From the NCBI GenBank assembly GCA_029259545.1, contig JAPHEE010000001.1, positions 40,474 to 104,473 on the forward strand: a stretch of 64,000 nt of DNA, read 5' to 3'. The notes beneath the pieces were generated by a model, which saw only the letters and a program-made list of their open reading frames with translations, made no database searches and was not told where the DNA came from. This DNA is from Candidatus Alkanophaga volatiphilum. Lineage in GTDB: Archaea > Halobacteriota > Syntropharchaeia > Alkanophagales > B39-G2. The translations under genes were made by a program, and so were the position numbers. Of this stretch, positions 1 through 64,000 are shown piece after piece (within the stretch, counting starts at the first letter, position 1; every line of letters starts with the position of its first letter).

Positions 1-157
1 CGTTCGCCACTCCTACGAACAACAGCTTGTCCCTCTCGATGCCTCTTCTCTCCTTCTCTAACAGGAGGAGCTCCTTTAGGGCTCTTTTGTTGTTCAGCAG
101 CTCGTTCAAGCCGTTGAAGCTTGCGGCTCCCACGCAACCACTCTCGTCTGCTGGCAA
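1..157 (-). CDS. partial ORF running off the left edge, unassigned
   Basis: Open frame from TTG at 157, with an in-frame stop at 167-169. It reads LPADESGCVGAASFNGLNELL...KLLFVGVAN. It is on the same strand as hypA and directly downstream of it. No family recognised. Confidence 0.3.
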   Translation of the reverse strand, partial: MPADESGCVGAASFNGLNELLNNKRALKELLLLEKERRGIERDKLLFVGVAN

Positions 158-266
158 GTTCGTGTCTTAATGCTTTCCGCTTTTGACGTGCGTTTCCACC
201 GGCTCGATTCGCCTACGATGTGCGGGGTGGACGCGAAGCAAAAGCCATACCTTACTCGTCCTCGCA

Positions 267-644
267 TCAATCCAGCGTCACCACGATTTCCTTGACGACG
301 CAGCCACGCCCTTTTACGATGCGCACATCAAAGCTGTTGCACCTTGGGCATTGGAGAATGGGCGGGCTGAAGTGATAAGCGAGGTCATCGGCGTAGCGTA
401 CGCCGCCTTCGTAGCCGCAGTGCTCGCATTTGATTTCAGCCTTGACGCCTTCGATTACGAGCTTCGAGCCTCTCAGCACGTCCGACTGCTCTGTCAGCAC
501 TTCAAACGCAAACCTTAACTGCTCCTCGCAGAGGAAGGACAGCTCGCCGACCTCCAGCCGCACCTCTTTGACCCTTGCGTTTCGTCGCCTCGCCTCATCC
601 TCTACGACCCGTACGACCTCCGCCATCGTCGAGAACTCGTGCAT
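267..644 (-). CDS. hypA: hydrogenase nickel-insertion protein HypA
   Basis: 125 aa. N-terminus MHEFS..., with CxxC...CxxC zinc motifs (CEHCGY ... CPRCNS) typical of HypA. Confidence 0.85.
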   Translation of the reverse strand: MHEFSTMAEVVRVVEDEARRRNARVKEVRLEVGELSFLCEEQLRFAFEVLTEQSDVLRGSKLVIEGVKAEIKCEHCGYEGGVRYADDLAYHFSPPILQCPRCNSFDVRIVKGRGCVVKEIVVTLD

Positions 645-711
645 TAGATTTATTTTCTCATAACGCTTAAATGGTACCAGTCACTACAGACTCACAGCCG
701 AGACGCGGCGG

Positions 712-783
712 GCCTCCGTGGGGTAGTGGATATCCTAGCGGCCTCCGGAGCCGCGGACCCGGGTTCGAATCCCGGCGGGGGCT
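712..783 (+). tRNA. tRNA-Arg (anticodon CCG)
   Basis: Hand-folded 72-nt cloverleaf. Acceptor GCCTCCG/CGGGGGC has one G-U pair. U8, an AGUGGAUA D-loop and anticodon stem GCGGC/GCCGC are present. The anticodon loop is CU-CCG-GA and the T arm is CCGGG-TTCGAAT-CCCGG. No CCA is encoded. Confidence 0.8.
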
Positions 784-817
784 TCTTTCTAAACACCGGG
801 ACCACGCAGGTGTCGGG

Positions 818-2614
818 ATGAGGATCGCAGTTCTGCGTCGTGAGAAGTGCCAGCCGAAAAAATGCTCGCAGGAATGCCTGAAGTACTGCCCGATGGTCAG
901 GACGGGTAAGGAGACTATAACATTCGATGACGACGGCAAGCCCATAATATCGGAGGAACTTTGTGAGGGGTGCGGGATTTGCATCAAAAAGTGTCCGTTC
1001 GGCGCGATTTCAATAGTGGGCTTGCCGGAGGAGTTAAAAGGCAGCGAAATTCACCGCTACGGCAAGAACGGCTTCGTCCTTTACGGGCTGCCGATCCCGA
1101 AGGAGGGGCGTGTTGTGGGCATCCTAGGTCAAAATGGCATTGGAAAGAGCACTGCCGTCAAAATACTCTCAGGCGTGCTGAAGCCTAATTTGGGGCGTGG
1201 GGATGAGGAGGCTAGTTGGGATGAGATTGTAAAGAGCTTTGCGGGCTCGGAGCTACAAGCTTACTTCGAGAAGCTTAGGGATGGGGGTATCAAAACCGCT
1301 TACAAGCCGCAATATGTGGATGCCATTCCCAAAGTCTTCGAAGGGAAGGTGCGCACGCTTTTAGAGCGGACCGACGAGACCGGTATGCTTGATGATGTCG
1401 TCAAAATGTTAGAGCTTGAGAACACGTTAAACAACGACATAAGGAACGTGAGCGGCGGCGAGCTTCAGAGGGTTGCGGTCGCGGCTTGTATTCTCAGGGA
1501 CGCCGATTTCTACTTCCTCGATGAAATTACACCGTACCTTGACATCTACCAACGAGTGAACGTTTCAAAAGTCATTAAGGAGTTCTTGGCGGAGCGTCGT
1601 AAGGCGGTCGTAGTCGTGGAGCACGACCTTGCGATTCTCGACATGCTGGCAGACGTCATCCACATCGTCTACGGGAAGCCTGGCACCTACGGCGTGTTCA
1701 CGCAGCCGAAGAGCGTGCGCGTAGGCATCAATGAGTACTTAAGGGGTTACCTGCCGCAGGAGAACGTCAGAATTCGGGACAAGCCGATAGAATTCGAAGT
1801 GCGTCCGCCGAAGGAGCGGCGGGAGCGGCGTGCCGTGCTCACGTTCAAAGCATTTACGAAAAGTTATGACGGGAGGTTTTCGCTACATGCGTACGGCGGC
1901 GAGTTCGAGCACGGCGAGGTCGTCGGCATCGTCGGCAGGAACGCCATCGGGAAGAGTACGTTCATAAAGGTGCTTGCTGGTGTCCTCAAGCCTGACGGCG
2001 ATGAGCTTCCCCTCGAGGAAGGCGTTAAAGTTTCGTACAAGCCGCAGTACTTGCGTGGCGACCTTGAAACCACCGTTCACGACCTTCTCAGTTCGATAAA
2101 GCCACTGGATGCCGCCGAAATCCATGAAATCATCGAACCTCTTGGCATCAGCGAGCTTTTCGAGCTTAAGGTCTGCGAGCTGAGCGGCGGAGAACTTCAG
2201 AGCGTAGCGATTGCTGCATGCCTTCTCCAAGACGCTGACATCTACATGCTCGACGAGCCTTCCGCACATCTGGACGTGGAGCAGCGGGTCAGAGCGACGA
2301 AGGTGCTGCGGCGGTTCGCAGAGAAAAAGGAGGCGGTGATGCTCGTCGTCGATCACGATATTTACATGATCGACCTGCTTAGCGACCGGCTACTCGTGTT
2401 CACAGGCGTCCCCGGCGTCAGAGGCGAGGCTCGTGGTCCCTTTGAGATGCGCGAGGGCATGAACCTCTTCTTGAAAGATTTGGGAATAACCTTCCGGAGG
2501 GATGAAGCCTCGAAACGCCCAAGGGTGAACAAACTAGGCTCGAGACTCGACAAAGAGCAGAAAGAGCGTGGTGAGTACTACTATGCGAGCTCTGAATTTC
2601 AGGCTAGCTTATGA
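818..2614 (+). CDS. ABCE1 / RNase L inhibitor-type ribosome recycling ATPase
   Basis: Starts MRIAVLRREKCQPKKC. It has an N-terminal double 4Fe-4S ferredoxin domain followed by two ABC cassettes. The longer ORF-track start (671) would overlap the tRNA, so ATG 818 is chosen. Confidence 0.9.
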   Translation: MRIAVLRREKCQPKKCSQECLKYCPMVRTGKETITFDDDGKPIISEELCEGCGICIKKCPFGAISIVGLPEELKGSEIHRYGKNGFVLYGLPIPKEGRVVGILGQNGIGKSTAVKILSGVLKPNLGRGDEEASWDEIVKSFAGSELQAYFEKLRDGGIKTAYKPQYVDAIPKVFEGKVRTLLERTDETGMLDDVVKMLELENTLNNDIRNVSGGELQRVAVAACILRDADFYFLDEITPYLDIYQRVNVSKVIKEFLAERRKAVVVVEHDLAILDMLADVIHIVYGKPGTYGVFTQPKSVRVGINEYLRGYLPQENVRIRDKPIEFEVRPPKERRERRAVLTFKAFTKSYDGRFSLHAYGGEFEHGEVVGIVGRNAIGKSTFIKVLAGVLKPDGDELPLEEGVKVSYKPQYLRGDLETTVHDLLSSIKPLDAAEIHEIIEPLGISELFELKVCELSGGELQSVAIAACLLQDADIYMLDEPSAHLDVEQRVRATKVLRRFAEKKEAVMLVVDHDIYMIDLLSDRLLVFTGVPGVRGEARGPFEMREGMNLFLKDLGITFRRDEASKRPRVNKLGSRLDKEQKERGEYYYASSEFQASL

Positions 2615-2731
2615 TTGTGGCGAAGCAATCCGCAACGGGCGTGGCGATGTAGAGCGTCATTGCTGATTTCTCAGACATAAATTTAAATAGAGCGGAGATA
2701 AAAAGATGGAAGCCGTTTGGGGGCAGCGGGC

Positions 2732-3919
2732 ATGTATTACGTGGGGGAAGCTTTAGTAGGGGAGGAACCGGAGGTTGCGCACATAGATTTGATTATAGGG
2801 GAGAAATATGGACCGGTGGGCACGGCATTTGCGAATGCATTGAGTCAGCTTTCAGCAGGACACACCCCACTGCTTGCGGTGATACGACCCAACTTGCCCG
2901 TGAAACCCTCGACGCTCGTCGTGCCGAAGGTTACAGTGCGCAACATGGAAGACGCTGAGAAAATATTTGGGCCGGCGCAGAGCGCTGTTGCGAAGGCAGT
3001 GGCGGACGCTGTTGAGGAGGGTATTATTCCTGAGGACAAGGCAGAGGAACTCGTGATCATAGTGAGCGTCTTCATACATCCTAAAGCAAGGGATTACAAC
3101 AAGATATACAGGTATAATTACGGAGCGACGAAGCTTGCAATAAAGAGAGCTATGGAGGGCTTCCCGGATGTGAAGAAGGTTCTTTACGAAAAGGATAGAG
3201 CTCGCCACCCTCTCGTCGGGCTGAAGCAGACGAAGCTCTGGGACCCGCCGTATTTGCAGGTCGCGCTCGACATTCCCGACTGGGAGCGGATGCGGGCAGT
3301 CGTAGAGCAGCTGCCGAGGAGCGACCACCTCATCATTGAGGCAGGGACGCCTCTCATTAAGAAGTATGGGGTTACGATCGTCGAGAAAATAAAGGAGATA
3401 ATGCCAGAGACCTTCGTAGTTGCCGACCTAAAGGTTCTTGACACTGGAAACATCGAGACGAGACTCGTAGCTGACGCTGGCGCGGATGCCGTTGTGATTT
3501 CGGCATTAGCGCCGCTTAAGACCATAGAAAAGGCATTGGAGGAGGCTAAGAAGACTGGGATCTGTGCGGTGATAGACACTTTGAACGTTTCCGATCCTGT
3601 GGAGTTTGCGGAAATTTTAAGCATGAACGGCTTGATCCCTGATGTGATAGAGCTGCATCGTGCCATAGATCTGGAGGCTAACGAGGCTCACGCGTGGGGG
3701 GTCATCCCAAAGATCAAGGAGAAGCTGCGAGGGACGCTCGTAGCGGTCGCAGGCGGCATACGGGAGGAGAACGCCGCCGAGGCGCTGAGAGCCGGCGCGG
3801 ACATCCTCGTCGTCGGTAGAGGGATAACCAACGCAAAGGACGTAGAGGGGGCGTGTCGTCGCTTCTTGCGACTCATGAAGGAGGAAATAGACCAGTATCG
3901 GGTGATGACCGACTTTTAA
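2732..3919 (+). CDS. fae-hps: bifunctional formaldehyde-activating enzyme / 3-hexulose-6-phosphate synthase (Fae-Hps)
   Basis: The N-terminal Fae-like half reads [21 protein letters not shown]. The C-terminal half is an OMPDC-family Hps (LQVALD...ADLKVLD...VVGRGIT). Confidence 0.85.
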
Positions 3920-4103
3920 TCGGCAGGGGCAACTCGGCGGCGTTGCGGGACGCCGCCATCCTGCCGGATCTTCGGGGCGGCTTGAGGATGGGGCTCGCCG
4001 AGCGTCGCAGCGCCGACGCCCCGTAAGGCGCCGCCGAAGACGTGACTGCTGGCGTGAGGTGGAGACGCCCGAAGCTCGACGACAGCCGCCGCTGGCTGAG
4101 AAA

Positions 4104-4331
4104 TTTATCTTCCCGTTGCTTGCAAGACCCTGGGGATACAGGGGAGGTGGGTGGGAAACACTTAAATACTTTGCCAGATAGGCTATATTTTGCAGCCCAC
4201 TCCTTAGAGAGGGGTGGGATGCGGGGCTGTGCCGCCCCGAAGGGTCATACGCAGAGCTTAAGCTCCGGGCGAACACCCAACCTCGCAAGCTTCCACGCTG
4301 GAAGCCCCTTGCTAAGCGAGGGAGAGGTCGC
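4104..4331 (-). mobile_element. MITE-like structured interspersed repeat, copy D (diverged subtype shared with copy E)
   Basis: Its reverse complement aligns with copies A/B/C at the 5' end (GCGACCTCTCCCTCGCTTAGCAAGGGGCTTCC). It aligns with copy E at the 3' end (CCCCTGTATCCCCA..GGTCTTGCAAGCAACGGGAAGATAAA). Confidence 0.6.
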
Positions 4332-4888
4332 TTGAAATCCTCTCGGCTCCGGATCAACTCGGTTGGAGCGGATTTTGTTGCGGCATGGCAGTTTTCACGG
4401 GGCTCAGCCGGCAAGGGCTTCGCAGCCTGCCGGGCGACGGCTCACGCAACCCACCCTCATCCTGAAGTCGGAAGCTACCGATGGAAGCCGGGAGCACGTG
4501 CTAGGAGCGCCAAGCTGAGGCGGGGGCACCCTGCGTAACTTGTAGAGACTCAGCCGGCTGTGTCCGAGTCGCAGGTGCGGCGGCATGGCATCGGCGGTGG
4601 GGCGGGAACGCTCGCATCTTCGAGACTTCCTCCCGGGACTTTATAAAAGCAAAAGTCGCTGCACGTCACGTCACGAATGCGACCTATTATTATTCCTGCA
4701 AGACGCAAGCTGATGAATATCGGCACCGGCACAGCAAACGTCACGAGCCTCAGGCGAGCGCGCACGCACCTCCGCCCCATCAGCCTCTCGTGACGGAAAG
4801 CCCTTCGACCCCTATTTCTCCTGCCGTCCGGCACACTCCGGCGTCCGACGCATAAACAACCTTCTCACGACAGCGACCTTTTTATACT

Positions 4889-5101
4889 ATGAAAGAGAAA
4901 ACCCCAATGGGGAGATGCATGAAGGACCTCCTTACTGACATAGTAGGGAGCACCATTAAGAGCTTAGTGGGGAGGAATGGGAATGTGATATCACTGACGT
5001 TGGATGACATGACTATCAACCTCGGTCCGGTAAGCTTCAAGCTTTCAGGTAAGATGAAGTTCGCAGTCGAAACTGAAAAGACCGAGAGAGGGGAGCAGTG
5101 A
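4889..5101 (+). CDS. hypothetical small protein
   Basis: 70-aa ORF, with an alternative ATG at 4907. A TTTTTATAC TATA-like box lies just upstream. No family recognised. Confidence 0.35.
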   Translation: MKEKTPMGRCMKDLLTDIVGSTIKSLVGRNGNVISLTLDDMTINLGPVSFKLSGKMKFAVETEKTERGEQ

Positions 5102-5503
5102 CCGATACTTAGGTTTTTACCTCCACACCGGAGAGTTTCAACATGGGAGCTCAGTTGCGACGCCGCATGCGGCAGCAAGCGTCCTGAGGCATCAGGGCTT
5201 CATCGAGAAGCTCGCAAAACGTTTAGAAAGCGACCAACGCTAATTCCCGCCAGAAGCCTGAGAATGTGAATCGTGTTCTAAGCCACCGGGACGCCGCCCC
5301 CGGCGGCGTGCCCGCAGGACGGTCTCGCCATAGTGTGGTGCTGGCATGCATCGGTCTGCTCGAAGTGACCCTTCCAGATGCCTCCGCCCTTCTTCACACC
5401 CCCACGCGTCAAACCCATCCCGACCTGCGGCGAGAAGAGTGGCAACGTCTTTCCTTCGAGCTTGCGTCTCGGCAGCGTAAGCCTATGGTCTCTGGAAATC
5501 CAA

Positions 5504-6763
5504 CTACAGAAGCCTCGGGGGCACAACCTGATTTTTCAGCAAATCATCGTACGTCTCTCTGCGTCTTATGACCTCAGCTTCTCCGTTGTTCACGAGGATT
5601 TCTGCGCATCTGGGTCTGCCGTTGTATTGCGATGACATGGCAAAACCGTAGGCGCCGGCGTCGAAGATCGCGATAATGTCGCCGCGCTCGACTTTGGGGA
5701 GGCGTCGGTCTTTTGCGAGGATGTCGCCGCTCTCGCATATCGGACCGACGATCGTGTACGTTCCGGCGGGGGGTTCGTCGATTTTGTTCGCGACCGCTAC
5801 CTCATGGTAAGCATCGTAGAGCACCGGACGAATCAGGAGGTTGAAGCCAGCGTCAACGGCGACGAAGTGCTTCGCTGCTCTTTTGACGGCGTTCACCCTC
5901 GTGATGAGGATCGTGGTGTTCCCGACGATGTAGCGTCCCGGCTCTAGGATGAGCTTTGGGCGTCGCTTCAGCTTCGCGCCTTTGAACGCCGGTAATATTT
6001 GGGCGGCGAGGTCTTCGGGCGTTGGTGCGGGCTCGTCTTTTTTGTAGGGTATGCCGAGCCCGCCGCCGAGGTCCACGAACTCGAGCTCGATGCCGTGTTC
6101 GTTCAGGCTCTCCACGAGTGCCATCATTTTTTCGGTAGCCTCCTTGAAGACGCTGACGTCGAGGATCTGCGAGCCGATGTGGCAGTGGATGCCGCAGACC
6201 CGGATGCCACCCTCAATCTCCAACTGTTTCGCCTCCTTGTAAGCGTCGAGCACCTCCTCGTAGGGAATTCCAAACTTCGACTCTCTAAGCCCCGTTGCGA
6301 TTTTCGGATGCGTTTCCGGGGAGATATCTGGATTCACTCTGAACGCGATCTCCACATCTCTTCCGAGACGCTTGGCAATTTCCGAGAGCGCATAAAGCTC
6401 ATCGAAGGAATCGACGGAAACGCATACGCCTGAGAGCACCGCAAGCTCCAGTTCCTCATCGCTTTTTGAGTTCCCGTTAAACAGAATTTTCGACGCCGGT
6501 ATTCCGGCGAGCCTTGCGAGGTAAAGCTCGCCGCCTGAGAAAACGTCGGCGCCGGCGCCCTCCTGAGCGAGAATTCTGAGGACCGCCAAATTTCCGTTAG
6601 CCTTGACCGCATAATAGATTTCGGAGTCTACGGACGAAAATGCGTTTTTGAAGCGACGGAAGTTCTCACGCAGCCGCTGCTCGTCCGTGACGTAAAGAGG
6701 CGTGCCGAAACGCTCCGCGAGCTCGACGACATCCACGCCACCGAACATCAGATGCTTGCCCAT
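5504..6763 (-). CDS. lysA: diaminopimelate decarboxylase
   Basis: 419 aa. PLP fold-III decarboxylase signature (YAVKAN, GGGLGIPY, ICESGD). Confidence 0.9.
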   Translation of the reverse strand: MGKHLMFGGVDVVELAERFGTPLYVTDEQRLRENFRRFKNAFSSVDSEIYYAVKANGNLAVLRILAQEGAGADVFSGGELYLARLAGIPASKILFNGNSKSDEELELAVLSGVCVSVDSFDELYALSEIAKRLGRDVEIAFRVNPDISPETHPKIATGLRESKFGIPYEEVLDAYKEAKQLEIEGGIRVCGIHCHIGSQILDVSVFKEATEKMMALVESLNEHGIELEFVDLGGGLGIPYKKDEPAPTPEDLAAQILPAFKGAKLKRRPKLILEPGRYIVGNTTILITRVNAVKRAAKHFVAVDAGFNLLIRPVLYDAYHEVAVANKIDEPPAGTYTIVGPICESGDILAKDRRLPKVERGDIIAIFDAGAYGFAMSSQYNGRPRCAEILVNNGEAEVIRRRETYDDLLKNQVVPPRLL

Positions 6764-6812
6764 GGACTTTTATTCTTAGAAAACCTACTTCTTGCTAACG
6801 GTGGAGGGCGAA

Positions 6813-7103
6813 ATGCAGCAGAAGTATATATTGCCCGTGATCCCCGGAATAAGCATACAAATAGTGCATGAAGTCCTAGAGCGGTTTGACGTAGAACTCG
6901 TTTATCTCGGCGAGGAGTACCGAGGGATGGCGTTCAGAGGCGATAGGGAGGAGCTCAAGCGTGTCAAGAAGTTCATTTACGAGAAGCAGAAGGAATACGT
7001 CAAGGAGCTTGAGAAGAAGTACGGAGTCGGCGAGGAAGCCGATAAGAAGTGGCGAGCATGGACCGAGTATTACGACAAGTACGTTCTGAGAAGGAGGCGT
7101 TAG
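6813..7103 (+). CDS. hypothetical protein
   Basis: ATG 6813 is preceded by GGTGGAGGG. The product is 96 aa and charged. No family recognised. Confidence 0.45.
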   Translation: MQQKYILPVIPGISIQIVHEVLERFDVELVYLGEEYRGMAFRGDREELKRVKKFIYEKQKEYVKELEKKYGVGEEADKKWRAWTEYYDKYVLRRRR

Positions 7104-7120
7104 GCTCAAGCCAGACGATT

Positions 7121-8338
7121 ATGAGAATCTTCCGTAAGAAGATTCGGCTGAGGGAAGCGCTTGTAAAGATTTCAGAGCATGTCTCGCCGGTCGGCGTAGA
7201 GGAAGTACCGCTCGACAGAGCATTCGGCAGGGTTTTAGCAGAGGATGTGCGTGCAAGCGTGGACGTGCCACCGTTTGACCGCGCTGCAAGGGACGGATAT
7301 GCCGTCCGAGCTTCCGACACTTTTAGAGCGACGCCGGAACGCCCGGTGCGGCTGCGTCTGAGCAGAAGCGGCGGCGTCTGCGAGGGCGAGTGCGTGCAGA
7401 TACAAACTGGAGAGCCGCTACCTAAGGGCAGCGACGCCGTGCTTATGCTCGAATTCACGAGAAATCTTGGCGATGAGATAGAAGTGTTGAAGCCGGTGAC
7501 GCCTGGGAAGAACGTTTCTTTTAGGGGGGAGGACGTACGGCGGGGCGACATCGTCTTGCGGAAGGGCCGGATATTGCGTCCGTATGACATCGGCATGCTC
7601 GCTGCAATCCGCCAGCGAACCGTCAAGGTTTACAAGAAGCCAGAAGTCGGAATAATTTCCACGGGCGACGAGATTCTCGATCCGTTAGCGGACGAGCCGC
7701 AGCCGCTTAAGGTTTTTGACTCGAATAGCTACGCTCTTGCGGCGCTCGTCGAGGAAGCGGGAGCGGCGCCGCTGCGCCTCGGCATCGTGCGGGATGCAGC
7801 GGGTGTGAGTGGGTTGAAGGATGCGATTTTGGACGGATTGATCGGAAGCGACGTGCTTTTAGTAAGCGGTGGGAGCTCTGTCGGCGAGCGTGATTTTCTT
7901 GCTGACGCCCTCACAGAGCTTGGAGAGATCCTGTTTCATGGCGTCGCTTTGCGACCTGGCGAGCCTGCAGGCTTCGCCCTCGTGAACGTCAACGGCGAGC
8001 GCAAGCCCGTCTTCATGCTTCCAGGCTTCCCGGTGGCGACGATTGCAGCTTTCGAGCTGCTCGTGCGCCCAGCACTCCATAGGATGCAAGGCATGACGCC
8101 TGTGGAGCGCCCCAGCGTGCTTGCGAGGGCGAAGCGTAAAATACCGTCGGAGCTCGGAAGGGTTGATTTTGTGCGGGTCAGGCTTGAGTTCGAGGCGGCG
8201 GAGGCGTACGCTACCCCGATACGGACGAGCGGGGCGGGCGTGCTCTCCTCCGTGACGAGGGCTGACGGCTTCCTATTGATTCCTGAGGAGAAAGAAGGGG
8301 TCGAACAAGGAGAATTGGTGAAGGTTTTCCTATTTTAG
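7121..8338 (+). CDS. moeA: molybdopterin molybdenumtransferase MoeA
   Basis: Typical MoeA N-terminus (ISEHVSPVGVEEVPLDRAFGRVLAEDV...PPFDRAARDGYAV) and MoCF domain. ATG 7121 is chosen over the upstream in-frame extension. Confidence 0.85.
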   Translation: MRIFRKKIRLREALVKISEHVSPVGVEEVPLDRAFGRVLAEDVRASVDVPPFDRAARDGYAVRASDTFRATPERPVRLRLSRSGGVCEGECVQIQTGEPLPKGSDAVLMLEFTRNLGDEIEVLKPVTPGKNVSFRGEDVRRGDIVLRKGRILRPYDIGMLAAIRQRTVKVYKKPEVGIISTGDEILDPLADEPQPLKVFDSNSYALAALVEEAGAAPLRLGIVRDAAGVSGLKDAILDGLIGSDVLLVSGGSSVGERDFLADALTELGEILFHGVALRPGEPAGFALVNVNGERKPVFMLPGFPVATIAAFELLVRPALHRMQGMTPVERPSVLARAKRKIPSELGRVDFVRVRLEFEAAEAYATPIRTSGAGVLSSVTRADGFLLIPEEKEGVEQGELVKVFLF

Positions 8339-9850
8339 CGAGTCCAACGGATTCAGCCCCTGCTCCATGTCTTTGATGTAGGGCTTGAGCTTCCGCTCCA
8401 TGTACTTAGTGAAGAATTTAATGGCAGCGACTTTTGGTGTCGCTAGCCGTGTCATCCTGAAGTATTCATCAATGAGCGTGTAAACCCATTTAAAATCGTG
8501 CTTCAGGCACGTGGCGAAGAGCATCCAGTGCTCTGGTAACATTTTTTTCATCGTGAAAAAGCTCTGGTCGGTCAAATTTCCGATAGGCACGAAGAACAGC
8601 GGCACTATCAAAGACTTATATGCACGAAGGTCTTCAACGAGCTCGATGGTCTTGAGGACGTCTTTCGCACCTTCCTTCGGCAAGCCCATGACGAGCGTCG
8701 AGCACGGCACCCAGTGGTTCTCTTTGAGAATTTCGTGCGCTTCAAGGACCACCTCTCGCCACTCTTCGGGTTTGAAGGGGCGCACTTTGCCCTGCATGTG
8801 CATTTCAACGAGCCTTTCTGAAGCAGTCTCGATACCGGTCTGCCCAGACGCCCAAGGGTTTTCTCTCGTGCCCACCTCTAGGATCTCGCTCAGCGCCCTC
8901 ACGAGGGCGGGCTTCGCAACGACGGATGCGAGGGCAAAATGTGAAATTCCGATGTCTAGCGGGCGGTTCTCTTCAATGTAGAGCCGCTTCACCGCCTCAA
9001 AAAGCTCAATGACCGCTTGTTCGTTCGGGATGACGCCGTTTGCCTTATAACGGAGCACGTCCTCAGCGTGTAGCAAGACCCGTCCGACTTTCCGCAAGTT
9101 CAGCCGCACTTCCTCTAAGATGTGCTCAAGCGGTAGGCATCGGAACTTTAACATTGTCGGGTTGCAGAACTTACAGCCACGCCCACAGCCGCGGGCGATT
9201 TCAACAAGCCCGTTCACAGTCGCTCCTTTGATTTTTGGGAATTTTTCAAGCGGCACGACCTCGCCGTGCACGAATCTCGGCAGCTCCTCGCCGCTCACTG
9301 CCTTTTTAAAAAGCTCAGGCGCCACGAGCTCGCCCTCACCCACGAGCACGCAGTCTATATCGAATTTCATCCTGATACGTTCGTCCTCAAGCTGCCACGC
9401 CCCCGGACCGCCGACGATGACCTTAAGCTGGTGCTTTCGGATGACGGGATTCCGCATCAAGCGTCTAAAGGATATTGCGTTGAAAGGCTCCTTGCCGGCG
9501 AGGTTCGAGAACGTCGAGGATGCCGGACCCAATCCGAGAGGGTCGTTCGTCGAGACGCCGAGAACTTTTGTCCGCTCGTCCACAGCTCGATCCAGCATGT
9601 CGGGATGGACAACTACGACCTCATCTCGGGAAAAGCCGTTTTCGAGGAGTGCTGCCTCTATCCGGCGCAAGCCGCAGGGCGCAAACTTCACGGAAACGCC
9701 GTCGTCGTCCACGGGCGCCGGCGGGCAGAACACCTTCTCATAGATGTATTCGGGGATTGCAGCCGGGGCGCACGCCGCAAAGCCTAAGAACTCCCCCCCA
9801 TGGTAGTTGGACATTAACGTTTTGTCAGCCGTCAATACTATTTCTGCCAT
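8330..9850 (-). CDS. radical SAM protein (506 aa), possibly tetraether-lipid-synthase-like
   Basis: CX3CX2C motif (ARGCGRGCKFCN). It has a flavodoxin-like N-terminal domain. The Tes/GDGT-MAS assignment is only an architecture and length impression. Confidence 0.6.
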   Translation of the reverse strand: MAEIVLTADKTLMSNYHGGEFLGFAACAPAAIPEYIYEKVFCPPAPVDDDGVSVKFAPCGLRRIEAALLENGFSRDEVVVVHPDMLDRAVDERTKVLGVSTNDPLGLGPASSTFSNLAGKEPFNAISFRRLMRNPVIRKHQLKVIVGGPGAWQLEDERIRMKFDIDCVLVGEGELVAPELFKKAVSGEELPRFVHGEVVPLEKFPKIKGATVNGLVEIARGCGRGCKFCNPTMLKFRCLPLEHILEEVRLNLRKVGRVLLHAEDVLRYKANGVIPNEQAVIELFEAVKRLYIEENRPLDIGISHFALASVVAKPALVRALSEILEVGTRENPWASGQTGIETASERLVEMHMQGKVRPFKPEEWREVVLEAHEILKENHWVPCSTLVMGLPKEGAKDVLKTIELVEDLRAYKSLIVPLFFVPIGNLTDQSFFTMKKMLPEHWMLFATCLKHDFKWVYTLIDEYFRMTRLATPKVAAIKFFTKYMERKLKPYIKDMEQGLNPLDSLK

Positions 9851-11234
9851 GTTTCTCTCCTCTTGCCTCTGTCATTAATGATGCCAAAGTTCCTAATAAA
9901 GCTTTTTTGAGCACGAAGAACCTCCTGCACAATATCTGTTCGAGTAGGAAGCGGGGGCGTAGGTAAAAACTCAAGTACGCTTTGCGAAGCCATTTTTTCA
10001 GCTGCTCTGCGGTCATCCCGGGGATGCTCATTACAGGCTCCAACGTCGTGTATCTCGCCCAGTTCCTCGTGAGCAGCAGCCCCCTTTTCAGGGCAAGCTC
10101 GAAGAGCTTCGTTCCCGGAAACGGCGTGCACAGCGTGAACTGCGCATACGTAGGTTTTAGCTTCTTTGCGAGCCTTATCGTGCTTTTTATCGTGCTCACG
10201 GTCTCGCCGGGGACGCCGATGATGAAAGATGCGAGGACGTTCAGTCCCGCCTCCTTCAAGGTTTTGACGGCGCGCTCAGCCTTTTCGAGCGTGGTGTTCT
10301 TCCCGATGATGTCGAGGATCCGCTGCGAGCCCGACTCCACGCCGACGTAAACGCTGTGGCACCCCGCTTTTTTCAGCTTCTCCGCAAGCTTCTTGCTTAC
10401 CGTGTTTACATGGGAGGAACAGCTCCATGAAATCTCCAAACGCTCCCTTATCATCAGGTCGCATATCCTCTCAGCACGCTTCTTACTGAGAGTGAAGGTG
10501 TCATCCAAGAACTCTATTTCTCGGACGCCATATTCGTCCCTAAGCAATCTGAGCTCATCAATGACGTTCTCCGGCGAGCGAGCTCGCCATTTCTTGCCAA
10601 ATAGCGTTGATGATGCACAGAAAATGCATTTGAACGGACAACCACGGCTCGTCATCACGTTACCGAACCTGTGTCCGGAAATTTCGTATTTTTTCATGGG
10701 TAGCAGGTCGTACGCAGGAAACGGGAGCTCATCGAGATTTTTCATGAGCGGGCGTGGCTCATTGCTTCTTATTTTAGATTTGTGCCTGAACGTTATCCCG
10801 CCGACGCCCTTCAGCGGCAGCCCCCGCTCCCAAGCGCTCAAAAGCTCTTTAAGCGTGAGTTCGCCCTCCCCTCTAACGACGACGTCGATCGCTTCGCACT
10901 CTGCGAGCGTCTCCTCTGCGGTGAACGTCACGTGCGGACCGCCCACGACGGTCTTGACCTCGGGGTTAAGCTTCTTCGCCAGTCTTGCGACGGCGTAGGC
11001 GTCGTAGATTGCGGGCGTCGTCGCGGTCACGCCGACGACGTCAGGCTCGTACTTCCTAAACTCACGGCGAAGGTCATCTAGGGTGTAGTCCAGCGTCAGA
11101 GCATCCACCACCCTCACGTCGTGCTCATCCCTGAGGGTCGCCGCCAGATAAGCCAAGCCGAGGGGCACGCCGGTTGCGCCGAGCACGGACTTCACGGCGG
11201 ACGCCGAATTCGGCTGGACGAGCACGACCCGCAT
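9825..11234 (-). CDS. B12-binding-domain radical SAM protein (class B)
   Basis: MRVVLVQPN... cobalamin-binding-like N-domain, then SRGCPFKCIFC radical SAM motif. ATG 11234 lies 4 nt after the upstream stop. Confidence 0.75.
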   Translation of the reverse strand: MRVVLVQPNSASAVKSVLGATGVPLGLAYLAATLRDEHDVRVVDALTLDYTLDDLRREFRKYEPDVVGVTATTPAIYDAYAVARLAKKLNPEVKTVVGGPHVTFTAEETLAECEAIDVVVRGEGELTLKELLSAWERGLPLKGVGGITFRHKSKIRSNEPRPLMKNLDELPFPAYDLLPMKKYEISGHRFGNVMTSRGCPFKCIFCASSTLFGKKWRARSPENVIDELRLLRDEYGVREIEFLDDTFTLSKKRAERICDLMIRERLEISWSCSSHVNTVSKKLAEKLKKAGCHSVYVGVESGSQRILDIIGKNTTLEKAERAVKTLKEAGLNVLASFIIGVPGETVSTIKSTIRLAKKLKPTYAQFTLCTPFPGTKLFELALKRGLLLTRNWARYTTLEPVMSIPGMTAEQLKKWLRKAYLSFYLRPRFLLEQILCRRFFVLKKALLGTLASLMTEARGEKHGRNSIDG

Positions 11235-11238
11235 ATTC

Positions 11239-12645
11239 TCACCTATTAAGTATGCAGCCGGGGTCGCCGGCGAGGTAGTCACCGGTGTAGCCGTAAGCAC
11301 GGGCACGGCACCCTCCGCAGTAATAGCGGAACTTGCAGACGCCGCAGTGTCCTTTAAGTTTCGAGCGGTCTCTGAGGTCGTTCAAAACCTCGTTACTCGC
11401 CCAGAACTCCTCGAAATCCACCTTCATGATGTTTCCGAGCGGGAGTTTGAAGAAGACGCACGGCATGATCGTGCCGTCGGGCTCGACAGCTACGTAGCAG
11501 CGTCCGGCGCCGCAGCCGCCGATGAACTCCGCAAGCCCTTGCAATTTACCGGAGAGCCGAGGGTTATAGAAGTGCGTCGGGACGACGATCTCTTCTTCAT
11601 CGCCTTTAAGCCTTTGGAGGGCGACTCTTGCAAACTGTGGCGCCGTCGTTAATACATCCAAGCTGCTGCCCCGGGCTTGCAGCTCATCCCTTTTATCAAG
11701 AAGCGTGTTCAGGAGCGTCTCTCGCTCCTCGGGGCTGAGGTCGTATTCCACGATCTCGACGCCACGCCCCGAAGGCACAAAGTTAAAGCCCATGAACCAG
11801 CGCACGCCGAGCTCGTCGCAAAGTTCTATGATTTTGGGCACCTCCTCGATGTTGAACCTCGTGATCGTCGTGGAGACATCTACGAAGATGTCGTCGCCGG
11901 CGGCGACCACGTTCTTAATGCCCTCAAGCGTCTTTTCAAACGCGCCGCTCACGCCCCTGAACGCATCGTGCGTCTCCGCGCTGGCGCCGTCGAGACTTAT
12001 CTGGACGAACTTCACGCCGGCATCGCGCATGCGAGCGGCAACATCTTCGCTGATGAGCGTGCCGTTCGTGGCGACGCCCACATACATGCCTTTATCCGCC
12101 GCATAGCTTGCAATATCAAAGAAATCTTTACGCATCAGCGGCTCGCCCCCAGAGAATGCGAGGATAGGAACGTCGGCGTCTGCAAGTTTGTCCACGACGA
12201 GCATCGCGTCTCTGGTGCTCAGCTCTTTTGAGGCTCGAGGGTGGGCGGCGGCGTAGCAGTGCTTACACCGCAAGTTGCACTTGTATGTGAAGTCCCAGAC
12301 GACGAGGAACGGCGAGCCCGGGACGAAGGGGCGGCGCACGCCGAACTTCTCGATGCCCTTGAGGACGCAAATCAAGCCTTTGCGCCAGTGCTTGTCTTTA
12401 AAGCGCTCGCGCACGGCGTCCTCGTCCATGCCGAGCGCCTTGCCGCCCCTCCTCAAAATCCTAGCGATTACCGAGGCGGCGGCTCTGCACTTCACGCAGG
12501 CGCTCTCCCGCTCGCCGACATACAGATCGAGGGCGACATTCAGCCTCTTGCCACACTCGCACTCTGCATCCAGCAACCTCAACAAAGACCTGACGAGCGG
12601 GTTTCCGACCACAAATTCCAGAAGCTCAGCATCCTCGGCTCGCAT
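11239..12645 (-). CDS. radical SAM / SPASM-domain protein (AhbD/NirJ-like)
   Basis: YKCNLRCKHCY radical SAM motif. The C-terminus is Cys-rich (CGAGRC...CGVCKFRYYCGGCRARAY...DPGC). There is a ~100 aa N-terminal extension. Confidence 0.7.
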   Translation of the reverse strand: MRAEDAELLEFVVGNPLVRSLLRLLDAECECGKRLNVALDLYVGERESACVKCRAAASVIARILRRGGKALGMDEDAVRERFKDKHWRKGLICVLKGIEKFGVRRPFVPGSPFLVVWDFTYKCNLRCKHCYAAAHPRASKELSTRDAMLVVDKLADADVPILAFSGGEPLMRKDFFDIASYAADKGMYVGVATNGTLISEDVAARMRDAGVKFVQISLDGASAETHDAFRGVSGAFEKTLEGIKNVVAAGDDIFVDVSTTITRFNIEEVPKIIELCDELGVRWFMGFNFVPSGRGVEIVEYDLSPEERETLLNTLLDKRDELQARGSSLDVLTTAPQFARVALQRLKGDEEEIVVPTHFYNPRLSGKLQGLAEFIGGCGAGRCYVAVEPDGTIMPCVFFKLPLGNIMKVDFEEFWASNEVLNDLRDRSKLKGHCGVCKFRYYCGGCRARAYGYTGDYLAGDPGCILNR

Positions 12646-12654
12646 CCCCCCCTC

Positions 12655-13824
12655 CTATATTTCGAAACATCTTGAAACATTTGAGGTCTTCACTAATAAA
12701 GCTTTCGCGCCGCACATGCTCGGCACGTATCTGAACGCTTTTGCGGAGTTCGTGGCTATGCAGGAGAAGCGCTCGAACGCCGGTGAGACCACCATGCACG
12801 TATCGCAGACAACTCTTACGCCGAGCCGCTTTAACTCTTTTATTGCCGCGTTCTCACGCTCTGCGAGCCGTCTTGCGACGAATACGAACGTCTCGTGCCT
12901 GAGTTTAGCGCCACGCAGGAGCTTACAGAGCCGTCGCAGCTCCTGCGAGGAGCAGTGGGGGCAGCCGAAGGTGAGGACGGCGTCTTCGGGAATTGAAGAG
13001 TCAAAAAACTCTCTTAGGTCTTTTTCTTCTATCTCCACAACTTCCGAAGGCATCTCGTATGAAAGAGCTTCGGGGGTTATGCCTTTTTCGCCCCTGATCG
13101 CATGGAACATGCCGACGCTGCCCGTTGCGCCGAGCGCTGCTGAAAACGCCTTTAGCTCGTCCGCGCTTGGCGACGTCTTCAGCTTGAGGAGCGGAATCTT
13201 ATCGCCTGCGATTTTTCCGACAAGGTAGCCAAGCGCCCCATACTCGGCGGCGTCGGAAAGTTTGCATTTGATGTCGAAGAGGATGCTCGGCGCCCGCTCT
13301 TCATCGAGATGAAGACCATATAGCGGCGTTTTCCCAACGAGCGCTGCCGCGAGGGCGGACGGTGCGCCCTCAAGGTTTGTTCTAGCTCCTAGAACGGAAT
13401 TTATGTAGATTACGGCGGAGGACTCCGCCCAAGAGACGTGCTCACCTCGCTTCGGAGCATATCCAATTAGATATGGGGTGCATGTACACTCTGGGAGCAC
13501 GCCGAGCTTCTCATAAGCTTTGAGGACCTCCATTTGCTTAAACGCAAATTCTTCCGAGATGCCCAACTCCTGCCAGTGTTCCCTGTCCATTCCGATGGGA
13601 TTGAGCGTCGTTTTCACTTTTACTTTTGCGTCGAGACTCTCGACGAACTCGTATGCGTCTCCGATCGTCTTATACGAAGCTCCTGAAATGTGCGCGCTCC
13701 TTATTGGAATCAAACGAGGCGCTTCGTTTATATCGCCGAGCGCAACAAGGATTTCCATTGCTTTCCTTAGGCTTTCACCTGCTTCTCCGTTGTAGATCCG
13801 CTCCTCCTCTTTTGTTAGGTACAT
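12655..13824 (-). CDS. aconitase-X catalytic domain protein (DUF521), probable phosphomevalonate dehydratase large subunit
   Basis: MYLTKEEERIYNGEAGE... N-terminus typical of DUF521/AcnX. The small-subunit (DUF126) partner is not adjacent. Confidence 0.7.
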   Translation of the reverse strand: MYLTKEEERIYNGEAGESLRKAMEILVALGDINEAPRLIPIRSAHISGASYKTIGDAYEFVESLDAKVKVKTTLNPIGMDREHWQELGISEEFAFKQMEVLKAYEKLGVLPECTCTPYLIGYAPKRGEHVSWAESSAVIYINSVLGARTNLEGAPSALAAALVGKTPLYGLHLDEERAPSILFDIKCKLSDAAEYGALGYLVGKIAGDKIPLLKLKTSPSADELKAFSAALGATGSVGMFHAIRGEKGITPEALSYEMPSEVVEIEEKDLREFFDSSIPEDAVLTFGCPHCSSQELRRLCKLLRGAKLRHETFVFVARRLAERENAAIKELKRLGVRVVCDTCMVVSPAFERFSCIATNSAKAFRYVPSMCGAKALLVKTSNVSRCFEI

Positions 13825-13967
13825 CATGCGAAATTTGGAGGCGGAACGGATAAGCATGCCGTTCGGGCGTTATGCCAACTCGATGCTGGAAGCGAGGTAT
13901 TGCTTATTAAGCTAACGGATGCGTCGACTGCAGAAGTATATAAGGTCGGACAAACCAACGAAAAGCT

Positions 13968-14645
13968 ATGCGTTACGACGTGGTCATTCTTGACATGGAT
14001 GGCACGATTCTCGATTCACGGGGCAGTGGCGACATCGAATACAAATGGGCGTACAATGCCTTCGAGCGGACGCTTGCGAGGTTTGGCATCAGGCTGACTA
14101 TAGATCAGATAAATGAGTATTTTCTCAAGCCATTGATTCTCAGGGGTAGGCAGGGCGTTTTGGAATTTTGCAAGCGTTTCGGGCTCGACTGCGAGCTTTT
14201 CTGGAGTTTCAGGGAGCAGGATGTCATCGAGGCGAAGATCGAGGCTATGAAGAGGGGTGAGATAAAGCTTGTGAGGGATGCGAAAAAGGTAATTTCGTAC
14301 CTAAGTAGAAAATACGAGCTTGCGGTTGTCAGCGACTCGCAGCAGGAGTGTGTGGACTTTGCAATGCAGTACTTCAGGCTGACACCGTTCTTCAAGTTCT
14401 GGTACGGGCGGGGTTCTCGTCTCGAAGATCTGGATTTCAGGAAACCTAACCCGTATTATATCAACCTTGTACTGCACAAGCTGCACACGAAGAACGCCAT
14501 ACTTGTGGACGACAGCCAGCTTGGCGTCCTCGCCGCGAAACGTGCAGGCATCGCTTCCGTTCTCATTTGGAAAGAGCCTGTAAAGATAAAATACGAACCG
14601 ACGCACGTCATCCGAGACTTGGCGGAACTGGAGACCATTCTTTAA
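13968..14645 (+). CDS. HAD-superfamily hydrolase
   Basis: DMDGT motif I (VVILDMDGTILD) and a downstream VSDS motif. Confidence 0.75.
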   Translation: MRYDVVILDMDGTILDSRGSGDIEYKWAYNAFERTLARFGIRLTIDQINEYFLKPLILRGRQGVLEFCKRFGLDCELFWSFREQDVIEAKIEAMKRGEIKLVRDAKKVISYLSRKYELAVVSDSQQECVDFAMQYFRLTPFFKFWYGRGSRLEDLDFRKPNPYYINLVLHKLHTKNAILVDDSQLGVLAAKRAGIASVLIWKEPVKIKYEPTHVIRDLAELETIL

Positions 14646-14858
14646 GCGTACGCTTTCTTTTTACTCTTCTAACGCCGCACGCAGCATCTGCTTTAGGACG
14701 ATACGGGCGCTTATTAAACATGTGTTAGCTGCCCGCAGCTCTACATTTACCGCGCGGAGCGTCTTCAAGTCGTCTTTGTTGGCGCTTGCGAATCTCGTCG
14801 CTCCCGCCTCGTAGCTTTAAGCATGTACTCCTTCGCAGCCTCCTTCAGTTCCTCAGCT

Positions 14859-15544
14859 TCAGAGGTATTGCCATTTCTGCGGCTCGAAGTTGCCACGACC
14901 ACGGAGAATAGCTATGCCCTCGCCGCTAGCTAAGGGCGTGCCGTTTCGAACTTTTGCGAGGATGAACACGTCCGTGCCTTCGACGTGTGCGGTGCCATTG
15001 CCCTTGTGACCTCCTCCTCGCTTAGCAAGAGGCTTCTACCGGAAGCCTCGGGAGGTTAGGGAGTGTGCAGCACAAGCTGCGCCCCCCTTCGGGCTGAGCA
15101 CGCAGCCCTGACCGCAGGATATACCCACGGCCTCGTTGCAGACTTATATTCAGAGTATAAAAATTAACTACCTCCTACCAGCCCCCCATCCACCTCCCCT
15201 AATTCATCTCCGTCCTGTCGGACGGAGCCTTCTTAGCGACCGAAGGTAAATTTTCACGCAGCCGAACGTCCAGACGTTGCCGTCGCCTTCGACGCTTATC
15301 TGGAAGTTCTCTCCGGCGACGAGCAGCATCCCGACGCCCTTTAAGGTGACGTTGCCGGTGCCGAATAGCATGGCGGCGCGCCGCTGCCCTCGGCATAGAG
15401 CGTGCCGTTGCCGACCATTACTCTCTTAGCACCGAGAGGTTCGGGACCAGGGGGCGTCGGCCTCTCGTGGATGCCATTACTGACCGCCACGGCGGGCGCA
15501 GCGAACGCCACGAGCGTGCAGAGCGTCAATGCTATGATCCCCAC
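14859..15544 (-). pseudogene. secreted G-N-G-T repeat protein, frameshifted and interrupted by MITE copy A
   Basis: A signal peptide (MGIIALTLCTLVAFAAPAVA) is followed by GNGTLYAEGSG. A frame switch near 15390 gives FGTGNVTLKGVG...GDGNVWTFGCVK, which runs into the repeat. On the other side of the repeat the frame resumes as KGNGTAHVEGT...NGTPLASGEG. Confidence 0.55.
15006..15250 (+). mobile_element. MITE-like structured interspersed repeat, copy A (reference copy)
   Basis: 245 nt running GTGACCTCCTCC...GAAGGTAAA. The ends form imperfect terminal inverted repeats (ACCTCCTCCTCGCTTAGCAAG versus the reverse complement ACCTTCGGTCGCTAAGAAG). Near-identical copy C lies at 37725-37977. Confidence 0.7.
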
Positions 15545-15699
15545 AGCGAACGGTTTGAGAGCTTAGCGACGGCGGCGCTGTAACGCCGTCCATCCTAAAG
15601 CCCTTGTAGGACCGTAATTTTAGGAGCGAAATAACGACTCTTTCGAGTTTTGACAGAATAAAGCTTTACAAAAGTTTTTGCACTCAAAGCTTTACAGCA

Positions 15700-16370
15700 C
15701 CTTTTTTACCTTGTCGCTGCCGTTATTGTTTTTGCTGCTTTTCCAGACAGCGGCAGCGAGCGTGGTTCACGGGACAATATGAGTGGTCGAGCCTTTGAGC
15801 GATGTCATCGTCGAGGTCAATTCCACGCCGATACAGCGGATGGTGGTGAAAAACGCAGAATACTCATTCAACCTGCCCGCTGGTATCAGATTCGGGCGAC
15901 GTATTACGTAGACGAAACTCTAGTTTACTATACCGAGGAGAACATCACCGTGCCTGAAGAAGGAGATTTCGTTCTTGATTTGATAATGTTGCCTGTTATC
16001 GAAGAGGGACGAGGTGCCGGAGTTCGACGAAGACATTTTCGGCGAAGGGACGTTTCCGAGTTCAGTTGTCGTGGCGGCGGCGCTCGGTGGCGTCCTTGCT
16101 GCGGCGTTGCCTTCTAGGGCGGCTTGGGAGGCGGGAGGAGAAGGGGACAAAGGTTGAAAAAGTGGAGAGAGTGGAGATGGAGGGGTGGAGAGAGCTACCG
16201 AGCGACTTGCGGCTTGTGCTTTCAATAATCGAGAAGGAGGGAGGGCGAATCACGCTTCGGAGGCGAAGGTCAGCCTGATGCTTGCGGATTTGGAGGACAG
16301 AGGTCTAATCAGGAAGATCAAAGTCGGCAGAGGTAATATAATTGTCTTCGAAAGGCGTCGCAAAGAGTAA
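15700..16370 (+). pseudogene. membrane-associated wHTH regulator with CarboxypepD_reg-like ectodomain, multiply frameshifted
   Basis: Pieces lie in three frames. They read SLPLLFLLLFQTAAASVVHGTI, EPLSDVIVEVNSTPIQRMVVKNAEYSFNLPAG, RATYYVDETLVYYTEENITVPEEGDFVLDLIMLPVIEE, ELPSDLRLVLSIIEKEGGRIT and SLMLADLEDRGLIRKIKVGRGNIIVFE. Confidence 0.55.
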
Positions 16371-16408
16371 TTGTGATTGTCAGCCTTTTGTGCCAAGCTC
16401 GTCATAAA

Positions 16409-17749
16409 CTAAAATATAACGCCTCGCTCCTTCATGAACTCCCGGAGGACGACAGTGGCGTAGCCTCCTTTCGGTAGCGAGAAATGGAGTCGCACTTTCG
16501 TCTTGTCTTCGTGCAGCTCATCTTTGCTTACTTCGAACTTCAAATCCCGAACGGGCATGAGGATCTCACGTCGCCAGCCGCGGGATGCGAGCTCTGGGAC
16601 CGCCTTTATTTTAAAATCTTCAAGAGCTACGCCTTCCTTATCTAATACTCGCCGCTCGATTTCGCCCTGCAAGCCGTCTGCAAGCTCCGTCTCATAACCG
16701 AAAAGTGGGGCGGTGACGAAAGCGCGTTGCCGTTTTACGAGACGATTCACGCCTTCCAGCTTACTTTCAGTGACTTTTTCTGTCTTGTTGACGTCCGGGG
16801 AGCCGTCTGCGCCGCGATAACAGACGATGTCTCCGACAAGTGCTTCTGCGAACGGCACGCCGAGCTCGGCGCACGCCTCAAGGCGGTAGCTGAGCGTTAA
16901 ATTGAACAGATAAGACTGGTAAGCGTGCACGAACATCCTGCGCAAGCTCGCAGGTAACGAGCGTAGCGCTCCGAGGAAGTCATTGGAATCCTTGACGAGG
17001 ACGTTAAGTATCGCTTTCTCATAACGCAGGAACGGCGGCATTTGTTTCAGGCTCTCTTTGAACTTCCCTTCGGCGCAGAGGCGTCTTGCGTTTTTAGCGG
17101 CGTCACTTTCTCCAGGGAAGATTTCCGAGAGGTATGTTAGGACTGCTGCCTGCAGGTCGCCGCGTACGAGGTGCTTGCCTACGATGTGGGTGATAGGGCG
17201 GCTCGTGCCAAAGCGTTGCACGCCAAAAAAGTTAGGGACGCCGCCTGCTTCTGAAATCTTGGAGGCTATTGCCTTCACCTTAGCTTCAACCTCGTCAGGA
17301 GCGTCGCTCACGTCTCGGATCACGACGTCGAACTCATTTCCGCGTAGGTCCCCCAGCGCCACCGGCTTCTTAGAGCGCCCTAAGACTTCGATTTCGACTC
17401 TTGGGAGTCTTACTTTTTTGATGTCATCTTCAGAGATGCCCCACACGCTCATTTTTTGCGTCGTCACTGCGAACTTATCCTTAGTGCCGGCGAAGCCTAT
17501 TCGCTTCGTCCCGATCCTGAGTGCGGATGCGAGCTCTTTCACCAGCTGCAAAGTGTCCCAGTTCTCCTTCGTCACCCGCAGGATCAGGTAGCCGCCCTCG
17601 TCGGACGCCGTCCAGTCGGTTATTTCTTTGACGTGAAAATCCAAAGGCACCGTTTTTATCCTACCGCCTATGCCATTTTCAGCTGTGAAGTAAAATTTTA
17701 TACCAAGCTTTTTTTCCACCTCAGGTGCGCTTTTCAGCTTGCCTTTCAT
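16409..17749 (-). CDS. truD: tRNA pseudouridine synthase TruD/Pus7
   Basis: 446 aa. TruD-type motifs (GFAGTKDKFAVTTQ, FGVQRFG). Confidence 0.85.
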   Translation of the reverse strand: MKGKLKSAPEVEKKLGIKFYFTAENGIGGRIKTVPLDFHVKEITDWTASDEGGYLILRVTKENWDTLQLVKELASALRIGTKRIGFAGTKDKFAVTTQKMSVWGISEDDIKKVRLPRVEIEVLGRSKKPVALGDLRGNEFDVVIRDVSDAPDEVEAKVKAIASKISEAGGVPNFFGVQRFGTSRPITHIVGKHLVRGDLQAAVLTYLSEIFPGESDAAKNARRLCAEGKFKESLKQMPPFLRYEKAILNVLVKDSNDFLGALRSLPASLRRMFVHAYQSYLFNLTLSYRLEACAELGVPFAEALVGDIVCYRGADGSPDVNKTEKVTESKLEGVNRLVKRQRAFVTAPLFGYETELADGLQGEIERRVLDKEGVALEDFKIKAVPELASRGWRREILMPVRDLKFEVSKDELHEDKTKVRLHFSLPKGGYATVVLREFMKERGVIF

Positions 17750-17755
17750 TTTCGC

Positions 17756-18097
17756 TCAGCTGCCCTCGCCGCCCTCTTCATCCTCCACGTCCCAAAGTTT
17801 CATTTCTATTCTCACAGCGTCAAGAAGCCCGTGGGCGTAATTTATGCAACCGAATGCCGTCAGCACGTCGCCACGCTCCAAATAAAAGCGAGCGTCTTCA
17901 CAATAACGCGTGGCAAGTTCTATTATCGTCTTTTGTTCCGCCTTTAATTCGGAGCTTGATGCGGAGAGCAGCTTCCTTAGATTCTTTTCGAACATGACGA
18001 TATCGTTTTTAGTTCTCCGCACGCCGCTTTCATTCATCAATGCTTGTTTGAGCTGAGACTTAAAAGCACTTTCAAGCGAACCTAAGGGCGTGCTCAT
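17756..18097 (-). CDS. DUF357-family protein
   Basis: 113 aa. The motif RFYLERGDVLTAFGCINYAHGLLDA resembles archaeal DUF357. Confidence 0.5.
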   Translation of the reverse strand: MSTPLGSLESAFKSQLKQALMNESGVRRTKNDIVMFEKNLRKLLSASSSELKAEQKTIIELATRYCEDARFYLERGDVLTAFGCINYAHGLLDAVRIEMKLWDVEDEEGGEGS

Positions 18098-18920
18098 GCA
18101 GAAGGCGACCGAGCTTTATGCGTCCTTCGAAGACTTCCTCCGCAGGGCCTGTCAGATAGGCGCCGTTCTCGGCATCGCCTAGGACTTCGACTGTGAGGTC
18201 GCCGCCTTGCGTATGCACGAGTATTGGGCGTCGTGTGTCCACGAGGTGAAGTTTTGCAAGTGTGAGCGCCGACGCCGTCGAGCCAGTTCCGCAGGATAGC
18301 GTCTCACCGACGCCCCGCTCGTAGGTGCGCACGCTTATTTCGTTTTCGCCGTCTATCACGACGAAGTTCACATTCGTCCTGTTCGGGAAGGCTTTGTGAC
18401 ATTCTATCGCCCGTCCTAGTCCGGCAACGTCGACCTCATCGAAGCTGCGGACTATCAGGACGGCGTGCGGGTTGCCGATGCTCAGTGCTGTCAGCTTGAA
18501 ATGCCCGTAGCCCTCCACATGGAAATCTTCGTTGAGCATTTGGAAAGAGGGGCGTCCCATGAAGACCCGGACGGCTCCGTCTTCCAAGACTTCCGGTGTG
18601 ATGACGCCGCCCAGCGTCTCGACGTCGAACCTCCGCCTGCGCACGATGCCCCGCTCGTAGACGTATCTTGCGAAGCAGCGGATGCCGTTCCCGCTCATCT
18701 CCGCCTCGGAGCCGTCGGCGTTGAATACGCGCATGCGCACGTCGCAGCGTTCGGAGCGGCACACGAAGAGAACCCCGTCGGCACCGACCGAGAAGCGGCG
18801 GACGCAGAGCCGCCGGACTAGTTCGCCTTTCCTTTCTTCGGGTATCCTCTCGCCGCGGTCATCTATGAGGATGAAGTCGTTGCCTGCTCCGTGCATTTTG
18901 ACAAAGTTCAGCACGTCCAT
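18072..18920 (-). CDS. dapF: diaminopimelate epimerase
   Basis: FVKMHGAGNDFILID N-terminus and the second catalytic-Cys region (SCGTGSTA). Confidence 0.9.
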   Translation of the reverse strand: MDVLNFVKMHGAGNDFILIDDRGERIPEERKGELVRRLCVRRFSVGADGVLFVCRSERCDVRMRVFNADGSEAEMSGNGIRCFARYVYERGIVRRRRFDVETLGGVITPEVLEDGAVRVFMGRPSFQMLNEDFHVEGYGHFKLTALSIGNPHAVLIVRSFDEVDVAGLGRAIECHKAFPNRTNVNFVVIDGENEISVRTYERGVGETLSCGTGSTASALTLAKLHLVDTRRPILVHTQGGDLTVEVLGDAENGAYLTGPAEEVFEGRIKLGRLLHEHALRFA

Positions 18921-18964
18921 GTAGCTTCACCGTTTGCGTCCTGACGATCCTCTACTGGGCACGC

Positions 18965-19390
18965 CTATTCTTGTTGTTTAACCCGCTCGCCTTCGCCGTA
19001 GAACAGCGCTAAAGCCCGCATTGGACAGGCGTTTATGCAGACGCCACACTGCACGCATTTGCCTTCGTCGAGGGTGACTCGCCAGTCGGCGTCGAAGCGG
19101 AATACGCCTTTCGGGCATATAGAGACGCAGGCGCCGCAGTGCACGCATCGCGTTTCGTCCCAGACGATCAGCTTTTTTAGAATTCGCACCTCGACGCCCC
19201 GCTCCTTAAAGAGCTCAACGACTCGCCTCGCCTTGTCATCCGGAACGTCGACAACCACTTCTGCGTGGACGGCGTCTACGTATGCTCGGTCTATGTTTAT
19301 TTTTGCGCCGGTTTCGAGGATGATCTCGGCGGTGTACGGGCGCTCGTGCAGATGTGATGGGAACCTTAAAAGCAGCTTCATCCCACTCAC
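18965..19390 (-). CDS. NIL-domain / 2x[4Fe-4S] ferredoxin protein (homocysteine biosynthesis partner, MA1822-like)
   Basis: NIL-like N-domain plus CVHCGACVSICP and CVQCGVCINACP motifs. It overlaps the COG1900 gene by 4 nt. Confidence 0.7.
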   Translation of the reverse strand: MSGMKLLLRFPSHLHERPYTAEIILETGAKINIDRAYVDAVHAEVVVDVPDDKARRVVELFKERGVEVRILKKLIVWDETRCVHCGACVSICPKGVFRFDADWRVTLDEGKCVQCGVCINACPMRALALFYGEGERVKQQE

Positions 19391-20886
19391 CTGCCAACGA
19401 GCTTACTTATCTGGTCGCTAGTCACCATCCCCAAGACGTGTCCTTCGTCGTCGACGACGGGCATTGCGGAAATGTCGAACTGCTCAAATTTGCGTACGAC
19501 GATGTCCACAGGTTCGTCCGGCTTTGCAGTTACCACTCTTCTCGTCATGATCTTATCAAGAGTGTTGTACTTAAAAGCGACAGCGAGGGAGATGTCCCAG
19601 GCGGTGACGATGCCCACGAGCTTGTTCTTCGCATCCACCACCGGTATGTGCGTGAATTTGCCCTTGACGATCGCCTTCGCCACGTCTTCCAAGCTCGCAT
19701 CCTCCCGCACCACCTTGAACTCTCTGGACATGACGTCCCTGACCAAGGGCAGCTCTCTCGTCTGCTTCATGGGCTTCGTCTCGCCTACGGTTGGCAACCT
19801 CGCCACCGGTTCTGTTAGCAGGAACTCGCCGCGCTCTATCTGCCGCTTCAGCTCCTCCGCGACCCGCCTCGCCATGTAGAAGCTCGAAAGCGGCGCCGTC
19901 GGCACTTCTCTCCCTTCGATCTCTATGCTCCCCGACTTCAACTCCGCATACGTCACCATTCTGACCACGGGGCGATCTCTTCTCGGAACCCCGTAGTCGA
20001 TGACTTCAGTGACGATTTCGGCGTCGGAGACGCCGGTGCGTTTTGCAATTTCCTCGTTTAATATGGGTATTGGGACACTTATGCCCAAATAGAGCGTGAC
20101 GCCGTATTTGTAGAAAACTGCAGCTCTCAAAAACTCCCTCTTCATCTCCTTTAAGTCCCCTATCACCATAAGGGTGCCTTTCCCCTTCACAGGTTCGTGC
20201 TGGGTGCCGGCGCCGATGATGTACCCGTGGGCGCCGCCGATGAGAATGCGGGTGCCCACGCCGATCGTCTCGTACTCCGGGTCGTTGCACAGGGGCGAGA
20301 GCGCCCCGGCGCCGCAGAACGTCGCGTTCCCGTAGTTGGGGAGCAGCGTGCCCATGTATGTATAGAGTGTGCGGTCTGAGGAGTTCGTCGCCGCGTTATA
20401 CCGCTGGTAGGCGTTTCGGGGGTTGACCATGACGGCTTGGTTGAGGTCGGCGAGGGTGATTTCGGTCTCGATGCTCTTCCGGGGGTAGCAGTCGGTGCCG
20501 TGCGCGACCGCCCGCAGCTCTATCTCCTCGCCGGCGACCAGCTCCTCGATGACGTGGGCGCCGCCGTATTCGGGGTTGCGTTCTGAGGGCTGCGTCGCCC
20601 CGAGGTACGCGTCGACCGCCGCGATTCCGGCGTAGGCTTCGACGCCGTTCAGCCAGACCCGCCGCATTTTGATCGGGGGGTCGGCGTGCCCGAAGTTCAG
20701 AAACACGCCGCTCGAACACATAGCGCCGAACGTCCCCGTCGTCACCACGTCCACCTCGCGGGCTGCCCTCTCCGCGCCGAGCTCACGGACGAGCGCCGCC
20801 ATCTCGTCCGCGGTCACCACCGAAACGCTGCCGTCTTTTATTTTCTCGTTAATTTCGGCGATGCTCTTTTTGACTTTGAAGTCCAT
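19387..20886 (-). CDS. COG1900 (DUF39) + tandem CBS protein, sulfide-dependent homocysteine biosynthesis (MA1821-like)
   Basis: 499 aa. DUF39-type N-terminal region (VVTTGTFGAMCSSGVFLNFGHADPPIKM) with two C-terminal CBS domains. Confidence 0.75.
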   Translation of the reverse strand: MDFKVKKSIAEINEKIKDGSVSVVTADEMAALVRELGAERAAREVDVVTTGTFGAMCSSGVFLNFGHADPPIKMRRVWLNGVEAYAGIAAVDAYLGATQPSERNPEYGGAHVIEELVAGEEIELRAVAHGTDCYPRKSIETEITLADLNQAVMVNPRNAYQRYNAATNSSDRTLYTYMGTLLPNYGNATFCGAGALSPLCNDPEYETIGVGTRILIGGAHGYIIGAGTQHEPVKGKGTLMVIGDLKEMKREFLRAAVFYKYGVTLYLGISVPIPILNEEIAKRTGVSDAEIVTEVIDYGVPRRDRPVVRMVTYAELKSGSIEIEGREVPTAPLSSFYMARRVAEELKRQIERGEFLLTEPVARLPTVGETKPMKQTRELPLVRDVMSREFKVVREDASLEDVAKAIVKGKFTHIPVVDAKNKLVGIVTAWDISLAVAFKYNTLDKIMTRRVVTAKPDEPVDIVVRKFEQFDISAMPVVDDEGHVLGMVTSDQISKLVGR

Positions 20887-20989
20887 GCCTCTGCTTTTGT
20901 CACCTCCAACCTTAAATGTTACACCCGGTCGAACCTGAGACGCAATGCTTTTAAAGGGTTAAGGGGAAAGGGGGGAGAGGGGTGTTGGG

Positions 20990-22039
20990 ATGAATGCTTA
21001 CGAGCGTGTGATGGCGGTCTTGGAGGGGCGTAAGGACGAGATCGACAGGCTGCCGTGCGTGAACACGGTTTCGACGGCGACAAGGGAGTTCATGGAGGCG
21101 ACCGGTGCATTCTTCCCGGATGCGCATAAGGACGCTGAGAAGATGGCGAAGCTCGGCGCCGCTGCGCACAGGATCTGCGGCTTGGACAACGTGTCGATCC
21201 CGTTTGACATGACGATCGAGGCTGAGGTCTTCGGCGCACCCATTGATTTTAAGGAGCGGGCTGCGAAGAAGGGGCGTTTCCTGTGGCCGATGAGCAAGCG
21301 TTTCATCCTTGATGATCCTGCGCACTTCTTCGTGCCTGACGGTTTTCCGAGGTTAAAACGTGTGGAAGTCGTCGAGAAAGCTATAAAAATGCTGAAGGAG
21401 GAGTTCGGCGGGAAGGTGCCGGTGAACGTCTTCATGGTGCCGCCGTTCACGAGCCTCAGCAGTTATCTCGTGGACACTGTGAAGTTCATGATGTGGACGA
21501 GAAGCGAGCCGCAGAAGGTGCATGAGTTCATGAAGGCGGCGACGCCCAAGTACATCGAGATTGCGAAGGTTTACGAGGAGGCGGGCGCCGACATAATAAC
21601 GTTCCACGAGATGGGCGGCTCCATGGACAACGTCTCGCCGGATGCGTGGCGGGAGTTTGTGGGTCCCTACCTCAAAGAGCTTATCGGCTCGATAAAGGGG
21701 TGCAAGACCGTCCTTAACATCTGCGGCAGGACCGAGATGATCATCGAGGACATGGTGAAGGTCGGCGCTGACGCGATAGTCTTCGACGAGCGTACGAGGG
21801 TTAGTGTTGCAAGAGAGAAGGCAGATTCTGTGAAGAAGGGCTATCCGATCATCGGGAACATCCCGGCGAAGCAGGTCATACATGCCGGCGACGCCGAGCT
21901 GATAAGGAAGTTCGTGAAGAGAGCCATCGACGAGGGCGTGGACATGGTTTCACCGGGCTGCGACTTCTGGATCGAGACGCCCGCCGAGAAGATAAAGATA
22001 TTCGTGAGCGCCGTCGAGGAGTTCGGCAAGAGACAGTAA
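20990..22039 (+). CDS. uroporphyrinogen-decarboxylase-family methyltransferase (MtaA/MtbA/CmuA-like)
   Basis: 349 aa. URO-D fold signature (IPFDMTIEAEVFG ... ITFHEMGGS ... ICGRT). Confidence 0.65.
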   Translation: MNAYERVMAVLEGRKDEIDRLPCVNTVSTATREFMEATGAFFPDAHKDAEKMAKLGAAAHRICGLDNVSIPFDMTIEAEVFGAPIDFKERAAKKGRFLWPMSKRFILDDPAHFFVPDGFPRLKRVEVVEKAIKMLKEEFGGKVPVNVFMVPPFTSLSSYLVDTVKFMMWTRSEPQKVHEFMKAATPKYIEIAKVYEEAGADIITFHEMGGSMDNVSPDAWREFVGPYLKELIGSIKGCKTVLNICGRTEMIIEDMVKVGADAIVFDERTRVSVAREKADSVKKGYPIIGNIPAKQVIHAGDAELIRKFVKRAIDEGVDMVSPGCDFWIETPAEKIKIFVSAVEEFGKRQ

Positions 22040-22042
22040 TTT

Positions 22043-22933
22043 ATGAAGCTCCAATACGACTGCATACCCTGCCTTTTCGACAGGGCGAAATTCGAGTGCG
22101 ACCTTGCGTTTGGGAAGGGGAACGAAGAAGCCAAGAAGAGGGCGCTGAGGGAACTTCTCGTGTTTTTGCTGGAGCATTACGAGGACGCCCCGCCGTCGCT
22201 CGTCGGCACGCAGCGCGAGCGCATCATACAGAAATTCAGCCGTAGGGACGTGTTTTCTGAGATAAAGGAGAGGAGTTACCGAACTGCGCTCGAGATCCTG
22301 CCGGCGGCTGTGGAGTTTTACAAGAGCAGCGAGGACAAGCTCGAAGCCCTGATGAGGATAGCGGCGGCGGCGAACTCCATGGAGTACGGTGTCAAAGATC
22401 ACCGCTTCGACGACGAGACTTTCAAAAGAGAGTTTCGCAGCGTGCTTTCCGAGAAGCTGAATTCGAACCTTGTGGAGATAAGGGGGGCGTTCGAGCGTTA
22501 CGACAGGGTTTTGTACCTGACGGACAACGCCGGCGAGATAATATTTGACGTTTTCGTGGCGAACGCCCTTGAGGGCATGGGGAAGCGTGTGGTGCTCTCG
22601 CCGAAGAGCGCGCCGGTGCTGAACGATGCGACCGCGGACGAGCTTCGCAGCTACGAGGCGGAGCTGCGGCGACGTGGGCTGAAAATCCCGGAGGTCGTGC
22701 CGAGCGGCGCGTGCATCGGCGTCTGCTTGGAGGAGGCGGATGAGGCGTTCCTGAAAATTTTCTGGGACGACAGCTTTTTGATACTTGCGAAGGGCATGGG
22801 CAACTACGAGGCGCTCTCGGAGTTTGATGAGAAGCTTGAAGGCAGGCTGATATACGTTTTCAGGGCGAAGTGCGAGCCCGTCGCAAGGAGCGTCGGCGTG
22901 CGGCGGGGCGAGCTCGTGGCGAGGCTCGTCTAG
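22043..22933 (+). CDS. DUF89 / damage-control phosphatase (ARMT1-like)
   Basis: MKLQYDCIPCLFDRA N-terminus and a DNAGEIIFD motif. Confidence 0.7.
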   Translation: MKLQYDCIPCLFDRAKFECDLAFGKGNEEAKKRALRELLVFLLEHYEDAPPSLVGTQRERIIQKFSRRDVFSEIKERSYRTALEILPAAVEFYKSSEDKLEALMRIAAAANSMEYGVKDHRFDDETFKREFRSVLSEKLNSNLVEIRGAFERYDRVLYLTDNAGEIIFDVFVANALEGMGKRVVLSPKSAPVLNDATADELRSYEAELRRRGLKIPEVVPSGACIGVCLEEADEAFLKIFWDDSFLILAKGMGNYEALSEFDEKLEGRLIYVFRAKCEPVARSVGVRRGELVARLV

Positions 22934-22968
22934 TTCATGCTACGCCGCCAAAACCGGGCGTCCTTGAG

Positions 22969-23754
22969 ATGCTGACGTTTGTGGGGCTCGGCTTGCACGA
23001 CGAAGCCGACATCACGCTGAAGGGTTTGAGGGCGGTGCGTGAGGCTGATGTCGTCTTTGCGGAGTTCTACACGTCGAGGCTCGCAGGCACGACGCTTGAG
23101 AGGCTGGAGGCGGCGTTGGGCAGGAGGATAAGGGTGCTCACGAGGGAGGATGTGGAGAAGCGGGCGGAGGAGGTGATTCTGAGGGAGGCGAGGGAGAAGA
23201 AGGTTGTACTGCTGTGCGGCGGCGACCCGATGGCGGCGACGACGCACATAGATCTAAGGCTGCGAGCTATCGACATGGGTATCGAGACGAGAGTGATACA
23301 CGCGCCGTCGATATACTCGGCGGCGCCCGGGATTTGCGGCTTGCAGAGCTACAAGTTCGGGAAGTCCGCGACGATAGCTCCGCCCTACAGGGGACGCATC
23401 CCCGAGACGCCTTACGACACGATAATGCTCAACAGGAAGCACGGGCTGCACACGCTGCTCCTCCTCGACGTTTCGATGACGATTCGTGAGGGCATAGAGC
23501 TGCTCCTCGGCATCGAAGCGCAGAAGCGGCGGCGGGGCGAGGCGACCTGTAATATCGGGCGCATTCCGTTCGTGGGCATCGCAAGAGCGGGAGCGGAGAA
23601 GCCGATAGTGCGGGCGGATCTGCCTGCGGCGCTTAAGGAGTACGACTTCGGAGAGCCGCCGCACACGCTCGTTGCGGTCGGCGATCTCCATTTCGTCGAG
23701 AAGGAAGCTTTGATGAGGCTTGCGGGGGCGCCCCCGGAGATACTTGGGCCTTGA
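22969..23754 (+). CDS. dph5: diphthine synthase
   Basis: MLTFVGLGLHDEADITLKGL...AEFYTS tetrapyrrole-methylase-fold N-terminus. The internal ATG 22969 is chosen. Confidence 0.85.
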   Translation: MLTFVGLGLHDEADITLKGLRAVREADVVFAEFYTSRLAGTTLERLEAALGRRIRVLTREDVEKRAEEVILREAREKKVVLLCGGDPMAATTHIDLRLRAIDMGIETRVIHAPSIYSAAPGICGLQSYKFGKSATIAPPYRGRIPETPYDTIMLNRKHGLHTLLLLDVSMTIREGIELLLGIEAQKRRRGEATCNIGRIPFVGIARAGAEKPIVRADLPAALKEYDFGEPPHTLVAVGDLHFVEKEALMRLAGAPPEILGP

Positions 23755-23905
23755 TGGTAGTTAGCGGCATGGAACGCCGCTCGCGTTATGGATAGTGAGG
23801 ATGGGCTATGAGCGTTTTTAAGCGTCCTCGCTCAAAACGAACTCAAATCACCTGCACATCAACATGCACATCAAATTTTAAACTGCACTATTGTTGGTCT
23901 TTGAT

Positions 23906-25929
23906 CTTTCAATCCCACCTTGGTCTGATTTCTTCTCCTCAGGTGCGACCCGAATGATGTCGCCTATTTCTACCTTTCAATCCCACCTTGGTCTGATTTC
24001 TTCTTGCGAGTCCACGAGCGCTTGAACGAGTTCCGCAGGCTTTCAATCCCACCTTGGTCTGATTTCTTCGAGAACTACGTGCCGGCGTGGCTCGCTCTTG
24101 CGAACGCTTTCAATCCCACCTTGGTCTGATTTCTTCTTCTCCATCAGCTTCAAGGTCGAGGAGGACGAGCTCCTTTCAATCCCACCTTGGTCTGATTTCT
24201 TCGTCACTCCAGTTGCGAATTCCCCACGCGTGGAGCGGCTTTCAATCCCACCTTGGTCTGATTTCTTCCAAGCGCTATCGAGGACACAGAATCCCTTTGC
24301 CAGACTTTCAATCCCACCTTGGTCTGATTTCTTCTCGTTTACAGAGTTGCGAAGATCGAAGCGTGCTTGACTTTCAATCCCACCTTGGTCTGATTTCTTC
24401 GCGAAACGCTCAAGGAGGTCGCAAAGAAGTTCGGCGCTTTCAATCCCACCTTGGTCTGATTTCTTCGAAACGTGGAGAGGGCGTGCCACGTCAGGGCTGC
24501 GTCTTTCAATCCCACCTTGGTCTGATTTCTTCGGAATTACGAGGTTTCGGACTTGCTCGTCGGCATTCAAGCTTTCAATCCCACCTTGGTCTGATTTCTT
24601 CTCGCTCAGCGGCACGACGACACATCCGTCGTTCTCCCTGCTTTCAATCCCACCTTGGTCTGATTTCTTCGCATCGTCGGCGTGCACAGAGTGCCGTATC
24701 TGAACTTCTTTCAATCCCACCTTGGTCTGATTTCTTCCGTGATGGAGGACTACGAAAATGCAAGAATGCTCCCTTTCAATCCCACCTTGGTCTGATTTCT
24801 TCTACGATAGGGAGATGAAATCTCACCTACCATGACATTCTTTCAATCCCACCTTGGTCTGATTTCTTCTTATTCGTAAACATATCCTTCTTTGACCGCT
24901 ACTTTGCTTTCAATCCCACCTTGGTCTGATTTCTTCACTTTGACCCAACCCCTAAATCAACTGCACTTGACACTTTCAATCCCACCTTGGTCTGATTTCT
25001 TCATGATTGCATCCTCCGCCTGTCTTTCAGCATGATCACTTTCAATCCCACCTTGGTCTGATTTCTTCGAGGTGAGTGTGTTGGACAAGCTTGTCATCAT
25101 TCTCTTTCAATCCCACCTTGGTCTGATTTCTTCGAGTTCCTTCTGGGTAGGGTGAAAGCCGTAAAACACCCTTTCAATCCCACCTTGGTCTGATTTCTTC
25201 GGCGACTGGAGCCTCGTCGAAGTTCAGGAGCAGGTCGCTTTCAATCCCACCTTGGTCTGATTTCTTCTGGCGGAGCTGGCGGCAGTATGCTTCTATAACG
25301 TCCTTTCAATCCCACCTTGGTCTGATTTCTTCAAGGCTATCCCGAAGATGCCGAGCAGGATTCTTGCCGCTTTCAATCCCACCTTGGTCTGATTTCTTCT
25401 GGCTCGCCGACATGCCGCCAAGTGATAACCGATGCCTTTCAATCCCACCTTGGTCTGATTTCTTCCGGACCGAAACGCTCATGCTGATGCTTGACCGCAC
25501 CTTTCAATCCCACCTTGGTCTGATTTCTTCAAGCTTTACTAACGTATCTGCCGACACTAACCGACTCTTTCAATCCCACCTTGGTCTGATTTCTTCCTGC
25601 AAACAAGCAAGGCAGACACGATGTAGTTGCACCTTTCAATCCCACCTTGGTCTGATTTCTTCTCTTGTTGCGGTTTTACTGCTTTTCTCTCTAATCGTCT
25701 TTCAATCCCACCTTGGTCTGATTTCTTCGGACAAGCGGGTGCTTGCGTTCCTGCTGGCTCACGACTTTCAATCCCACCTTGGTCTGATTTCTTCACAAAA
25801 TAAGAGAGAACTTGTGGCGGTTAGACGAGAAAGCTTTCAATCCCACCTTGGTCTGATTTCTTCCCTCACAACCCTCGAAACCGTCAATCTAATTACGCTC
25901 TTTCAATCCCACCTTGGTCTGATTTCTTC
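23906..25929 (-). CRISPR. CRISPR array, 31 identical 30-nt repeats, 30 spacers of 35-39 nt
   Basis: The repeat CTTTCAATCCCACCTTGGTCTGATTTCTTC was located by hand at 31 positions. Its reverse complement ends in ATTGAAAG, the canonical 8-nt crRNA 5' handle. Transcription is therefore inferred on the minus strand, with the leader at the 25930 side. Confidence 0.95.
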
Positions 25930-26045
25930 AGGCGCGTTTCTTTTGCTCGTGCTTGGTTTGCGGTTATGCGGGGGCTCCATATAAAGCTTTTCACTCGCAT
26001 CGTCGGTTCCCGCCCCCATATATAAAGAACCTAGACTCTCTTCGC
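25930..26045 (-). promoter_or_regulatory. CRISPR leader with two TATA-like boxes
   Basis: The minus strand reads GGTTCTTTATATATGG ... AAGCTTTATATGG ... GCGCCT and then the first repeat. It is homologous to 62935-63041. Confidence 0.6.
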
Positions 26046-26502
26046 ACGGCTTTCTCTGCGTTTACGGGCGTCACACCGAGTTTTCCACGACTTCAGCGAG
26101 TTCGTGGGGGGGAGCGTCCGGTGCGACTCCGCCCGCCAGCCTTAAACCGTCGCTCTGGGCATTTTTCACACCGCCCCGCAAGTTCGTATTACCGGCGTGA
26201 CGATCCCAGATGCCATCTTGGCGGGTTTCCCGCAAATTCGCCGGTTTTGCGTCCGCCCCTTTGATAAACAGTAGTTTTACGCGGGGATTAAAGTATGAGG
26301 TTTCGTCGTCGGTATTGCAGAGCTCATGAGAGGGGCAAGAAACACATTTCCAGCTTAGACTTCTACTTCGGCGGTGATCCGCATAAGGATGAAAATCTGG
26401 GGAAGTGGAAAACAGACCAAGGTTAGCTCCCTAGCTGTAGACTGCCAAAGCGACGGGACGTTGCGCTGAAGAGCGGCTCTTGCCACACCTGTCCTGAGGA
26501 CT

Positions 26503-26977
26503 TTACGCCCCCTCAACGCTGATAGTTTCAGGCGTCACCATCCACAGCAGCGACCATTTCCCCTCTTCGCCTCGCTCCAAGCAAACGACGCCTGCTATTT
26601 TAAACTTTATTGGCTCTACGTCGTCCTTTCCGGTAAGAAGGAGCTTGCGAGCTTGCTGAGGTGCGGGAGGTGTCCCACGAGCATTATATCCTCGTCGGCA
26701 TTTCGCAACCGTCCAGCCCAGACCTTCAGGTCAGCTAGGGCTCCAGTGTATCGGTTTGCTCCACGCCTTTCGGAGGCTTTAGCGCGTCAGCCATGATTTC
26801 AGCGGTCTGTACTGCTCTCAATTTCCCACTGTGCAAAATCCGCTCGACACGAACAAATTTTGAAACGTAATTAGCTACCTTCTTTGCATCTTCCTTCCCT
26901 TTGTCGGTCAGCGGGCGGGCAGGGTCTTCCGCCCCGCTCCTCGCCTCCCCATGTTGAGCCGAATACACCCGCACCAT
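26503..26977 (-). pseudogene. SixA-like phosphohistidine phosphatase with two frameshifts
   Basis: MVRVYSAQHGEA...LEP stops at 26735. A second frame gives ADLKVW...IMLVGHLPHLSKLAS. A third frame gives LLLTGKDDVEPIKFKIAGVVCLERGEEGKWSLLWMVTPE. Confidence 0.55.
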
Positions 26978-27002
26978 GGTTTTAGATCGGTTCAGCAGCC
27001 AT

Positions 27003-27887
27003 TTATCGCTTGAGTGAGTCAAGAACACGCTCGTAAAGCTTCAAGAACTCAGCTCTCCACTCTTCCAGCTCTGAAGCGAAAGGCACCCCCTTCGAATACA
27101 GCCTTGCGATTTCAGGGTCGAGAGGTATTTTCATCAGGATTTCAATGTCTTCCTGCGTGCAGAATTCCTCTATTAGGGCATCACCCTCACCGCTCTTGTT
27201 AAGAACGACGGCAAACGGGATTCCCAGCTTATTTAGCGTATCTACCGCCAGCTTCAGGTCATATAAGCCGAAAGGCGTCGGCTCTGTGACAAGGATGCAG
27301 AAATCACTGCCGAGGACTGAGAAGATCATGGGGCATGCCGTGCCGGGCGGGGCGTCCACGATTATGGCGTGCTGAACGGACGCCGCCTTCCGCACAGCCT
27401 TTATTACAGGCACGGGCATAGGCTCACCGACGTTAAGTTCGCCGTAGGCGACGAAAATCTCTCCGCCATTGACGTGAGCAAGCCCCTTCTTCACGACACC
27501 CACCGCCCGCTCGTCCTCGATGATTGCGTTCCGCTCGCATACGATGGCGCAGCCGCCGCAGCCGTGGCAGAGCTGTGGGAAGACGAGGACGTCGCCGCTC
27601 ACGTTGCGCTCTGGCACGGGACGCACCACGAAAAGCGCATTGAACTCGCAAAACTTTGAGCATGCGCCGCAGAAGTCGCAACGTTCCTTTAAAATCCTCG
27701 GCGTCTTTATGCAGACTGTTTTGGTCTCAATAATTTCGGGCTTTAAGAAAAGGGCAACATTCGGCTCTTCTACGTCACAGTCAAGTAACGCAACGTTCTC
27801 GCCGGCTGAAGAAAGCGAGAGTGCAAGATTAACAGCGACCGTAGTTTTCCCAGTACCTCCCTTCCCGCTCGCCACTGAGATTATCAT
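27003..27887 (-). CDS. MinD/CooC-superfamily P-loop ATPase with inserted 4Fe-4S ferredoxin domain (COG1149-like)
   Basis: SGKGGTGKTT Walker A plus CDFCGACSKFC and CHGCGGCAIVC clusters. Confidence 0.8.
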   Translation of the reverse strand: MIISVASGKGGTGKTTVAVNLALSLSSAGENVALLDCDVEEPNVALFLKPEIIETKTVCIKTPRILKERCDFCGACSKFCEFNALFVVRPVPERNVSGDVLVFPQLCHGCGGCAIVCERNAIIEDERAVGVVKKGLAHVNGGEIFVAYGELNVGEPMPVPVIKAVRKAASVQHAIIVDAPPGTACPMIFSVLGSDFCILVTEPTPFGLYDLKLAVDTLNKLGIPFAVVLNKSGEGDALIEEFCTQEDIEILMKIPLDPEIARLYSKGVPFASELEEWRAEFLKLYERVLDSLKR

Positions 27888-28351
27888 CAGAAGTGCCAGA
27901 AGTGGCGCTCATTCCCGTGTCCGTGCCCATGCCTATGCTCCCTGCAGGTGTCCATTTCAGAAGCTTCCTTAAGCATTCTGGTTTGGAAGTCCCGTATGGC
28001 GTCCCTGACGGTGCCACTTGCGCCGACATAAACCTCGATGCCAAATTGTCGGAACATCGCAAGTGCTTTCGGACCTAAACCTTTACATAAGACTACAGAG
28101 ACGCCTTTCTCTGCTAGAATCTCGGGCGGGTATCCGGAGCCGCCGAAATGCTCGCTGTAATTTTGCAGGACTTCCACGTCGCCTGTTTCTAGATCCACAA
28201 TGGTGAACGTCGGCGCCCTGCCGAAGTGCTCGCAGACGAGGTCGTCGAGTCCCCCTCTGTATGTAGGGACTGCGACTCTGAACTTCGGGCGGTACGCTCT
28301 CGCCATAAGCTCTTGCAATTTCCTTTTGCGAATTGCCTCAAGTTCGTCCAT
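27887..28351 (-). CDS. NifX/NifB-C-terminal-like (dinitrogenase FeMo-cofactor-binding fold) protein with His-rich tail
   Basis: HFGRAPTFTIVDLETG motif. The C-terminal sequence is REHRHGHGHGNERH. Confidence 0.7.
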   Translation of the reverse strand: MDELEAIRKRKLQELMARAYRPKFRVAVPTYRGGLDDLVCEHFGRAPTFTIVDLETGDVEVLQNYSEHFGGSGYPPEILAEKGVSVVLCKGLGPKALAMFRQFGIEVYVGASGTVRDAIRDFQTRMLKEASEMDTCREHRHGHGHGNERHFWHF

Positions 28352-28386
28352 AGCTCTAAAATAAGAAGGGGGAAAATAAAAAAAAG

Positions 28387-28764
28387 TTACTTTTGAAGCT
28401 CTTCAAGTCGCTTCTTTATCTGCGACAGCGCTTCTTCAAGGGATTTCGCCTGCGCCTCGAGCATTGCGATTTCTTGCTCCCTGCTCATCGGCGGTGGTGA
28501 CCAGAGCGGCTGCGGTGGCGTTGCGGTCGGTGGTGTTGCCGTTGCGGTTGGTGGTGTTGTCGGGGGCGTCGTAGGCGCTGGGAACTGCGTCTGCAGGTAA
28601 GAGAGAAACTGCGGAAGCTGTCCAGTTTGCAGGATGTAGCCTGCCGCTGGCGGAAGTCCTGTTGGGCTTCTGCCGAGCCAGCCCGGCGAGAAGCCAAACC
28701 GCAGCCAGCCTGGAAGTCCAGTCAGTCTAAACATCCATCTCCAGCCGTAGCCCATCCGCATCAC
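28387..28764 (-). CDS. DUF5320-like protein (aromatic/Gly head, Pro/Thr linker, C-terminal coiled coil)
   Basis: MGYGWRWMFRL...TPPTTPPTATATPP...SREQEIAMLEAQAKSLEEALSQIKKRLEELQK. An AAGGAGGTG SD lies upstream. The real start may be ATG 28755. Confidence 0.6.
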   Translation of the reverse strand: MMRMGYGWRWMFRLTGLPGWLRFGFSPGWLGRSPTGLPPAAGYILQTGQLPQFLSYLQTQFPAPTTPPTTPPTATATPPTATPPQPLWSPPPMSREQEIAMLEAQAKSLEEALSQIKKRLEELQK

Positions 28765-28794
28765 CTCCTTTCAGTTTAGTTTATCTTGCTTGGC

Positions 28795-28980
28795 TTACCA
28801 GTACCACCATGGCGTCCACATCCACGCCCACGGCAGGCGGTACGGGTAGTACGCCGCCCACCAGCGCCAGCCGTAGTAGTAGGGCGTCCACCAGTACGCC
28901 CACCAGGGCCACCAGTAGGGCATCCACCACGGGAAGAGGAACCAGCCGAGGGGTCCGAGCCCGAACGGCACCTCCACCAC
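28795..28980 (-). CDS. Trp/Tyr-rich micro-protein (61 aa, 18 W, 9 Y)
   Basis: GGGAGGTGG SD and a GTG start 5 nt after the upstream stop. No coiled-coil tail. Coding status is inferred from operon packing only. Confidence 0.5.
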   Translation of the reverse strand: MVEVPFGLGPLGWFLFPWWMPYWWPWWAYWWTPYYYGWRWWAAYYPYRLPWAWMWTPWWYW

Positions 28981-28984
28981 CTCC

Positions 28985-29197
28985 CTACTCTTTTAACTCC
29001 TTAAGCCTCCTCTCGATCTCCTCCAGTCTCGCTTCGAGCGCTGCCTTCTCGCTTTCCAGCATTCGTATCTCGTCCTCCTTGCTCAACGCCCCTGGGGGAC
29101 CCCACGTCCACAGCCACGTCCACGGCTGCCACCACGGCTGCCACCACGACGAGAACCACCACGGCGATGCCCACCACCATGGAAGCCACGGTGGCAT
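28985..29197 (-). CDS. Trp-rich head + DUF5320-like coiled-coil tail micro-protein (70 aa)
   Basis: 14 W in the first 32 residues, then SKEDEIRMLESEKAALEARLEEIERRLKELKE. A TAGGAGGTGG SD lies 7 nt upstream of the ATG. Confidence 0.6.
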   Translation of the reverse strand: MPPWLPWWWASPWWFSSWWQPWWQPWTWLWTWGPPGALSKEDEIRMLESEKAALEARLEEIERRLKELKE

Positions 29198-29210
29198 TTT
29201 TAACCACCTC

Positions 29211-29402
29211 CTACACCGCCCTAACCATGGGGGTTCCGCACTTCGGGCAGGTCATCTGCCGGCACGGCACGCCACGCTGGTGCGGGATGCGATGCCCACA
29301 GTTCGGGCACTCGCACTCGCCGCTGGGTCCACGACCCATACCGCCCCAGCCTCCGCCGCCTCTGCCAGCACCCCTGCCCATGCCTGCGCCACGTCCTGCC
29401 AT
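29211..29402 (-). CDS. G/R-rich head + zinc-ribbon micro-protein (63 aa)
   Basis: MAGRGAGMGRGAGRGGGGWGGMGRG followed by CPNCG...CPKCG. A GGAGGTGG SD is present, and the ATG lies 1 nt after the upstream stop. Confidence 0.55.
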   Translation of the reverse strand: MAGRGAGMGRGAGRGGGGWGGMGRGPSGECECPNCGHRIPHQRGVPCRQMTCPKCGTPMVRAV

Positions 29403-29403
29403 G

Positions 29404-29571
29404 TTACCACCTCCAGTCTACAATACGGCGTCCCCGTCCTTTTCGCCTTACGGCTGCGAAGGCTGCAGTCGCATCTCGCATCCAGCGGCGCGGCGCCGGC
29501 ATCAGACCTGCCCACATGCCGCCATATTGCCCGCGCCTCCTGCACCTGCCTCTTCCCATATTTCCTCGCAT
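29404..29571 (-). CDS. possible G/R-rich micro-protein (55 aa, below ORF-track cutoff)
   Basis: Hand-translated as MRGNMGRGRCRRRGQYGGMWAGLMPAPRRW.... The SD is weak (GAAAGGG). It fills the gap between neighbouring ORFs exactly. Confidence 0.3.
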   Translation of the reverse strand: MRGNMGRGRCRRRGQYGGMWAGLMPAPRRWMRDATAAFAAVRRKGRGRRIVDWRW

Positions 29572-29581
29572 CCCTTTCACA

Positions 29582-29746
29582 TTACCACCACCAGTAGGTC
29601 CACCACGCTGAGGGCATCCACGGCGTTATCGGACCGTAAATGCCGGTCCACCACCAGCGCGGCAACCACGGGAACCACCGGCAGAACGGGAATGGGTTGC
29701 CACGCCAGCCCCAACCTCGCCACCAACCTCTACCCCATGGGGGCAT
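29582..29746 (-). CDS. Trp-rich micro-protein (54 aa, 16 W; below ORF-track cutoff)
   Basis: Hand-translated as MPPWGRGWWRGWGWRGNPFPFCRWFPWLPRWWWTGIYGPITPWMPSAWWTYWWW. An AAGGAGGTGG SD overlaps the upstream stop. Confidence 0.5.
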   Translation of the reverse strand: MPPWGRGWWRGWGWRGNPFPFCRWFPWLPRWWWTGIYGPITPWMPSAWWTYWWW

Positions 29747-29758
29747 GACACCACCTCC

Positions 29759-30415
29759 TTAGCTCTTTAACCTTCTTATCATGTCCTTAACTTCTTTCAA
29801 CTCTTTTTCAAGCCTCTCAATCCGCTCTCTCAGCTCTTGCATGTCAGTTTGCGGCGGCTCGCCGCTCGCCATCGCGGTGGCGCGCCATCCCCCTCTGCGC
29901 CAGCCCTTGCCGCCCCCTCCAAAGCCTGGACCGAAAGCTGGCGGCACCGGCGACGTGAGTGGTGGCATCCAAGTTTGTGGCGGTGTGGGCGGCTGAGCTG
30001 ATGGCGTTTTTATCGTCGCTGATTGCGGCATTGAAGGCGGCGACGCGCCGAAGCTCATGCCGAAGTGCGGGGCGACTGTGGCACCGCCCGCCTCCCTGAG
30101 CTCGCCACGCTTGAACATCTCGACGGCGTCCTTGACGGTGCCGTGCGCGCCTGTAAAAACTCTTATGCCCGCCGCTGAGAGCGTTTGAAAGGCGTTGGGT
30201 CCGACATTTCCGGTGATGACAGCTTCGACGCCGAGACTCACTACGGTCTGCGCAGCCTGAATGCCGGCGCCGCCGGGGGCGTCGGCGCTCTCGTTACGGA
30301 CGGCTTCAAACTCCATGGTCTCAGAGTCCACAATCACGAAATACTGGCAGCGTCCGAACCTTGGATCGACTTGCGCGTCCAGACCATCCGAAGTTGCGGT
30401 CACGCACACCCTCAC
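29759..30415 (-). CDS. NifX-like domain fused to a DUF5320-like Pro/Gly linker and coiled-coil tail
   Basis: GTG 30415 gives MRVCVTATSDG...RFGRCQYFVIVD. The C-terminus is GFGGGGKGWRRGGWR...DMQELRERIERLEKELKEVKDMIRRLKS. Alternative ATG starts exist at 30445 and upstream. Confidence 0.65.
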   Translation of the reverse strand: MRVCVTATSDGLDAQVDPRFGRCQYFVIVDSETMEFEAVRNESADAPGGAGIQAAQTVVSLGVEAVITGNVGPNAFQTLSAAGIRVFTGAHGTVKDAVEMFKRGELREAGGATVAPHFGMSFGASPPSMPQSATIKTPSAQPPTPPQTWMPPLTSPVPPAFGPGFGGGGKGWRRGGWRATAMASGEPPQTDMQELRERIERLEKELKEVKDMIRRLKS

Positions 30416-30731
30416 GTTTCCCCCCACTAATGAATATAAATTCATAACATAAAAAGGTGACGCAAGGCGATGCTTGTGTTGCATACAAGCTTTTATGCCA
30501 GACCTTGCGCGCGCCTCGATGGCGGTCCCTTGCCGGGGCTGCATGAGAACAGCAGCTCTTGTCGTGCCGCTCGCCGTGCCAGCTCTGATCTTCTTTGGCA
30601 TCGCCGCTGCGGGATTATATATTCTCATTCAAACCGTCGTGGACGCAGCGGCGCCCGACGGTAGATGGTCGTCGGGGACGGCATTTATACGAGAAGGTCC
30701 AGAAAACCGCATTGTCCAAGCTGTGAGCCCT

Positions 30732-30831
30732 GAAGACGTCTCAGCAGACCTCGTGACCACTACAGTTAGTCCAAGAGGGGGTGCTGAAAAGAGAAAAGGG
30801 AAGACGTCTCAGCAGACCTCGTGACCACTAC
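30732..30831 (+). repeat. CRISPR-like mini-array: 2 x 32-nt direct repeat with a 36-nt spacer
   Basis: GAAGACGTCTCAGCAGACCTCGTGACCACTAC occurs at 30732-30763 and 30800-30831. The 68-nt period equals the period of the main array. An ATTTATAC TATA-like box lies ~45 nt upstream. Confidence 0.5.
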
Positions 30832-31049
30832 GGCTTCACCGTGAAAGGCACCTCCTTGCTTGGTCTTTCTGACCTGCCTCCGCCTAGGCGAGGTTCCCGA
30901 CACGGGACGGGCGGGCTTGCGGAGACGCATCGGCTCGGTCAGGAGCCGTCCGGTCAGCATTTAGCTGACCGAATCATCGAAAAATTAGGAGAGGGAATAA
31001 AATGTTTCGGGGGCTTCCTCCCCCTAGAGGCTTCCAGCCCGCAAGGAGT

Positions 31050-31250
31050 GTGACCTCCTCCCTCGCTCAGCAAGGGGCTTCCCGGGGGAGGTTGGGAGGT
31101 GTGCCGTGCCTCCGGCTCGGCACGCAGCCCCGCCGAAGGATATACCCACGGCTCGTTCCGAACTCACATTATCTTCGGAAAATTAACTGCCTCCAACCCC
31201 CTAATCATCCCGCCCCCTCAGGACGAGCCCTCTTAGCGACTGAAGGTAAA
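31050..31250 (+). mobile_element. MITE-like structured interspersed repeat, copy B (internally shortened)
   Basis: It shares the 5' end GTGACCTCCTCCCTCGCTCAGCAAGGGGCTTCC, the core GGATATACCCACGGC and the 3' end CTCTTAGCGACTGAAGGTAAA. Confidence 0.65.
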
Positions 31251-31534
31251 TCGATAGCTAGCCCCACAAAATGAACGAGGGCTAACCCGCATCTCTTAAG
31301 AATTATCGTCTCCCGCACAAGCCTCTGGTCGAAATCTTAACGGGCAAGGAAGCAGGCGACTTCAATGCTTATTTAGCATCACGTTGAGCAGCGGCGGTGT
31401 CGCAGACCGGTAATATCCCAGCGAATCCCCTATTGACGACACCATTGACGCCTCCCCGCAGGCTTCGAAAGTACCGCCCCTCCATTGCGGCTCCCTGCCT
31501 CCAGAGCTCATTTGGAGCAGAGTAGTGTATTACC

Positions 31535-31670
31535 TTTACAAAATGTCGCTACGAAAGCTCCCCACTTCAGTAGGGAGATGAAGTAGGGGTGGGTGGGAAA
31601 AGTTTTATACTTAAAACCTGAGGCGGGGAGGCTTAAAGTGAAGCCCCGCCTCCGGTCGGGAGAGGCTCAC
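31535..31670 (-). repeat. MITE-like repeat, partial copy I (3' module)
   Basis: The reverse complement reads AAGTATAAAACTTTTCCCACCCACCCCTACTTCATCTCCCTACTGAAGTGGGGAGCTTTCGTAGCGACATTTTGTAAA. This matches the 3' modules of copies A and C. Confidence 0.5.
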
Positions 31671-31800
31671 GATCCAGAGGCGCTCCGATTCATAAATGAA
31701 AACGCAGGTACTGACGATTGGTGGCCATAGGCGTCTTCAGCGCTTATTTTATTATCCCAAGCTCCAGCCTCGCCTCCAACCTTCCTCAGAACACCTTAAG

Positions 31801-32670
31801 TTACACTCTTAGTGTCGCTTCCAAGCACTCCCACACCCTTTTCATCTCAATGGCAGCTGGCGAGCGTGGCGAGCATTCCACGACCGGCTTCCCCATCGCC
31901 AGCGCCCGCATCACCGCCACGTCGTACGGAACCCTGCCGACCACCTCCACGCCCTCCGCCTCGCAGAACCTTTCCATCTCGACCGCCATTTCCGCATTCA
32001 AGTCGTATCTGTTTATGCAGACGAATGGGCGTACGTTGAAGTGTCGAGCCAGCCGGAGTACACGCTCCAAGTCGTGAAGCCCGCTGACCGTAGGCTCCGT
32101 CACGATCAATGCGGCGTCGACGCCGCTGAGTGTGGAGATGACTGGACACCCGATGCCCGGCGGCCCATCTATTAGTATCAAGCGGCAAGCCTCCCGCTCT
32201 GCGACGCTCAATGCGTTTTGCCGCACCACCGTCACGAGCTTTCCGGAATTCTCCTCCGCCGCATTTAGAACGGCGTGCGACAAGAAACCGTACTTCGTCC
32301 TTGAGAGGAACACATAACCCGAAACCTTTTCTTGCAGCGTTATTGCTTTTTCAGGGCACACGACAACGCAGACGCCGCACCCCTCACATAAAATTTCGTC
32401 CACCTCTCCCTTCTCTATCGCATCAAATCTACAAAACTCCTCACATCTCCCGCAGGCGGTGCATTTTTCTCCGTCCACCACCGCCACCTTTGCGCCCCGA
32501 AACTCCTCCCGTCTTAGAACTTCGGGCTTCAGAATGAGATGCAAGTCCGGGGCGTCAACGTCGCAGTCTGCCAGCACTTTGCGCTCAGCCAACGCTGCAA
32601 ACACCGCTACTATTGAAGTTTTGCCGGTGCCGCCCTTCCCGCTGACCACCGCAAGCTGCCGTATGCTCAT
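31801..32670 (-). CDS. MinD/CooC-superfamily P-loop ATPase with inserted ferredoxin domain, second paralogue
   Basis: SGKGGTGKTS Walker A plus CTACGRCEEFC and CEGCGVCVVVCP. Confidence 0.8.
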   Translation of the reverse strand: MSIRQLAVVSGKGGTGKTSIVAVFAALAERKVLADCDVDAPDLHLILKPEVLRREEFRGAKVAVVDGEKCTACGRCEEFCRFDAIEKGEVDEILCEGCGVCVVVCPEKAITLQEKVSGYVFLSRTKYGFLSHAVLNAAEENSGKLVTVVRQNALSVAEREACRLILIDGPPGIGCPVISTLSGVDAALIVTEPTVSGLHDLERVLRLARHFNVRPFVCINRYDLNAEMAVEMERFCEAEGVEVVGRVPYDVAVMRALAMGKPVVECSPRSPAAIEMKRVWECLEATLRV

Positions 32671-32705
32671 CTGAATTTATTTGTTGTCAGTCTTAATAAG
32701 AGGCG

Positions 32706-33668
32706 ATGAAAATTGTGGTGACCGGCGGTGCAGGCTTCATTGGATCGCATGTCGTAGATCGACTTATGGCGAGTGGTGCCGATGTCGTGGTTCTGGACAA
32801 TCTGAGCTCAGGGAGCTTGAAGTTCATAGAGCCGCATCTCCGAAGGGAGAATTTCGAGTTTCACAAGGTGGATCTGGCGACTTCCGCCTCCGACATCACG
32901 CCCCTCTTAGATGGTGCGGACGAGGTCTGGCATTTGGCAGCAAACCCTGACGTGCGTGTCGGCGTCGAGCGTCCCGAGGTGCACTTCAAGCATAACATCG
33001 TTGCGACTTACAACGTGCTGGAGGCGATGCGTCGGAACGATGTCCGTCGCATCGTCTTTACGAGCACCTCCACGGTCTACGGCGAAGCTACACAGCTCCC
33101 GACGCCTGAGGACTACGGACCGCTTATACCTATCTCTCTTTACGGCGCTTCGAAGCTCGCATGCGAAGCCCTGATTTCGGCGTACGCTCACACCTTCGAC
33201 ATGCAGGCGTGGATATATCGTTTTGCGAACGTTGTAGGGCGTCGGAGCACGCATGGCGTCATTTTCGATTTTATCAAAAAGCTGCAAGCAAACCCGAGGG
33301 AGTTAGAAATTCTAGGCGATGGCAACCAGACAAAATCCTATATTTACATCGACGACTGCGTCGAAGCCATGTTTTTCGGACTTAAAGCCTCTGAGGTCGT
33401 GAACGTCCTGAACATCGGCACTGAAGACCAAGTGACGGTGCGGCGGATCGCTGAAATCGTGTGCGAAGAACTGGGGCTTGTCGGTGGTAAGATGCCAGAG
33501 TTCCGGTTCACGGGCGGGCGGCGTGGCTGGCGAGGTGATGTTCCCCTCATGCTTTTGGACATCTCAAAGTTGAAGAACTTGGGCTGGCGTCCAAGGCATA
33601 ATTCGGAAGAGGCGGTGCGGCGGGCGACAAGGGACCTTCTTGAGGAGTTGAAACTCCAGCGGCGTTAA
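32706..33668 (+). CDS. NAD-dependent sugar epimerase/dehydratase (UDP-glucose 4-epimerase-like)
   Basis: GGAGFIGSH Rossmann motif and a YGASK catalytic motif. Confidence 0.8.
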   Translation: MKIVVTGGAGFIGSHVVDRLMASGADVVVLDNLSSGSLKFIEPHLRRENFEFHKVDLATSASDITPLLDGADEVWHLAANPDVRVGVERPEVHFKHNIVATYNVLEAMRRNDVRRIVFTSTSTVYGEATQLPTPEDYGPLIPISLYGASKLACEALISAYAHTFDMQAWIYRFANVVGRRSTHGVIFDFIKKLQANPRELEILGDGNQTKSYIYIDDCVEAMFFGLKASEVVNVLNIGTEDQVTVRRIAEIVCEELGLVGGKMPEFRFTGGRRGWRGDVPLMLLDISKLKNLGWRPRHNSEEAVRRATRDLLEELKLQRR

Positions 33669-33698
33669 CAAACATTTACTCTGTCGTCCCAGCCTCTT

Positions 33699-34063
33699 TC
33701 AGAAGTGGACGTCGTATGTCCGCCCGTTGGCTTCCAGCACGAGCTTTACTTTCGTGGGAAATGTCGTGTCCTCAGGTACGTGTATTGTTTCCTGCTCCTC
33801 GTGCACCTCCCCCCTTTTCAGCTCAAATTCTTTTTCCTTCACGAGTACGCTCCCCAAATATCTTTAGTTTGTTTCGTAGGCTTGTTCTCAAAGCACTGCA
33901 CGCCATAGACAAAGGACACGTTGTCTCCCGCCTTAACATAATTGGAGTACGACTCGGGGCGTAAGTAAAGGGCGGAGTAGGATTCCTGATAGGTCGCCCA
34001 GATAAGATAAGCAGCGACAGCAACCCCTATTATGCAGGCGATGAGCATGCTTGATGAGTACAT
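33699..34063 (-). pseudogene. small N-terminally anchored protein with one frameshift
   Basis: MYSSSMLIACIIGVAVAAYLIW...KDIWGAYS stops at 33839. The next frame continues VLVKEKEFELKRGEVHEEQETIHVPEDTTFPTKVKLVLEANGRTYDVHF. Confidence 0.4.
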
Positions 34064-34199
34064 CCATTTCGCTCTCCTCGTTGCCTGTGGCTGTTGTGCT
34101 CTTCATATGGCTTAGGTCTTAGTACCGAATAATAAAACGCGCAGCCACCGAGTTCAGAGGTTCTACACCCCGCTGCATGCAAGTGAAAAAGTAGGGTGG

Positions 34200-34348
34200 G
34201 GTGTGGCTCAGGACGAACCGCTCCCCTCCGCCGTCACGACGCCCTGCCCACACCGTATGGCTCGCTTCAATTCTCAGCTCCGCTCACATATAAAACCTTT
34301 TCCACTCCCCGATCCCCTCAAGGGGCTTTCTTAGCGACTTTCTGTAAA
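34200..34348 (+). repeat. MITE-like repeat, partial copy F (same subtype as G)
   Basis: Nearly identical to 37530-37664: CTCCCCTCCGCCGTCACGACGCCCTGCCCACACCGTATGGCTCGCTTCAATTCTCAGCTCCGCTCACATATAAAACC...CTTTCTTAGCGACTTTCTGTAAA. Confidence 0.65.
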
Positions 34349-34574
34349 AGTTTTTGGCTTCCGATGACATTTTGATGACGTATCGGAAGCCGTCAATCTC
34401 CATCACTCCGTTCGGAGCGACCTCATAGAAGGCATTGGGGCAGGCGGGAGCCCATCTGAGATCCGCCCACGCACGCCCATCAGCCCCTCGCCTCGCGCCC
34501 CTCCTCTCCTGTCGTCCTACCCGCCTCACCGACTCATGCGAAGGTCATCAAAACTCGGAGCTGTCGGCGAGCCC

Positions 34575-34811
34575 CTAATAGAGAGTTATATACTTGGATA
34601 TCTTGTCTGTGGAATCCACAACCCCGTACACTTCGAACCCTTCGCTTATTAGCACCTGCAAAGCCGTAGAGATTCCCCCTTCAAAGGATATTTGAACCGA
34701 GGCATAGTTTTGGACCATCTCTCTGAAACCAGGCATGTTCTTAAGCAGCTCGTAGAGTTTCAGCCATCGTTGTTCGTCCAACTTGCCTTCTAGGATTATA
34801 ACCTTGCCCAC
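34575..34811 (-). CDS. hypothetical protein
   Basis: 78 aa with a GTG start. No family recognised. Confidence 0.4.
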   Translation of the reverse strand: MGKVIILEGKLDEQRWLKLYELLKNMPGFREMVQNYASVQISFEGGISTALQVLISEGFEVYGVVDSTDKISKYITLY

Positions 34812-34825
34812 AAGACCACCAGAGT

Positions 34826-36057
34826 TTATTTGGCGACCTCCTCGTAAATACTTATCGTGTCTCTCGCTACTTTATCCCATGTAAACTGCGACAAAACTCT
34901 ATTTCTCGCGTTCTGTCCCATCTTCCTCCGCAATTCTTCATCCTTCAGGATTAAAACGACGAACTTCGCAATGTCGTTCGGATCGTCTGGATTTATGTGC
35001 GCACCGCAGATGCCGTCACCGCTCGGGATGACCTGCTCTCTAAGCCCCGACGTGCCCCTGGCGCCGACGACCACGGGCTTGGCCATCGCCATCGCCTCCG
35101 TGCACACTATGCCGAACGGCTCATTGATGGGAAGACGGCGACATCGCACGCCGCATAAAAGAGAATCCTTTCCGCCTCACTCACGTATCTGTTTACTAGT
35201 ATGACTCTGTTTGCTAGTTGCAGGCTTGAAATAAGGTGCCTCAGCAGGCCTTCTTGCTCGCCCACGCCGAGGATTACGAGCTTTGCGTTTGGCACCTCTT
35301 CAAGTATCATGGGCATTGCTCGCATGAGTGAGTCGGCGCCCTTTACCCAGGTGAGCCTGCCGACGAAAAGTATCATGAACTCATCGTCGCCGATGCCAAG
35401 ATGTGCTCTCAAGCCGGCTACTTCGTCTTTTTTCACCCGCGTGGGGTTGTATTTCTCAGGATCGATGCCGTTGTAAACAACTCTTATCTTCGACTCATCA
35501 TAGCCCAGCCTGACGAGCTCGTCCCGCATAGCATAGCTGACTGTGATGATGATCGTTGCGAACTCACCTGCGAGCTTTTCTATGGCTTTTATTGTTGAGG
35601 AGCCGTCGCCCGCCCTGCCTTGCTCTGTCGAGTGGACGTGGAAGATAAAAGGCTTTTTCAGAATCTCAGAGGCGATCATGCCTGCAGGCGCCGAGAGCCA
35701 GTCATGCGAGACTATCACGTCGAAACTCCGTTTTTCTTGCTCTACGAGCACGTTCACGAGCTTTGATGCCGAGAGAATGTTGTAGCAGAGCGTCTCTGCG
35801 AAGAACCGTCGCCCTTCGGGAGGCAACTTCGGACATCCTCGGGAACGATGAACGGTAAAATTTCGGCAAGATCCACAAGAATAGGCCTGTGGACCTCGAT
35901 GCCGTCCCAAACGTCCCTTGTCGGCGCCCTGCCGACGTTCCGTGAAAAAACGGTGACATCGTGTCCCAGCCTCACAAGCTTCCTCGTCATCTCCATAGCA
36001 TAAGTCCCCAAGCCGCCCCTGAAGTGGGAATTCATCTACGAAGTGTGCTATTTTCAT
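34826..36057 (-). pseudogene. GT-B (family 1/4-like) glycosyltransferase with about three frameshifts
   Basis: The frames read MKIAHFVDEFPLQG, GGLGTYAMEMTRKLVRLGHDVTVFS..., ...HVHSTEQGR...VFPS and NEPFGIVCTEAMAMAKPVVV.... The FPS/NEPFG junction lacks one A in a short A run. Confidence 0.65.
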
Positions 36058-36103
36058 CTACCTCACACTAAACTATTGACTTGGTTTAGTTTAATGTAGG
36101 GGG

Positions 36104-37486
36104 ATGTGTGGCGACAGCAAGCTTCCACGGGTACTCTTTGCGGGCACCGCTTCGGGGGTTGGGAAGACGCTTATTTGTGCGGGCTTGATCCTAGCGTTGC
36201 GGCGGCGTGGTTACCGCGTTCAGCCGTTCAAAGTAGGTCCTGATTACATAGATCCTGGATACCATACAAAAGCGGCAGGCGTGCCTTGTCGTAACCTCGA
36301 CAGTTTCCTGATGAATGAGGCAACCATCACAGAGATCTTCGTGAAACACGCAGCGAACGCCGATATATCGATTATCGAGGGTGTTAGAGGCCTTTATGAA
36401 GGTATCTCAGTGGACAGTGATGAAGGAAGCACTGCGCACATCGCTAAAATCCTGAAAACGCCTGTAATTTTGATCATTAACGCGAGGAGTATAACGAAAA
36501 GTGCCGCCGCTATCGTTTTAGGTTTCAAGAGCCTTGACCCAAATATTAAAATAGGAGGCGTGATCCTAAACAGCGTTTTCAATGAGGAACATCGCCGCAA
36601 GCTGGCAAGAGCGATCGAAAATTATGCAAAGGTGCCCGTTCTGGGAGCACTCCCGAGGAGTGATGCATTAAGTGTCGGAGAGAGGCATTTGGGCTTGCTT
36701 ACAGCTCTGGAGAACGTCATTGACCTGCGGCGTGTTGCGGACTTCGTAGAAGAACATATAGCTGTCGAAAAGATCGTGGAGCTTGCAGAGGTGGCGCCGC
36801 CGCTCTCGTCATCGGGCAATATCCACTCGTTACGAGCTTCGTCGACGTGCAACGGAGTACGGCTGGCAGTTGCCTACGACAATGCGTTTAACTTTTATTA
36901 TCAGGACTCGCTCGACGTGCTGAGAAGCTTAGGCTGCCGCATCCTCTTTTTCAGCCCGATGCAGGATGCGGCGTTGCCGGAGTGCGACGGTCTTTATCTC
37001 GGCGGCGGCTATCCTGAGGTCTTTGCGGCGGAGCTTTCTAAGAATAAAAGCATGCTACGGAGCGTTAAAAGGGCGGCGGAGGATGAAATGCCGGTGTATG
37101 CGGAGTGCGGCGGCTTGATATATCTCTCAAGGGCATTTGAGGGGGAGGGGCGTTTCGAATTTGTCGGCTTCCTTCCGTGCGAGGTGCGGATGCGGCGTCG
37201 CCACATAGGTTACACCGTGAACCAGATAATCTCAAGGACTATTTTAGGTGACAGTGGCATCCTGCGGGGGCACGAATTCCATTACACTGAGTGTGAGGTG
37301 TCTGACGACGTGCAGTTTGCATACAAAATGCTAAGAGGTAGCGGTATGGTCTCAAGGGGTGGAGAAAATTACGATGGGATCGTTCAAGGCGCGACGCTTG
37401 CCGCGTACACGCATCTTCATTTCGCAGCATGTCGCAAGGCTGCCGAAAACTTCGTTGCACGCTTGAGGTCATTTAGTAAGAAGTAA
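36104..37486 (+). CDS. cbiA: cobyrinate / Ni-sirohydrochlorin a,c-diamide synthase (CbiA/CfbB family)
   Basis: GTASGVGKT P-loop, FKVGPDYIDPGYH motif, and a C-terminal glutamine amidotransferase domain (YAECGG). Confidence 0.8.
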   Translation: MCGDSKLPRVLFAGTASGVGKTLICAGLILALRRRGYRVQPFKVGPDYIDPGYHTKAAGVPCRNLDSFLMNEATITEIFVKHAANADISIIEGVRGLYEGISVDSDEGSTAHIAKILKTPVILIINARSITKSAAAIVLGFKSLDPNIKIGGVILNSVFNEEHRRKLARAIENYAKVPVLGALPRSDALSVGERHLGLLTALENVIDLRRVADFVEEHIAVEKIVELAEVAPPLSSSGNIHSLRASSTCNGVRLAVAYDNAFNFYYQDSLDVLRSLGCRILFFSPMQDAALPECDGLYLGGGYPEVFAAELSKNKSMLRSVKRAAEDEMPVYAECGGLIYLSRAFEGEGRFEFVGFLPCEVRMRRRHIGYTVNQIISRTILGDSGILRGHEFHYTECEVSDDVQFAYKMLRGSGMVSRGGENYDGIVQGATLAAYTHLHFAACRKAAENFVARLRSFSKK

Positions 37487-37664
37487 CCTCCTGAGGGGCT
37501 TCCACGTGAAGCTGGGGGGCGTGCGGCACGAAGCTGCGCTCCCCTCCGGCGTCACGACGCCCTGCCCACACCGTATAGCTCGCTTCAATTCTCAGCTCCG
37601 CTCACATATAAAACCTTTTCACTCCCCAATCCCCTCAAGGGGTTTTCTTAGCGACTTTCTGTAA
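37485..37664 (+). repeat. MITE-like repeat, copy G (short subtype)
   Basis: It starts at the cbiA stop codon (TAACCTCCTGAGGGGCTTCCACGTGAAGC...). It carries the GTGCGGC/GCTGCGC hairpin and the 3' end TTTCTTAGCGACTTTCTGTAA. Confidence 0.6.
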
Positions 37665-37724
37665 GCCTGCGTTGTGATCGAATCGACAGCTGCCGCCTGT
37701 AGCAACGTCCATGCCGTAGAGCTT

Positions 37725-37977
37725 TTTACCTTCAGTCGCTAAGAAGGCTCCGCCCGTAAGGGCGGAGATGAATTAGGGGAGGAGGGTGGGGGCTGGTAGG
37801 AGGTAGTTAGTTTTTTATACTCTGAAGACAATGTAGACCCGAAGTGAGGCCGTGGGTATACCCTGCGGTCAGGGGCTGCGTGCTCAGCCCGAAGGGGAGT
37901 GCAGGTTCATCCTGCACGCTCCCCAACCTCCCATGCTTCCGGTGGGAGCCCCTTGCTGAGCGAGGGGAGGAGATCAC
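37725..37977 (-). mobile_element. MITE-like structured interspersed repeat, copy C (full length)
   Basis: Its reverse complement is colinear with copy A over the whole length. Substitutions are paired within the hairpin stems. Confidence 0.7.
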
Positions 37978-38000
37978 CTTCCACTCTTAAACGGTGAAGC

Positions 38001-38528
38001 ATGGATTTCCGAGGGCACTGCCTCATCGCAACGCTCACTTTTGGACCGTTCGCCCTAGCTGCTATTTTGTTCTCATTAAAACCCTCCACGCTGATCCTCT
38101 CGTTTCTGGCATGCATTGTCGGCGCAAACTTGCCCGACCTCGATATAAAAACGTCAAAGCCGCATAGGTATGCCGTCCGGATAACCACCACCGCAACCAT
38201 AGTCTTCCTCGCCATGCTTGCGGCATCAACGGCACTGTGTTCAAATGCCAAAAGTTTGTTCCTTAAACTCACCGTAATTTCTGCTGTGGCGCTGCTCGCA
38301 GTACTCTTCATAAGTAGGTTGCCACATCGCGGTCCAACGCACGGTGTCCTTGGCATCTTAGCTTATGGCTTCCTCCTCCTGCTGGTAGCGTTCCTTTTTG
38401 AGTTGCCGCCGTCGGCTGCTCTTCTCATAACGCTTGCTGGCATCACAGGTTACACCTCTCATATCCTCGCCGACGAAGCCTCAACGTTTTTCAAGAAGAA
38501 AAAGAAACGAAGGAAGAGAAGGAAATGA
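38001..38528 (+). CDS. YdjM/DUF457-like membrane-bound metal-dependent hydrolase with poly-Lys/Arg tail
   Basis: Motifs LPDLD, HRGPTHG and HILAD in a polytopic membrane protein. The C-terminus is FFKKKKKRRKRRK. Confidence 0.55.
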   Translation: MDFRGHCLIATLTFGPFALAAILFSLKPSTLILSFLACIVGANLPDLDIKTSKPHRYAVRITTTATIVFLAMLAASTALCSNAKSLFLKLTVISAVALLAVLFISRLPHRGPTHGVLGILAYGFLLLLVAFLFELPPSAALLITLAGITGYTSHILADEASTFFKKKKKRRKRRK

Positions 38529-39568
38529 GCTTGTGGATCGAAAAATACAGACCACGGACGCTTTCCGGGATTGTAGGGCAAGACGCCGCCGTGAGGGTTG
38601 GCACGAGATTTTTAGAAAGTGGAAGCATACCCAACCTTTTACTTTGGGGCCCGAGAGGTGTAGGGAAGTTCTCGTTCGCAAGAGCTTTGGCTTTGGAGCT
38701 TCACGGCGACCTTGAGAATTTTATCAGTCTCGACGCCTCCAACATTTTCGAGATCGGCAAAAAATATTTGGCGGAGGAGAGGCGCTTCCGTCTGTTCTAT
38801 GAAGAGCGTGCTTCGGTCATTGACACTTTCAAGCGAATCATCCGGGAGTTCACGGCGCTCGCCCCGATAAATGCCGACTTCAAAATCATTTTCTTCAGCA
38901 ATGCAGAAGCGCTGACGCTCGATGCTCAGCACGCGCTCCGCAGAACCATGGAAAGATATAGCAAGACTTGTAGGTTTGTTTTCTCGACGACGAAGCCCGC
39001 AAAAATCATCATGCCGCTGCGTTCGAGATGTCTCATGCTGCACTTTCGGAAACTGAGCGACGAACACGTCGAAAGCATAGTGAGAAGGGTGGCAAGTGGC
39101 GAGCGTTTGAAGCTTTCAGCTGATGCATTGAGACTGATAAAAGCGAGGGCTGATGGAAATGCATTTGTAGCAATAAGCCTACTGCAGGCAGCAGCCGCGC
39201 TCTCAGCGGCTCCTGCGGGCGGAGAACGACAGTATGTAAGCGGCGATGCCGTGCGTCTTGCAATAGAAAAGAGCTACGGGGCGGACGCTGCTGAGATCGA
39301 AGCGCTGCTTTCGCATGCGCTCGAAGGCAAGCACGAAGCATTACGAAAAAAATTCCGCTCCCTCCTTGACAATAGGGGCGTGAGCTGTCGGGAGTTGCTT
39401 GAGTGCTTGCAGGACGCCGTGAAGAGAAGAGCGGCTGCGGGGCGCATACCCGTGGAAAAAGCTACTCATATCCTCCTGAAGATAAGTGATGTAGACGCTC
39501 GCCTCTGTGAATGCTTAAATGCTGAAATCCACGTCGAAGAAGCCTTAGCAAGTTTTTCAGCGCTGTGA
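38525..39568 (+). CDS. replication factor C small-subunit-like AAA+ protein with degenerate ATPase motifs
   Basis: LWIEKYRPRTLSGIVGQ and LRSRC (SRC motif) are conserved. Walker A is GPRGVGKFS, Walker B is FFSNAEAL (canonical DEAD) and sensor 2 is GNAFVAIS. There is an ATGA overlap with the upstream gene. Confidence 0.7.
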   Translation: MSLWIEKYRPRTLSGIVGQDAAVRVGTRFLESGSIPNLLLWGPRGVGKFSFARALALELHGDLENFISLDASNIFEIGKKYLAEERRFRLFYEERASVIDTFKRIIREFTALAPINADFKIIFFSNAEALTLDAQHALRRTMERYSKTCRFVFSTTKPAKIIMPLRSRCLMLHFRKLSDEHVESIVRRVASGERLKLSADALRLIKARADGNAFVAISLLQAAAALSAAPAGGERQYVSGDAVRLAIEKSYGADAAEIEALLSHALEGKHEALRKKFRSLLDNRGVSCRELLECLQDAVKRRAAAGRIPVEKATHILLKISDVDARLCECLNAEIHVEEALASFSAL

Positions 39569-39870
39569 CGCTCGCCTTTGGCGAGGGCTCCGCAAGGGGC
39601 ACCTCGCCCCCGCCGCCTCTCAGCGGTCGGCGTCATCGGGCGTCAGCCTCTGATAGGAGGTCAGCTTCTCCTCGATGAATCGAGAAGCTTGCCTCACAAT
39701 GTCCCGCCGGGACGTTCATCAGCCAATCAGGACGGCTGACTTCGCCCCTCATCGGGCTGGAAAGCTGGCAAAGCCGCTCCAGCCCACGAGAACAAACGCA
39801 TTCAACATTATAAATAATTTCCGCCAATTCCTCCCATGGTTAAACCATGGGCTTCCTTGGCGGTGGGGGT

Positions 39871-40109
39871 GTGAACTACCCTTCGCTTCGCAAGGGGCTG
39901 CGTGGGGAGTTTGGTCGTCGCCTGCCCGCAGGCGGTCACGCCGCCACTACCCGTTATCCTCACGGCTCACGGGCTACTTCAACCAGCCCCTACGGCTGCC
40001 CAGCCTTACGGCTGTTACGTCGTTACACCATACAACTTCAAAGTATTTAACTTACCACCCCCTCCCCTGTATCCCCATTATGGGGTCTTGCAAGCAACGG
40101 GATGATAAA
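39871..40109 (+). mobile_element. MITE-like structured interspersed repeat, copy E (diverged subtype shared with D)
   Basis: 5' end GTGAACTACCCTTCGCTTCGCAAGGGGC. Hairpin CGCCTGC/GCAGGCG. 3' end CCCCTGTATCCCCATTATGGGGTCTTGCAAGCAACGGGATGATAAA. Confidence 0.55.
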
Positions 40110-40247
40110 GAACGTTTCGGAGAAGTAGACTGAACTACTTCACTCTGCAGACGCCGGTGTTATGGCTCTGCGCAGACCAGGTTTAATTGCCGGTTCGCAC
40201 CTTGCGGCGGCATGGAGAAAAGAAAAGGGAATAATGTCCGAAGGGAG

Positions 40248-41243
40248 TCAGGAGCCGCCTTTTATTTCTCTGATTTTCTCGGTGAGGGCGGGCACCACCT
40301 TGAAGAGGTCGTCGACGATGCCGTAATCGGCGACGGTGAATATTGGCGCCTTCGGGTCTTTGTTGACGGCGACGATCGTCTCTGAAGCGCTCATTCCGGC
40401 GACGTGCTGGAACGCCCCGCTTATGCCGAGCGCCAAGTACAATTTCGGCTTTACGGTCTTCCCGGACGTGCCGACCTGCCGGTCTTTGGGCAGCCAGCCC
40501 TTGTCTACGATCGGGCGTGAGCACGCTATGACGGCGCCGAGCTCGTTCGCAAGCTCTTCTATCATGCTGCGCACTTTCTCGTCGCTGTAGTCGCCGACGC
40601 CACGCCCGATGGCGACGATGCGTTCCGCTTGCGTTATATCCACCTCGCCGACCACCGCCTCCACGTATTCTAAGAAGCGTTTCGTCGTTACCTCCTCGGT
40701 GAGCGGCGATGGCACTTTCTCAACTTCAGCACTCAACCCAAGCTCCTCAGCCTTAAAAGCGGCGGAACGGATCGTCGCCATGTAAGGCGACTTTTTGAAC
40801 GAGAAGCGTGCGTTCACCTTGCCGCCGTACATCTGGCGAATTGCGATCAATGCGCCGTCTTTGACCTCAAAGCCTATACAGTCCGTCGCTAACGGAATTC
40901 CGAGCTCCGCAGCCAATGCCGGGGCTAAGTCCATGCCGAAGGACGTGTGCCCGATGAGCGTGAGTACTGGATTTCGCTCTTTTATCAGGTGCGACAAAAC
41001 CTTCTGGTAGGCTTCGGCGTTGAAGTTCTCAAGCTTGTCGTCCTCGACGACGAGAATCTTGTCAGCCCAGCTCTTGAGCTGCTCCACGAAGTTGTCAACG
41101 TTTTTGCCAAGGAGCACCGCGGTGACGCTGGCGTCAAGACTTTTTGCCACGTCCCTACAGCCGCTTAGCATCTCGAACGTAATGTCTCGAATCTCACCAC
41201 GCCGATGTTCTACCAGAACAAAAACCTCAGCCATCGTCTTCAC
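40248..41243 (-). CDS. etfA: electron transfer flavoprotein alpha subunit
   Basis: 331 aa. EtfA C-terminal FAD-binding region (LYLALGISGAFQHVAGM). Confidence 0.85.
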   Translation of the reverse strand: MKTMAEVFVLVEHRRGEIRDITFEMLSGCRDVAKSLDASVTAVLLGKNVDNFVEQLKSWADKILVVEDDKLENFNAEAYQKVLSHLIKERNPVLTLIGHTSFGMDLAPALAAELGIPLATDCIGFEVKDGALIAIRQMYGGKVNARFSFKKSPYMATIRSAAFKAEELGLSAEVEKVPSPLTEEVTTKRFLEYVEAVVGEVDITQAERIVAIGRGVGDYSDEKVRSMIEELANELGAVIACSRPIVDKGWLPKDRQVGTSGKTVKPKLYLALGISGAFQHVAGMSASETIVAVNKDPKAPIFTVADYGIVDDLFKVVPALTEKIREIKGGS

Positions 41244-41247
41244 CCCC

Positions 41248-42048
41248 TCACTTCGGAATCAATCCCTTTTCGTCAAGGATGCTTGCAAGCCTCGCTGCTG
41301 TTTCCTCAGGCGCGCCGGTAAGAATTTCTGCCATTTTCTCGACCGGCGGGACGTAAAGCTCTTCAAGCTTGAGCAGCGAGCCTTTCTCGCCGACCTCGTC
41401 GGGGCTGAGCCCGACGTCGCTCAGATTGAGCACCTTCAGCTCCTTCTTCTTCGCCTTCCGTATGCCCATGATGGAAACGTATCTCGGCTCGTTTATTCCG
41501 GTCTGCACTGCTAGCACCGCTGGTAGTTGGATCTCAAGAACCTCCTCGAGCCCGCCTTCAAGCTCCCTGTGGATCTTAGCCTTTCCGTCTTGAATTTCGA
41601 CCTTCGTGACGAGCGCCGCATGCGGAATTCCAAGAGTCTCGGCGAGCGTCTGCCCGACCTGGGCGAAGCCGTCGTCGCCCGCCTGCGTCCCTGTGAAGAT
41701 GATGTCGTAGTCCGGCATCTCCTTCTTTATCACGGCGCCGAGCGCCTTTGCGAGGGCGTAAGCGTCGGAGCCTTCGAGCGCCGGGTCCTCGACACGGACG
41801 GCACGGTCGGCGCCCTTCGCCAAGCAGCGGCGCAGCGTGTCCTCCGAATCCTTCCCGCCTATCGTGATCGCAACGACCTCGCCCCCGTACTTCTCTTTTG
41901 TCAGGATAGCCTCCTCTAGCGCATACTCGTCCCACTCGTTTATTCCGAATGCCAGCCCCTCCTTCTTTATTCCCTTCTTGTCAGGCGTGATGACAACATC
42001 CGCTTCGGCGGTGTCCGGTACATGTTTCACGCATACTACTATCTTCAT
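41248..42048 (-). CDS. etfB: electron transfer flavoprotein beta subunit
   Basis: MKIVVCVKHVPD N-terminus. ATG 42048 lies just after the upstream stop. Confidence 0.85.
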   Translation of the reverse strand: MKIVVCVKHVPDTAEADVVITPDKKGIKKEGLAFGINEWDEYALEEAILTKEKYGGEVVAITIGGKDSEDTLRRCLAKGADRAVRVEDPALEGSDAYALAKALGAVIKKEMPDYDIIFTGTQAGDDGFAQVGQTLAETLGIPHAALVTKVEIQDGKAKIHRELEGGLEEVLEIQLPAVLAVQTGINEPRYVSIMGIRKAKKKELKVLNLSDVGLSPDEVGEKGSLLKLEELYVPPVEKMAEILTGAPEETAARLASILDEKGLIPK

Positions 42049-42052
42049 GACA

Positions 42053-43183
42053 TCACCCCTCAATCGCCTCAATAAGCAGCTCAGATATGTCTTTCACTTC
42101 AATCTTGCCCTCATAGCCTGTCGTCTTCACGGCGTCCTCAAATGTGAGCAGGCAGAACGGACATGCGACCGCTATGACCTCTGCGCCGAGCGCAGCCGCC
42201 TCCTTCACACGCATCTCCGCCGTTCTCTCGCCTGTCGCCGTAGCCTCCGCCCACATGCGCCCGCCGCCGCCTTCACAGCAGACGCTCCGCATCTTTTCCC
42301 TATCGTATTCCAGAAGTTCGACGCCGGGGATGCTCGAAAGCAGCTTCCGCGGCTCCTCGAACACCTTATTTTGCTTGCCGAGGAAGCACGGGTCTTGGTA
42401 AATCACCTTCTTCTTCAGCTCCTTCGTGAGCTTCAGCTTGCCCTCATCCAATTTATCACAAAGTAGCTGCGTGTAATGGAAAACCTCAGCTTTTAACCCT
42501 TCATATTCGTTTTTAAAGACGTTATAGCAGTGAGGCGACGTCGTAACAATACGCTCGACACCGTAATTCTCAAACATTTCGATGTTGTCCTCCATGAGCA
42601 TCTCGAACAAACCGATCTCGCCCATCCGCCGGATCTCATTGCCGCAGCACTTCTCTTCGTTGCCGAGAATTGCGAAGTCCACACCGGCTGCGTCGAAAAG
42701 GCGGACAAGCGACCTTGCGACGCTCTGCACCCTCGGGTCATAAGCGGGCGTGCAACCTACGTAATATAGATACTCTGCGCCTTCAGAAGCCTTTTTTATG
42801 GAAAGTTCTGCCGCCCACTCCACTCGCTTCGACGGCGCCCGTCCCCACGGGTTCCCGTTTTTAAAGGTGCTTTCAAGGGCTTCTTGGACGGTCGATGGCA
42901 CCTTCGCCTCTTCGATTAGGATGCTGCGCATCCCTATGATCACTTCTACTGGCTGTAGGTCACGAGGACAGCGGAGCCGGCACGTTGCGCACGTCGTACA
43001 GTCCCATAGGAAGTCTTTGTCCATGACCGCTTCGTTTTCTAAGAGCAACGCCTCCCTGACAAGCTTCCTAGGATTTAACTGCGAGCGCATCGAGAGGGGG
43101 CAGCTTCCTGTACACTTGCCACACTGGAGGCATACGAAGAGGTCATATTTCTCCCCAAAGCTCTCTCCCTCTACGGTCTCCAT
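42053..43183 (-). CDS. HdrD-like Fe-S oxidoreductase (2x4Fe-4S + two CCG domains), Etf-associated
   Basis: CLQCGKCTGSCP and CTTCATCRLRCP motifs, then CCG-type Cys motifs (CCGNE, PCFLG, CCEGGGG, CPFC). Confidence 0.75.
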   Translation of the reverse strand: METVEGESFGEKYDLFVCLQCGKCTGSCPLSMRSQLNPRKLVREALLLENEAVMDKDFLWDCTTCATCRLRCPRDLQPVEVIIGMRSILIEEAKVPSTVQEALESTFKNGNPWGRAPSKRVEWAAELSIKKASEGAEYLYYVGCTPAYDPRVQSVARSLVRLFDAAGVDFAILGNEEKCCGNEIRRMGEIGLFEMLMEDNIEMFENYGVERIVTTSPHCYNVFKNEYEGLKAEVFHYTQLLCDKLDEGKLKLTKELKKKVIYQDPCFLGKQNKVFEEPRKLLSSIPGVELLEYDREKMRSVCCEGGGGRMWAEATATGERTAEMRVKEAAALGAEVIAVACPFCLLTFEDAVKTTGYEGKIEVKDISELLIEAIEG

Positions 43184-43280
43184 ACTATCCCCCTTATCGC
43201 TTGTGAGAGTCGAGAACCTATGGCTTTTAAATGTTCATCAGGCTAAGGATATAAAAAATTTCCTAAATTTAACGGAGTTG

Positions 43281-43838
43281 GTGGAATTGGGGGCTGCTGA
43301 GCGCTCAAAGCTCTTAGATGAAATTTTAGAGCTAGGTGATGAGATCTTCGGAAGCGGCGTCGTGGATACGATAAGGGAATGCTTGCAGTGCGGGCGTTGT
43401 ACTGGCAGCTGCCCCTCAGGCAGGATAACAGCGTTGCGTACGAGGAAAGTGTTCCTGATGTCGCTACTGGACATGCGGGAGCGCTTACTTTCATCAGATG
43501 AGCTCTGGCAGTGCACCACCTGCTACACATGCTATGAGCGGTGCCCACGTAAGGTGAAAACCACCGACATCATCCGAATCATAAGGAACATTGCCGTTCG
43601 TGAGGGTTACATGGCTGACGCCCACAGGAGGGTGGCGGCGCTTGTGATAAAGACGGGACACGCGGTCCCGATAGACGAGGCGACGAAGGAGCAGCGCCGC
43701 AAATTAGGGCTTGATGAAGTCCCGCCGACAACGCAGAGGCATGAAGCGGCGCTGAAAGAGCTTCAAGAAATAGTGAAAAAGACGGGCTTCGACAAGCTTG
43801 TTGGCTTCGACTGGGCGAAGATGGACATCGTTACGTGA
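43281..43838 (+). CDS. hdrC: heterodisulfide reductase subunit C
   Basis: CLQCGRCTGSCPSG and CTTCYTCYERCPRKV. The start is uncertain (TTG 43278 or GTG 43281). A GATATAAAAAA TATA box lies at about 43246. Confidence 0.75.
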   Translation: MELGAAERSKLLDEILELGDEIFGSGVVDTIRECLQCGRCTGSCPSGRITALRTRKVFLMSLLDMRERLLSSDELWQCTTCYTCYERCPRKVKTTDIIRIIRNIAVREGYMADAHRRVAALVIKTGHAVPIDEATKEQRRKLGLDEVPPTTQRHEAALKELQEIVKKTGFDKLVGFDWAKMDIVT

Positions 43839-43850
43839 GGGGGTGCGACG

Positions 43851-44726
43851 ATGAAATATGCGTATTTTTTGGGATGCATCACGCCGAACCGCTATCCGGG
43901 AATAGAGGCGGCGACGAAAAAAGTTCTGAAGGCGTTCGGCGTTGAGGTTGTGGAGATGGAAGGGGCCTCCTGCTGCCCGGCGCCCGGCGTCTTCGGAAGC
44001 TTCGACTTACGCACGTGGCTGCCGATCGCCGCTCGCAACCTGTGTATTGCGGAGGAGCTGGGCTGCGACATCATAACGACGTGTAACGGCTGCTACGGCT
44101 CGCTCCAAGAAGCAAACCACTTGCTGAAGCATGATGCAAGGCTCCGTGAGCGGGTGAATGAGATCCTTAAAAGCATAGGGAAAGAGTTTCAGGGGACGAT
44201 AGAGGTGAAGCACGTCATAGAGATCCTATACGACGAGGTAGGACTTGAGGAGATAAAAAAGGCGGTTAAGAAGCCGCTAGAAGGCGTGAATGTCGCGGTT
44301 CATTACGGCTGTCACTTCCTGAAGCCGTCGGAGGTGCGAGGGCACGGCTCGCCTGAGACGCCAACACTTCTTGATGAGCTCGTGGAGGTTACTGGCGCTA
44401 AGAGCACTGAGTATAAGGACAAGTTGATGTGTTGTGGTGCCGGTGGCGGCGTGCGTGCTCGTAACTTAGAAACTGCGCTCAAGTTCACGATGCAGAAGAT
44501 AGAGAACGCTTTAAATGCGGGTGCGGACTGCATAGTCCATCCGTGCGCGTTCTGCCACCTGCAGTTCGACAGGGGGCAGCTCGAAATAAAAGAGAAGTTC
44601 GGCGTCGAATTCAGCATGCCGGTGCTCTTCTACACGCAACTTCTCGGCTTGGCGCTCGGCTTTGACGAAAAAGAGCTCGGACTCGACCTGCAATATGTGA
44701 AGATGCCTGAAAAGCTTTTAAAATAG
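43851..44726 (+). CDS. hdrB: heterodisulfide reductase subunit B
   Basis: MKYAYFLGCITPNRYPGIE...SCCPAPG...CCGAGGG...CAFCHLQF CCG motifs. Confidence 0.85.
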   Translation: MKYAYFLGCITPNRYPGIEAATKKVLKAFGVEVVEMEGASCCPAPGVFGSFDLRTWLPIAARNLCIAEELGCDIITTCNGCYGSLQEANHLLKHDARLRERVNEILKSIGKEFQGTIEVKHVIEILYDEVGLEEIKKAVKKPLEGVNVAVHYGCHFLKPSEVRGHGSPETPTLLDELVEVTGAKSTEYKDKLMCCGAGGGVRARNLETALKFTMQKIENALNAGADCIVHPCAFCHLQFDRGQLEIKEKFGVEFSMPVLFYTQLLGLALGFDEKELGLDLQYVKMPEKLLK

Positions 44727-44728
44727 TG

Positions 44729-45283
44729 ATGTCGCCGGCGTTGGCGAAGGAGATCAGAAGGAAAGCCGTGCATGCCGTCGGCGTACTAACTCCAATAGTT
44801 TTCGAAATTTTTGGCAAACAACTTCTAATTTCGGGCGTTTTGGTCTGCCTTTGTTTCTCCTCATTTTTTGAGTTTTCAAGGCTGAAGCGTGGCAAGCCCG
44901 TTTTCTACTCCGAACTTCTCAGGAGCTACGAAGAAGACAGACTCGCAGGATATGTATTTTTCCTGATGGGCATTTTGGTCTGCGTCGCTCTTTTCGAGAG
45001 CGATGTAGCGATGGCAGCCGTGCTCATGCTCGCCGCAGGCGACGGAGTTTCCGGTGTAATAAAAGCCTTAACGATGAGAAAGCTGGCGACGTTCTCAATG
45101 TTCATCGTAAGTGCAGCAGTCGGCTGCATCTACGTCCCGCCATTCGTCTCAACGCTCGGCGCCTTAGGTGCGACAGTCGCTGGCTCCTTACCTTTACGCT
45201 CGAAATACCTCGACGACAACCTAATGATACCTTTGTCTTCGGCAATACTCATGCAGCTCGGTCTCTCTCAGACCGGGTGTTAA
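44729..45283 (+). CDS. polytopic membrane protein, dolichol/polyprenol kinase (CTP-transferase superfamily)-like
   Basis: RRKAVHAVG and AAGDGVSGV motifs in a roughly 6-TM protein. The assignment is tentative. Confidence 0.4.
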   Translation: MSPALAKEIRRKAVHAVGVLTPIVFEIFGKQLLISGVLVCLCFSSFFEFSRLKRGKPVFYSELLRSYEEDRLAGYVFFLMGILVCVALFESDVAMAAVLMLAAGDGVSGVIKALTMRKLATFSMFIVSAAVGCIYVPPFVSTLGALGATVAGSLPLRSKYLDDNLMIPLSSAILMQLGLSQTGC

Positions 45284-45405
45284 GCTTGGGGTTACTCCTT
45301 AGCTTGGTTGCCATATGGGAACTTGTCGCACATCATGCGACAAACTCACGCCAACGGACGCCCTGAGGTCGCTGTAGCCCGTATTCGGCTATCGCCTTAC
45401 AGTTA

Positions 45406-46104
45406 TTAGAAGCATGCGACGAGCAGCGTTAGTAGTCCTATGATGAAAATTGCAGGAAAGTTCCCGGCGCCCCCTATACTGAGCAGCGGGCTGCCTTCTT
45501 CTCCTTCCTTCAGAGATAAAAGTTTGAAGGTGACCCCTAAAATGATGCCGAGCGTCGCAGATGTGAATATCAGCGGTGCGGCGCTTTCCCGGCAAAGGAT
45601 GAAGCCCATGGGGATTGCGAAGATGCCTGCGTAGCTCGGAACTACTACGCCGACGCCGCCCGTCGTTTCCGAAATGAAGAAGGTGATGACCGTGATGAGG
45701 AGCGTGAGGGTCGCCACCTCCAGAACCGGGCACTCGCGCATGAGGTAGATGGAGAAGGCAACGGGCAGGAAAAATCCACCTAAATTCAACGTTACTGTCG
45801 AGCTATGCTTCCTTCCGCCGCCGCCCTCCGCCGTCACGACGCCAAAGATCTTTTTCAGAAGTTCAAGCTCTTTTTCTGTAAATTTCGGACTTTTCGTCGT
45901 CAGCGTGTAAACAGGCACCTCGACGAAGCTTCCGAGGAGCATTGCTATGAGCACCGTCAGGAACTTAAGCTCTAAGCTACTGCCGCTTCCGTATTTCGCT
46001 ACGCAAAGGAGAGCGCAGGGGAGGAGAATGAGAGCGGAGGTATACAGAAACCTCGCATCCGCCGCCCGCGAGAATTTCAATTTCAGCTCCAATTTCATCA
46101 CCAC
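45406..46104 (-). CDS. integral membrane protein (DUF1614-like)
   Basis: 232 aa, multi-TM, with IGGAGNFPAIF near the C-terminus. The family call is tentative. Confidence 0.4.
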   Translation of the reverse strand: MVMKLELKLKFSRAADARFLYTSALILLPCALLCVAKYGSGSSLELKFLTVLIAMLLGSFVEVPVYTLTTKSPKFTEKELELLKKIFGVVTAEGGGGRKHSSTVTLNLGGFFLPVAFSIYLMRECPVLEVATLTLLITVITFFISETTGGVGVVVPSYAGIFAIPMGFILCRESAAPLIFTSATLGIILGVTFKLLSLKEGEEGSPLLSIGGAGNFPAIFIIGLLTLLVACF

Positions 46105-46160
46105 ACCCTTTTGTCATCCTTTTAAAAATACTACGCCGCTCGACCGCTCCAGCCTGAGGC

Positions 46161-46964
46161 TCACTTCCTCGACGGCACCGCCAGCGACACGAAGAATATG
46201 GACGACAGTATGATGACTATGAGGGCGCTTGTTGCCAGCGGCACGTAAAATGAGATTATCAGCCCTGAAATGCTTGATGTGAGGGCGAAGGCGACGGAGA
46301 GCAGCAGCATTCCACGGACGGTCTTCGAAAGCTCATAAGCGGCGGCTGCGGGCGCCGTGAGCATGGCGAACACGAGAAGGACGCCAACGCATTTCAACGC
46401 AACGACGACGGAGAGGGCGATGAGCACCAGCATGAAGTAGTGGTAGAACGTGGCGTTAATTCCGGAGGCGAGGGCGGCTTCGAAGTCGAAGGTGATGGAC
46501 AGGAACTCCCTAAAGAACAACGCGACGGAGATTACGACGATGCTCGCCATCGCTGCCATAAGCATGAGATCAAGGTCAGAGACCGCAAGGATGTCGCCGA
46601 AGATGAGTGCCCAAAACTGCACCGCATACTCTTCAAGAAGGGAGATGAAAAGGACGCCGAGCGCCATGCCGAATGCAAAAAACACGCCAATTGCCACGTC
46701 CATGCGTTTTGCGGAGCCCTTACGTCCGGCGTAGCCGGCGACGAGCGCGAGCAGTAGCGCAAAGAGCAATGCGCCGAGCAACGGGTTTATGCCGATGAAC
46801 ACTGCAAGCCCGATGCCTCCGAGGGCGGCGTGGGCGACGCCTGCCCCCATGAACGAGAGCCCACGGAGCACGACGAACGTCGAAATCGTAGCGCAGGACA
46901 CACTCATAAAGACTGCTGCTAGGAGCGCACGCTGCATGAAGTCGTAAGAAAACGCCTCAAGCAT
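46161..46964 (-). CDS. znuB: Zn/Mn ABC transporter permease (ZnuB/TroCD family)
   Basis: 267 aa, FecCD/ABC-3 type permease. It overlaps the ATPase gene. Confidence 0.8.
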   Translation of the reverse strand: MLEAFSYDFMQRALLAAVFMSVSCATISTFVVLRGLSFMGAGVAHAALGGIGLAVFIGINPLLGALLFALLLALVAGYAGRKGSAKRMDVAIGVFFAFGMALGVLFISLLEEYAVQFWALIFGDILAVSDLDLMLMAAMASIVVISVALFFREFLSITFDFEAALASGINATFYHYFMLVLIALSVVVALKCVGVLLVFAMLTAPAAAAYELSKTVRGMLLLSVAFALTSSISGLIISFYVPLATSALIVIILSSIFFVSLAVPSRK

Positions 46965-47745
46965 GGTAATCGCCTATCGCTGCGTGCTTCTCGCCGTCGG
47001 TCGTGAACACTCGGACGTTGGCGCCGTAGACACGGCGCAGCGTCTCCTCGTTGAAAACGTCGTCGGCGCCGCCGCATGCGACAACCCGCCCCTTCAGAAA
47101 GAGGAAGAGGTCAGCAACCCTGAACAGCGGGTTTATATCGTGGGTCACCAGAATTATCGTCGTGCCGTTTTCCTTCAGCGAGCATAACGCTTCGAGGATT
47201 ATCCGCTGCGAGAGCGGATCGACGCCTGAGAAGGGCTCGTCGAGCAGCAGGATTTCAGGATCGCCGACGAGCGCCCGTGCGATCAGGACTCGTTGCTGCT
47301 GCCCGCCTGAAAGCTGCGAGAACGGTTTTCCTTTCAACTCGTCGATGCGCAGGAGTTCGAGGACGTTCCCGAAGTCCGCTTTGCGCAGCGTCCTCGGAGG
47401 ACGGAGCTGTGGCAGATAACCCATTAAGACGATATCTTCCATGAGCACGGGGATGTCGCGCTCCGCCCTGTCCAGTTGCGGGACGTAGCCCATGCGGCGT
47501 CGCAACCTTGCGGCATTTCTCCGGTCCAGTTTCTCGCCAAGGACGTAAATCTCGCCGCTTCTTGGCCTCAAGAGCCCAAGTATCGTCCGCAAGAGCGTCG
47601 TTTTCCCGGCGCCGTTGGGACCGGCGACGCAGAGAAAACCTCCCTTATGCAGCGAAAACGAAACATCTTCCAATGCGACGACCCCTCCATATGCGACTGT
47701 GACTCCTTCAAGCCTTAATGCCTCCTCAGACCCGGTCGCAGGCAT
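46957..47745 (-). CDS. znuC: Zn/Mn ABC transporter ATPase
   Basis: GPNGAGKTT Walker A, LSGGQQQRV signature and LLLDEP Walker B. Confidence 0.85.
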   Translation of the reverse strand: MPATGSEEALRLEGVTVAYGGVVALEDVSFSLHKGGFLCVAGPNGAGKTTLLRTILGLLRPRSGEIYVLGEKLDRRNAARLRRRMGYVPQLDRAERDIPVLMEDIVLMGYLPQLRPPRTLRKADFGNVLELLRIDELKGKPFSQLSGGQQQRVLIARALVGDPEILLLDEPFSGVDPLSQRIILEALCSLKENGTTIILVTHDINPLFRVADLFLFLKGRVVACGGADDVFNEETLRRVYGANVRVFTTDGEKHAAIGDYHA

Positions 47746-48736
47746 GTCTCCGCCTCCTTTTAACTACTGGCGTCAGGAGCGCGAAAAGTGAGGCGATGGC
47801 ATCGAAGGCTGGCGTTGCGGTCTGCTCTCCGCCGCCTCCGCCTCGGCTCTGGCTCCCGGCTTCGGGAGCGCCGCTCAGCACCGCAAGCACCGCTCCGAGA
47901 TTATAGCTCATCATCTCGAAGTAGCTTTCGTCATCGCTGAGCAAGAGCGGTGTCGCCCAGACGATCGGGATGCCTGTGTCCCTTGCGACTTGCTCCGAGA
48001 GCCTGCCGACCGCGCCCTCCCTCGCCTGAAGCGGACAAATTACCGCTCGTACATTGTTTTCCTCGATCTCATGCTCGATAGCCGCAAGCTCGCCTGCGCT
48101 GGGCAGCGCCCCTTCTGCATGCACGAGAACGTCCGTAACTTCGAAGCCTAGCATCTCCACAAAATAACGCATGCAACTCGGTCCGAGGACGACCCTAGAG
48201 CCTTCGATCTCTAAGCTCTCGACGAGGCTTGCCGCTTTCTTCTTGAAGTCCTCAGCCTTTTCCTCAAAGTTTTGCAAGTTCTTTCGGTAATATTCTGCGT
48301 TTTCAGGGTCCTTACGCTCAAATGCCTTCTCAATAGCTCTTGCAACTTTTACGGCATTCTCGACATCGAGCCAGATATGCGGGTCTTTGTCCTCGGAAAT
48401 GTAAATGCCTTCAGCCACGTAACTATCCCATGAGACTATTTCTTTGTCGGATAGGTTCAAGCCGCCGAGTAGCTGGCTGCGGAAGGGCTCGAGCTTGCCA
48501 ATTTCTACATAGACGTCCGCCTGCTCCACGAGAAGTTTGTCCGCTGCCGTCGGCGCGTAGGAATGCACGTCAGCAAGCGGCGGGACGACGCTCGCAACCT
48601 CGACGTGCTCGCCGCCAATTTCCGCTGCGATGCTCGCAAGCACATTCACGGTTGTCACAACACGTAGGTCGGCGGCGGCGACACCGGCGGTGACCGCAAG
48701 AAACAACACGACAGCTGCACAAAATGCCCCCTTCAT
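47726..48736 (-). CDS. znuA: metal (Zn/Mn) ABC substrate-binding protein, TroA/ZnuA family, with C-terminal anchor-like tail
   Basis: Signal/anchor MKGAFCAAVVLFLAVTAG, then a cluster-9 SBP fold. The tail reads GGGGGEQTATPAFDAIASLFALLTPVVKRRRR. Confidence 0.75.
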   Translation of the reverse strand: MKGAFCAAVVLFLAVTAGVAAADLRVVTTVNVLASIAAEIGGEHVEVASVVPPLADVHSYAPTAADKLLVEQADVYVEIGKLEPFRSQLLGGLNLSDKEIVSWDSYVAEGIYISEDKDPHIWLDVENAVKVARAIEKAFERKDPENAEYYRKNLQNFEEKAEDFKKKAASLVESLEIEGSRVVLGPSCMRYFVEMLGFEVTDVLVHAEGALPSAGELAAIEHEIEENNVRAVICPLQAREGAVGRLSEQVARDTGIPIVWATPLLLSDDESYFEMMSYNLGAVLAVLSGAPEAGSQSRGGGGGEQTATPAFDAIASLFALLTPVVKRRRRHACDRV

Positions 48737-48912
48737 ATCCCCATTATTAAATTTCGACGTGAGTTTTAATAACGACTTGTGTGCCGCATCCGACAAAATG
48801 GAAAGAGTTATTTATAAGGGGAAGGGAAGGATGAACAAAGCTCGTTGCAGACGGATTACGCTTAATCGCCGCCGTCTTAAAGCGGCTGTCCGAGTGTGAT
48901 TGGTGGTAAGGG

Positions 48913-50871
48913 ATGAAGATAGGCGTGTACATATGTCATTGTGGGATAAACATAGCAGGCACAGTGGATGTCGAGCGTGTTACGGAGTTTGCCTCTAAGC
49001 TCCCGAACGTCGTGGTCGCCCGCCACTATATGTATATGTGCTCGGACCCAGGGCAGGACCTGATAAAAAAGGATATTGAGGAATTGGGCTTGGACAGGGT
49101 GGTGGTGGCGGCGTGCTCGCCGCGGATGCACGAGCCGACGTTCCGCGGCGTCCTCCAGGAAAAAGGGCTCAACCCCTACTTCTTCGAAATGGCAAACATC
49201 AGGGAGCACTGCTCTTGGGTCCACGAGGACAAAGAAGAAGCCACAAAAAAAGCGATGGATCTGGTGAAGAGCGCAGTGGCGAGAGCAGCACTTTTGGAGC
49301 CGCTTGAGGAGAAGGAAGTTGATGTGAAGCCAGCGGCGCTCGTGATAGGTGGGGGCGTCGCCGGGATGTATGCAGCGCTCGACATAGCGGACGCCGGCTT
49401 TAAAGTGTACCTTGTGGAGAAGTCGCCGACGATCGGTGGCAAGATGGCTATGCTGGACAAGACGTTCCCGACGCTGGACTGCTCAGCCTGCATTTTGACG
49501 CCGCGGATGGTGGATGTCGCCCGCCATCCGAACATCGAGCTTCTGACGTACTCGGAGGTCGTGTCCGTGGAGGGCGCCGTCGGCAACTTCAAAGTGCGGG
49601 TCCGGAAGAAGCCGAGATACGTCGACGAAGCCAAGTGCACCGGCTGCGGCGCCTGTGCGGAGGCGTGTCGAGTACGCAAGATCCCGAACGAGTACGACGC
49701 GGGCATGGGGTACCGTTCTGCGATCTACCGCCCGTTCCCGTATGCGGTGCCGGCGACGTTCACGATAGACCCTGAGCGGTGTTTGATGCTGACGCGGGGC
49801 AAGTGCGGGAAGGCGCCGGCGTGCGTCGAAGCTTGCGGCCCCGGCGCTATAGACTTCGAGCAGAAGGAAGAGGAGGTGGAGCTGGAGGTCGGCGCCATAA
49901 TAGTGGCGACCGGCTTTGATCTTTTCGACCCGCGGCTCAAGCCGGAGTACGGGTACGGGAAGTACCCGAACGTGATCACCGGTTTGGAGTTCGAGCGTTT
50001 GTCGTCGGCGAGCGGTCCGACGCTCGGCGAGATAAAAATCAACGGTAAGGTGCCGAAGCGGATCGTGTTCATCCAGTGCGTCGGCTCCCGCGACAAGCAG
50101 GTGGGGAACGAGTACTGCTCGCGGGTCTGCTGCATGTACACCGCGAAGCACGCCCACCTCATCAAGGAGAAAATCCCCGACGCCGAGATCACCATCTGCT
50201 ACATGGACGTCCGCGCGTTCGGGAAGGGCTATGAGGAGTTCTACGAGCGGGTGCAGCGTGAGGGCGTCATTTACAGGCGTGGGAACGCCGCCGAGGTTTA
50301 CAAGAAGAGTCCAGAGGAGGACACGCTCATCGTTAGGCTTGAAGATACGCTTCTCGGCGAACCTGTAGAGATCGAGGCGGATTTGGTGGTACTTGCGACG
50401 GCTATCGTGCCAAGTAAGGACGCTGATGAGATTGCGAAGATGCTTAAGCTATCAAAGTCGCCGGATGGCTTCTTCCTCGAGGCGCACATGAAGCTACGCC
50501 CTGTGGATACTGCGGTCGACGGCGTGTTCCTCGCAGGCTGCTGTCAAGGTCCGAAGGACATCCCAGACACCGTCGCACAAGCTAAGGCTGCAGCATCAGC
50601 CGCCCTCTCACTGCTTGCCACTGGTAAAGTCAAGACGGAAGCGATAACCTCGACGATAAACGAGGAGCTGTGTTCGGGCTGTCGCACCTGCGAGGCGGTC
50701 TGCGCGTACGGAGCGCTGAAGTTCGACGAGGAGAAAGGAGTGATGACGGTGAACGACGTCCTCTGCAAGGGCTGTGGCGCATGCGGCGCAACGTGCCCGA
50801 GCGGTGCGATCTCCATGAAGCACTTCAAAGACGAACAGATATTTGCTCAGATAGAAGCCCTAACCTCTTAA
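48913..50871 (+). CDS. hdrA: heterodisulfide reductase subunit A
   Basis: 652 aa. N-terminus MKIGVYICHCGINIAG, an FAD-binding GGGVAG motif, and several 4Fe-4S motifs including the C-terminal CSGCRTCEAVC/CKGCGACGATCP. Confidence 0.9.
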   Translation: MKIGVYICHCGINIAGTVDVERVTEFASKLPNVVVARHYMYMCSDPGQDLIKKDIEELGLDRVVVAACSPRMHEPTFRGVLQEKGLNPYFFEMANIREHCSWVHEDKEEATKKAMDLVKSAVARAALLEPLEEKEVDVKPAALVIGGGVAGMYAALDIADAGFKVYLVEKSPTIGGKMAMLDKTFPTLDCSACILTPRMVDVARHPNIELLTYSEVVSVEGAVGNFKVRVRKKPRYVDEAKCTGCGACAEACRVRKIPNEYDAGMGYRSAIYRPFPYAVPATFTIDPERCLMLTRGKCGKAPACVEACGPGAIDFEQKEEEVELEVGAIIVATGFDLFDPRLKPEYGYGKYPNVITGLEFERLSSASGPTLGEIKINGKVPKRIVFIQCVGSRDKQVGNEYCSRVCCMYTAKHAHLIKEKIPDAEITICYMDVRAFGKGYEEFYERVQREGVIYRRGNAAEVYKKSPEEDTLIVRLEDTLLGEPVEIEADLVVLATAIVPSKDADEIAKMLKLSKSPDGFFLEAHMKLRPVDTAVDGVFLAGCCQGPKDIPDTVAQAKAAASAALSLLATGKVKTEAITSTINEELCSGCRTCEAVCAYGALKFDEEKGVMTVNDVLCKGCGACGATCPSGAISMKHFKDEQIFAQIEALTS

Positions 50872-50872
50872 C

Positions 50873-52660
50873 TTATTTCTCAGCTGCTTTCGTCTCGAAC
50901 TTTTTCCCTGTAACTATTCCTGTGACCTCTTCGACAGAGCGCCAGCCACATATCCGGATTGCATCGAGTACATTTTGCCTGCCGAAGAATTTTACAGCCT
51001 CCCTGTAGGGCTTCTCGATGTCGAAGCCGTGCTCTCGCGCCTTCGCGACATCCTTTCTTATCAAAGCTTCTTCTACATCTTCTAACTCACGCTTTGGGAT
51101 GAAGTCGTCCGACCGCAATATGAGCTGGGCGGTTTCGAGCGCCCCTTTGATAACCTGCCGCTTCACTTTTAACGGCTCTAGAACACCACGTTCCAGCATG
51201 TTGGCTATGTCTCCGTTGAGGACGTCGAACCCGTGGTAGCGTTTACCGTTGGCATGTGCTCGCCGTAGCTCTAAGAGTATGGAGATGTGGTCGAAGCCGC
51301 TATTTTTAGCTAAAATCTCTGGTATCGCTTCCAAGCTTTTTACGAATGCGAGCATTGAGAGTTGGAGCTTTGTGCTCTCGGAAAGCGCCAGTTTCCTTAG
51401 CTGCTGCGCCACTTCAACCTCGACGGCGCCGCCGCCGGGGAGCACAGCCTCATTATACGCATTCACCACTGCTCTTACGGCATCATGTATCGTTCTATAA
51501 GTCTCATCAACAACCTGTTTCGTCCCACCTCGCACTAAGATCGTCACAACGCCTGTGTTGCGGGCGTCCGTAGCGCTTGCATCGTTGTAACCGATGAAAA
51601 TGAAGTTAAAGTCGCCGATTTTCCGCTCCTCCGCAATTTCTGCGCACCCTAAGTCGCTTTCGGTCGCCGTGGCTGCGTTCAGAATTATTTTACCATGAGT
51701 CAACTTCGAAACTTTCTCCAAAGTCTTCAGTTTTATGTTACGCAGCGCCATTATGCCATTTTCGGCGAAGTAATGCATCGCAGCGCTGCTTATCTCCTTG
51801 CGGCAGAGGACGACGTTTACTCCTAAGTCGCGTAAATGTTTTACGATGTCCTTCAATGCCGAGAACGAATAACGGGAGCGCTCAAGCTTCTCAAGCTCCT
51901 CAGGACTGCTAAGCTCTACCTCAATAGCAAGCTCGCCGAGCGTCCCGACGGGCGGTCCGATGTTCGTGCCGATGAGTGCGATTTTTGGATTTTCAACTTT
52001 TGAGGGCATATTAGGGAGCACGACCTTAGCCTCGACGAGCACGCCCCTGAGGAGTTGGGTATCTTTAATGCTCCCGCCTTGGACCCTTTCAAGGACGATA
52101 TTCTCGGCGTTCGCCTTGCCGTCTTCAAGTGTCGAGAGGACAGCTTCGACGATAAGCTCCGCAAAGAATTCCTTGTAGGGGGCGAGCATTTTATTGTTCA
52201 GCGCAGACCTCGCAACGCTCCGCAGCGAGCGTTCGTCCCGCATGACGACCGCAAGCCCCTCCATGATCCTTATACTCTCCTTTGCAGCCTTTTTATAGCC
52301 CTCGATGATCGTTGTGGGGTGTACTCCTAGATCTAACAGCTCAACGGCGTTCTTCAGAAGCTCGCCTGTAAGGACGACCGCCGTCGTGGTCCCGTCGCCG
52401 GCTTCCTCGTCCTGCGTCTTCGCCAACTCTAAAAGGAGCCCTTCAACGGGGTGATCGACGTGGGTGTTCTCAAAGATCGTCCGTCCGTCTCTTGTTACGA
52501 TGATGAAATTGTCCTCATCCACAATGATTTTATGGAAGCCTTGCGGCCCGAGTGAGGATGTCACGAGCGAGGCGTAACGGTATGCGACCTCTATGTTACT
52601 TAGCAGGATGATACGATGTATCTCCTTCTCGGACTTGCCGAGTAGCGGGTTCTCTGCCAT
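50873..52660 (-). CDS. group II chaperonin (thermosome)-family protein, divergent, with ~70 aa C-terminal extension
   Basis: GDGTTT, VRGGT and PGGGAVEVE are conserved, but [10 protein letters not shown] replaces the usual GPKGMDKML. ATG 52660 is chosen because 52661-52747 carries the SRP RNA promoter. Confidence 0.7.
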
Positions 52661-52752
52661 TTTCCATACTTTAAATCTGCACGTATTTAACCCTGACGCT
52701 GCCCTTTGCATTCTAACGGCAGCTTTATTTGAAAAGATACCAAACAAAAATT

Positions 52753-53068
52753 GGGTGCGGGCTAGCCCGGGGGGCTCGGCGTCCCCTGTGACCCGAAACC
52801 GTCGATATGCGGGGGGCGAAGCTCGAGGGCGGCTTCCGCTTGCCGTCGCGTCACGCAGGGCTTAACGGTGAGGCATCGTCCTGCGGGGCCGCCGTTGGCG
52901 TGGCGGCTGGCTGGAGGGCCGGTCGTGCGCCTTTGCCGCGGGCACCGGTTTAGGCCCGGAAGGGAGCAGACCCACCGTGGGCGGTCGGCGCTCGTGGGGT
53001 AGCGGTGCTGAGCGACGCCCTGTGGCGGCGTTGCGGCAATGAAGCCCACCGAGAGCGTGCCCGCACCC
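52753..53068 (+). ncRNA. signal recognition particle RNA (archaeal 7S RNA)
   Basis: 316 nt. 5' GGGTGCGGGC pairs with 3' GCCCGCACCC. The conserved helix-8 motif AGGCCCGGAAGGGAGCAG is present. A TTTATTT box lies ~25 nt upstream and a T-tract lies downstream. Confidence 0.85.
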
Positions 53069-53095
53069 AGTTTTTCTAAACGAGGCTGAAGGGAA

Positions 53096-54256
53096 GTGCC
53101 GGGAGAAGGCGAGCTTGTGGGCACCGTCGTAACGTTCGAAGGCGAACTGCCGAAGGGTTACGGCAGGAAAAAGGGTAATATCACTGAGCTTACATTAGAG
53201 GAGGCGGCGTACCTGTTCGAAAAAGGCAAAATTACCGTGAGAGAAGGGGACAGGATCTTAAGTTTGGAAGAATTTTTTAAAGTGGCGTTAGAGCGTTCTC
53301 CAGGCTTCGAGCTGCGGTATCTTGTTTACAAAGACTTAAAGGAACGCGGGTATTATGTAAAACCGAGTGCTTTGAACTTCAGGCTTTACCAGCGGGGAAG
53401 TAAGCCCGGAGAAAAGCCTCCCAAGTATTCGGTGCTCGTAGTTTCTGAAAGAACGCCTATTACGATGACGGAGCTTGTCAAGCATTTAGAAATAGCAAGG
53501 AATATGCGAAAATCGCTTATCATTGCCATAGTGGACGAGGAGAGCGAGGTAACCTTCTACGAAGCTAAGAGGTTGGAACTGGGTAACGTCGGCAGCGAGG
53601 GCGTTTATACGGAACGTTATAGCAGTGCTGGGGATGACGGCAGCGTGCCGAAAAGCGTGGTGGGGGTGGAAAAAAGCACTAACGTCCCAGCATCAACGCT
53701 GCCGGCGAGAGCAAGCCTTCTCGAAGACAGGGTGGTCGTTTGGGATGAAGACACGGCGAGGAAGCTTTACGAATCTGAGTGGTTCGGGAAGCTTTCCGGC
53801 GGTCGCTTGCAGCTATCGCTGGTAGAGGCGGCATACCTGCTGAGGAGAGGCGAGATAACCGTGGAGGATGCAAGTGGTAAGCATCTTAGCTTTGAAGAGT
53901 TTGTGAGGACGGCAAACAGCATAGAAAAGGATTTCGGGAGCAAGTATGCGGCTTATGAGGATTTGCGGGAGCGGGGGTTCATCGTGAAGACGGGCTTCAA
54001 GTTCGGCTCGCACTTCAGAGTTTACGAGCGTAGAGAGCAACCGCATTCGAGGTATCTCGTGCACGTCGTCCCCCGGGAGCATGTGTTCACGATGCCGGAG
54101 CTTTCGAGGGCGGTCCGCCTCGCTCAAAGCGTCCGCAAGCAGATGGTATTCGCCTACGAGGACGCCAACGACGCCGCCGGGGCTGGGGGCGGCGAAAAGG
54201 CGGGGGCGGGCAGCAGACGCATTAAATACGTGGGCGTGGGCAGGGTGAAGCTCTGA
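53096..54256 (+). CDS. endA: tRNA-splicing endonuclease, tandem-duplicated (alpha2-type)
   Basis: The C-terminal catalytic unit reads GFKFGSHFRVYE...HSRYLVHVV...SVRKQMVFAY. It is preceded by a degenerate repeat unit. GTG start. Confidence 0.8.
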   Translation: MPGEGELVGTVVTFEGELPKGYGRKKGNITELTLEEAAYLFEKGKITVREGDRILSLEEFFKVALERSPGFELRYLVYKDLKERGYYVKPSALNFRLYQRGSKPGEKPPKYSVLVVSERTPITMTELVKHLEIARNMRKSLIIAIVDEESEVTFYEAKRLELGNVGSEGVYTERYSSAGDDGSVPKSVVGVEKSTNVPASTLPARASLLEDRVVVWDEDTARKLYESEWFGKLSGGRLQLSLVEAAYLLRRGEITVEDASGKHLSFEEFVRTANSIEKDFGSKYAAYEDLRERGFIVKTGFKFGSHFRVYERREQPHSRYLVHVVPREHVFTMPELSRAVRLAQSVRKQMVFAYEDANDAAGAGGGEKAGAGSRRIKYVGVGRVKL

Positions 54257-54498
54257 CCACCACTTTTAACTTGATGCATGCGTGCCGCTCGGATTCCAAC
54301 GGGACGCTCACATTTTCTACTTGAATCCGCCCGTGCCGTTCGGGGCTCAACTCCCCACACCGAGACAGACCCGAAGTCCCCTAGACTGATGCGTATGAGC
54401 CTTGCGACGCACGAAAGCGTCCAAACGCTCCGCTCGCCACCAACCAGCATCATCATTTAGGCATGGTTAATATATTTAGGCGGAATGAAATTTGAGGG

Positions 54499-54879
54499 AT
54501 GGGGCGGCGGTGGGTGTTGAGCAAGCGGGCTGAGGATTATCTCAGAGCCATCTTGGAGGTGGCGAGGGGCAAGGGCTACGCCAGGGTCAAGGACGTTGCC
54601 GACGTTCTCAACGTGAAGCCGCCGAGCGTCGTCGAGATGCTCCGGAAGCTCGACGCCTTGGGGCTCGTCGAATACCGGAGGCGTGACGGCGTCGTTCTCA
54701 CCGAGGAGGGGGCGAAAATCGCCGAGGTCGTCAAGGACCGGCACGACGCCGTCGTGGCGCTCCTGCGGATGATCGGCGTGGCTGAAAACGTCATCGAAGA
54801 AGAGGCGCACGTCATGGAACATGAGCTGCGCCCTGAAACCATCCTCCTGATAAAACGCTTCGTGACCCGCAAGCAGTAG
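54499..54879 (+). CDS. DtxR/MntR-family metal-dependent repressor (short form)
   Basis: AEDYLRAILEV...VKDVADVLNVKPPSVVEMLRKL wHTH plus a dimerisation helix region. Confidence 0.75.
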   Translation: MGRRWVLSKRAEDYLRAILEVARGKGYARVKDVADVLNVKPPSVVEMLRKLDALGLVEYRRRDGVVLTEEGAKIAEVVKDRHDAVVALLRMIGVAENVIEEEAHVMEHELRPETILLIKRFVTRKQ

Positions 54880-54977
54880 TTCAAGGCGCCTCTACCGATC
54901 GCAAGCCTCTCGTAGAAGAGGCGTTTGTGATGGCTGAGGGGGAGAAAAAGGGAGAGAAGGAAATGAAGAGAAAGTGA

Positions 54978-55233
54978 TCGAACGACGGACTCGTTGGGAG
55001 ATTTGCTGCGGGCGTTGTGGTGACGGTTGGGAAGGAGAACATCGTAGTCATTGATTTCCTGAAGCCGGTGTTATCGCTCGTGGGGGAAGGACGGGCGGAT
55101 AGTTGGATACTAGGGGGAGCTGAAACCTGACGTGCGCATTTTTCTCCCCTATTCGGTAGCCAAAAAGCTAAGGGACGCGCTCAGCGAGCAGATAAAGAGG
55201 GTTGAGGGGGAGGCGAGGGGGGTAGAGGGATGA
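54978..55233 (+). pseudogene. possible DUF3467-like gene with frameshift
   Basis: One frame gives GRFAAGVVVTVGKENIVVIDFLKP. Another gives ELKPDVRIFLPYSVAKKLRDALSEQIKRVEGE. The family is recalled from memory only. Confidence 0.3.
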
Positions 55234-55492
55234 ACGCAGCGGTGCAGGTCGGCAGCACGGACAGTAGTTCCGAAAGTGCGCCCTTGTGGTGGAAATTTGT
55301 TTTAGGTGATGAACCGTTTAAAAACCAGCTCGCCATCATTACGGTCGATGTCATCGCCGGAGGGGCGTCCTATCCTTGTTCTCACCTCTGCCATTAACGG
55401 CGGCGTCGCAACGGGCTTGGGACGCACAGAGTCAGGGCTTAAATATGTCGATCAGAAACCTTAGAAAGAAGTTCCTAATGGAGGGGTGAAGT

Positions 55493-56065
55493 ATGACTAA
55501 GAGTGCTAGTCGAGATTGCAGGATAGAACGAGAAATCAATGAACTCGTTGTAAAGGGGTTATCTGCAGAAGCAATCGGAAGACAAATAAAAAACAAATAC
55601 GGTAAATCTATAAAAGAGCTAACAGGGAAGAATCTTAAGTCTATTTTGGGTTTCGGTAAGCGTGGTTTTCAGGCGATTTCAGGTGCAAAGTTAGTACTCA
55701 AGTTAAAACAGGATGGTTTACTTAATGATTGGATATCGATGGACAAACTTATTCGCACTACAAACTGGATCAGGATTCTGACATTTGTAGATGTTGTCTG
55801 GAGATACCATCATAACGTCAAAGTGAGATCTGAGACCCAAAAAATCTATAGTTTCATTAGAAAAATTGTCGGAGGAGAGGTTTACGTAAGAATCAGGAGT
55901 CCTCATGAGAGTAGGGAGAGTGTACTGGCAGAAAGGGTGTGGCTATTAAGCACAACAGCGGACAGAAAATTACGAAGGAAAAGACTCAACAAATGGAAGG
56001 ATATAGAATTTAGGTTTGAATTTCAAAAGTGTGAAGCTGAGACGCCTCAGCTCAAGAGGGTATAA
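55493..56065 (+). CDS. hypothetical protein with N-terminal HTH-like segment, in the AT-rich islet
   Basis: 190 aa. INELVVKGLSAEAIGRQIKNKYG resembles a short HTH. No family recognised. The composition is visibly AT-rich. Confidence 0.5.
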   Translation: MTKSASRDCRIEREINELVVKGLSAEAIGRQIKNKYGKSIKELTGKNLKSILGFGKRGFQAISGAKLVLKLKQDGLLNDWISMDKLIRTTNWIRILTFVDVVWRYHHNVKVRSETQKIYSFIRKIVGGEVYVRIRSPHESRESVLAERVWLLSTTADRKLRRKRLNKWKDIEFRFEFQKCEAETPQLKRV

Positions 56066-56136
56066 AAAGGTTTCGTTGTACGAAAATTTCAAAAGTTTTA
56101 CGTGCACATGCTGTTACTGGTAAGTAACATAACAAG

Positions 56137-56466
56137 GTGGTTTTGGTGGTAGGAGGAAAAAACGAGAAAGAGGCGAGAACGAGACTCAATCTGGGAGAAT
56201 TGGACTGGAGAAAGGGTGAAAACTTTATAGAGGAGCATGCAGATATTGTTATGATCTCCGACATAAAAGAGCGGGATCTTGTCTTTTTAGATTTTGGGAA
56301 AATGGACTTTGAGGGCTTTGAATTTAAAGAAGGCGCTTATTCTGTTCGAAACCCGTATATCAAGCATGTGGCGAGGATAAGGCTAACTACAAGTCACTTT
56401 GAGCAAGTTGTATCTTTATTGCAGGATCGTTTAAAGAAAATAAAGGGGAGCAAAAGGGAGGGGTAA
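56137..56466 (+). CDS. hypothetical protein, in the AT-rich islet
   Basis: 109 aa with a GTG start. No family recognised. Confidence 0.4.
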   Translation: MVLVVGGKNEKEARTRLNLGELDWRKGENFIEEHADIVMISDIKERDLVFLDFGKMDFEGFEFKEGAYSVRNPYIKHVARIRLTTSHFEQVVSLLQDRLKKIKGSKREG

Positions 56467-56717
56467 TACTAATGGACTTGAGGATTGTAGGTGAAAAGAT
56501 GAGCATAGGGAAGCTCAAGATGAGCATATATGGAGATCGTCTTGCCCCTTTCTTACTGATATCTAGTCTGGGTAGAGGGGTCGGAGGTGGATTTCTAAGT
56601 ATTGGTGAGAGAACTGAATGTGAAGTATCCTCTGTTATGAAGCCTTCGGAGATGCTCGGAGATCTTAAAATTCTCGGCTGGAAGGTCGAGCTGCCGGTGA
56701 GGGCGCCGCCGCCCCAC

Positions 56718-57254
56718 ATGGACGAGCTGGAAAGGGAGTATCCTGAGATCGTGGAGCTTCGTGAGAAATTGCGGAAAGGGGAACTCGATAGCAGGGACGA
56801 GTGGAACCTGAGGGAGCTCTGCGAGGCTACGGGATGGGACGAGGACGACGTGAAAGACGAGCTCGTGAACATCGACAAGGACCCGGCTGAGAGGGAGGAG
56901 GTGTACGTCAACCTGTTCAACAAGTACTACGGCGAGGCGAGGAGGTTGAGAGAAAAGGGCGACGACGTGCAGGCGGCTGAGAAGCTCTGGGGCGCGATCA
57001 CCGCGCTGGTGAAGGCGTATAGCTGCAGGAAGGGAGTGTTCGTGGCGCATTGGGGGAGAGGGAAGCTCGACAGGTTCGTGGAAGAGAACGTGGAGAATGA
57101 GCTCAAAGAGAAGTTTTCCGACCTACTAACCTTCGGGGGCGAACTCCACGAGCACTTCTTCGAGAGGCACCTTCCGAGCGGGAAGTTCGACAGACGCTGG
57201 AACCAGTGCACGAACCTAATTGACGAGCTCAAGTTGCGGCTCATCCGCCGCTAG
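56718..57254 (+). CDS. PaREP1-like all-helical protein
   Basis: YYGEARRLREKGDDVQAAEKLWGAITALVKAY...ELHEHFFERHL resembles the PaREP1 family. The ORF is open upstream to 56472 through AT-rich sequence. Confidence 0.5.
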   Translation: MDELEREYPEIVELREKLRKGELDSRDEWNLRELCEATGWDEDDVKDELVNIDKDPAEREEVYVNLFNKYYGEARRLREKGDDVQAAEKLWGAITALVKAYSCRKGVFVAHWGRGKLDRFVEENVENELKEKFSDLLTFGGELHEHFFERHLPSGKFDRRWNQCTNLIDELKLRLIRR

Positions 57255-57392
57255 CCCGACACGATTTGAACGAAGCGGCGTCTAAGCTTCCGACTCGGGG
57301 TTTGACCGCTAAAGCTCCGAACTCGAACTCGTACGAGTCCGTAAGTGCGCGCACCGCCGCCCAAACATGAAAACTCGCGCATCCGAAAATTG

Positions 57393-57418
57393 TTAGGGCA
57401 ACCTTTTTTTGTACCTAA
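57393..57418. promoter_or_regulatory. candidate DtxR-type operator upstream of feoA
   Basis: Imperfect inverted repeat TTAGGGCAACC-TTTTTTT-GTACCTAA, ending 16 nt before the feoA ATG. Confidence 0.3.
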
Positions 57419-57434
57419 GTATCCTCTTCAGCTC

Positions 57435-57707
57435 ATGGAGCGGCGGCTGAGCGAGCTGCGTCCCGGCGAGCGGGGCGTCGTCGTCAGGGTTGTCGGCGAG
57501 CGGAGGCTGCGCAGGCGCATCCTCGACATGGGGATCGTCTCCGGTACCGAGGTCGAGGTCGTGCGGGTTGCGCCCCTCGGCGACCCCGTGGAGTTCAGGC
57601 TTAAGGGCTACGAGCTCTCGCTGCGGAGAGACGAAGCCGAAAACGTGATCGTGCGCATCCATGCCGGCGAAGGCTTCGGCGGTGGTGGGAGTGAAGGTGG
57701 AAGTTGA
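57435..57707 (+). CDS. feoA: ferrous iron transport protein A
   Basis: LSELRPGERGVVVRVVG...RRILDMGIVSGTEVEVVRVAPLGDPVEFRLKGYELSLRRDEA is a FeoA SH3-like domain. Confidence 0.8.
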   Translation: MERRLSELRPGERGVVVRVVGERRLRRRILDMGIVSGTEVEVVRVAPLGDPVEFRLKGYELSLRRDEAENVIVRIHAGEGFGGGGSEGGS

Positions 57708-57737
57708 GGTGTGGGGTGAGAAAGGAGGGGAAGGCTC

Positions 57738-58409
57738 GTGATAAGGGTGGCGTTGATCGGGAATCCGAACGTGGGCAAGACCGTGATTTTCAACCACCTG
57801 ACCGGCGCTCGCCAGTACGTTGGGAACTGGCCGGGCGTGACGGTCGAGAAGAAGGTGGGACGCTGTACTCATCGTGGCGTTGAGATGGAGGTCGTGGACC
57901 TCCCCGGCGTCTACAGCCTGACCGCCCGCTCGCCCGACGAGCTGATCGCCCGTGATTACATCGTTGAGGAGAAGCCGGACGTCGTCGTTGACATCGTGGA
58001 CGCCTCGAACCTCGAAAGGAACTTGTATCTGACGCTGTTGCTGCTCGAACTCGAAGCGAACGTCGTCGTTGCGTTGAACATGATGGACGTCGCCGCCTCC
58101 GAGGGCTACGAGGTCGATGCCGGCATGCTCTCGAAGCTTCTGGGCGTGCCGGTCGTGCCGTGCGTCGCAACCCGTGGCGAGGGCATCGAGGCGCTCAAGG
58201 ACGCCATAGTCGATGCGGCGACGCGTAAGGAGCGGCGTCGTGTCGCGTTCGGCTTCGGCGACGAGATCGAAGATGCGATAAAGCGGGTCGAGGCGGTGCT
58301 TTCCAGAAGCGGGAGCGAGGAGCTTTCCAGATACCCGCTGAGATGGCTTGCGATCAAGCTCCTTGAGGGCGATGAGCGTGTCGAGGCGCTCGTTTCCAAG
58401 TTCGTTTAG
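57738..58409 (+). CDS. feoB: FeoB N-terminal GTPase + helical domain (separate ORF)
   Basis: ALIGNPNVGKT G1 motif, DLPG G3 motif and NMMD G4 motif. Confidence 0.8.
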   Translation: MIRVALIGNPNVGKTVIFNHLTGARQYVGNWPGVTVEKKVGRCTHRGVEMEVVDLPGVYSLTARSPDELIARDYIVEEKPDVVVDIVDASNLERNLYLTLLLLELEANVVVALNMMDVAASEGYEVDAGMLSKLLGVPVVPCVATRGEGIEALKDAIVDAATRKERRRVAFGFGDEIEDAIKRVEAVLSRSGSEELSRYPLRWLAIKLLEGDERVEALVSKFV

Positions 58410-58420
58410 GAGGTGTTCCC

Positions 58421-59731
58421 GTGGAGGAGATTAGGAGGATAAGGGAGGAGCTTTCGAAGAAGCTTGGCGAGGATTTGGAGGTTTTGCTGCCTGCGAGGCG
58501 GTACGAGACTGCGGGGGAGATTTCGAGGAGGTGCCTCCGCAGGAGGGAGGAGCGGCTCACGCTCACCGACATGCTCGATCACGTGTTTCTGCACCGGGCG
58601 CTCGGCATTCCGATCTTCTTGGCGCTCATGTATGCGGTCTTCCAGTTTGCGTACTCCGTCTCCGAGCCTTTCATGGTGATGCTGGAGGCTGCCTTCGGCT
58701 GGCTCGGCTCGCTCGCCGGCGAGGCTGAGACGCCGCTCGCCTCCCTCTGGGCTGACGGGATCTGCGGCGGGCTCGGCTTCGTCCTCGTCTTCATCTTCCC
58801 GATCTTCTTCCTGTTCTTCGCGCTCGCAATCCTCGAAGATTCGGGATACCTGCCGAGGGCGGCGTTCGTCATGGACCGCCTCATGTACCGGCTCGGCCTC
58901 CACGGGCGCTCGTTCATCCCGCTGCTCCTCGGCTTCGGCTGCAACCTGCCGGCGATCATGGCGACCCGCGTCATCGACGACGAGCGCGACCGGCTCATCA
59001 CGATCCTCGTGAACCCGCTGATGTCGTGCAGCGCCCGCCTTCCGGTCTACGTGCTGCTCGCAGGCGCGTTCTTCGGCGCCTACGCCGGCGCCGCCATCTT
59101 CTCCATGTACGTGCTGGGCATCGCCCTCGCCATCCTCATGGCGCTGCTCTTCAGGAAGACCATACCGCAGCTCAGGGGGAAGCCGGCGCCCTTCATCCTC
59201 GAACTCCCGCCGTACCTAAGACCGACGCTCCGCAGCGTCCTCCTCAAAACGTGGCAGCGTGGCGTCGTCTTCCTGAAGAAGGCGGCGACCATCCTGTTTG
59301 CGGGCGCGCTCGCCCTCTGGGCGCTGTCGTCGTTCCCGTGGGGTGCGCCGCTCGAAGCGACGTATGCGGGCATGCTCGGGCACGCGCTTGAGCCGCTGCT
59401 CAGACCACTCGGTTTCGACTGGATGGCGGCGGTAGCCCTTTTCTTCGGCTTCTTGGCTAAGGAAATCGTGGTCGAGACCTTCGGCATTTTATACGGCGTC
59501 GCCGGCGAAGAAGAGATTCAAGCGGCGGTCGCCGCCCACATGACGCCCGTCACCGCGTTTGCGTTCATGGCGTTCACGTTGATCTATCTGCCGTGCCTCG
59601 CAACCTTCGGCATCATCAGGGCTGAGACCGGCTCTTGGAAGTGGACGCTCTTCGCCGTCGCATACGAGCTGGCTCTGGCTTACGCCGTCGCCGCGACCAT
59701 AGTCGCCTTCGGCTCCATAGTCTGGGGGTGA
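58421..59731 (+). CDS. feoB: FeoB membrane (permease) domain (separate ORF)
   Basis: Gate-motif-containing polytopic region. A GTG start is preceded by TAGGAGGTG. The frame is also open upstream, so this is either a frameshift or a true split. Confidence 0.75.
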   Translation: MEEIRRIREELSKKLGEDLEVLLPARRYETAGEISRRCLRRREERLTLTDMLDHVFLHRALGIPIFLALMYAVFQFAYSVSEPFMVMLEAAFGWLGSLAGEAETPLASLWADGICGGLGFVLVFIFPIFFLFFALAILEDSGYLPRAAFVMDRLMYRLGLHGRSFIPLLLGFGCNLPAIMATRVIDDERDRLITILVNPLMSCSARLPVYVLLAGAFFGAYAGAAIFSMYVLGIALAILMALLFRKTIPQLRGKPAPFILELPPYLRPTLRSVLLKTWQRGVVFLKKAATILFAGALALWALSSFPWGAPLEATYAGMLGHALEPLLRPLGFDWMAAVALFFGFLAKEIVVETFGILYGVAGEEEIQAAVAAHMTPVTAFAFMAFTLIYLPCLATFGIIRAETGSWKWTLFAVAYELALAYAVAATIVAFGSIVWG

Positions 59732-60186
59732 AGACGTTGCAGGAGAGGAGGGAGGAATCCAAACTTGAACTTGAACTCAAAGGCTTCGCCGTGGGCTCCG
59801 CCGTCCTCGGGGCGGCGTACGCAGCGCTCGGCGTGCTCGAAGTGGTGAGCGTTGCGGGCGGCTTCAGCTTCGAGCCCGTGCCGGCGGACGCCGCCGGCGG
59901 TCTCTGCCTGCTCGTCGTCGCCGCAACCTTCCTTCTGGGCGCAAAGGAGCTGCTTGAAGGACGGACGCTCGGCATTTCGTTCGTCGTCGTCGGCGTTGCG
60001 CTCGCCGCCGTCTTCGGTCTGCTCTACGTCCTTATCGCCGTCGCGCACGCCCTCATGTTCGTGCTTGGCGAGGCGGAGGAACTCTCGCTGCTCGCCGAGC
60101 TCAGACCTGAGATCTGGCTGGCGCTGGCTGCAGCCGCAATGGCTCCGTACCTGCGGCGAGCGCTGAAGGAGCTGCGGGCGATTTAG
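59728..60186 (+). CDS. hypothetical small membrane protein
   Basis: GTG 59728 overlaps the feoB stop. The 152-aa product has about four hydrophobic helices. Confidence 0.45.
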   Translation: MKTLQERREESKLELELKGFAVGSAVLGAAYAALGVLEVVSVAGGFSFEPVPADAAGGLCLLVVAATFLLGAKELLEGRTLGISFVVVGVALAAVFGLLYVLIAVAHALMFVLGEAEELSLLAELRPEIWLALAAAAMAPYLRRALKELRAI

Positions 60187-60263
60187 GGCGGTAAGAGCGG
60201 GGATTCGGACGCCGCCGCAACCCTTAAGCCGGATGGGAAGCAACCTGAATACGGTGCACAGGG

Positions 60264-60737
60264 ATGGAGAAAGCTGCGACCGAGCGGGCTGAGGACTACC
60301 TTGAGGTGATCTACGACCTGATCAGCAAGAAGGGGTATGCGAGGATCGTCGAGATAGCGGAGCGGTTGAACGTCCGCCCGCCGACAGTGACTGAGATGAT
60401 AAAGAAGCTGAGCGAAAAGGGATTGCTCGTTCACGAGAAGTACCGCGGCTTCACGCTCACCGAAGAGGGCGAAAGAATTGCAAAAGCCGTACAGAGGCGA
60501 CATGAGACGATTGCAAATTTTCTGATGATCCTTGGAGTGGACAAAGAGATTGCAGAACAGGATGCGTGTAAAATGGAGCATGACCTCCATCCGATGACGC
60601 TGGAGAGGTTCACGAAGTTCGTGGAATTCGTTCAGAACGCCCCACAGGACCCTGAATGGCTTGAACACTTTGAACACTACGTCAAAACTGGCGAGCACAA
60701 GTGTAAGGTTAGTGACCTCCTCTCCTCACTGAAGTGA
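60264..60737 (+). CDS. DtxR/MntR-family iron-dependent repressor
   Basis: AEDYLEVIYDL...IVEIAERLNVRPPTVTEMIKKL, plus the metal-site helix HETIANFL...CKMEH. Confidence 0.8.
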   Translation: MEKAATERAEDYLEVIYDLISKKGYARIVEIAERLNVRPPTVTEMIKKLSEKGLLVHEKYRGFTLTEEGERIAKAVQRRHETIANFLMILGVDKEIAEQDACKMEHDLHPMTLERFTKFVEFVQNAPQDPEWLEHFEHYVKTGEHKCKVSDLLSSLK

Positions 60738-61052
60738 GAGGCATCCTGAGGCTCGGTTTCCAGTTCATCCCCGCCCGCCGGCTCGGGGCGGAGCACGCGT
60801 CGAGCCTCGGCTCCGCCCGACCCTAGGCCGCACGCGGGCAGTAAACGATGATTATAAATACATTCCCGCCCGCCTCCCTGCCCTCCTTGAAAAAGTGGGA
60901 ATTAGCAGCAACAATATTCTAAACACGGAGCAGTGATGACATATAGTAGGAAATGAACCAGGCGCTCCTACCGCCCATACCGCGCCTTTTTCATGGACTA
61001 CGTTAAATGCATTTAAACACTGAAGATGAATCAACGCTACAAGGCGACGAGC

Positions 61053-62714
61053 ATGAAGCTGAACATCAGAACGCCGGGACGTCCAGTGTTGGTGACGTGT
61101 GGGCTACCCTACGTGAACGGAGAGTGCCACATCGGGCACCTTCGCACTTACGTGCCAGCGGACGTCTACGTGCGGATGCTCAGGAAGCTGGGACATGATG
61201 TCGTTTTCATTTGCGGCTCGGACACTCACGGCACGCCTATAGTGCTGAGCGCGGAAGCTCGTGGTACCTCCCCAAAAGCGTTGGTTGAGGAATACCACAA
61301 ACACTTTAAGGAGATATTCAAGCAGCTTAACATAAGTTTCGACCACTACGGCAGCACTGACGACGAAACTAACCACAAAAGGACGCAGGAGATAGTTAAA
61401 GCCTTGATAGAAAGCGGCTATGTTTACCCAAAGAGAATAAAGTTAGCATTCTGCCCCCGCTGCGATAGGTTCCTCCCTGACAGGTACGTTGAGGGCATTT
61501 GCCCGTACTGCGGCGCCGCCGCCCGCGGCGACGAGTGTGACCAAGGATGCGGACGCCATTTAGAGCCAGGAGAGATAAGGGAGCCTGTTTGCAAGGTCTG
61601 CGGCTCGAGGGCTGAGTTCAGAGAGCAGGAGCACTTCTTCTTTAAGCTTTCGGCGTTTAAGGATTTTCTTCTTGACTTTTTGGAAAAGCTTGACGGTACA
61701 GAAAACGCTCGGAACTACGCAAGTGAGTGGGTCAAGCGGGAGCTTAGGGACTGGTGCATCACTCGAAATTTGGACTGGGGCGTGAGGTTTCCGGGGCGTG
61801 ACGACCTCGTCGTCTACGTTTGGGTTGATGCTCCGATCGGCTATATCTCGTTCACAGAGGAGCTTGCGGCGATGCGGGGCTTCGACTGGCGCACATTTTG
61901 GAAGGACGGCGGTGTCATCATTCATTTCATCGGCGCCGACATCATATACCATCACTGCATTTTCTGGCCGGCGATGCTGAAAGGCGCCAGATATTCAACG
62001 CCGGACGCCGTCGTCGCCTCGGGCATGGTCACAATAAACAGCAAGCCGCTGTCAAAGACCAGAGGCAATGTCGTATGGACAAAGGACTTCCTTGAGAAAT
62101 TCGATGCGGACACGCTCCGCTATTATCTCGTGGCGTACACCTCACATACTAAAGAGTTAGACTTCTCATGGCGCGCTTTCCAAGAACGCGTGAATAATGA
62201 GCTCGTGGCAATCCTCGGGAATTTGATACACAGGGTCATTTCGTTCGCTTACAGGAACTTCGGGGCGGTCCCAGACGGCGAAATTTCGGAAGACGTCTTC
62301 ACAGCTATAAAAAATACAAAAGAGGTGATTTTAGAAGCCTTGGAAGAGTACGAGTTCAAAAAGCTAGTGGACTCGGCTATGAGCCTCGCAGGTCTCGGAA
62401 ACACGATTTTCCAGCGGAGCGAGCCGTGGCACTTGATAAAGGGCGGCGATGAGGATGTGCGGAAGGGTAAGAGTGTCGTGAGAAGTGTCCTTCAAATCAT
62501 AAAGGCAACCGCTATCTTCCTAGAGCCAGTGATGCCGAGCAAAATGGAGAAAGTCTGGGAATTCCTCGGCATGGAAGGCGACGTGCATGCTGCGCCGCTC
62601 GACGAGGCGCTCGTCGAAATAAAGGCGGGGCAGAAGCTTAAAAAGCCCGAAATCCTCTTCCCAAAAGTCGGCGACGACGTCGTGGTGGAGCTTGAAAGCA
62701 AGCTTCCAAAATGA
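61053..62714 (+). CDS. metG: methionyl-tRNA synthetase
   Basis: CHIGHL (HIGH) motif, Zn knuckles CPRC...CPYC...CKVC, and a KPLSKTRG (KMSKS-like) loop. An alternative ATG lies at 61026. Confidence 0.9.
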
Positions 62715-62934
62715 AAAACCAAACGCATTCAGCTGACAAAAGCCTGATTCGCAGCAGCACTTCTTCTGACAGGACTAAAACCATAATTCTCCAAACGTCG
62801 GGGACCCCAAATTTCCAGCTCGATCCTAAGTTGCAGGAAACGCACACCATCTTTCAGCTGGATTCATGCTGAGATTCGAGAAATCGGGGAAATGTGCAGT
62901 AAAAGTTGAGCTACCGATACCGCCCGCTTTGTCG

Positions 62935-63041
62935 ATCCGAGTTCTTTATATGCGAAAGCGAGAATTTCCGACACGAGACCGCAACCATTATATGCGACGC
63001 CCTTACAACCCGGAACTAGGCGCGGTAAAAGCGACGTACCT
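62935..63041 (+). promoter_or_regulatory. second CRISPR leader (homologous to 25930-26045)
   Basis: GAGTTCTTTATATGCG...CCGACACGAG...CATTATATGCGACGCCC...TAAAAGCGACGTACCT is colinear with the minus-strand leader of the main array. Confidence 0.55.
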
Positions 63042-63071
63042 GTAGAAATCAGACCCAGGTGGGATTGAAAT
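63042..63071 (+). CRISPR. solitary degenerate CRISPR repeat
   Basis: GTAGAAATCAGACCCAGGTGGGATTGAAAT differs at 3 of 30 positions from the reverse complement of the array repeat. No second repeat follows. Confidence 0.7.
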
Positions 63072-63127
63072 TGAGCGTCACGAACATGGCTTTTGAAGTC
63101 GCCTCCCAAACTGATTTTTAAGATGTA

Positions 63128-63556
63128 TCAGACGTCAAGGACGACCCTTGCCCGCCAGCGTCCGTCCTCCTCCTTAATCTCCATCATGTGGTACGTTACC
63201 GCTTTTATTATGATTCCAACCTCGTGCTTTTCCGGGTCGAAGAACACACCTTTACACTTCCCGCCGAGTGAAAATTTCTCCGCGTCCACCTTTATATCAA
63301 ACCTCGTGAACATCAGCATCTCCGATTCGAAGAAGAAAAGAATCTCGTCGAGCCAGTCAAACATAAGACTGTATAAATCTTCAGATTGGATATTCACAGC
63401 TCGCTCTTCAGTCGCAGGCTCCTTCATCAGCTCATCAATGTCGGTCATGAAGCTGTAGGTTGCAAGCGCGGAGTTCGCAAAAAGCTCCTCAAGGCTGTCC
63501 CCGTAAGCTTCGAAAGCGACATCCGAAGTGTGCTCCACATGCTTATATCTCATCAT
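63128..63556 (-). CDS. archease
   Basis: MRYKHVEHTSDVAFEAYGDSLEELF... and C-terminal IKAVTYHMMEI, typical of archease. Confidence 0.85.
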   Translation of the reverse strand: MMRYKHVEHTSDVAFEAYGDSLEELFANSALATYSFMTDIDELMKEPATEERAVNIQSEDLYSLMFDWLDEILFFFESEMLMFTRFDIKVDAEKFSLGGKCKGVFFDPEKHEVGIIIKAVTYHMMEIKEEDGRWRARVVLDV

Positions 63557-63854
63557 ATAGTGTTAAGCTCAAGAAGGTAAAAAATAGAAGGGTTTGTTTC
63601 ACGAAGCTCGATGAAGACACCCCTTGCGACCGTTCTGGTTCTCCCCTACTTTCGTAACTTTCATTAGTTCGTAGCGTTGCGGAGAACCTTCCCCCTTTGG
63701 GGCTTTCGGGGGAGGGGAACGGGGCTCCCCACATCTCCGAGTCTCCTCCCGGCTCCGCCCCTTCGGGCTGCCCTCCACCCCCACATCCGAGCGGAGCCCA
63801 TCTGACGCTTGAAACCTCCGCTTATAAAAGTTGCATCACAGAAGTTACCTTGCG

Positions 63855-64000
63855 TTACGAATGCAACATTATACGTTGCTGCCCCTGCTTGATCCATCTA
63901 ATCACCGTGCCTTGTACACTCCGAGCAGCTCCGCCGCTTCCCCGTCCTGTATAACTTCGACGCTGTATGTTGCTGCCCCAGCGCACGAACACCATTTTCA
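63855..64000 (-). pseudogene. partial excisionase-type HTH gene remnant at the window edge
   Basis: The minus strand gives EAAELLGVYK in one frame and GTVIRWIKQGQQ in the -1 frame. Together these resemble the AAELLGVS..TVYRWIK HTH_17 motif. The gene continues beyond the window. Confidence 0.3.

Follow-up and report, generated by a model that had tools for sequence, protein, structure and literature searches.

Two identical 32-nt repeats that flank a 36-nt segment in the genome of Candidatus Alkanophaga volatiphilum, within an analysed stretch of 64,000 nucleotides (the window, whose numbering is used throughout), are probably the scar of an off-target (ectopic) Cas1-Cas2 spacer integration, that is, a 'neo-CRISPR' unit. 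Judged by the aligned alleles of other strains, the unit is a derived state confined to one strain, in which 36 nt were inserted and 32 bp of the target duplicated, and not a conserved element. We infer that Cas1-Cas2 catalysed this insertion and, regarded as such, the unit adds a new natural case to a process that is known but has seldom been documented, with unusually clean before-and-after evidence and a gene-disrupting companion in the same genome.

The two copies of the 32-mer GAAGACGTCTCAGCAGACCTCGTGACCACTAC (30732-30763 and 30800-30831) are 100% identical, start 68 nt apart and are separated by 36 nt, just as a sequence-only reading of this DNA had described. The features of the locus itself are the following.

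30543..30824, plus strand: orphan small ORF with one predicted membrane helix and with the insertion in its 3′ end (from translations in six assemblies)
30683..30693, plus strand: TATA-like box GCATTTATACG, 41 nt upstream of the unit, unchanged in all strains that lack the insertion
30729..30736, plus strand: insertion point CCT/GAAGA (the slash marks the junction), which mimics in register the leader-repeat junction of the resident arrays (from leader comparison)
30732..30763, plus strand: copy 1 of the duplicated 32-bp target (the 'neo-repeat'), an exact repeat; the 32-mer is single-copy in assemblies L011/L018, L017, L016 and L019
30764..30799, plus strand: 36-nt spacer-like insert AGTTAGTCCAAGAGGGGGTGCTGAAAAGAGAAAAGG, missing from the four single-copy assemblies
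30800..30831, plus strand: copy 2 of the duplicated 32-bp target, identical to copy 1

A search of the window with the 32-mer at up to three mismatches returns these two matches only (0 are expected from shuffled sequence), and the whole 1.85-Mb assembly holds two copies, both at this locus; the 36-nt insert has no other genome match longer than 14 nt. The same repeat-insert-repeat structure is found in three more independent assemblies (L012-L014, at ~88-420x coverage), and therefore the unit is not an assembly artefact. It occupies part of a 1.35-kb gap whose bordering genes, both on the minus strand, encode a NifX-like protein (Nitro_FeMo-Co domain) and a MinD/ParA-type ATPase with ferredoxin domains; no cas or toxin gene was found adjoining it. 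At gathering thresholds, Rfam recognizes only the SRP RNA and one tRNA in the whole window, and a permissive scan of 30400-31900 gives only a weak HgcC match and a chance-level match to CRISPR-DR20. The latter (30642-30681, minus strand, 22.6 bits, E = 0.083, against a gathering score of 42) lies ~50 nt upstream of the unit and is weak and probably due to chance.

The case for an insertion is carried by the alleles of other strains, for which the locus was recovered from further public assemblies through exact matches to the flanking proteins and then aligned. When JGI metagenomes were scanned with the 32-mer core, a single contig came back, Ga0209411_100052 (L011); it is 96-98.6% identical to window positions 26080-40059, and its one 32-mer is immediately succeeded by the sequence found 3′ of window copy 2. 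Four conspecific assemblies other than those of the window's strain are likewise single-copy and free of the 36-nt insert (L018, which equals L011, L017, L016 and L019), and the single-copy assemblies represent three haplotypes, ~97.5% identical (96-98.6% identity over 13.5 kb). The continuation 3′ of copy 2, GGCTTCACC..., is the same as that 3′ of the single copy in these strains, and the extra 68 nt, i.e. 36 nt of unrelated sequence and the second 32-mer, are found only in the window's strain. Since the conspecific alleles are single-copy and insert-free, it is the window's strain that gained 36 nt and a 32-bp target duplication. The three haplotypes carry SNP alleles of the 32-mer (GAAGACGTC, GAAGATGTC and GAAGACATC), and despite this variation between strains the two copies in the window are identical. 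For the window locus taken alone, a deletion between the repeats in the other lineages may formally have produced the same pattern.

The TATA-like box, which the sequence-only reading had assigned to the unit as its own, is a real sequence feature, but its unchanged presence in strains without the insertion means that it does not belong to the unit; it is older than the insertion, was not brought in with it and can be called a putative promoter only.

The insertion altered a predicted small ORF. Gene callers place an ORF of 107-116 aa across the site; the frame is conserved between strains from the ATG on, and a frame-breaking 2-nt indel lies upstream of that ATG. The ORF 30543-30824 is here treated as a putative gene only. 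Its ancestral form comprises ~77 aa with one hydrophobic helix, two strain SNPs inside the 32-mer are, in the ORF frame, synonymous (GAC to GAT) or conservative (Val to Ile), and the insertion changes the C-terminus from ...TTTASP to ...TTTVSPRGGAEKRKGKTSQQTS, each followed by a stop codon. Neither homologues in 40 related genomes nor a Pfam match were found for this ORF, and membership of the 32-mer in a conserved protein-coding gene, considered earlier, thus falls away.

The rest of the gap is mostly dispersed repeat DNA, with the following elements.

30868-31053: MITE-like family A, ~20 copies in the genome
31049-31250: MITE-like family B, ~50 copies in the genome
31535-31670: two shorter repeat families

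Copies of families A and B are intergenic with respect to TnpB genes at the threshold used. The stem-loop that had been noticed downstream of the unit does exist, at 30952-30970, but it is part of family A and hence of a sequence present in ~20 copies; the weak HgcC match (30856-30950, minus strand, E = 0.006) falls within the same element. Families A and B are polymorphic between strains (window 30863-31290 and ~31590): L016 and L019 lack both and have ~190 nt of different sequence in their place. In L017, an extra ~48-nt insertion stands within the region of the family C/D repeats.

The dimensions of the unit can be compared with those of the CRISPR arrays of the same genome, one of which lies in the window together with its leader.

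23906..25929, minus strand: resident CRISPR array of 31 identical 30-nt repeats GAAGAAATCAGACCAAGGTGGGATTGAAAG and 30 spacers of 35-39 nt
25930..26030, minus strand: leader of the resident array, ending ...AAGAAACGCGCCT at the first repeat, with a TTTATAT box 49 nt upstream of repeat 1

Genome-wide, seven arrays of this repeat family hold ~420 repeats of 30 nt (five arrays) or 31 nt (two arrays) and are type I-D-like. The 31-nt variant, with an extra A at position 4 and an identical leader, characterizes the two large arrays on C14 and C51. Array sequence in the assembly (G000) is spread over contigs C1, C14, C20, C33, C51, C70, C72 and C9:1-773, the last of which starts with a second repeat type of ~37 nt (...AAGGATTGAAAC). 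Several arrays lie ~97 nt from contig ends, which points to assembly breaks in the repeated leaders. In another strain, the array orthologous to that of the window (L048 and L049, compared with window 25930-26030) has the same leader and only 4-6 spacers, none of which is among the window's 30; the same leader without common spacers indicates that adaptation was going on while the strains diverged. The array in L049 contains an internal duplication, its spacers 3-4 recurring as spacers 5-6.

The insert is 36 nt long, which is also the modal spacer length of the resident array (15 of 30 spacers), and the added 68 nt fall within the range of array periods over the genome (63-75, mode 67, with 66-68 in 279 of 413). 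The statement that 68 nt is the period of the main array needs some correction: it lies within that array's range of 65-69, but the mode is 66, and 68 is therefore not 'the' period. All five readable leaders end in ...GCCT and are followed by the repeat start GAA(A)GAAATC, and the insertion site reads ...CCCT/GAAGAC, so that over positions -3 to +5 the junction CCT/GAAGA is matched in register at 8 of 8 positions, a match found at a frequency of 5.2e-5 of genome positions. Over the broader span of -5 to +10 the match is 10 of 15 (1.1e-3 of genome positions). The site has G1 and C32 at its borders, and C at -3 and -2. A longer likeness to the leader of the window array was also considered upstream of the site (AACCGCA..CCAAGC..GAGC) and was rejected as chance, the positions involved not being conserved in other leaders.

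Apart from the junction, the neo-repeat is simply the sequence of its locus: GAAGA, TC and CAGACC are all that it has in common with the true repeat (15 of 38 positions match in register), and it ends in ...GTGACCACTAC, without the ATTGAAAG tag end. The earlier reading had correctly seen that the handle is missing and had listed GAAGA and CAGACC as the only shared words; both are shared (as is TC), but GAAGA together with the three nucleotides upstream of it constitutes the leader-repeat junction and is more meaningful than had been supposed. Since the neo-repeat lacks the ATTGAAAG tag, Cas6 is not expected to process it into a crRNA that could be used. In all likelihood the unit is now inert, and the changed C-terminus of the orphan small ORF would be its sole visible effect.

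A genome-wide scan for exact direct repeats of period 50-90 found, outside the true arrays, one more unit of this kind (G000:C7:62496-62593, or L028 5497-5594). It consists of a 32-bp exact duplication, AGCCTTTTGGCATCGTTGCTTTGGAGGCGATG, and a 34-nt insert, AATGGCTCGAAGTACTTGACGACGTAGCCATATA, giving a sum of 66 nt, and lies inside a GT4 glycosyltransferase gene, in the region of the conserved EPFGIVALEAMA motif, where it creates a stop codon. The insertion is present in three assemblies of the window's strain, whereas the locus is single-copy in seven assemblies of other strains, in two of which the gene is intact (403-406 aa). With a conserved gene as the starting point, comparison of these alleles makes the C7 insertion the derived state, with an unambiguous direction of change. 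As the C7 insertion is derived too, the lineage of the window's strain took up segments of 34-36 nt at least twice, with 32 bp duplicated on each occasion, and the added lengths of 68 and 66 nt are among the commonest array periods. The C7 insert has 6-nt inverted ends (ATGGCT...AGCCAT), its site shows no resemblance to the leader-repeat junction and no TCAG anchor (see below), and the two inserts have no relationship with each other or with the rest of the genome. A third candidate (G000:C25:7217-7315, L029 ~3218-3316) is a 33-nt direct repeat with 2 mismatches, CTGTTT(T/C)AACTCGAT(T/C)ATTGTTACATGAACAAC, that encloses 33 nt (period 66) and lies upstream of a small HNH-like gene. On the opposite strand its repeat ends in ...GAGTT(G/A)AAACAG, resembling the end of a CRISPR repeat. 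The unit is known only from assemblies of the window's strain, which give it no direction of change, and it could be an earlier scar or what is left of a different type of repeat.

Neither of the two inserts yielded a protospacer in the genome, IMG/VR (searched with 20- to 26-mers), GTDB representatives or GenBank phages, where matches of 19 nt are at chance level. Missing protospacers are common for archaeal spacers and are uninformative.

The duplication is 32 bp long in both scars, while the resident repeats measure 30 or 31 nt. This would need (i) a shifted ruler, (ii) one or two nucleotides of chance identity or micro-homology at the ends of the insert or (iii) a different intrinsic stagger. 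By our own estimate, chance identity at the ends would inflate 30 bp to 32 in both events together with a probability of ~1%, and 31 bp to 32 with one of ~8%. As for the first option, the 30-nt repeat, its 31-nt variant and the 32-nt neo-repeat each contain an internal TCAG that lies 19 nt from the repeat end, a regularity noticed post hoc and with an anchor of 4 nt; it fits a molecular ruler anchored inside the repeat and may account for the 32 bp.

Under off-target integration, a Cas1-Cas2-type integrase loaded with spacer-length DNA would, in an ancestor of the window's strain, have attacked an ordinary site in intergenic or small-ORF sequence and not the first repeat of an array. The likely enzyme would be the adaptation module of the type I-D-like system behind the ~420-repeat arrays, and the site would have been chosen because it mimics the leader-repeat junction. 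Two strand transfers, staggered by about one repeat length, would then have left gaps, and their repair would have doubled the intervening 32 bp and so produced the order target copy, 36-nt insert, target copy.

The genes for such an enzyme are not evident in the available assembly. Specifically, a profile search for Cas1 (PF01867) gave no match in the window's MAG (88% complete), and cas2 was likewise not found in it; tblastn with the Cas proteins of a sister species recovered only cas6, a truncated cas10d and a 98-nt cas5 fragment. In that sister species, whose Cas1 is labelled by NCBI as Ca. Alkanophaga liquidiphilum, a near-identical repeat stands beside a type I-D operon with cas6, the large subunit, csc2, csc1, cas3′, cas4 and cas1. 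The operon of the window's genome is decayed or rearranged (G000:C10:126-4105, with the lone cas5 fragment at G000:C15:26389-26486): cas10d stops at residue 589 of ~882 and continues into unrelated sequence that is common to the start of C30. The retained I-D parts have 93-97% DNA identity to the sister species and cas6 only ~74%, and these mixed identities suggest a recent exchange of cas DNA between the two species. Homologues of the sister Cas1 at 71-72% identity were considered as candidates for the cas1 of this species, but they come from short contigs of other samples with a different repeat and are uninformative. The adaptation genes may be unassembled, may have been lost after the events or may have acted in trans; in a fragmented MAG that is 88% complete, their absence now does not imply that they were missing when the event took place.

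The CRISPR interpretation put forward earlier thus keeps its core, in that the CRISPR-like geometry is real and a CRISPR-related origin explains it best, but the specific forms suggested for it fail. That the unit is a genuine minimal array or the remnant of a second CRISPR type, with the two-repeat state ancestral and the spacer and one repeat lost from other strains by recombination, is very unlikely. The single-copy allele is just what recombination between direct repeats of 32 nt would leave, and the root of the tree is not fixed from the window locus alone; but the 32-mer, an ordinary local sequence that is single-copy and without a spacer in four conspecific assemblies, occurs nowhere else in the genome, in 185,579 GTDB representatives or in JGI metagenomes (bar the orthologous single-copy locus), so that the larger array that had been looked for elsewhere did not turn up. 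Such an ancestral array is also at odds with the identity of the window copies in the face of three SNP alleles between strains, with the single-copy state of L016 and L019, which lack the neighbouring MITEs and so look older at the locus, with the clearly derived state of the analogous C7 unit in a conserved gene, and with a repeat that has neither a ATTGAAAG-type tag nor an adjoining cas gene. A functional role, be it as a crRNA-like (CreA-like) regulatory RNA or as a pair of binding or recombination sites, is most unlikely: the TATA-like box 41 nt upstream and the two repeats around a spacer-length segment would suit a regulator, but the second copy and the insert are a strain-specific addition, missing from four conspecific assemblies and hence without conserved function, the neo-repeat has no processing or tag end, and complementarity of at least 15 nt to the insert is found nowhere in the genome. 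A repeat at the protein level within a conserved gene, or an artefact of assembly, is scarcely credible. Gene callers do put an ORF of 107-116 aa over the site, but the 68-nt period is not a multiple of 3 and places the copies in different frames of ORF 30474-30824, as had been recognized from the sequence, neither a homologue in 40 related genomes nor a Pfam match was found for the ORF, and an artefact would have had to recur in four independent high-coverage assemblies.

More weight is due to the idea that the CRISPR-like dimensions are coincidental and that a Cas1-independent process inserts ~34-36 nt with a fixed 32-bp duplication, unlikely as it is; the agent would be another integrase with a 32-bp stagger (perhaps borne by a mobile element) or an undescribed pathway of repair or templated insertion. 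It would agree with the duplication of exactly 32 bp, and not 30 or 31, in both scars, with a MAG in which no cas1 or cas2 was found and the I-D operon is truncated, and with the lack of a junction motif at the C7 site. However, it leaves the in-register junction match of the window (8 of 8, 5.2e-5) unexplained, the lengths of the insert and of the added DNA equal the spacer length and period of the resident arrays, and the inserts, being unrelated to each other and to the genome, are neither the footprints of one element nor local templated copies. We know of no transposase that gives a 32-bp target duplication with a 35-nt payload. A wider version, quite unlikely, takes the two, possibly three, scars with 32-33-bp duplications as the work of a distinct integrase of spacer-sized DNA, or of a Cas1-independent insertion process, active across the genome; a mobile-element-borne or unrecognized Cas1-like enzyme with its own 32-bp stagger would be the candidate. 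If this were true, CRISPR-like units would arise, and genes would be disrupted, independently of the resident adaptation module.

Off-target spacer integration has been shown clearly only in E. coli over-producing Cas1-Cas2, and the natural cases are few and circumstantial (bioRxiv 10.1101/148544). Here, an alkane-oxidising archaeon, Ca. Alkanophaga, preserves in its natural populations the alleles from both before and after two events, which give the integration sites to the exact base. If Cas1-Cas2 origin is true, (i) the event in the window, at a mimic of the leader-repeat junction, shows what the integrase reads in vivo and (ii) the C7 event, which knocks out a glycosyltransferase gene, shows that in nature CRISPR adaptation can cause mutations. 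A stagger of 32 bp where the repeat measures 30/31 nt, together with the TCAG regularity, amounts to a testable prediction on how the second cut is measured in type I-D-like systems, and the window case would document the birth of a new one-spacer 'array' from non-repeat DNA.

Several known systems invite comparison with the unit. Mini-CRISPR arrays of viruses and plasmids, solitary repeat units and the CreA of CreTA likewise surround a segment of spacer length with one or two repeats, at a distance from the main arrays. These systems carry recognizable copies of the host repeat with a tag or handle and are conserved functional elements; in CreA, specifically, the degenerate copies of the host repeat are conserved beside a toxin gene and the pseudo-spacer is partly complementary to the toxin promoter. 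Unlike these, the 'repeat' of the window is unrelated local sequence and the unit is strain-specific: it is not conserved between strains, shows no complementarity of 15 nt or more and has no adjoining cas or toxin gene. Casposons, which employ an integrase of the Cas1 family, are kilobases long and generate target duplications of ~14-15 bp; a target duplication is thus common to casposons and the window unit, whereas the payload in the window is 36 nt and the duplication 32 bp.

For types I-E, I-B and II-A, a molecular ruler sets the second integration site, such that bases added upstream of an internal anchor shift the second cut equally (Kim et al. 2019, PMC6895254). In keeping with such a ruler, the TCAG of the window is displaced by 2 nt away from the junction, relative to the true repeat, and the duplication exceeds the repeat length by 2 nt as well; the 31-nt repeat variant behaves alike. 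On the other side, the anchor was picked post hoc and is 4 nt only, and the C7 scar does not contain it. The Cas1-Cas2 of Pyrococcus furiosus integrates in vitro at off-target sites with G/C borders about one repeat apart and with a leader-repeat junction motif that includes C at -3 (Grainy et al. 2019, PMC6698737); in vitro, an archaeal Cas1-Cas2 reads the junction bases, the C at -3 and the G/C borders at cognate and off-target sites alike (PMC6698737). The window differs in its spacing (32 bp, against 30-31 bp in vitro) and in having no evident counterpart of the A-rich motif in the middle of the repeat, and agrees in the context of a 30-nt archaeal repeat ending in ATTGAAAG, in its borders G1 and C32 and in C at -3 and -2.

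That off-target Cas1-Cas2 integration generates neo-CRISPR loci is established in E. coli, and a few natural examples have been proposed (Nivala, Shipman & Church, Nat Microbiol 2018, to the extent that the work is represented in PMC6698737, PMC6607411, PMC7054753 and bioRxiv 10.1101/148544). Those loci arose in a type I-E system with over-expressed Cas1-Cas2, whereas the event in the window occurred naturally, in a thermophilic archaeon that is uncultured and has a type I-D-like system. For this event, empty-site alleles of conspecific strains are at hand, the duplicated 32 bp differ from the repeat length of 30/31 nt, and the integrase genes were not found in the assembly. In both, ordinary genomic DNA of about one repeat length is duplicated on either side of an insert as long as a spacer, at a site that resembles the native leader-repeat junction, and the outcome is a repeat-spacer-repeat unit outside any array.
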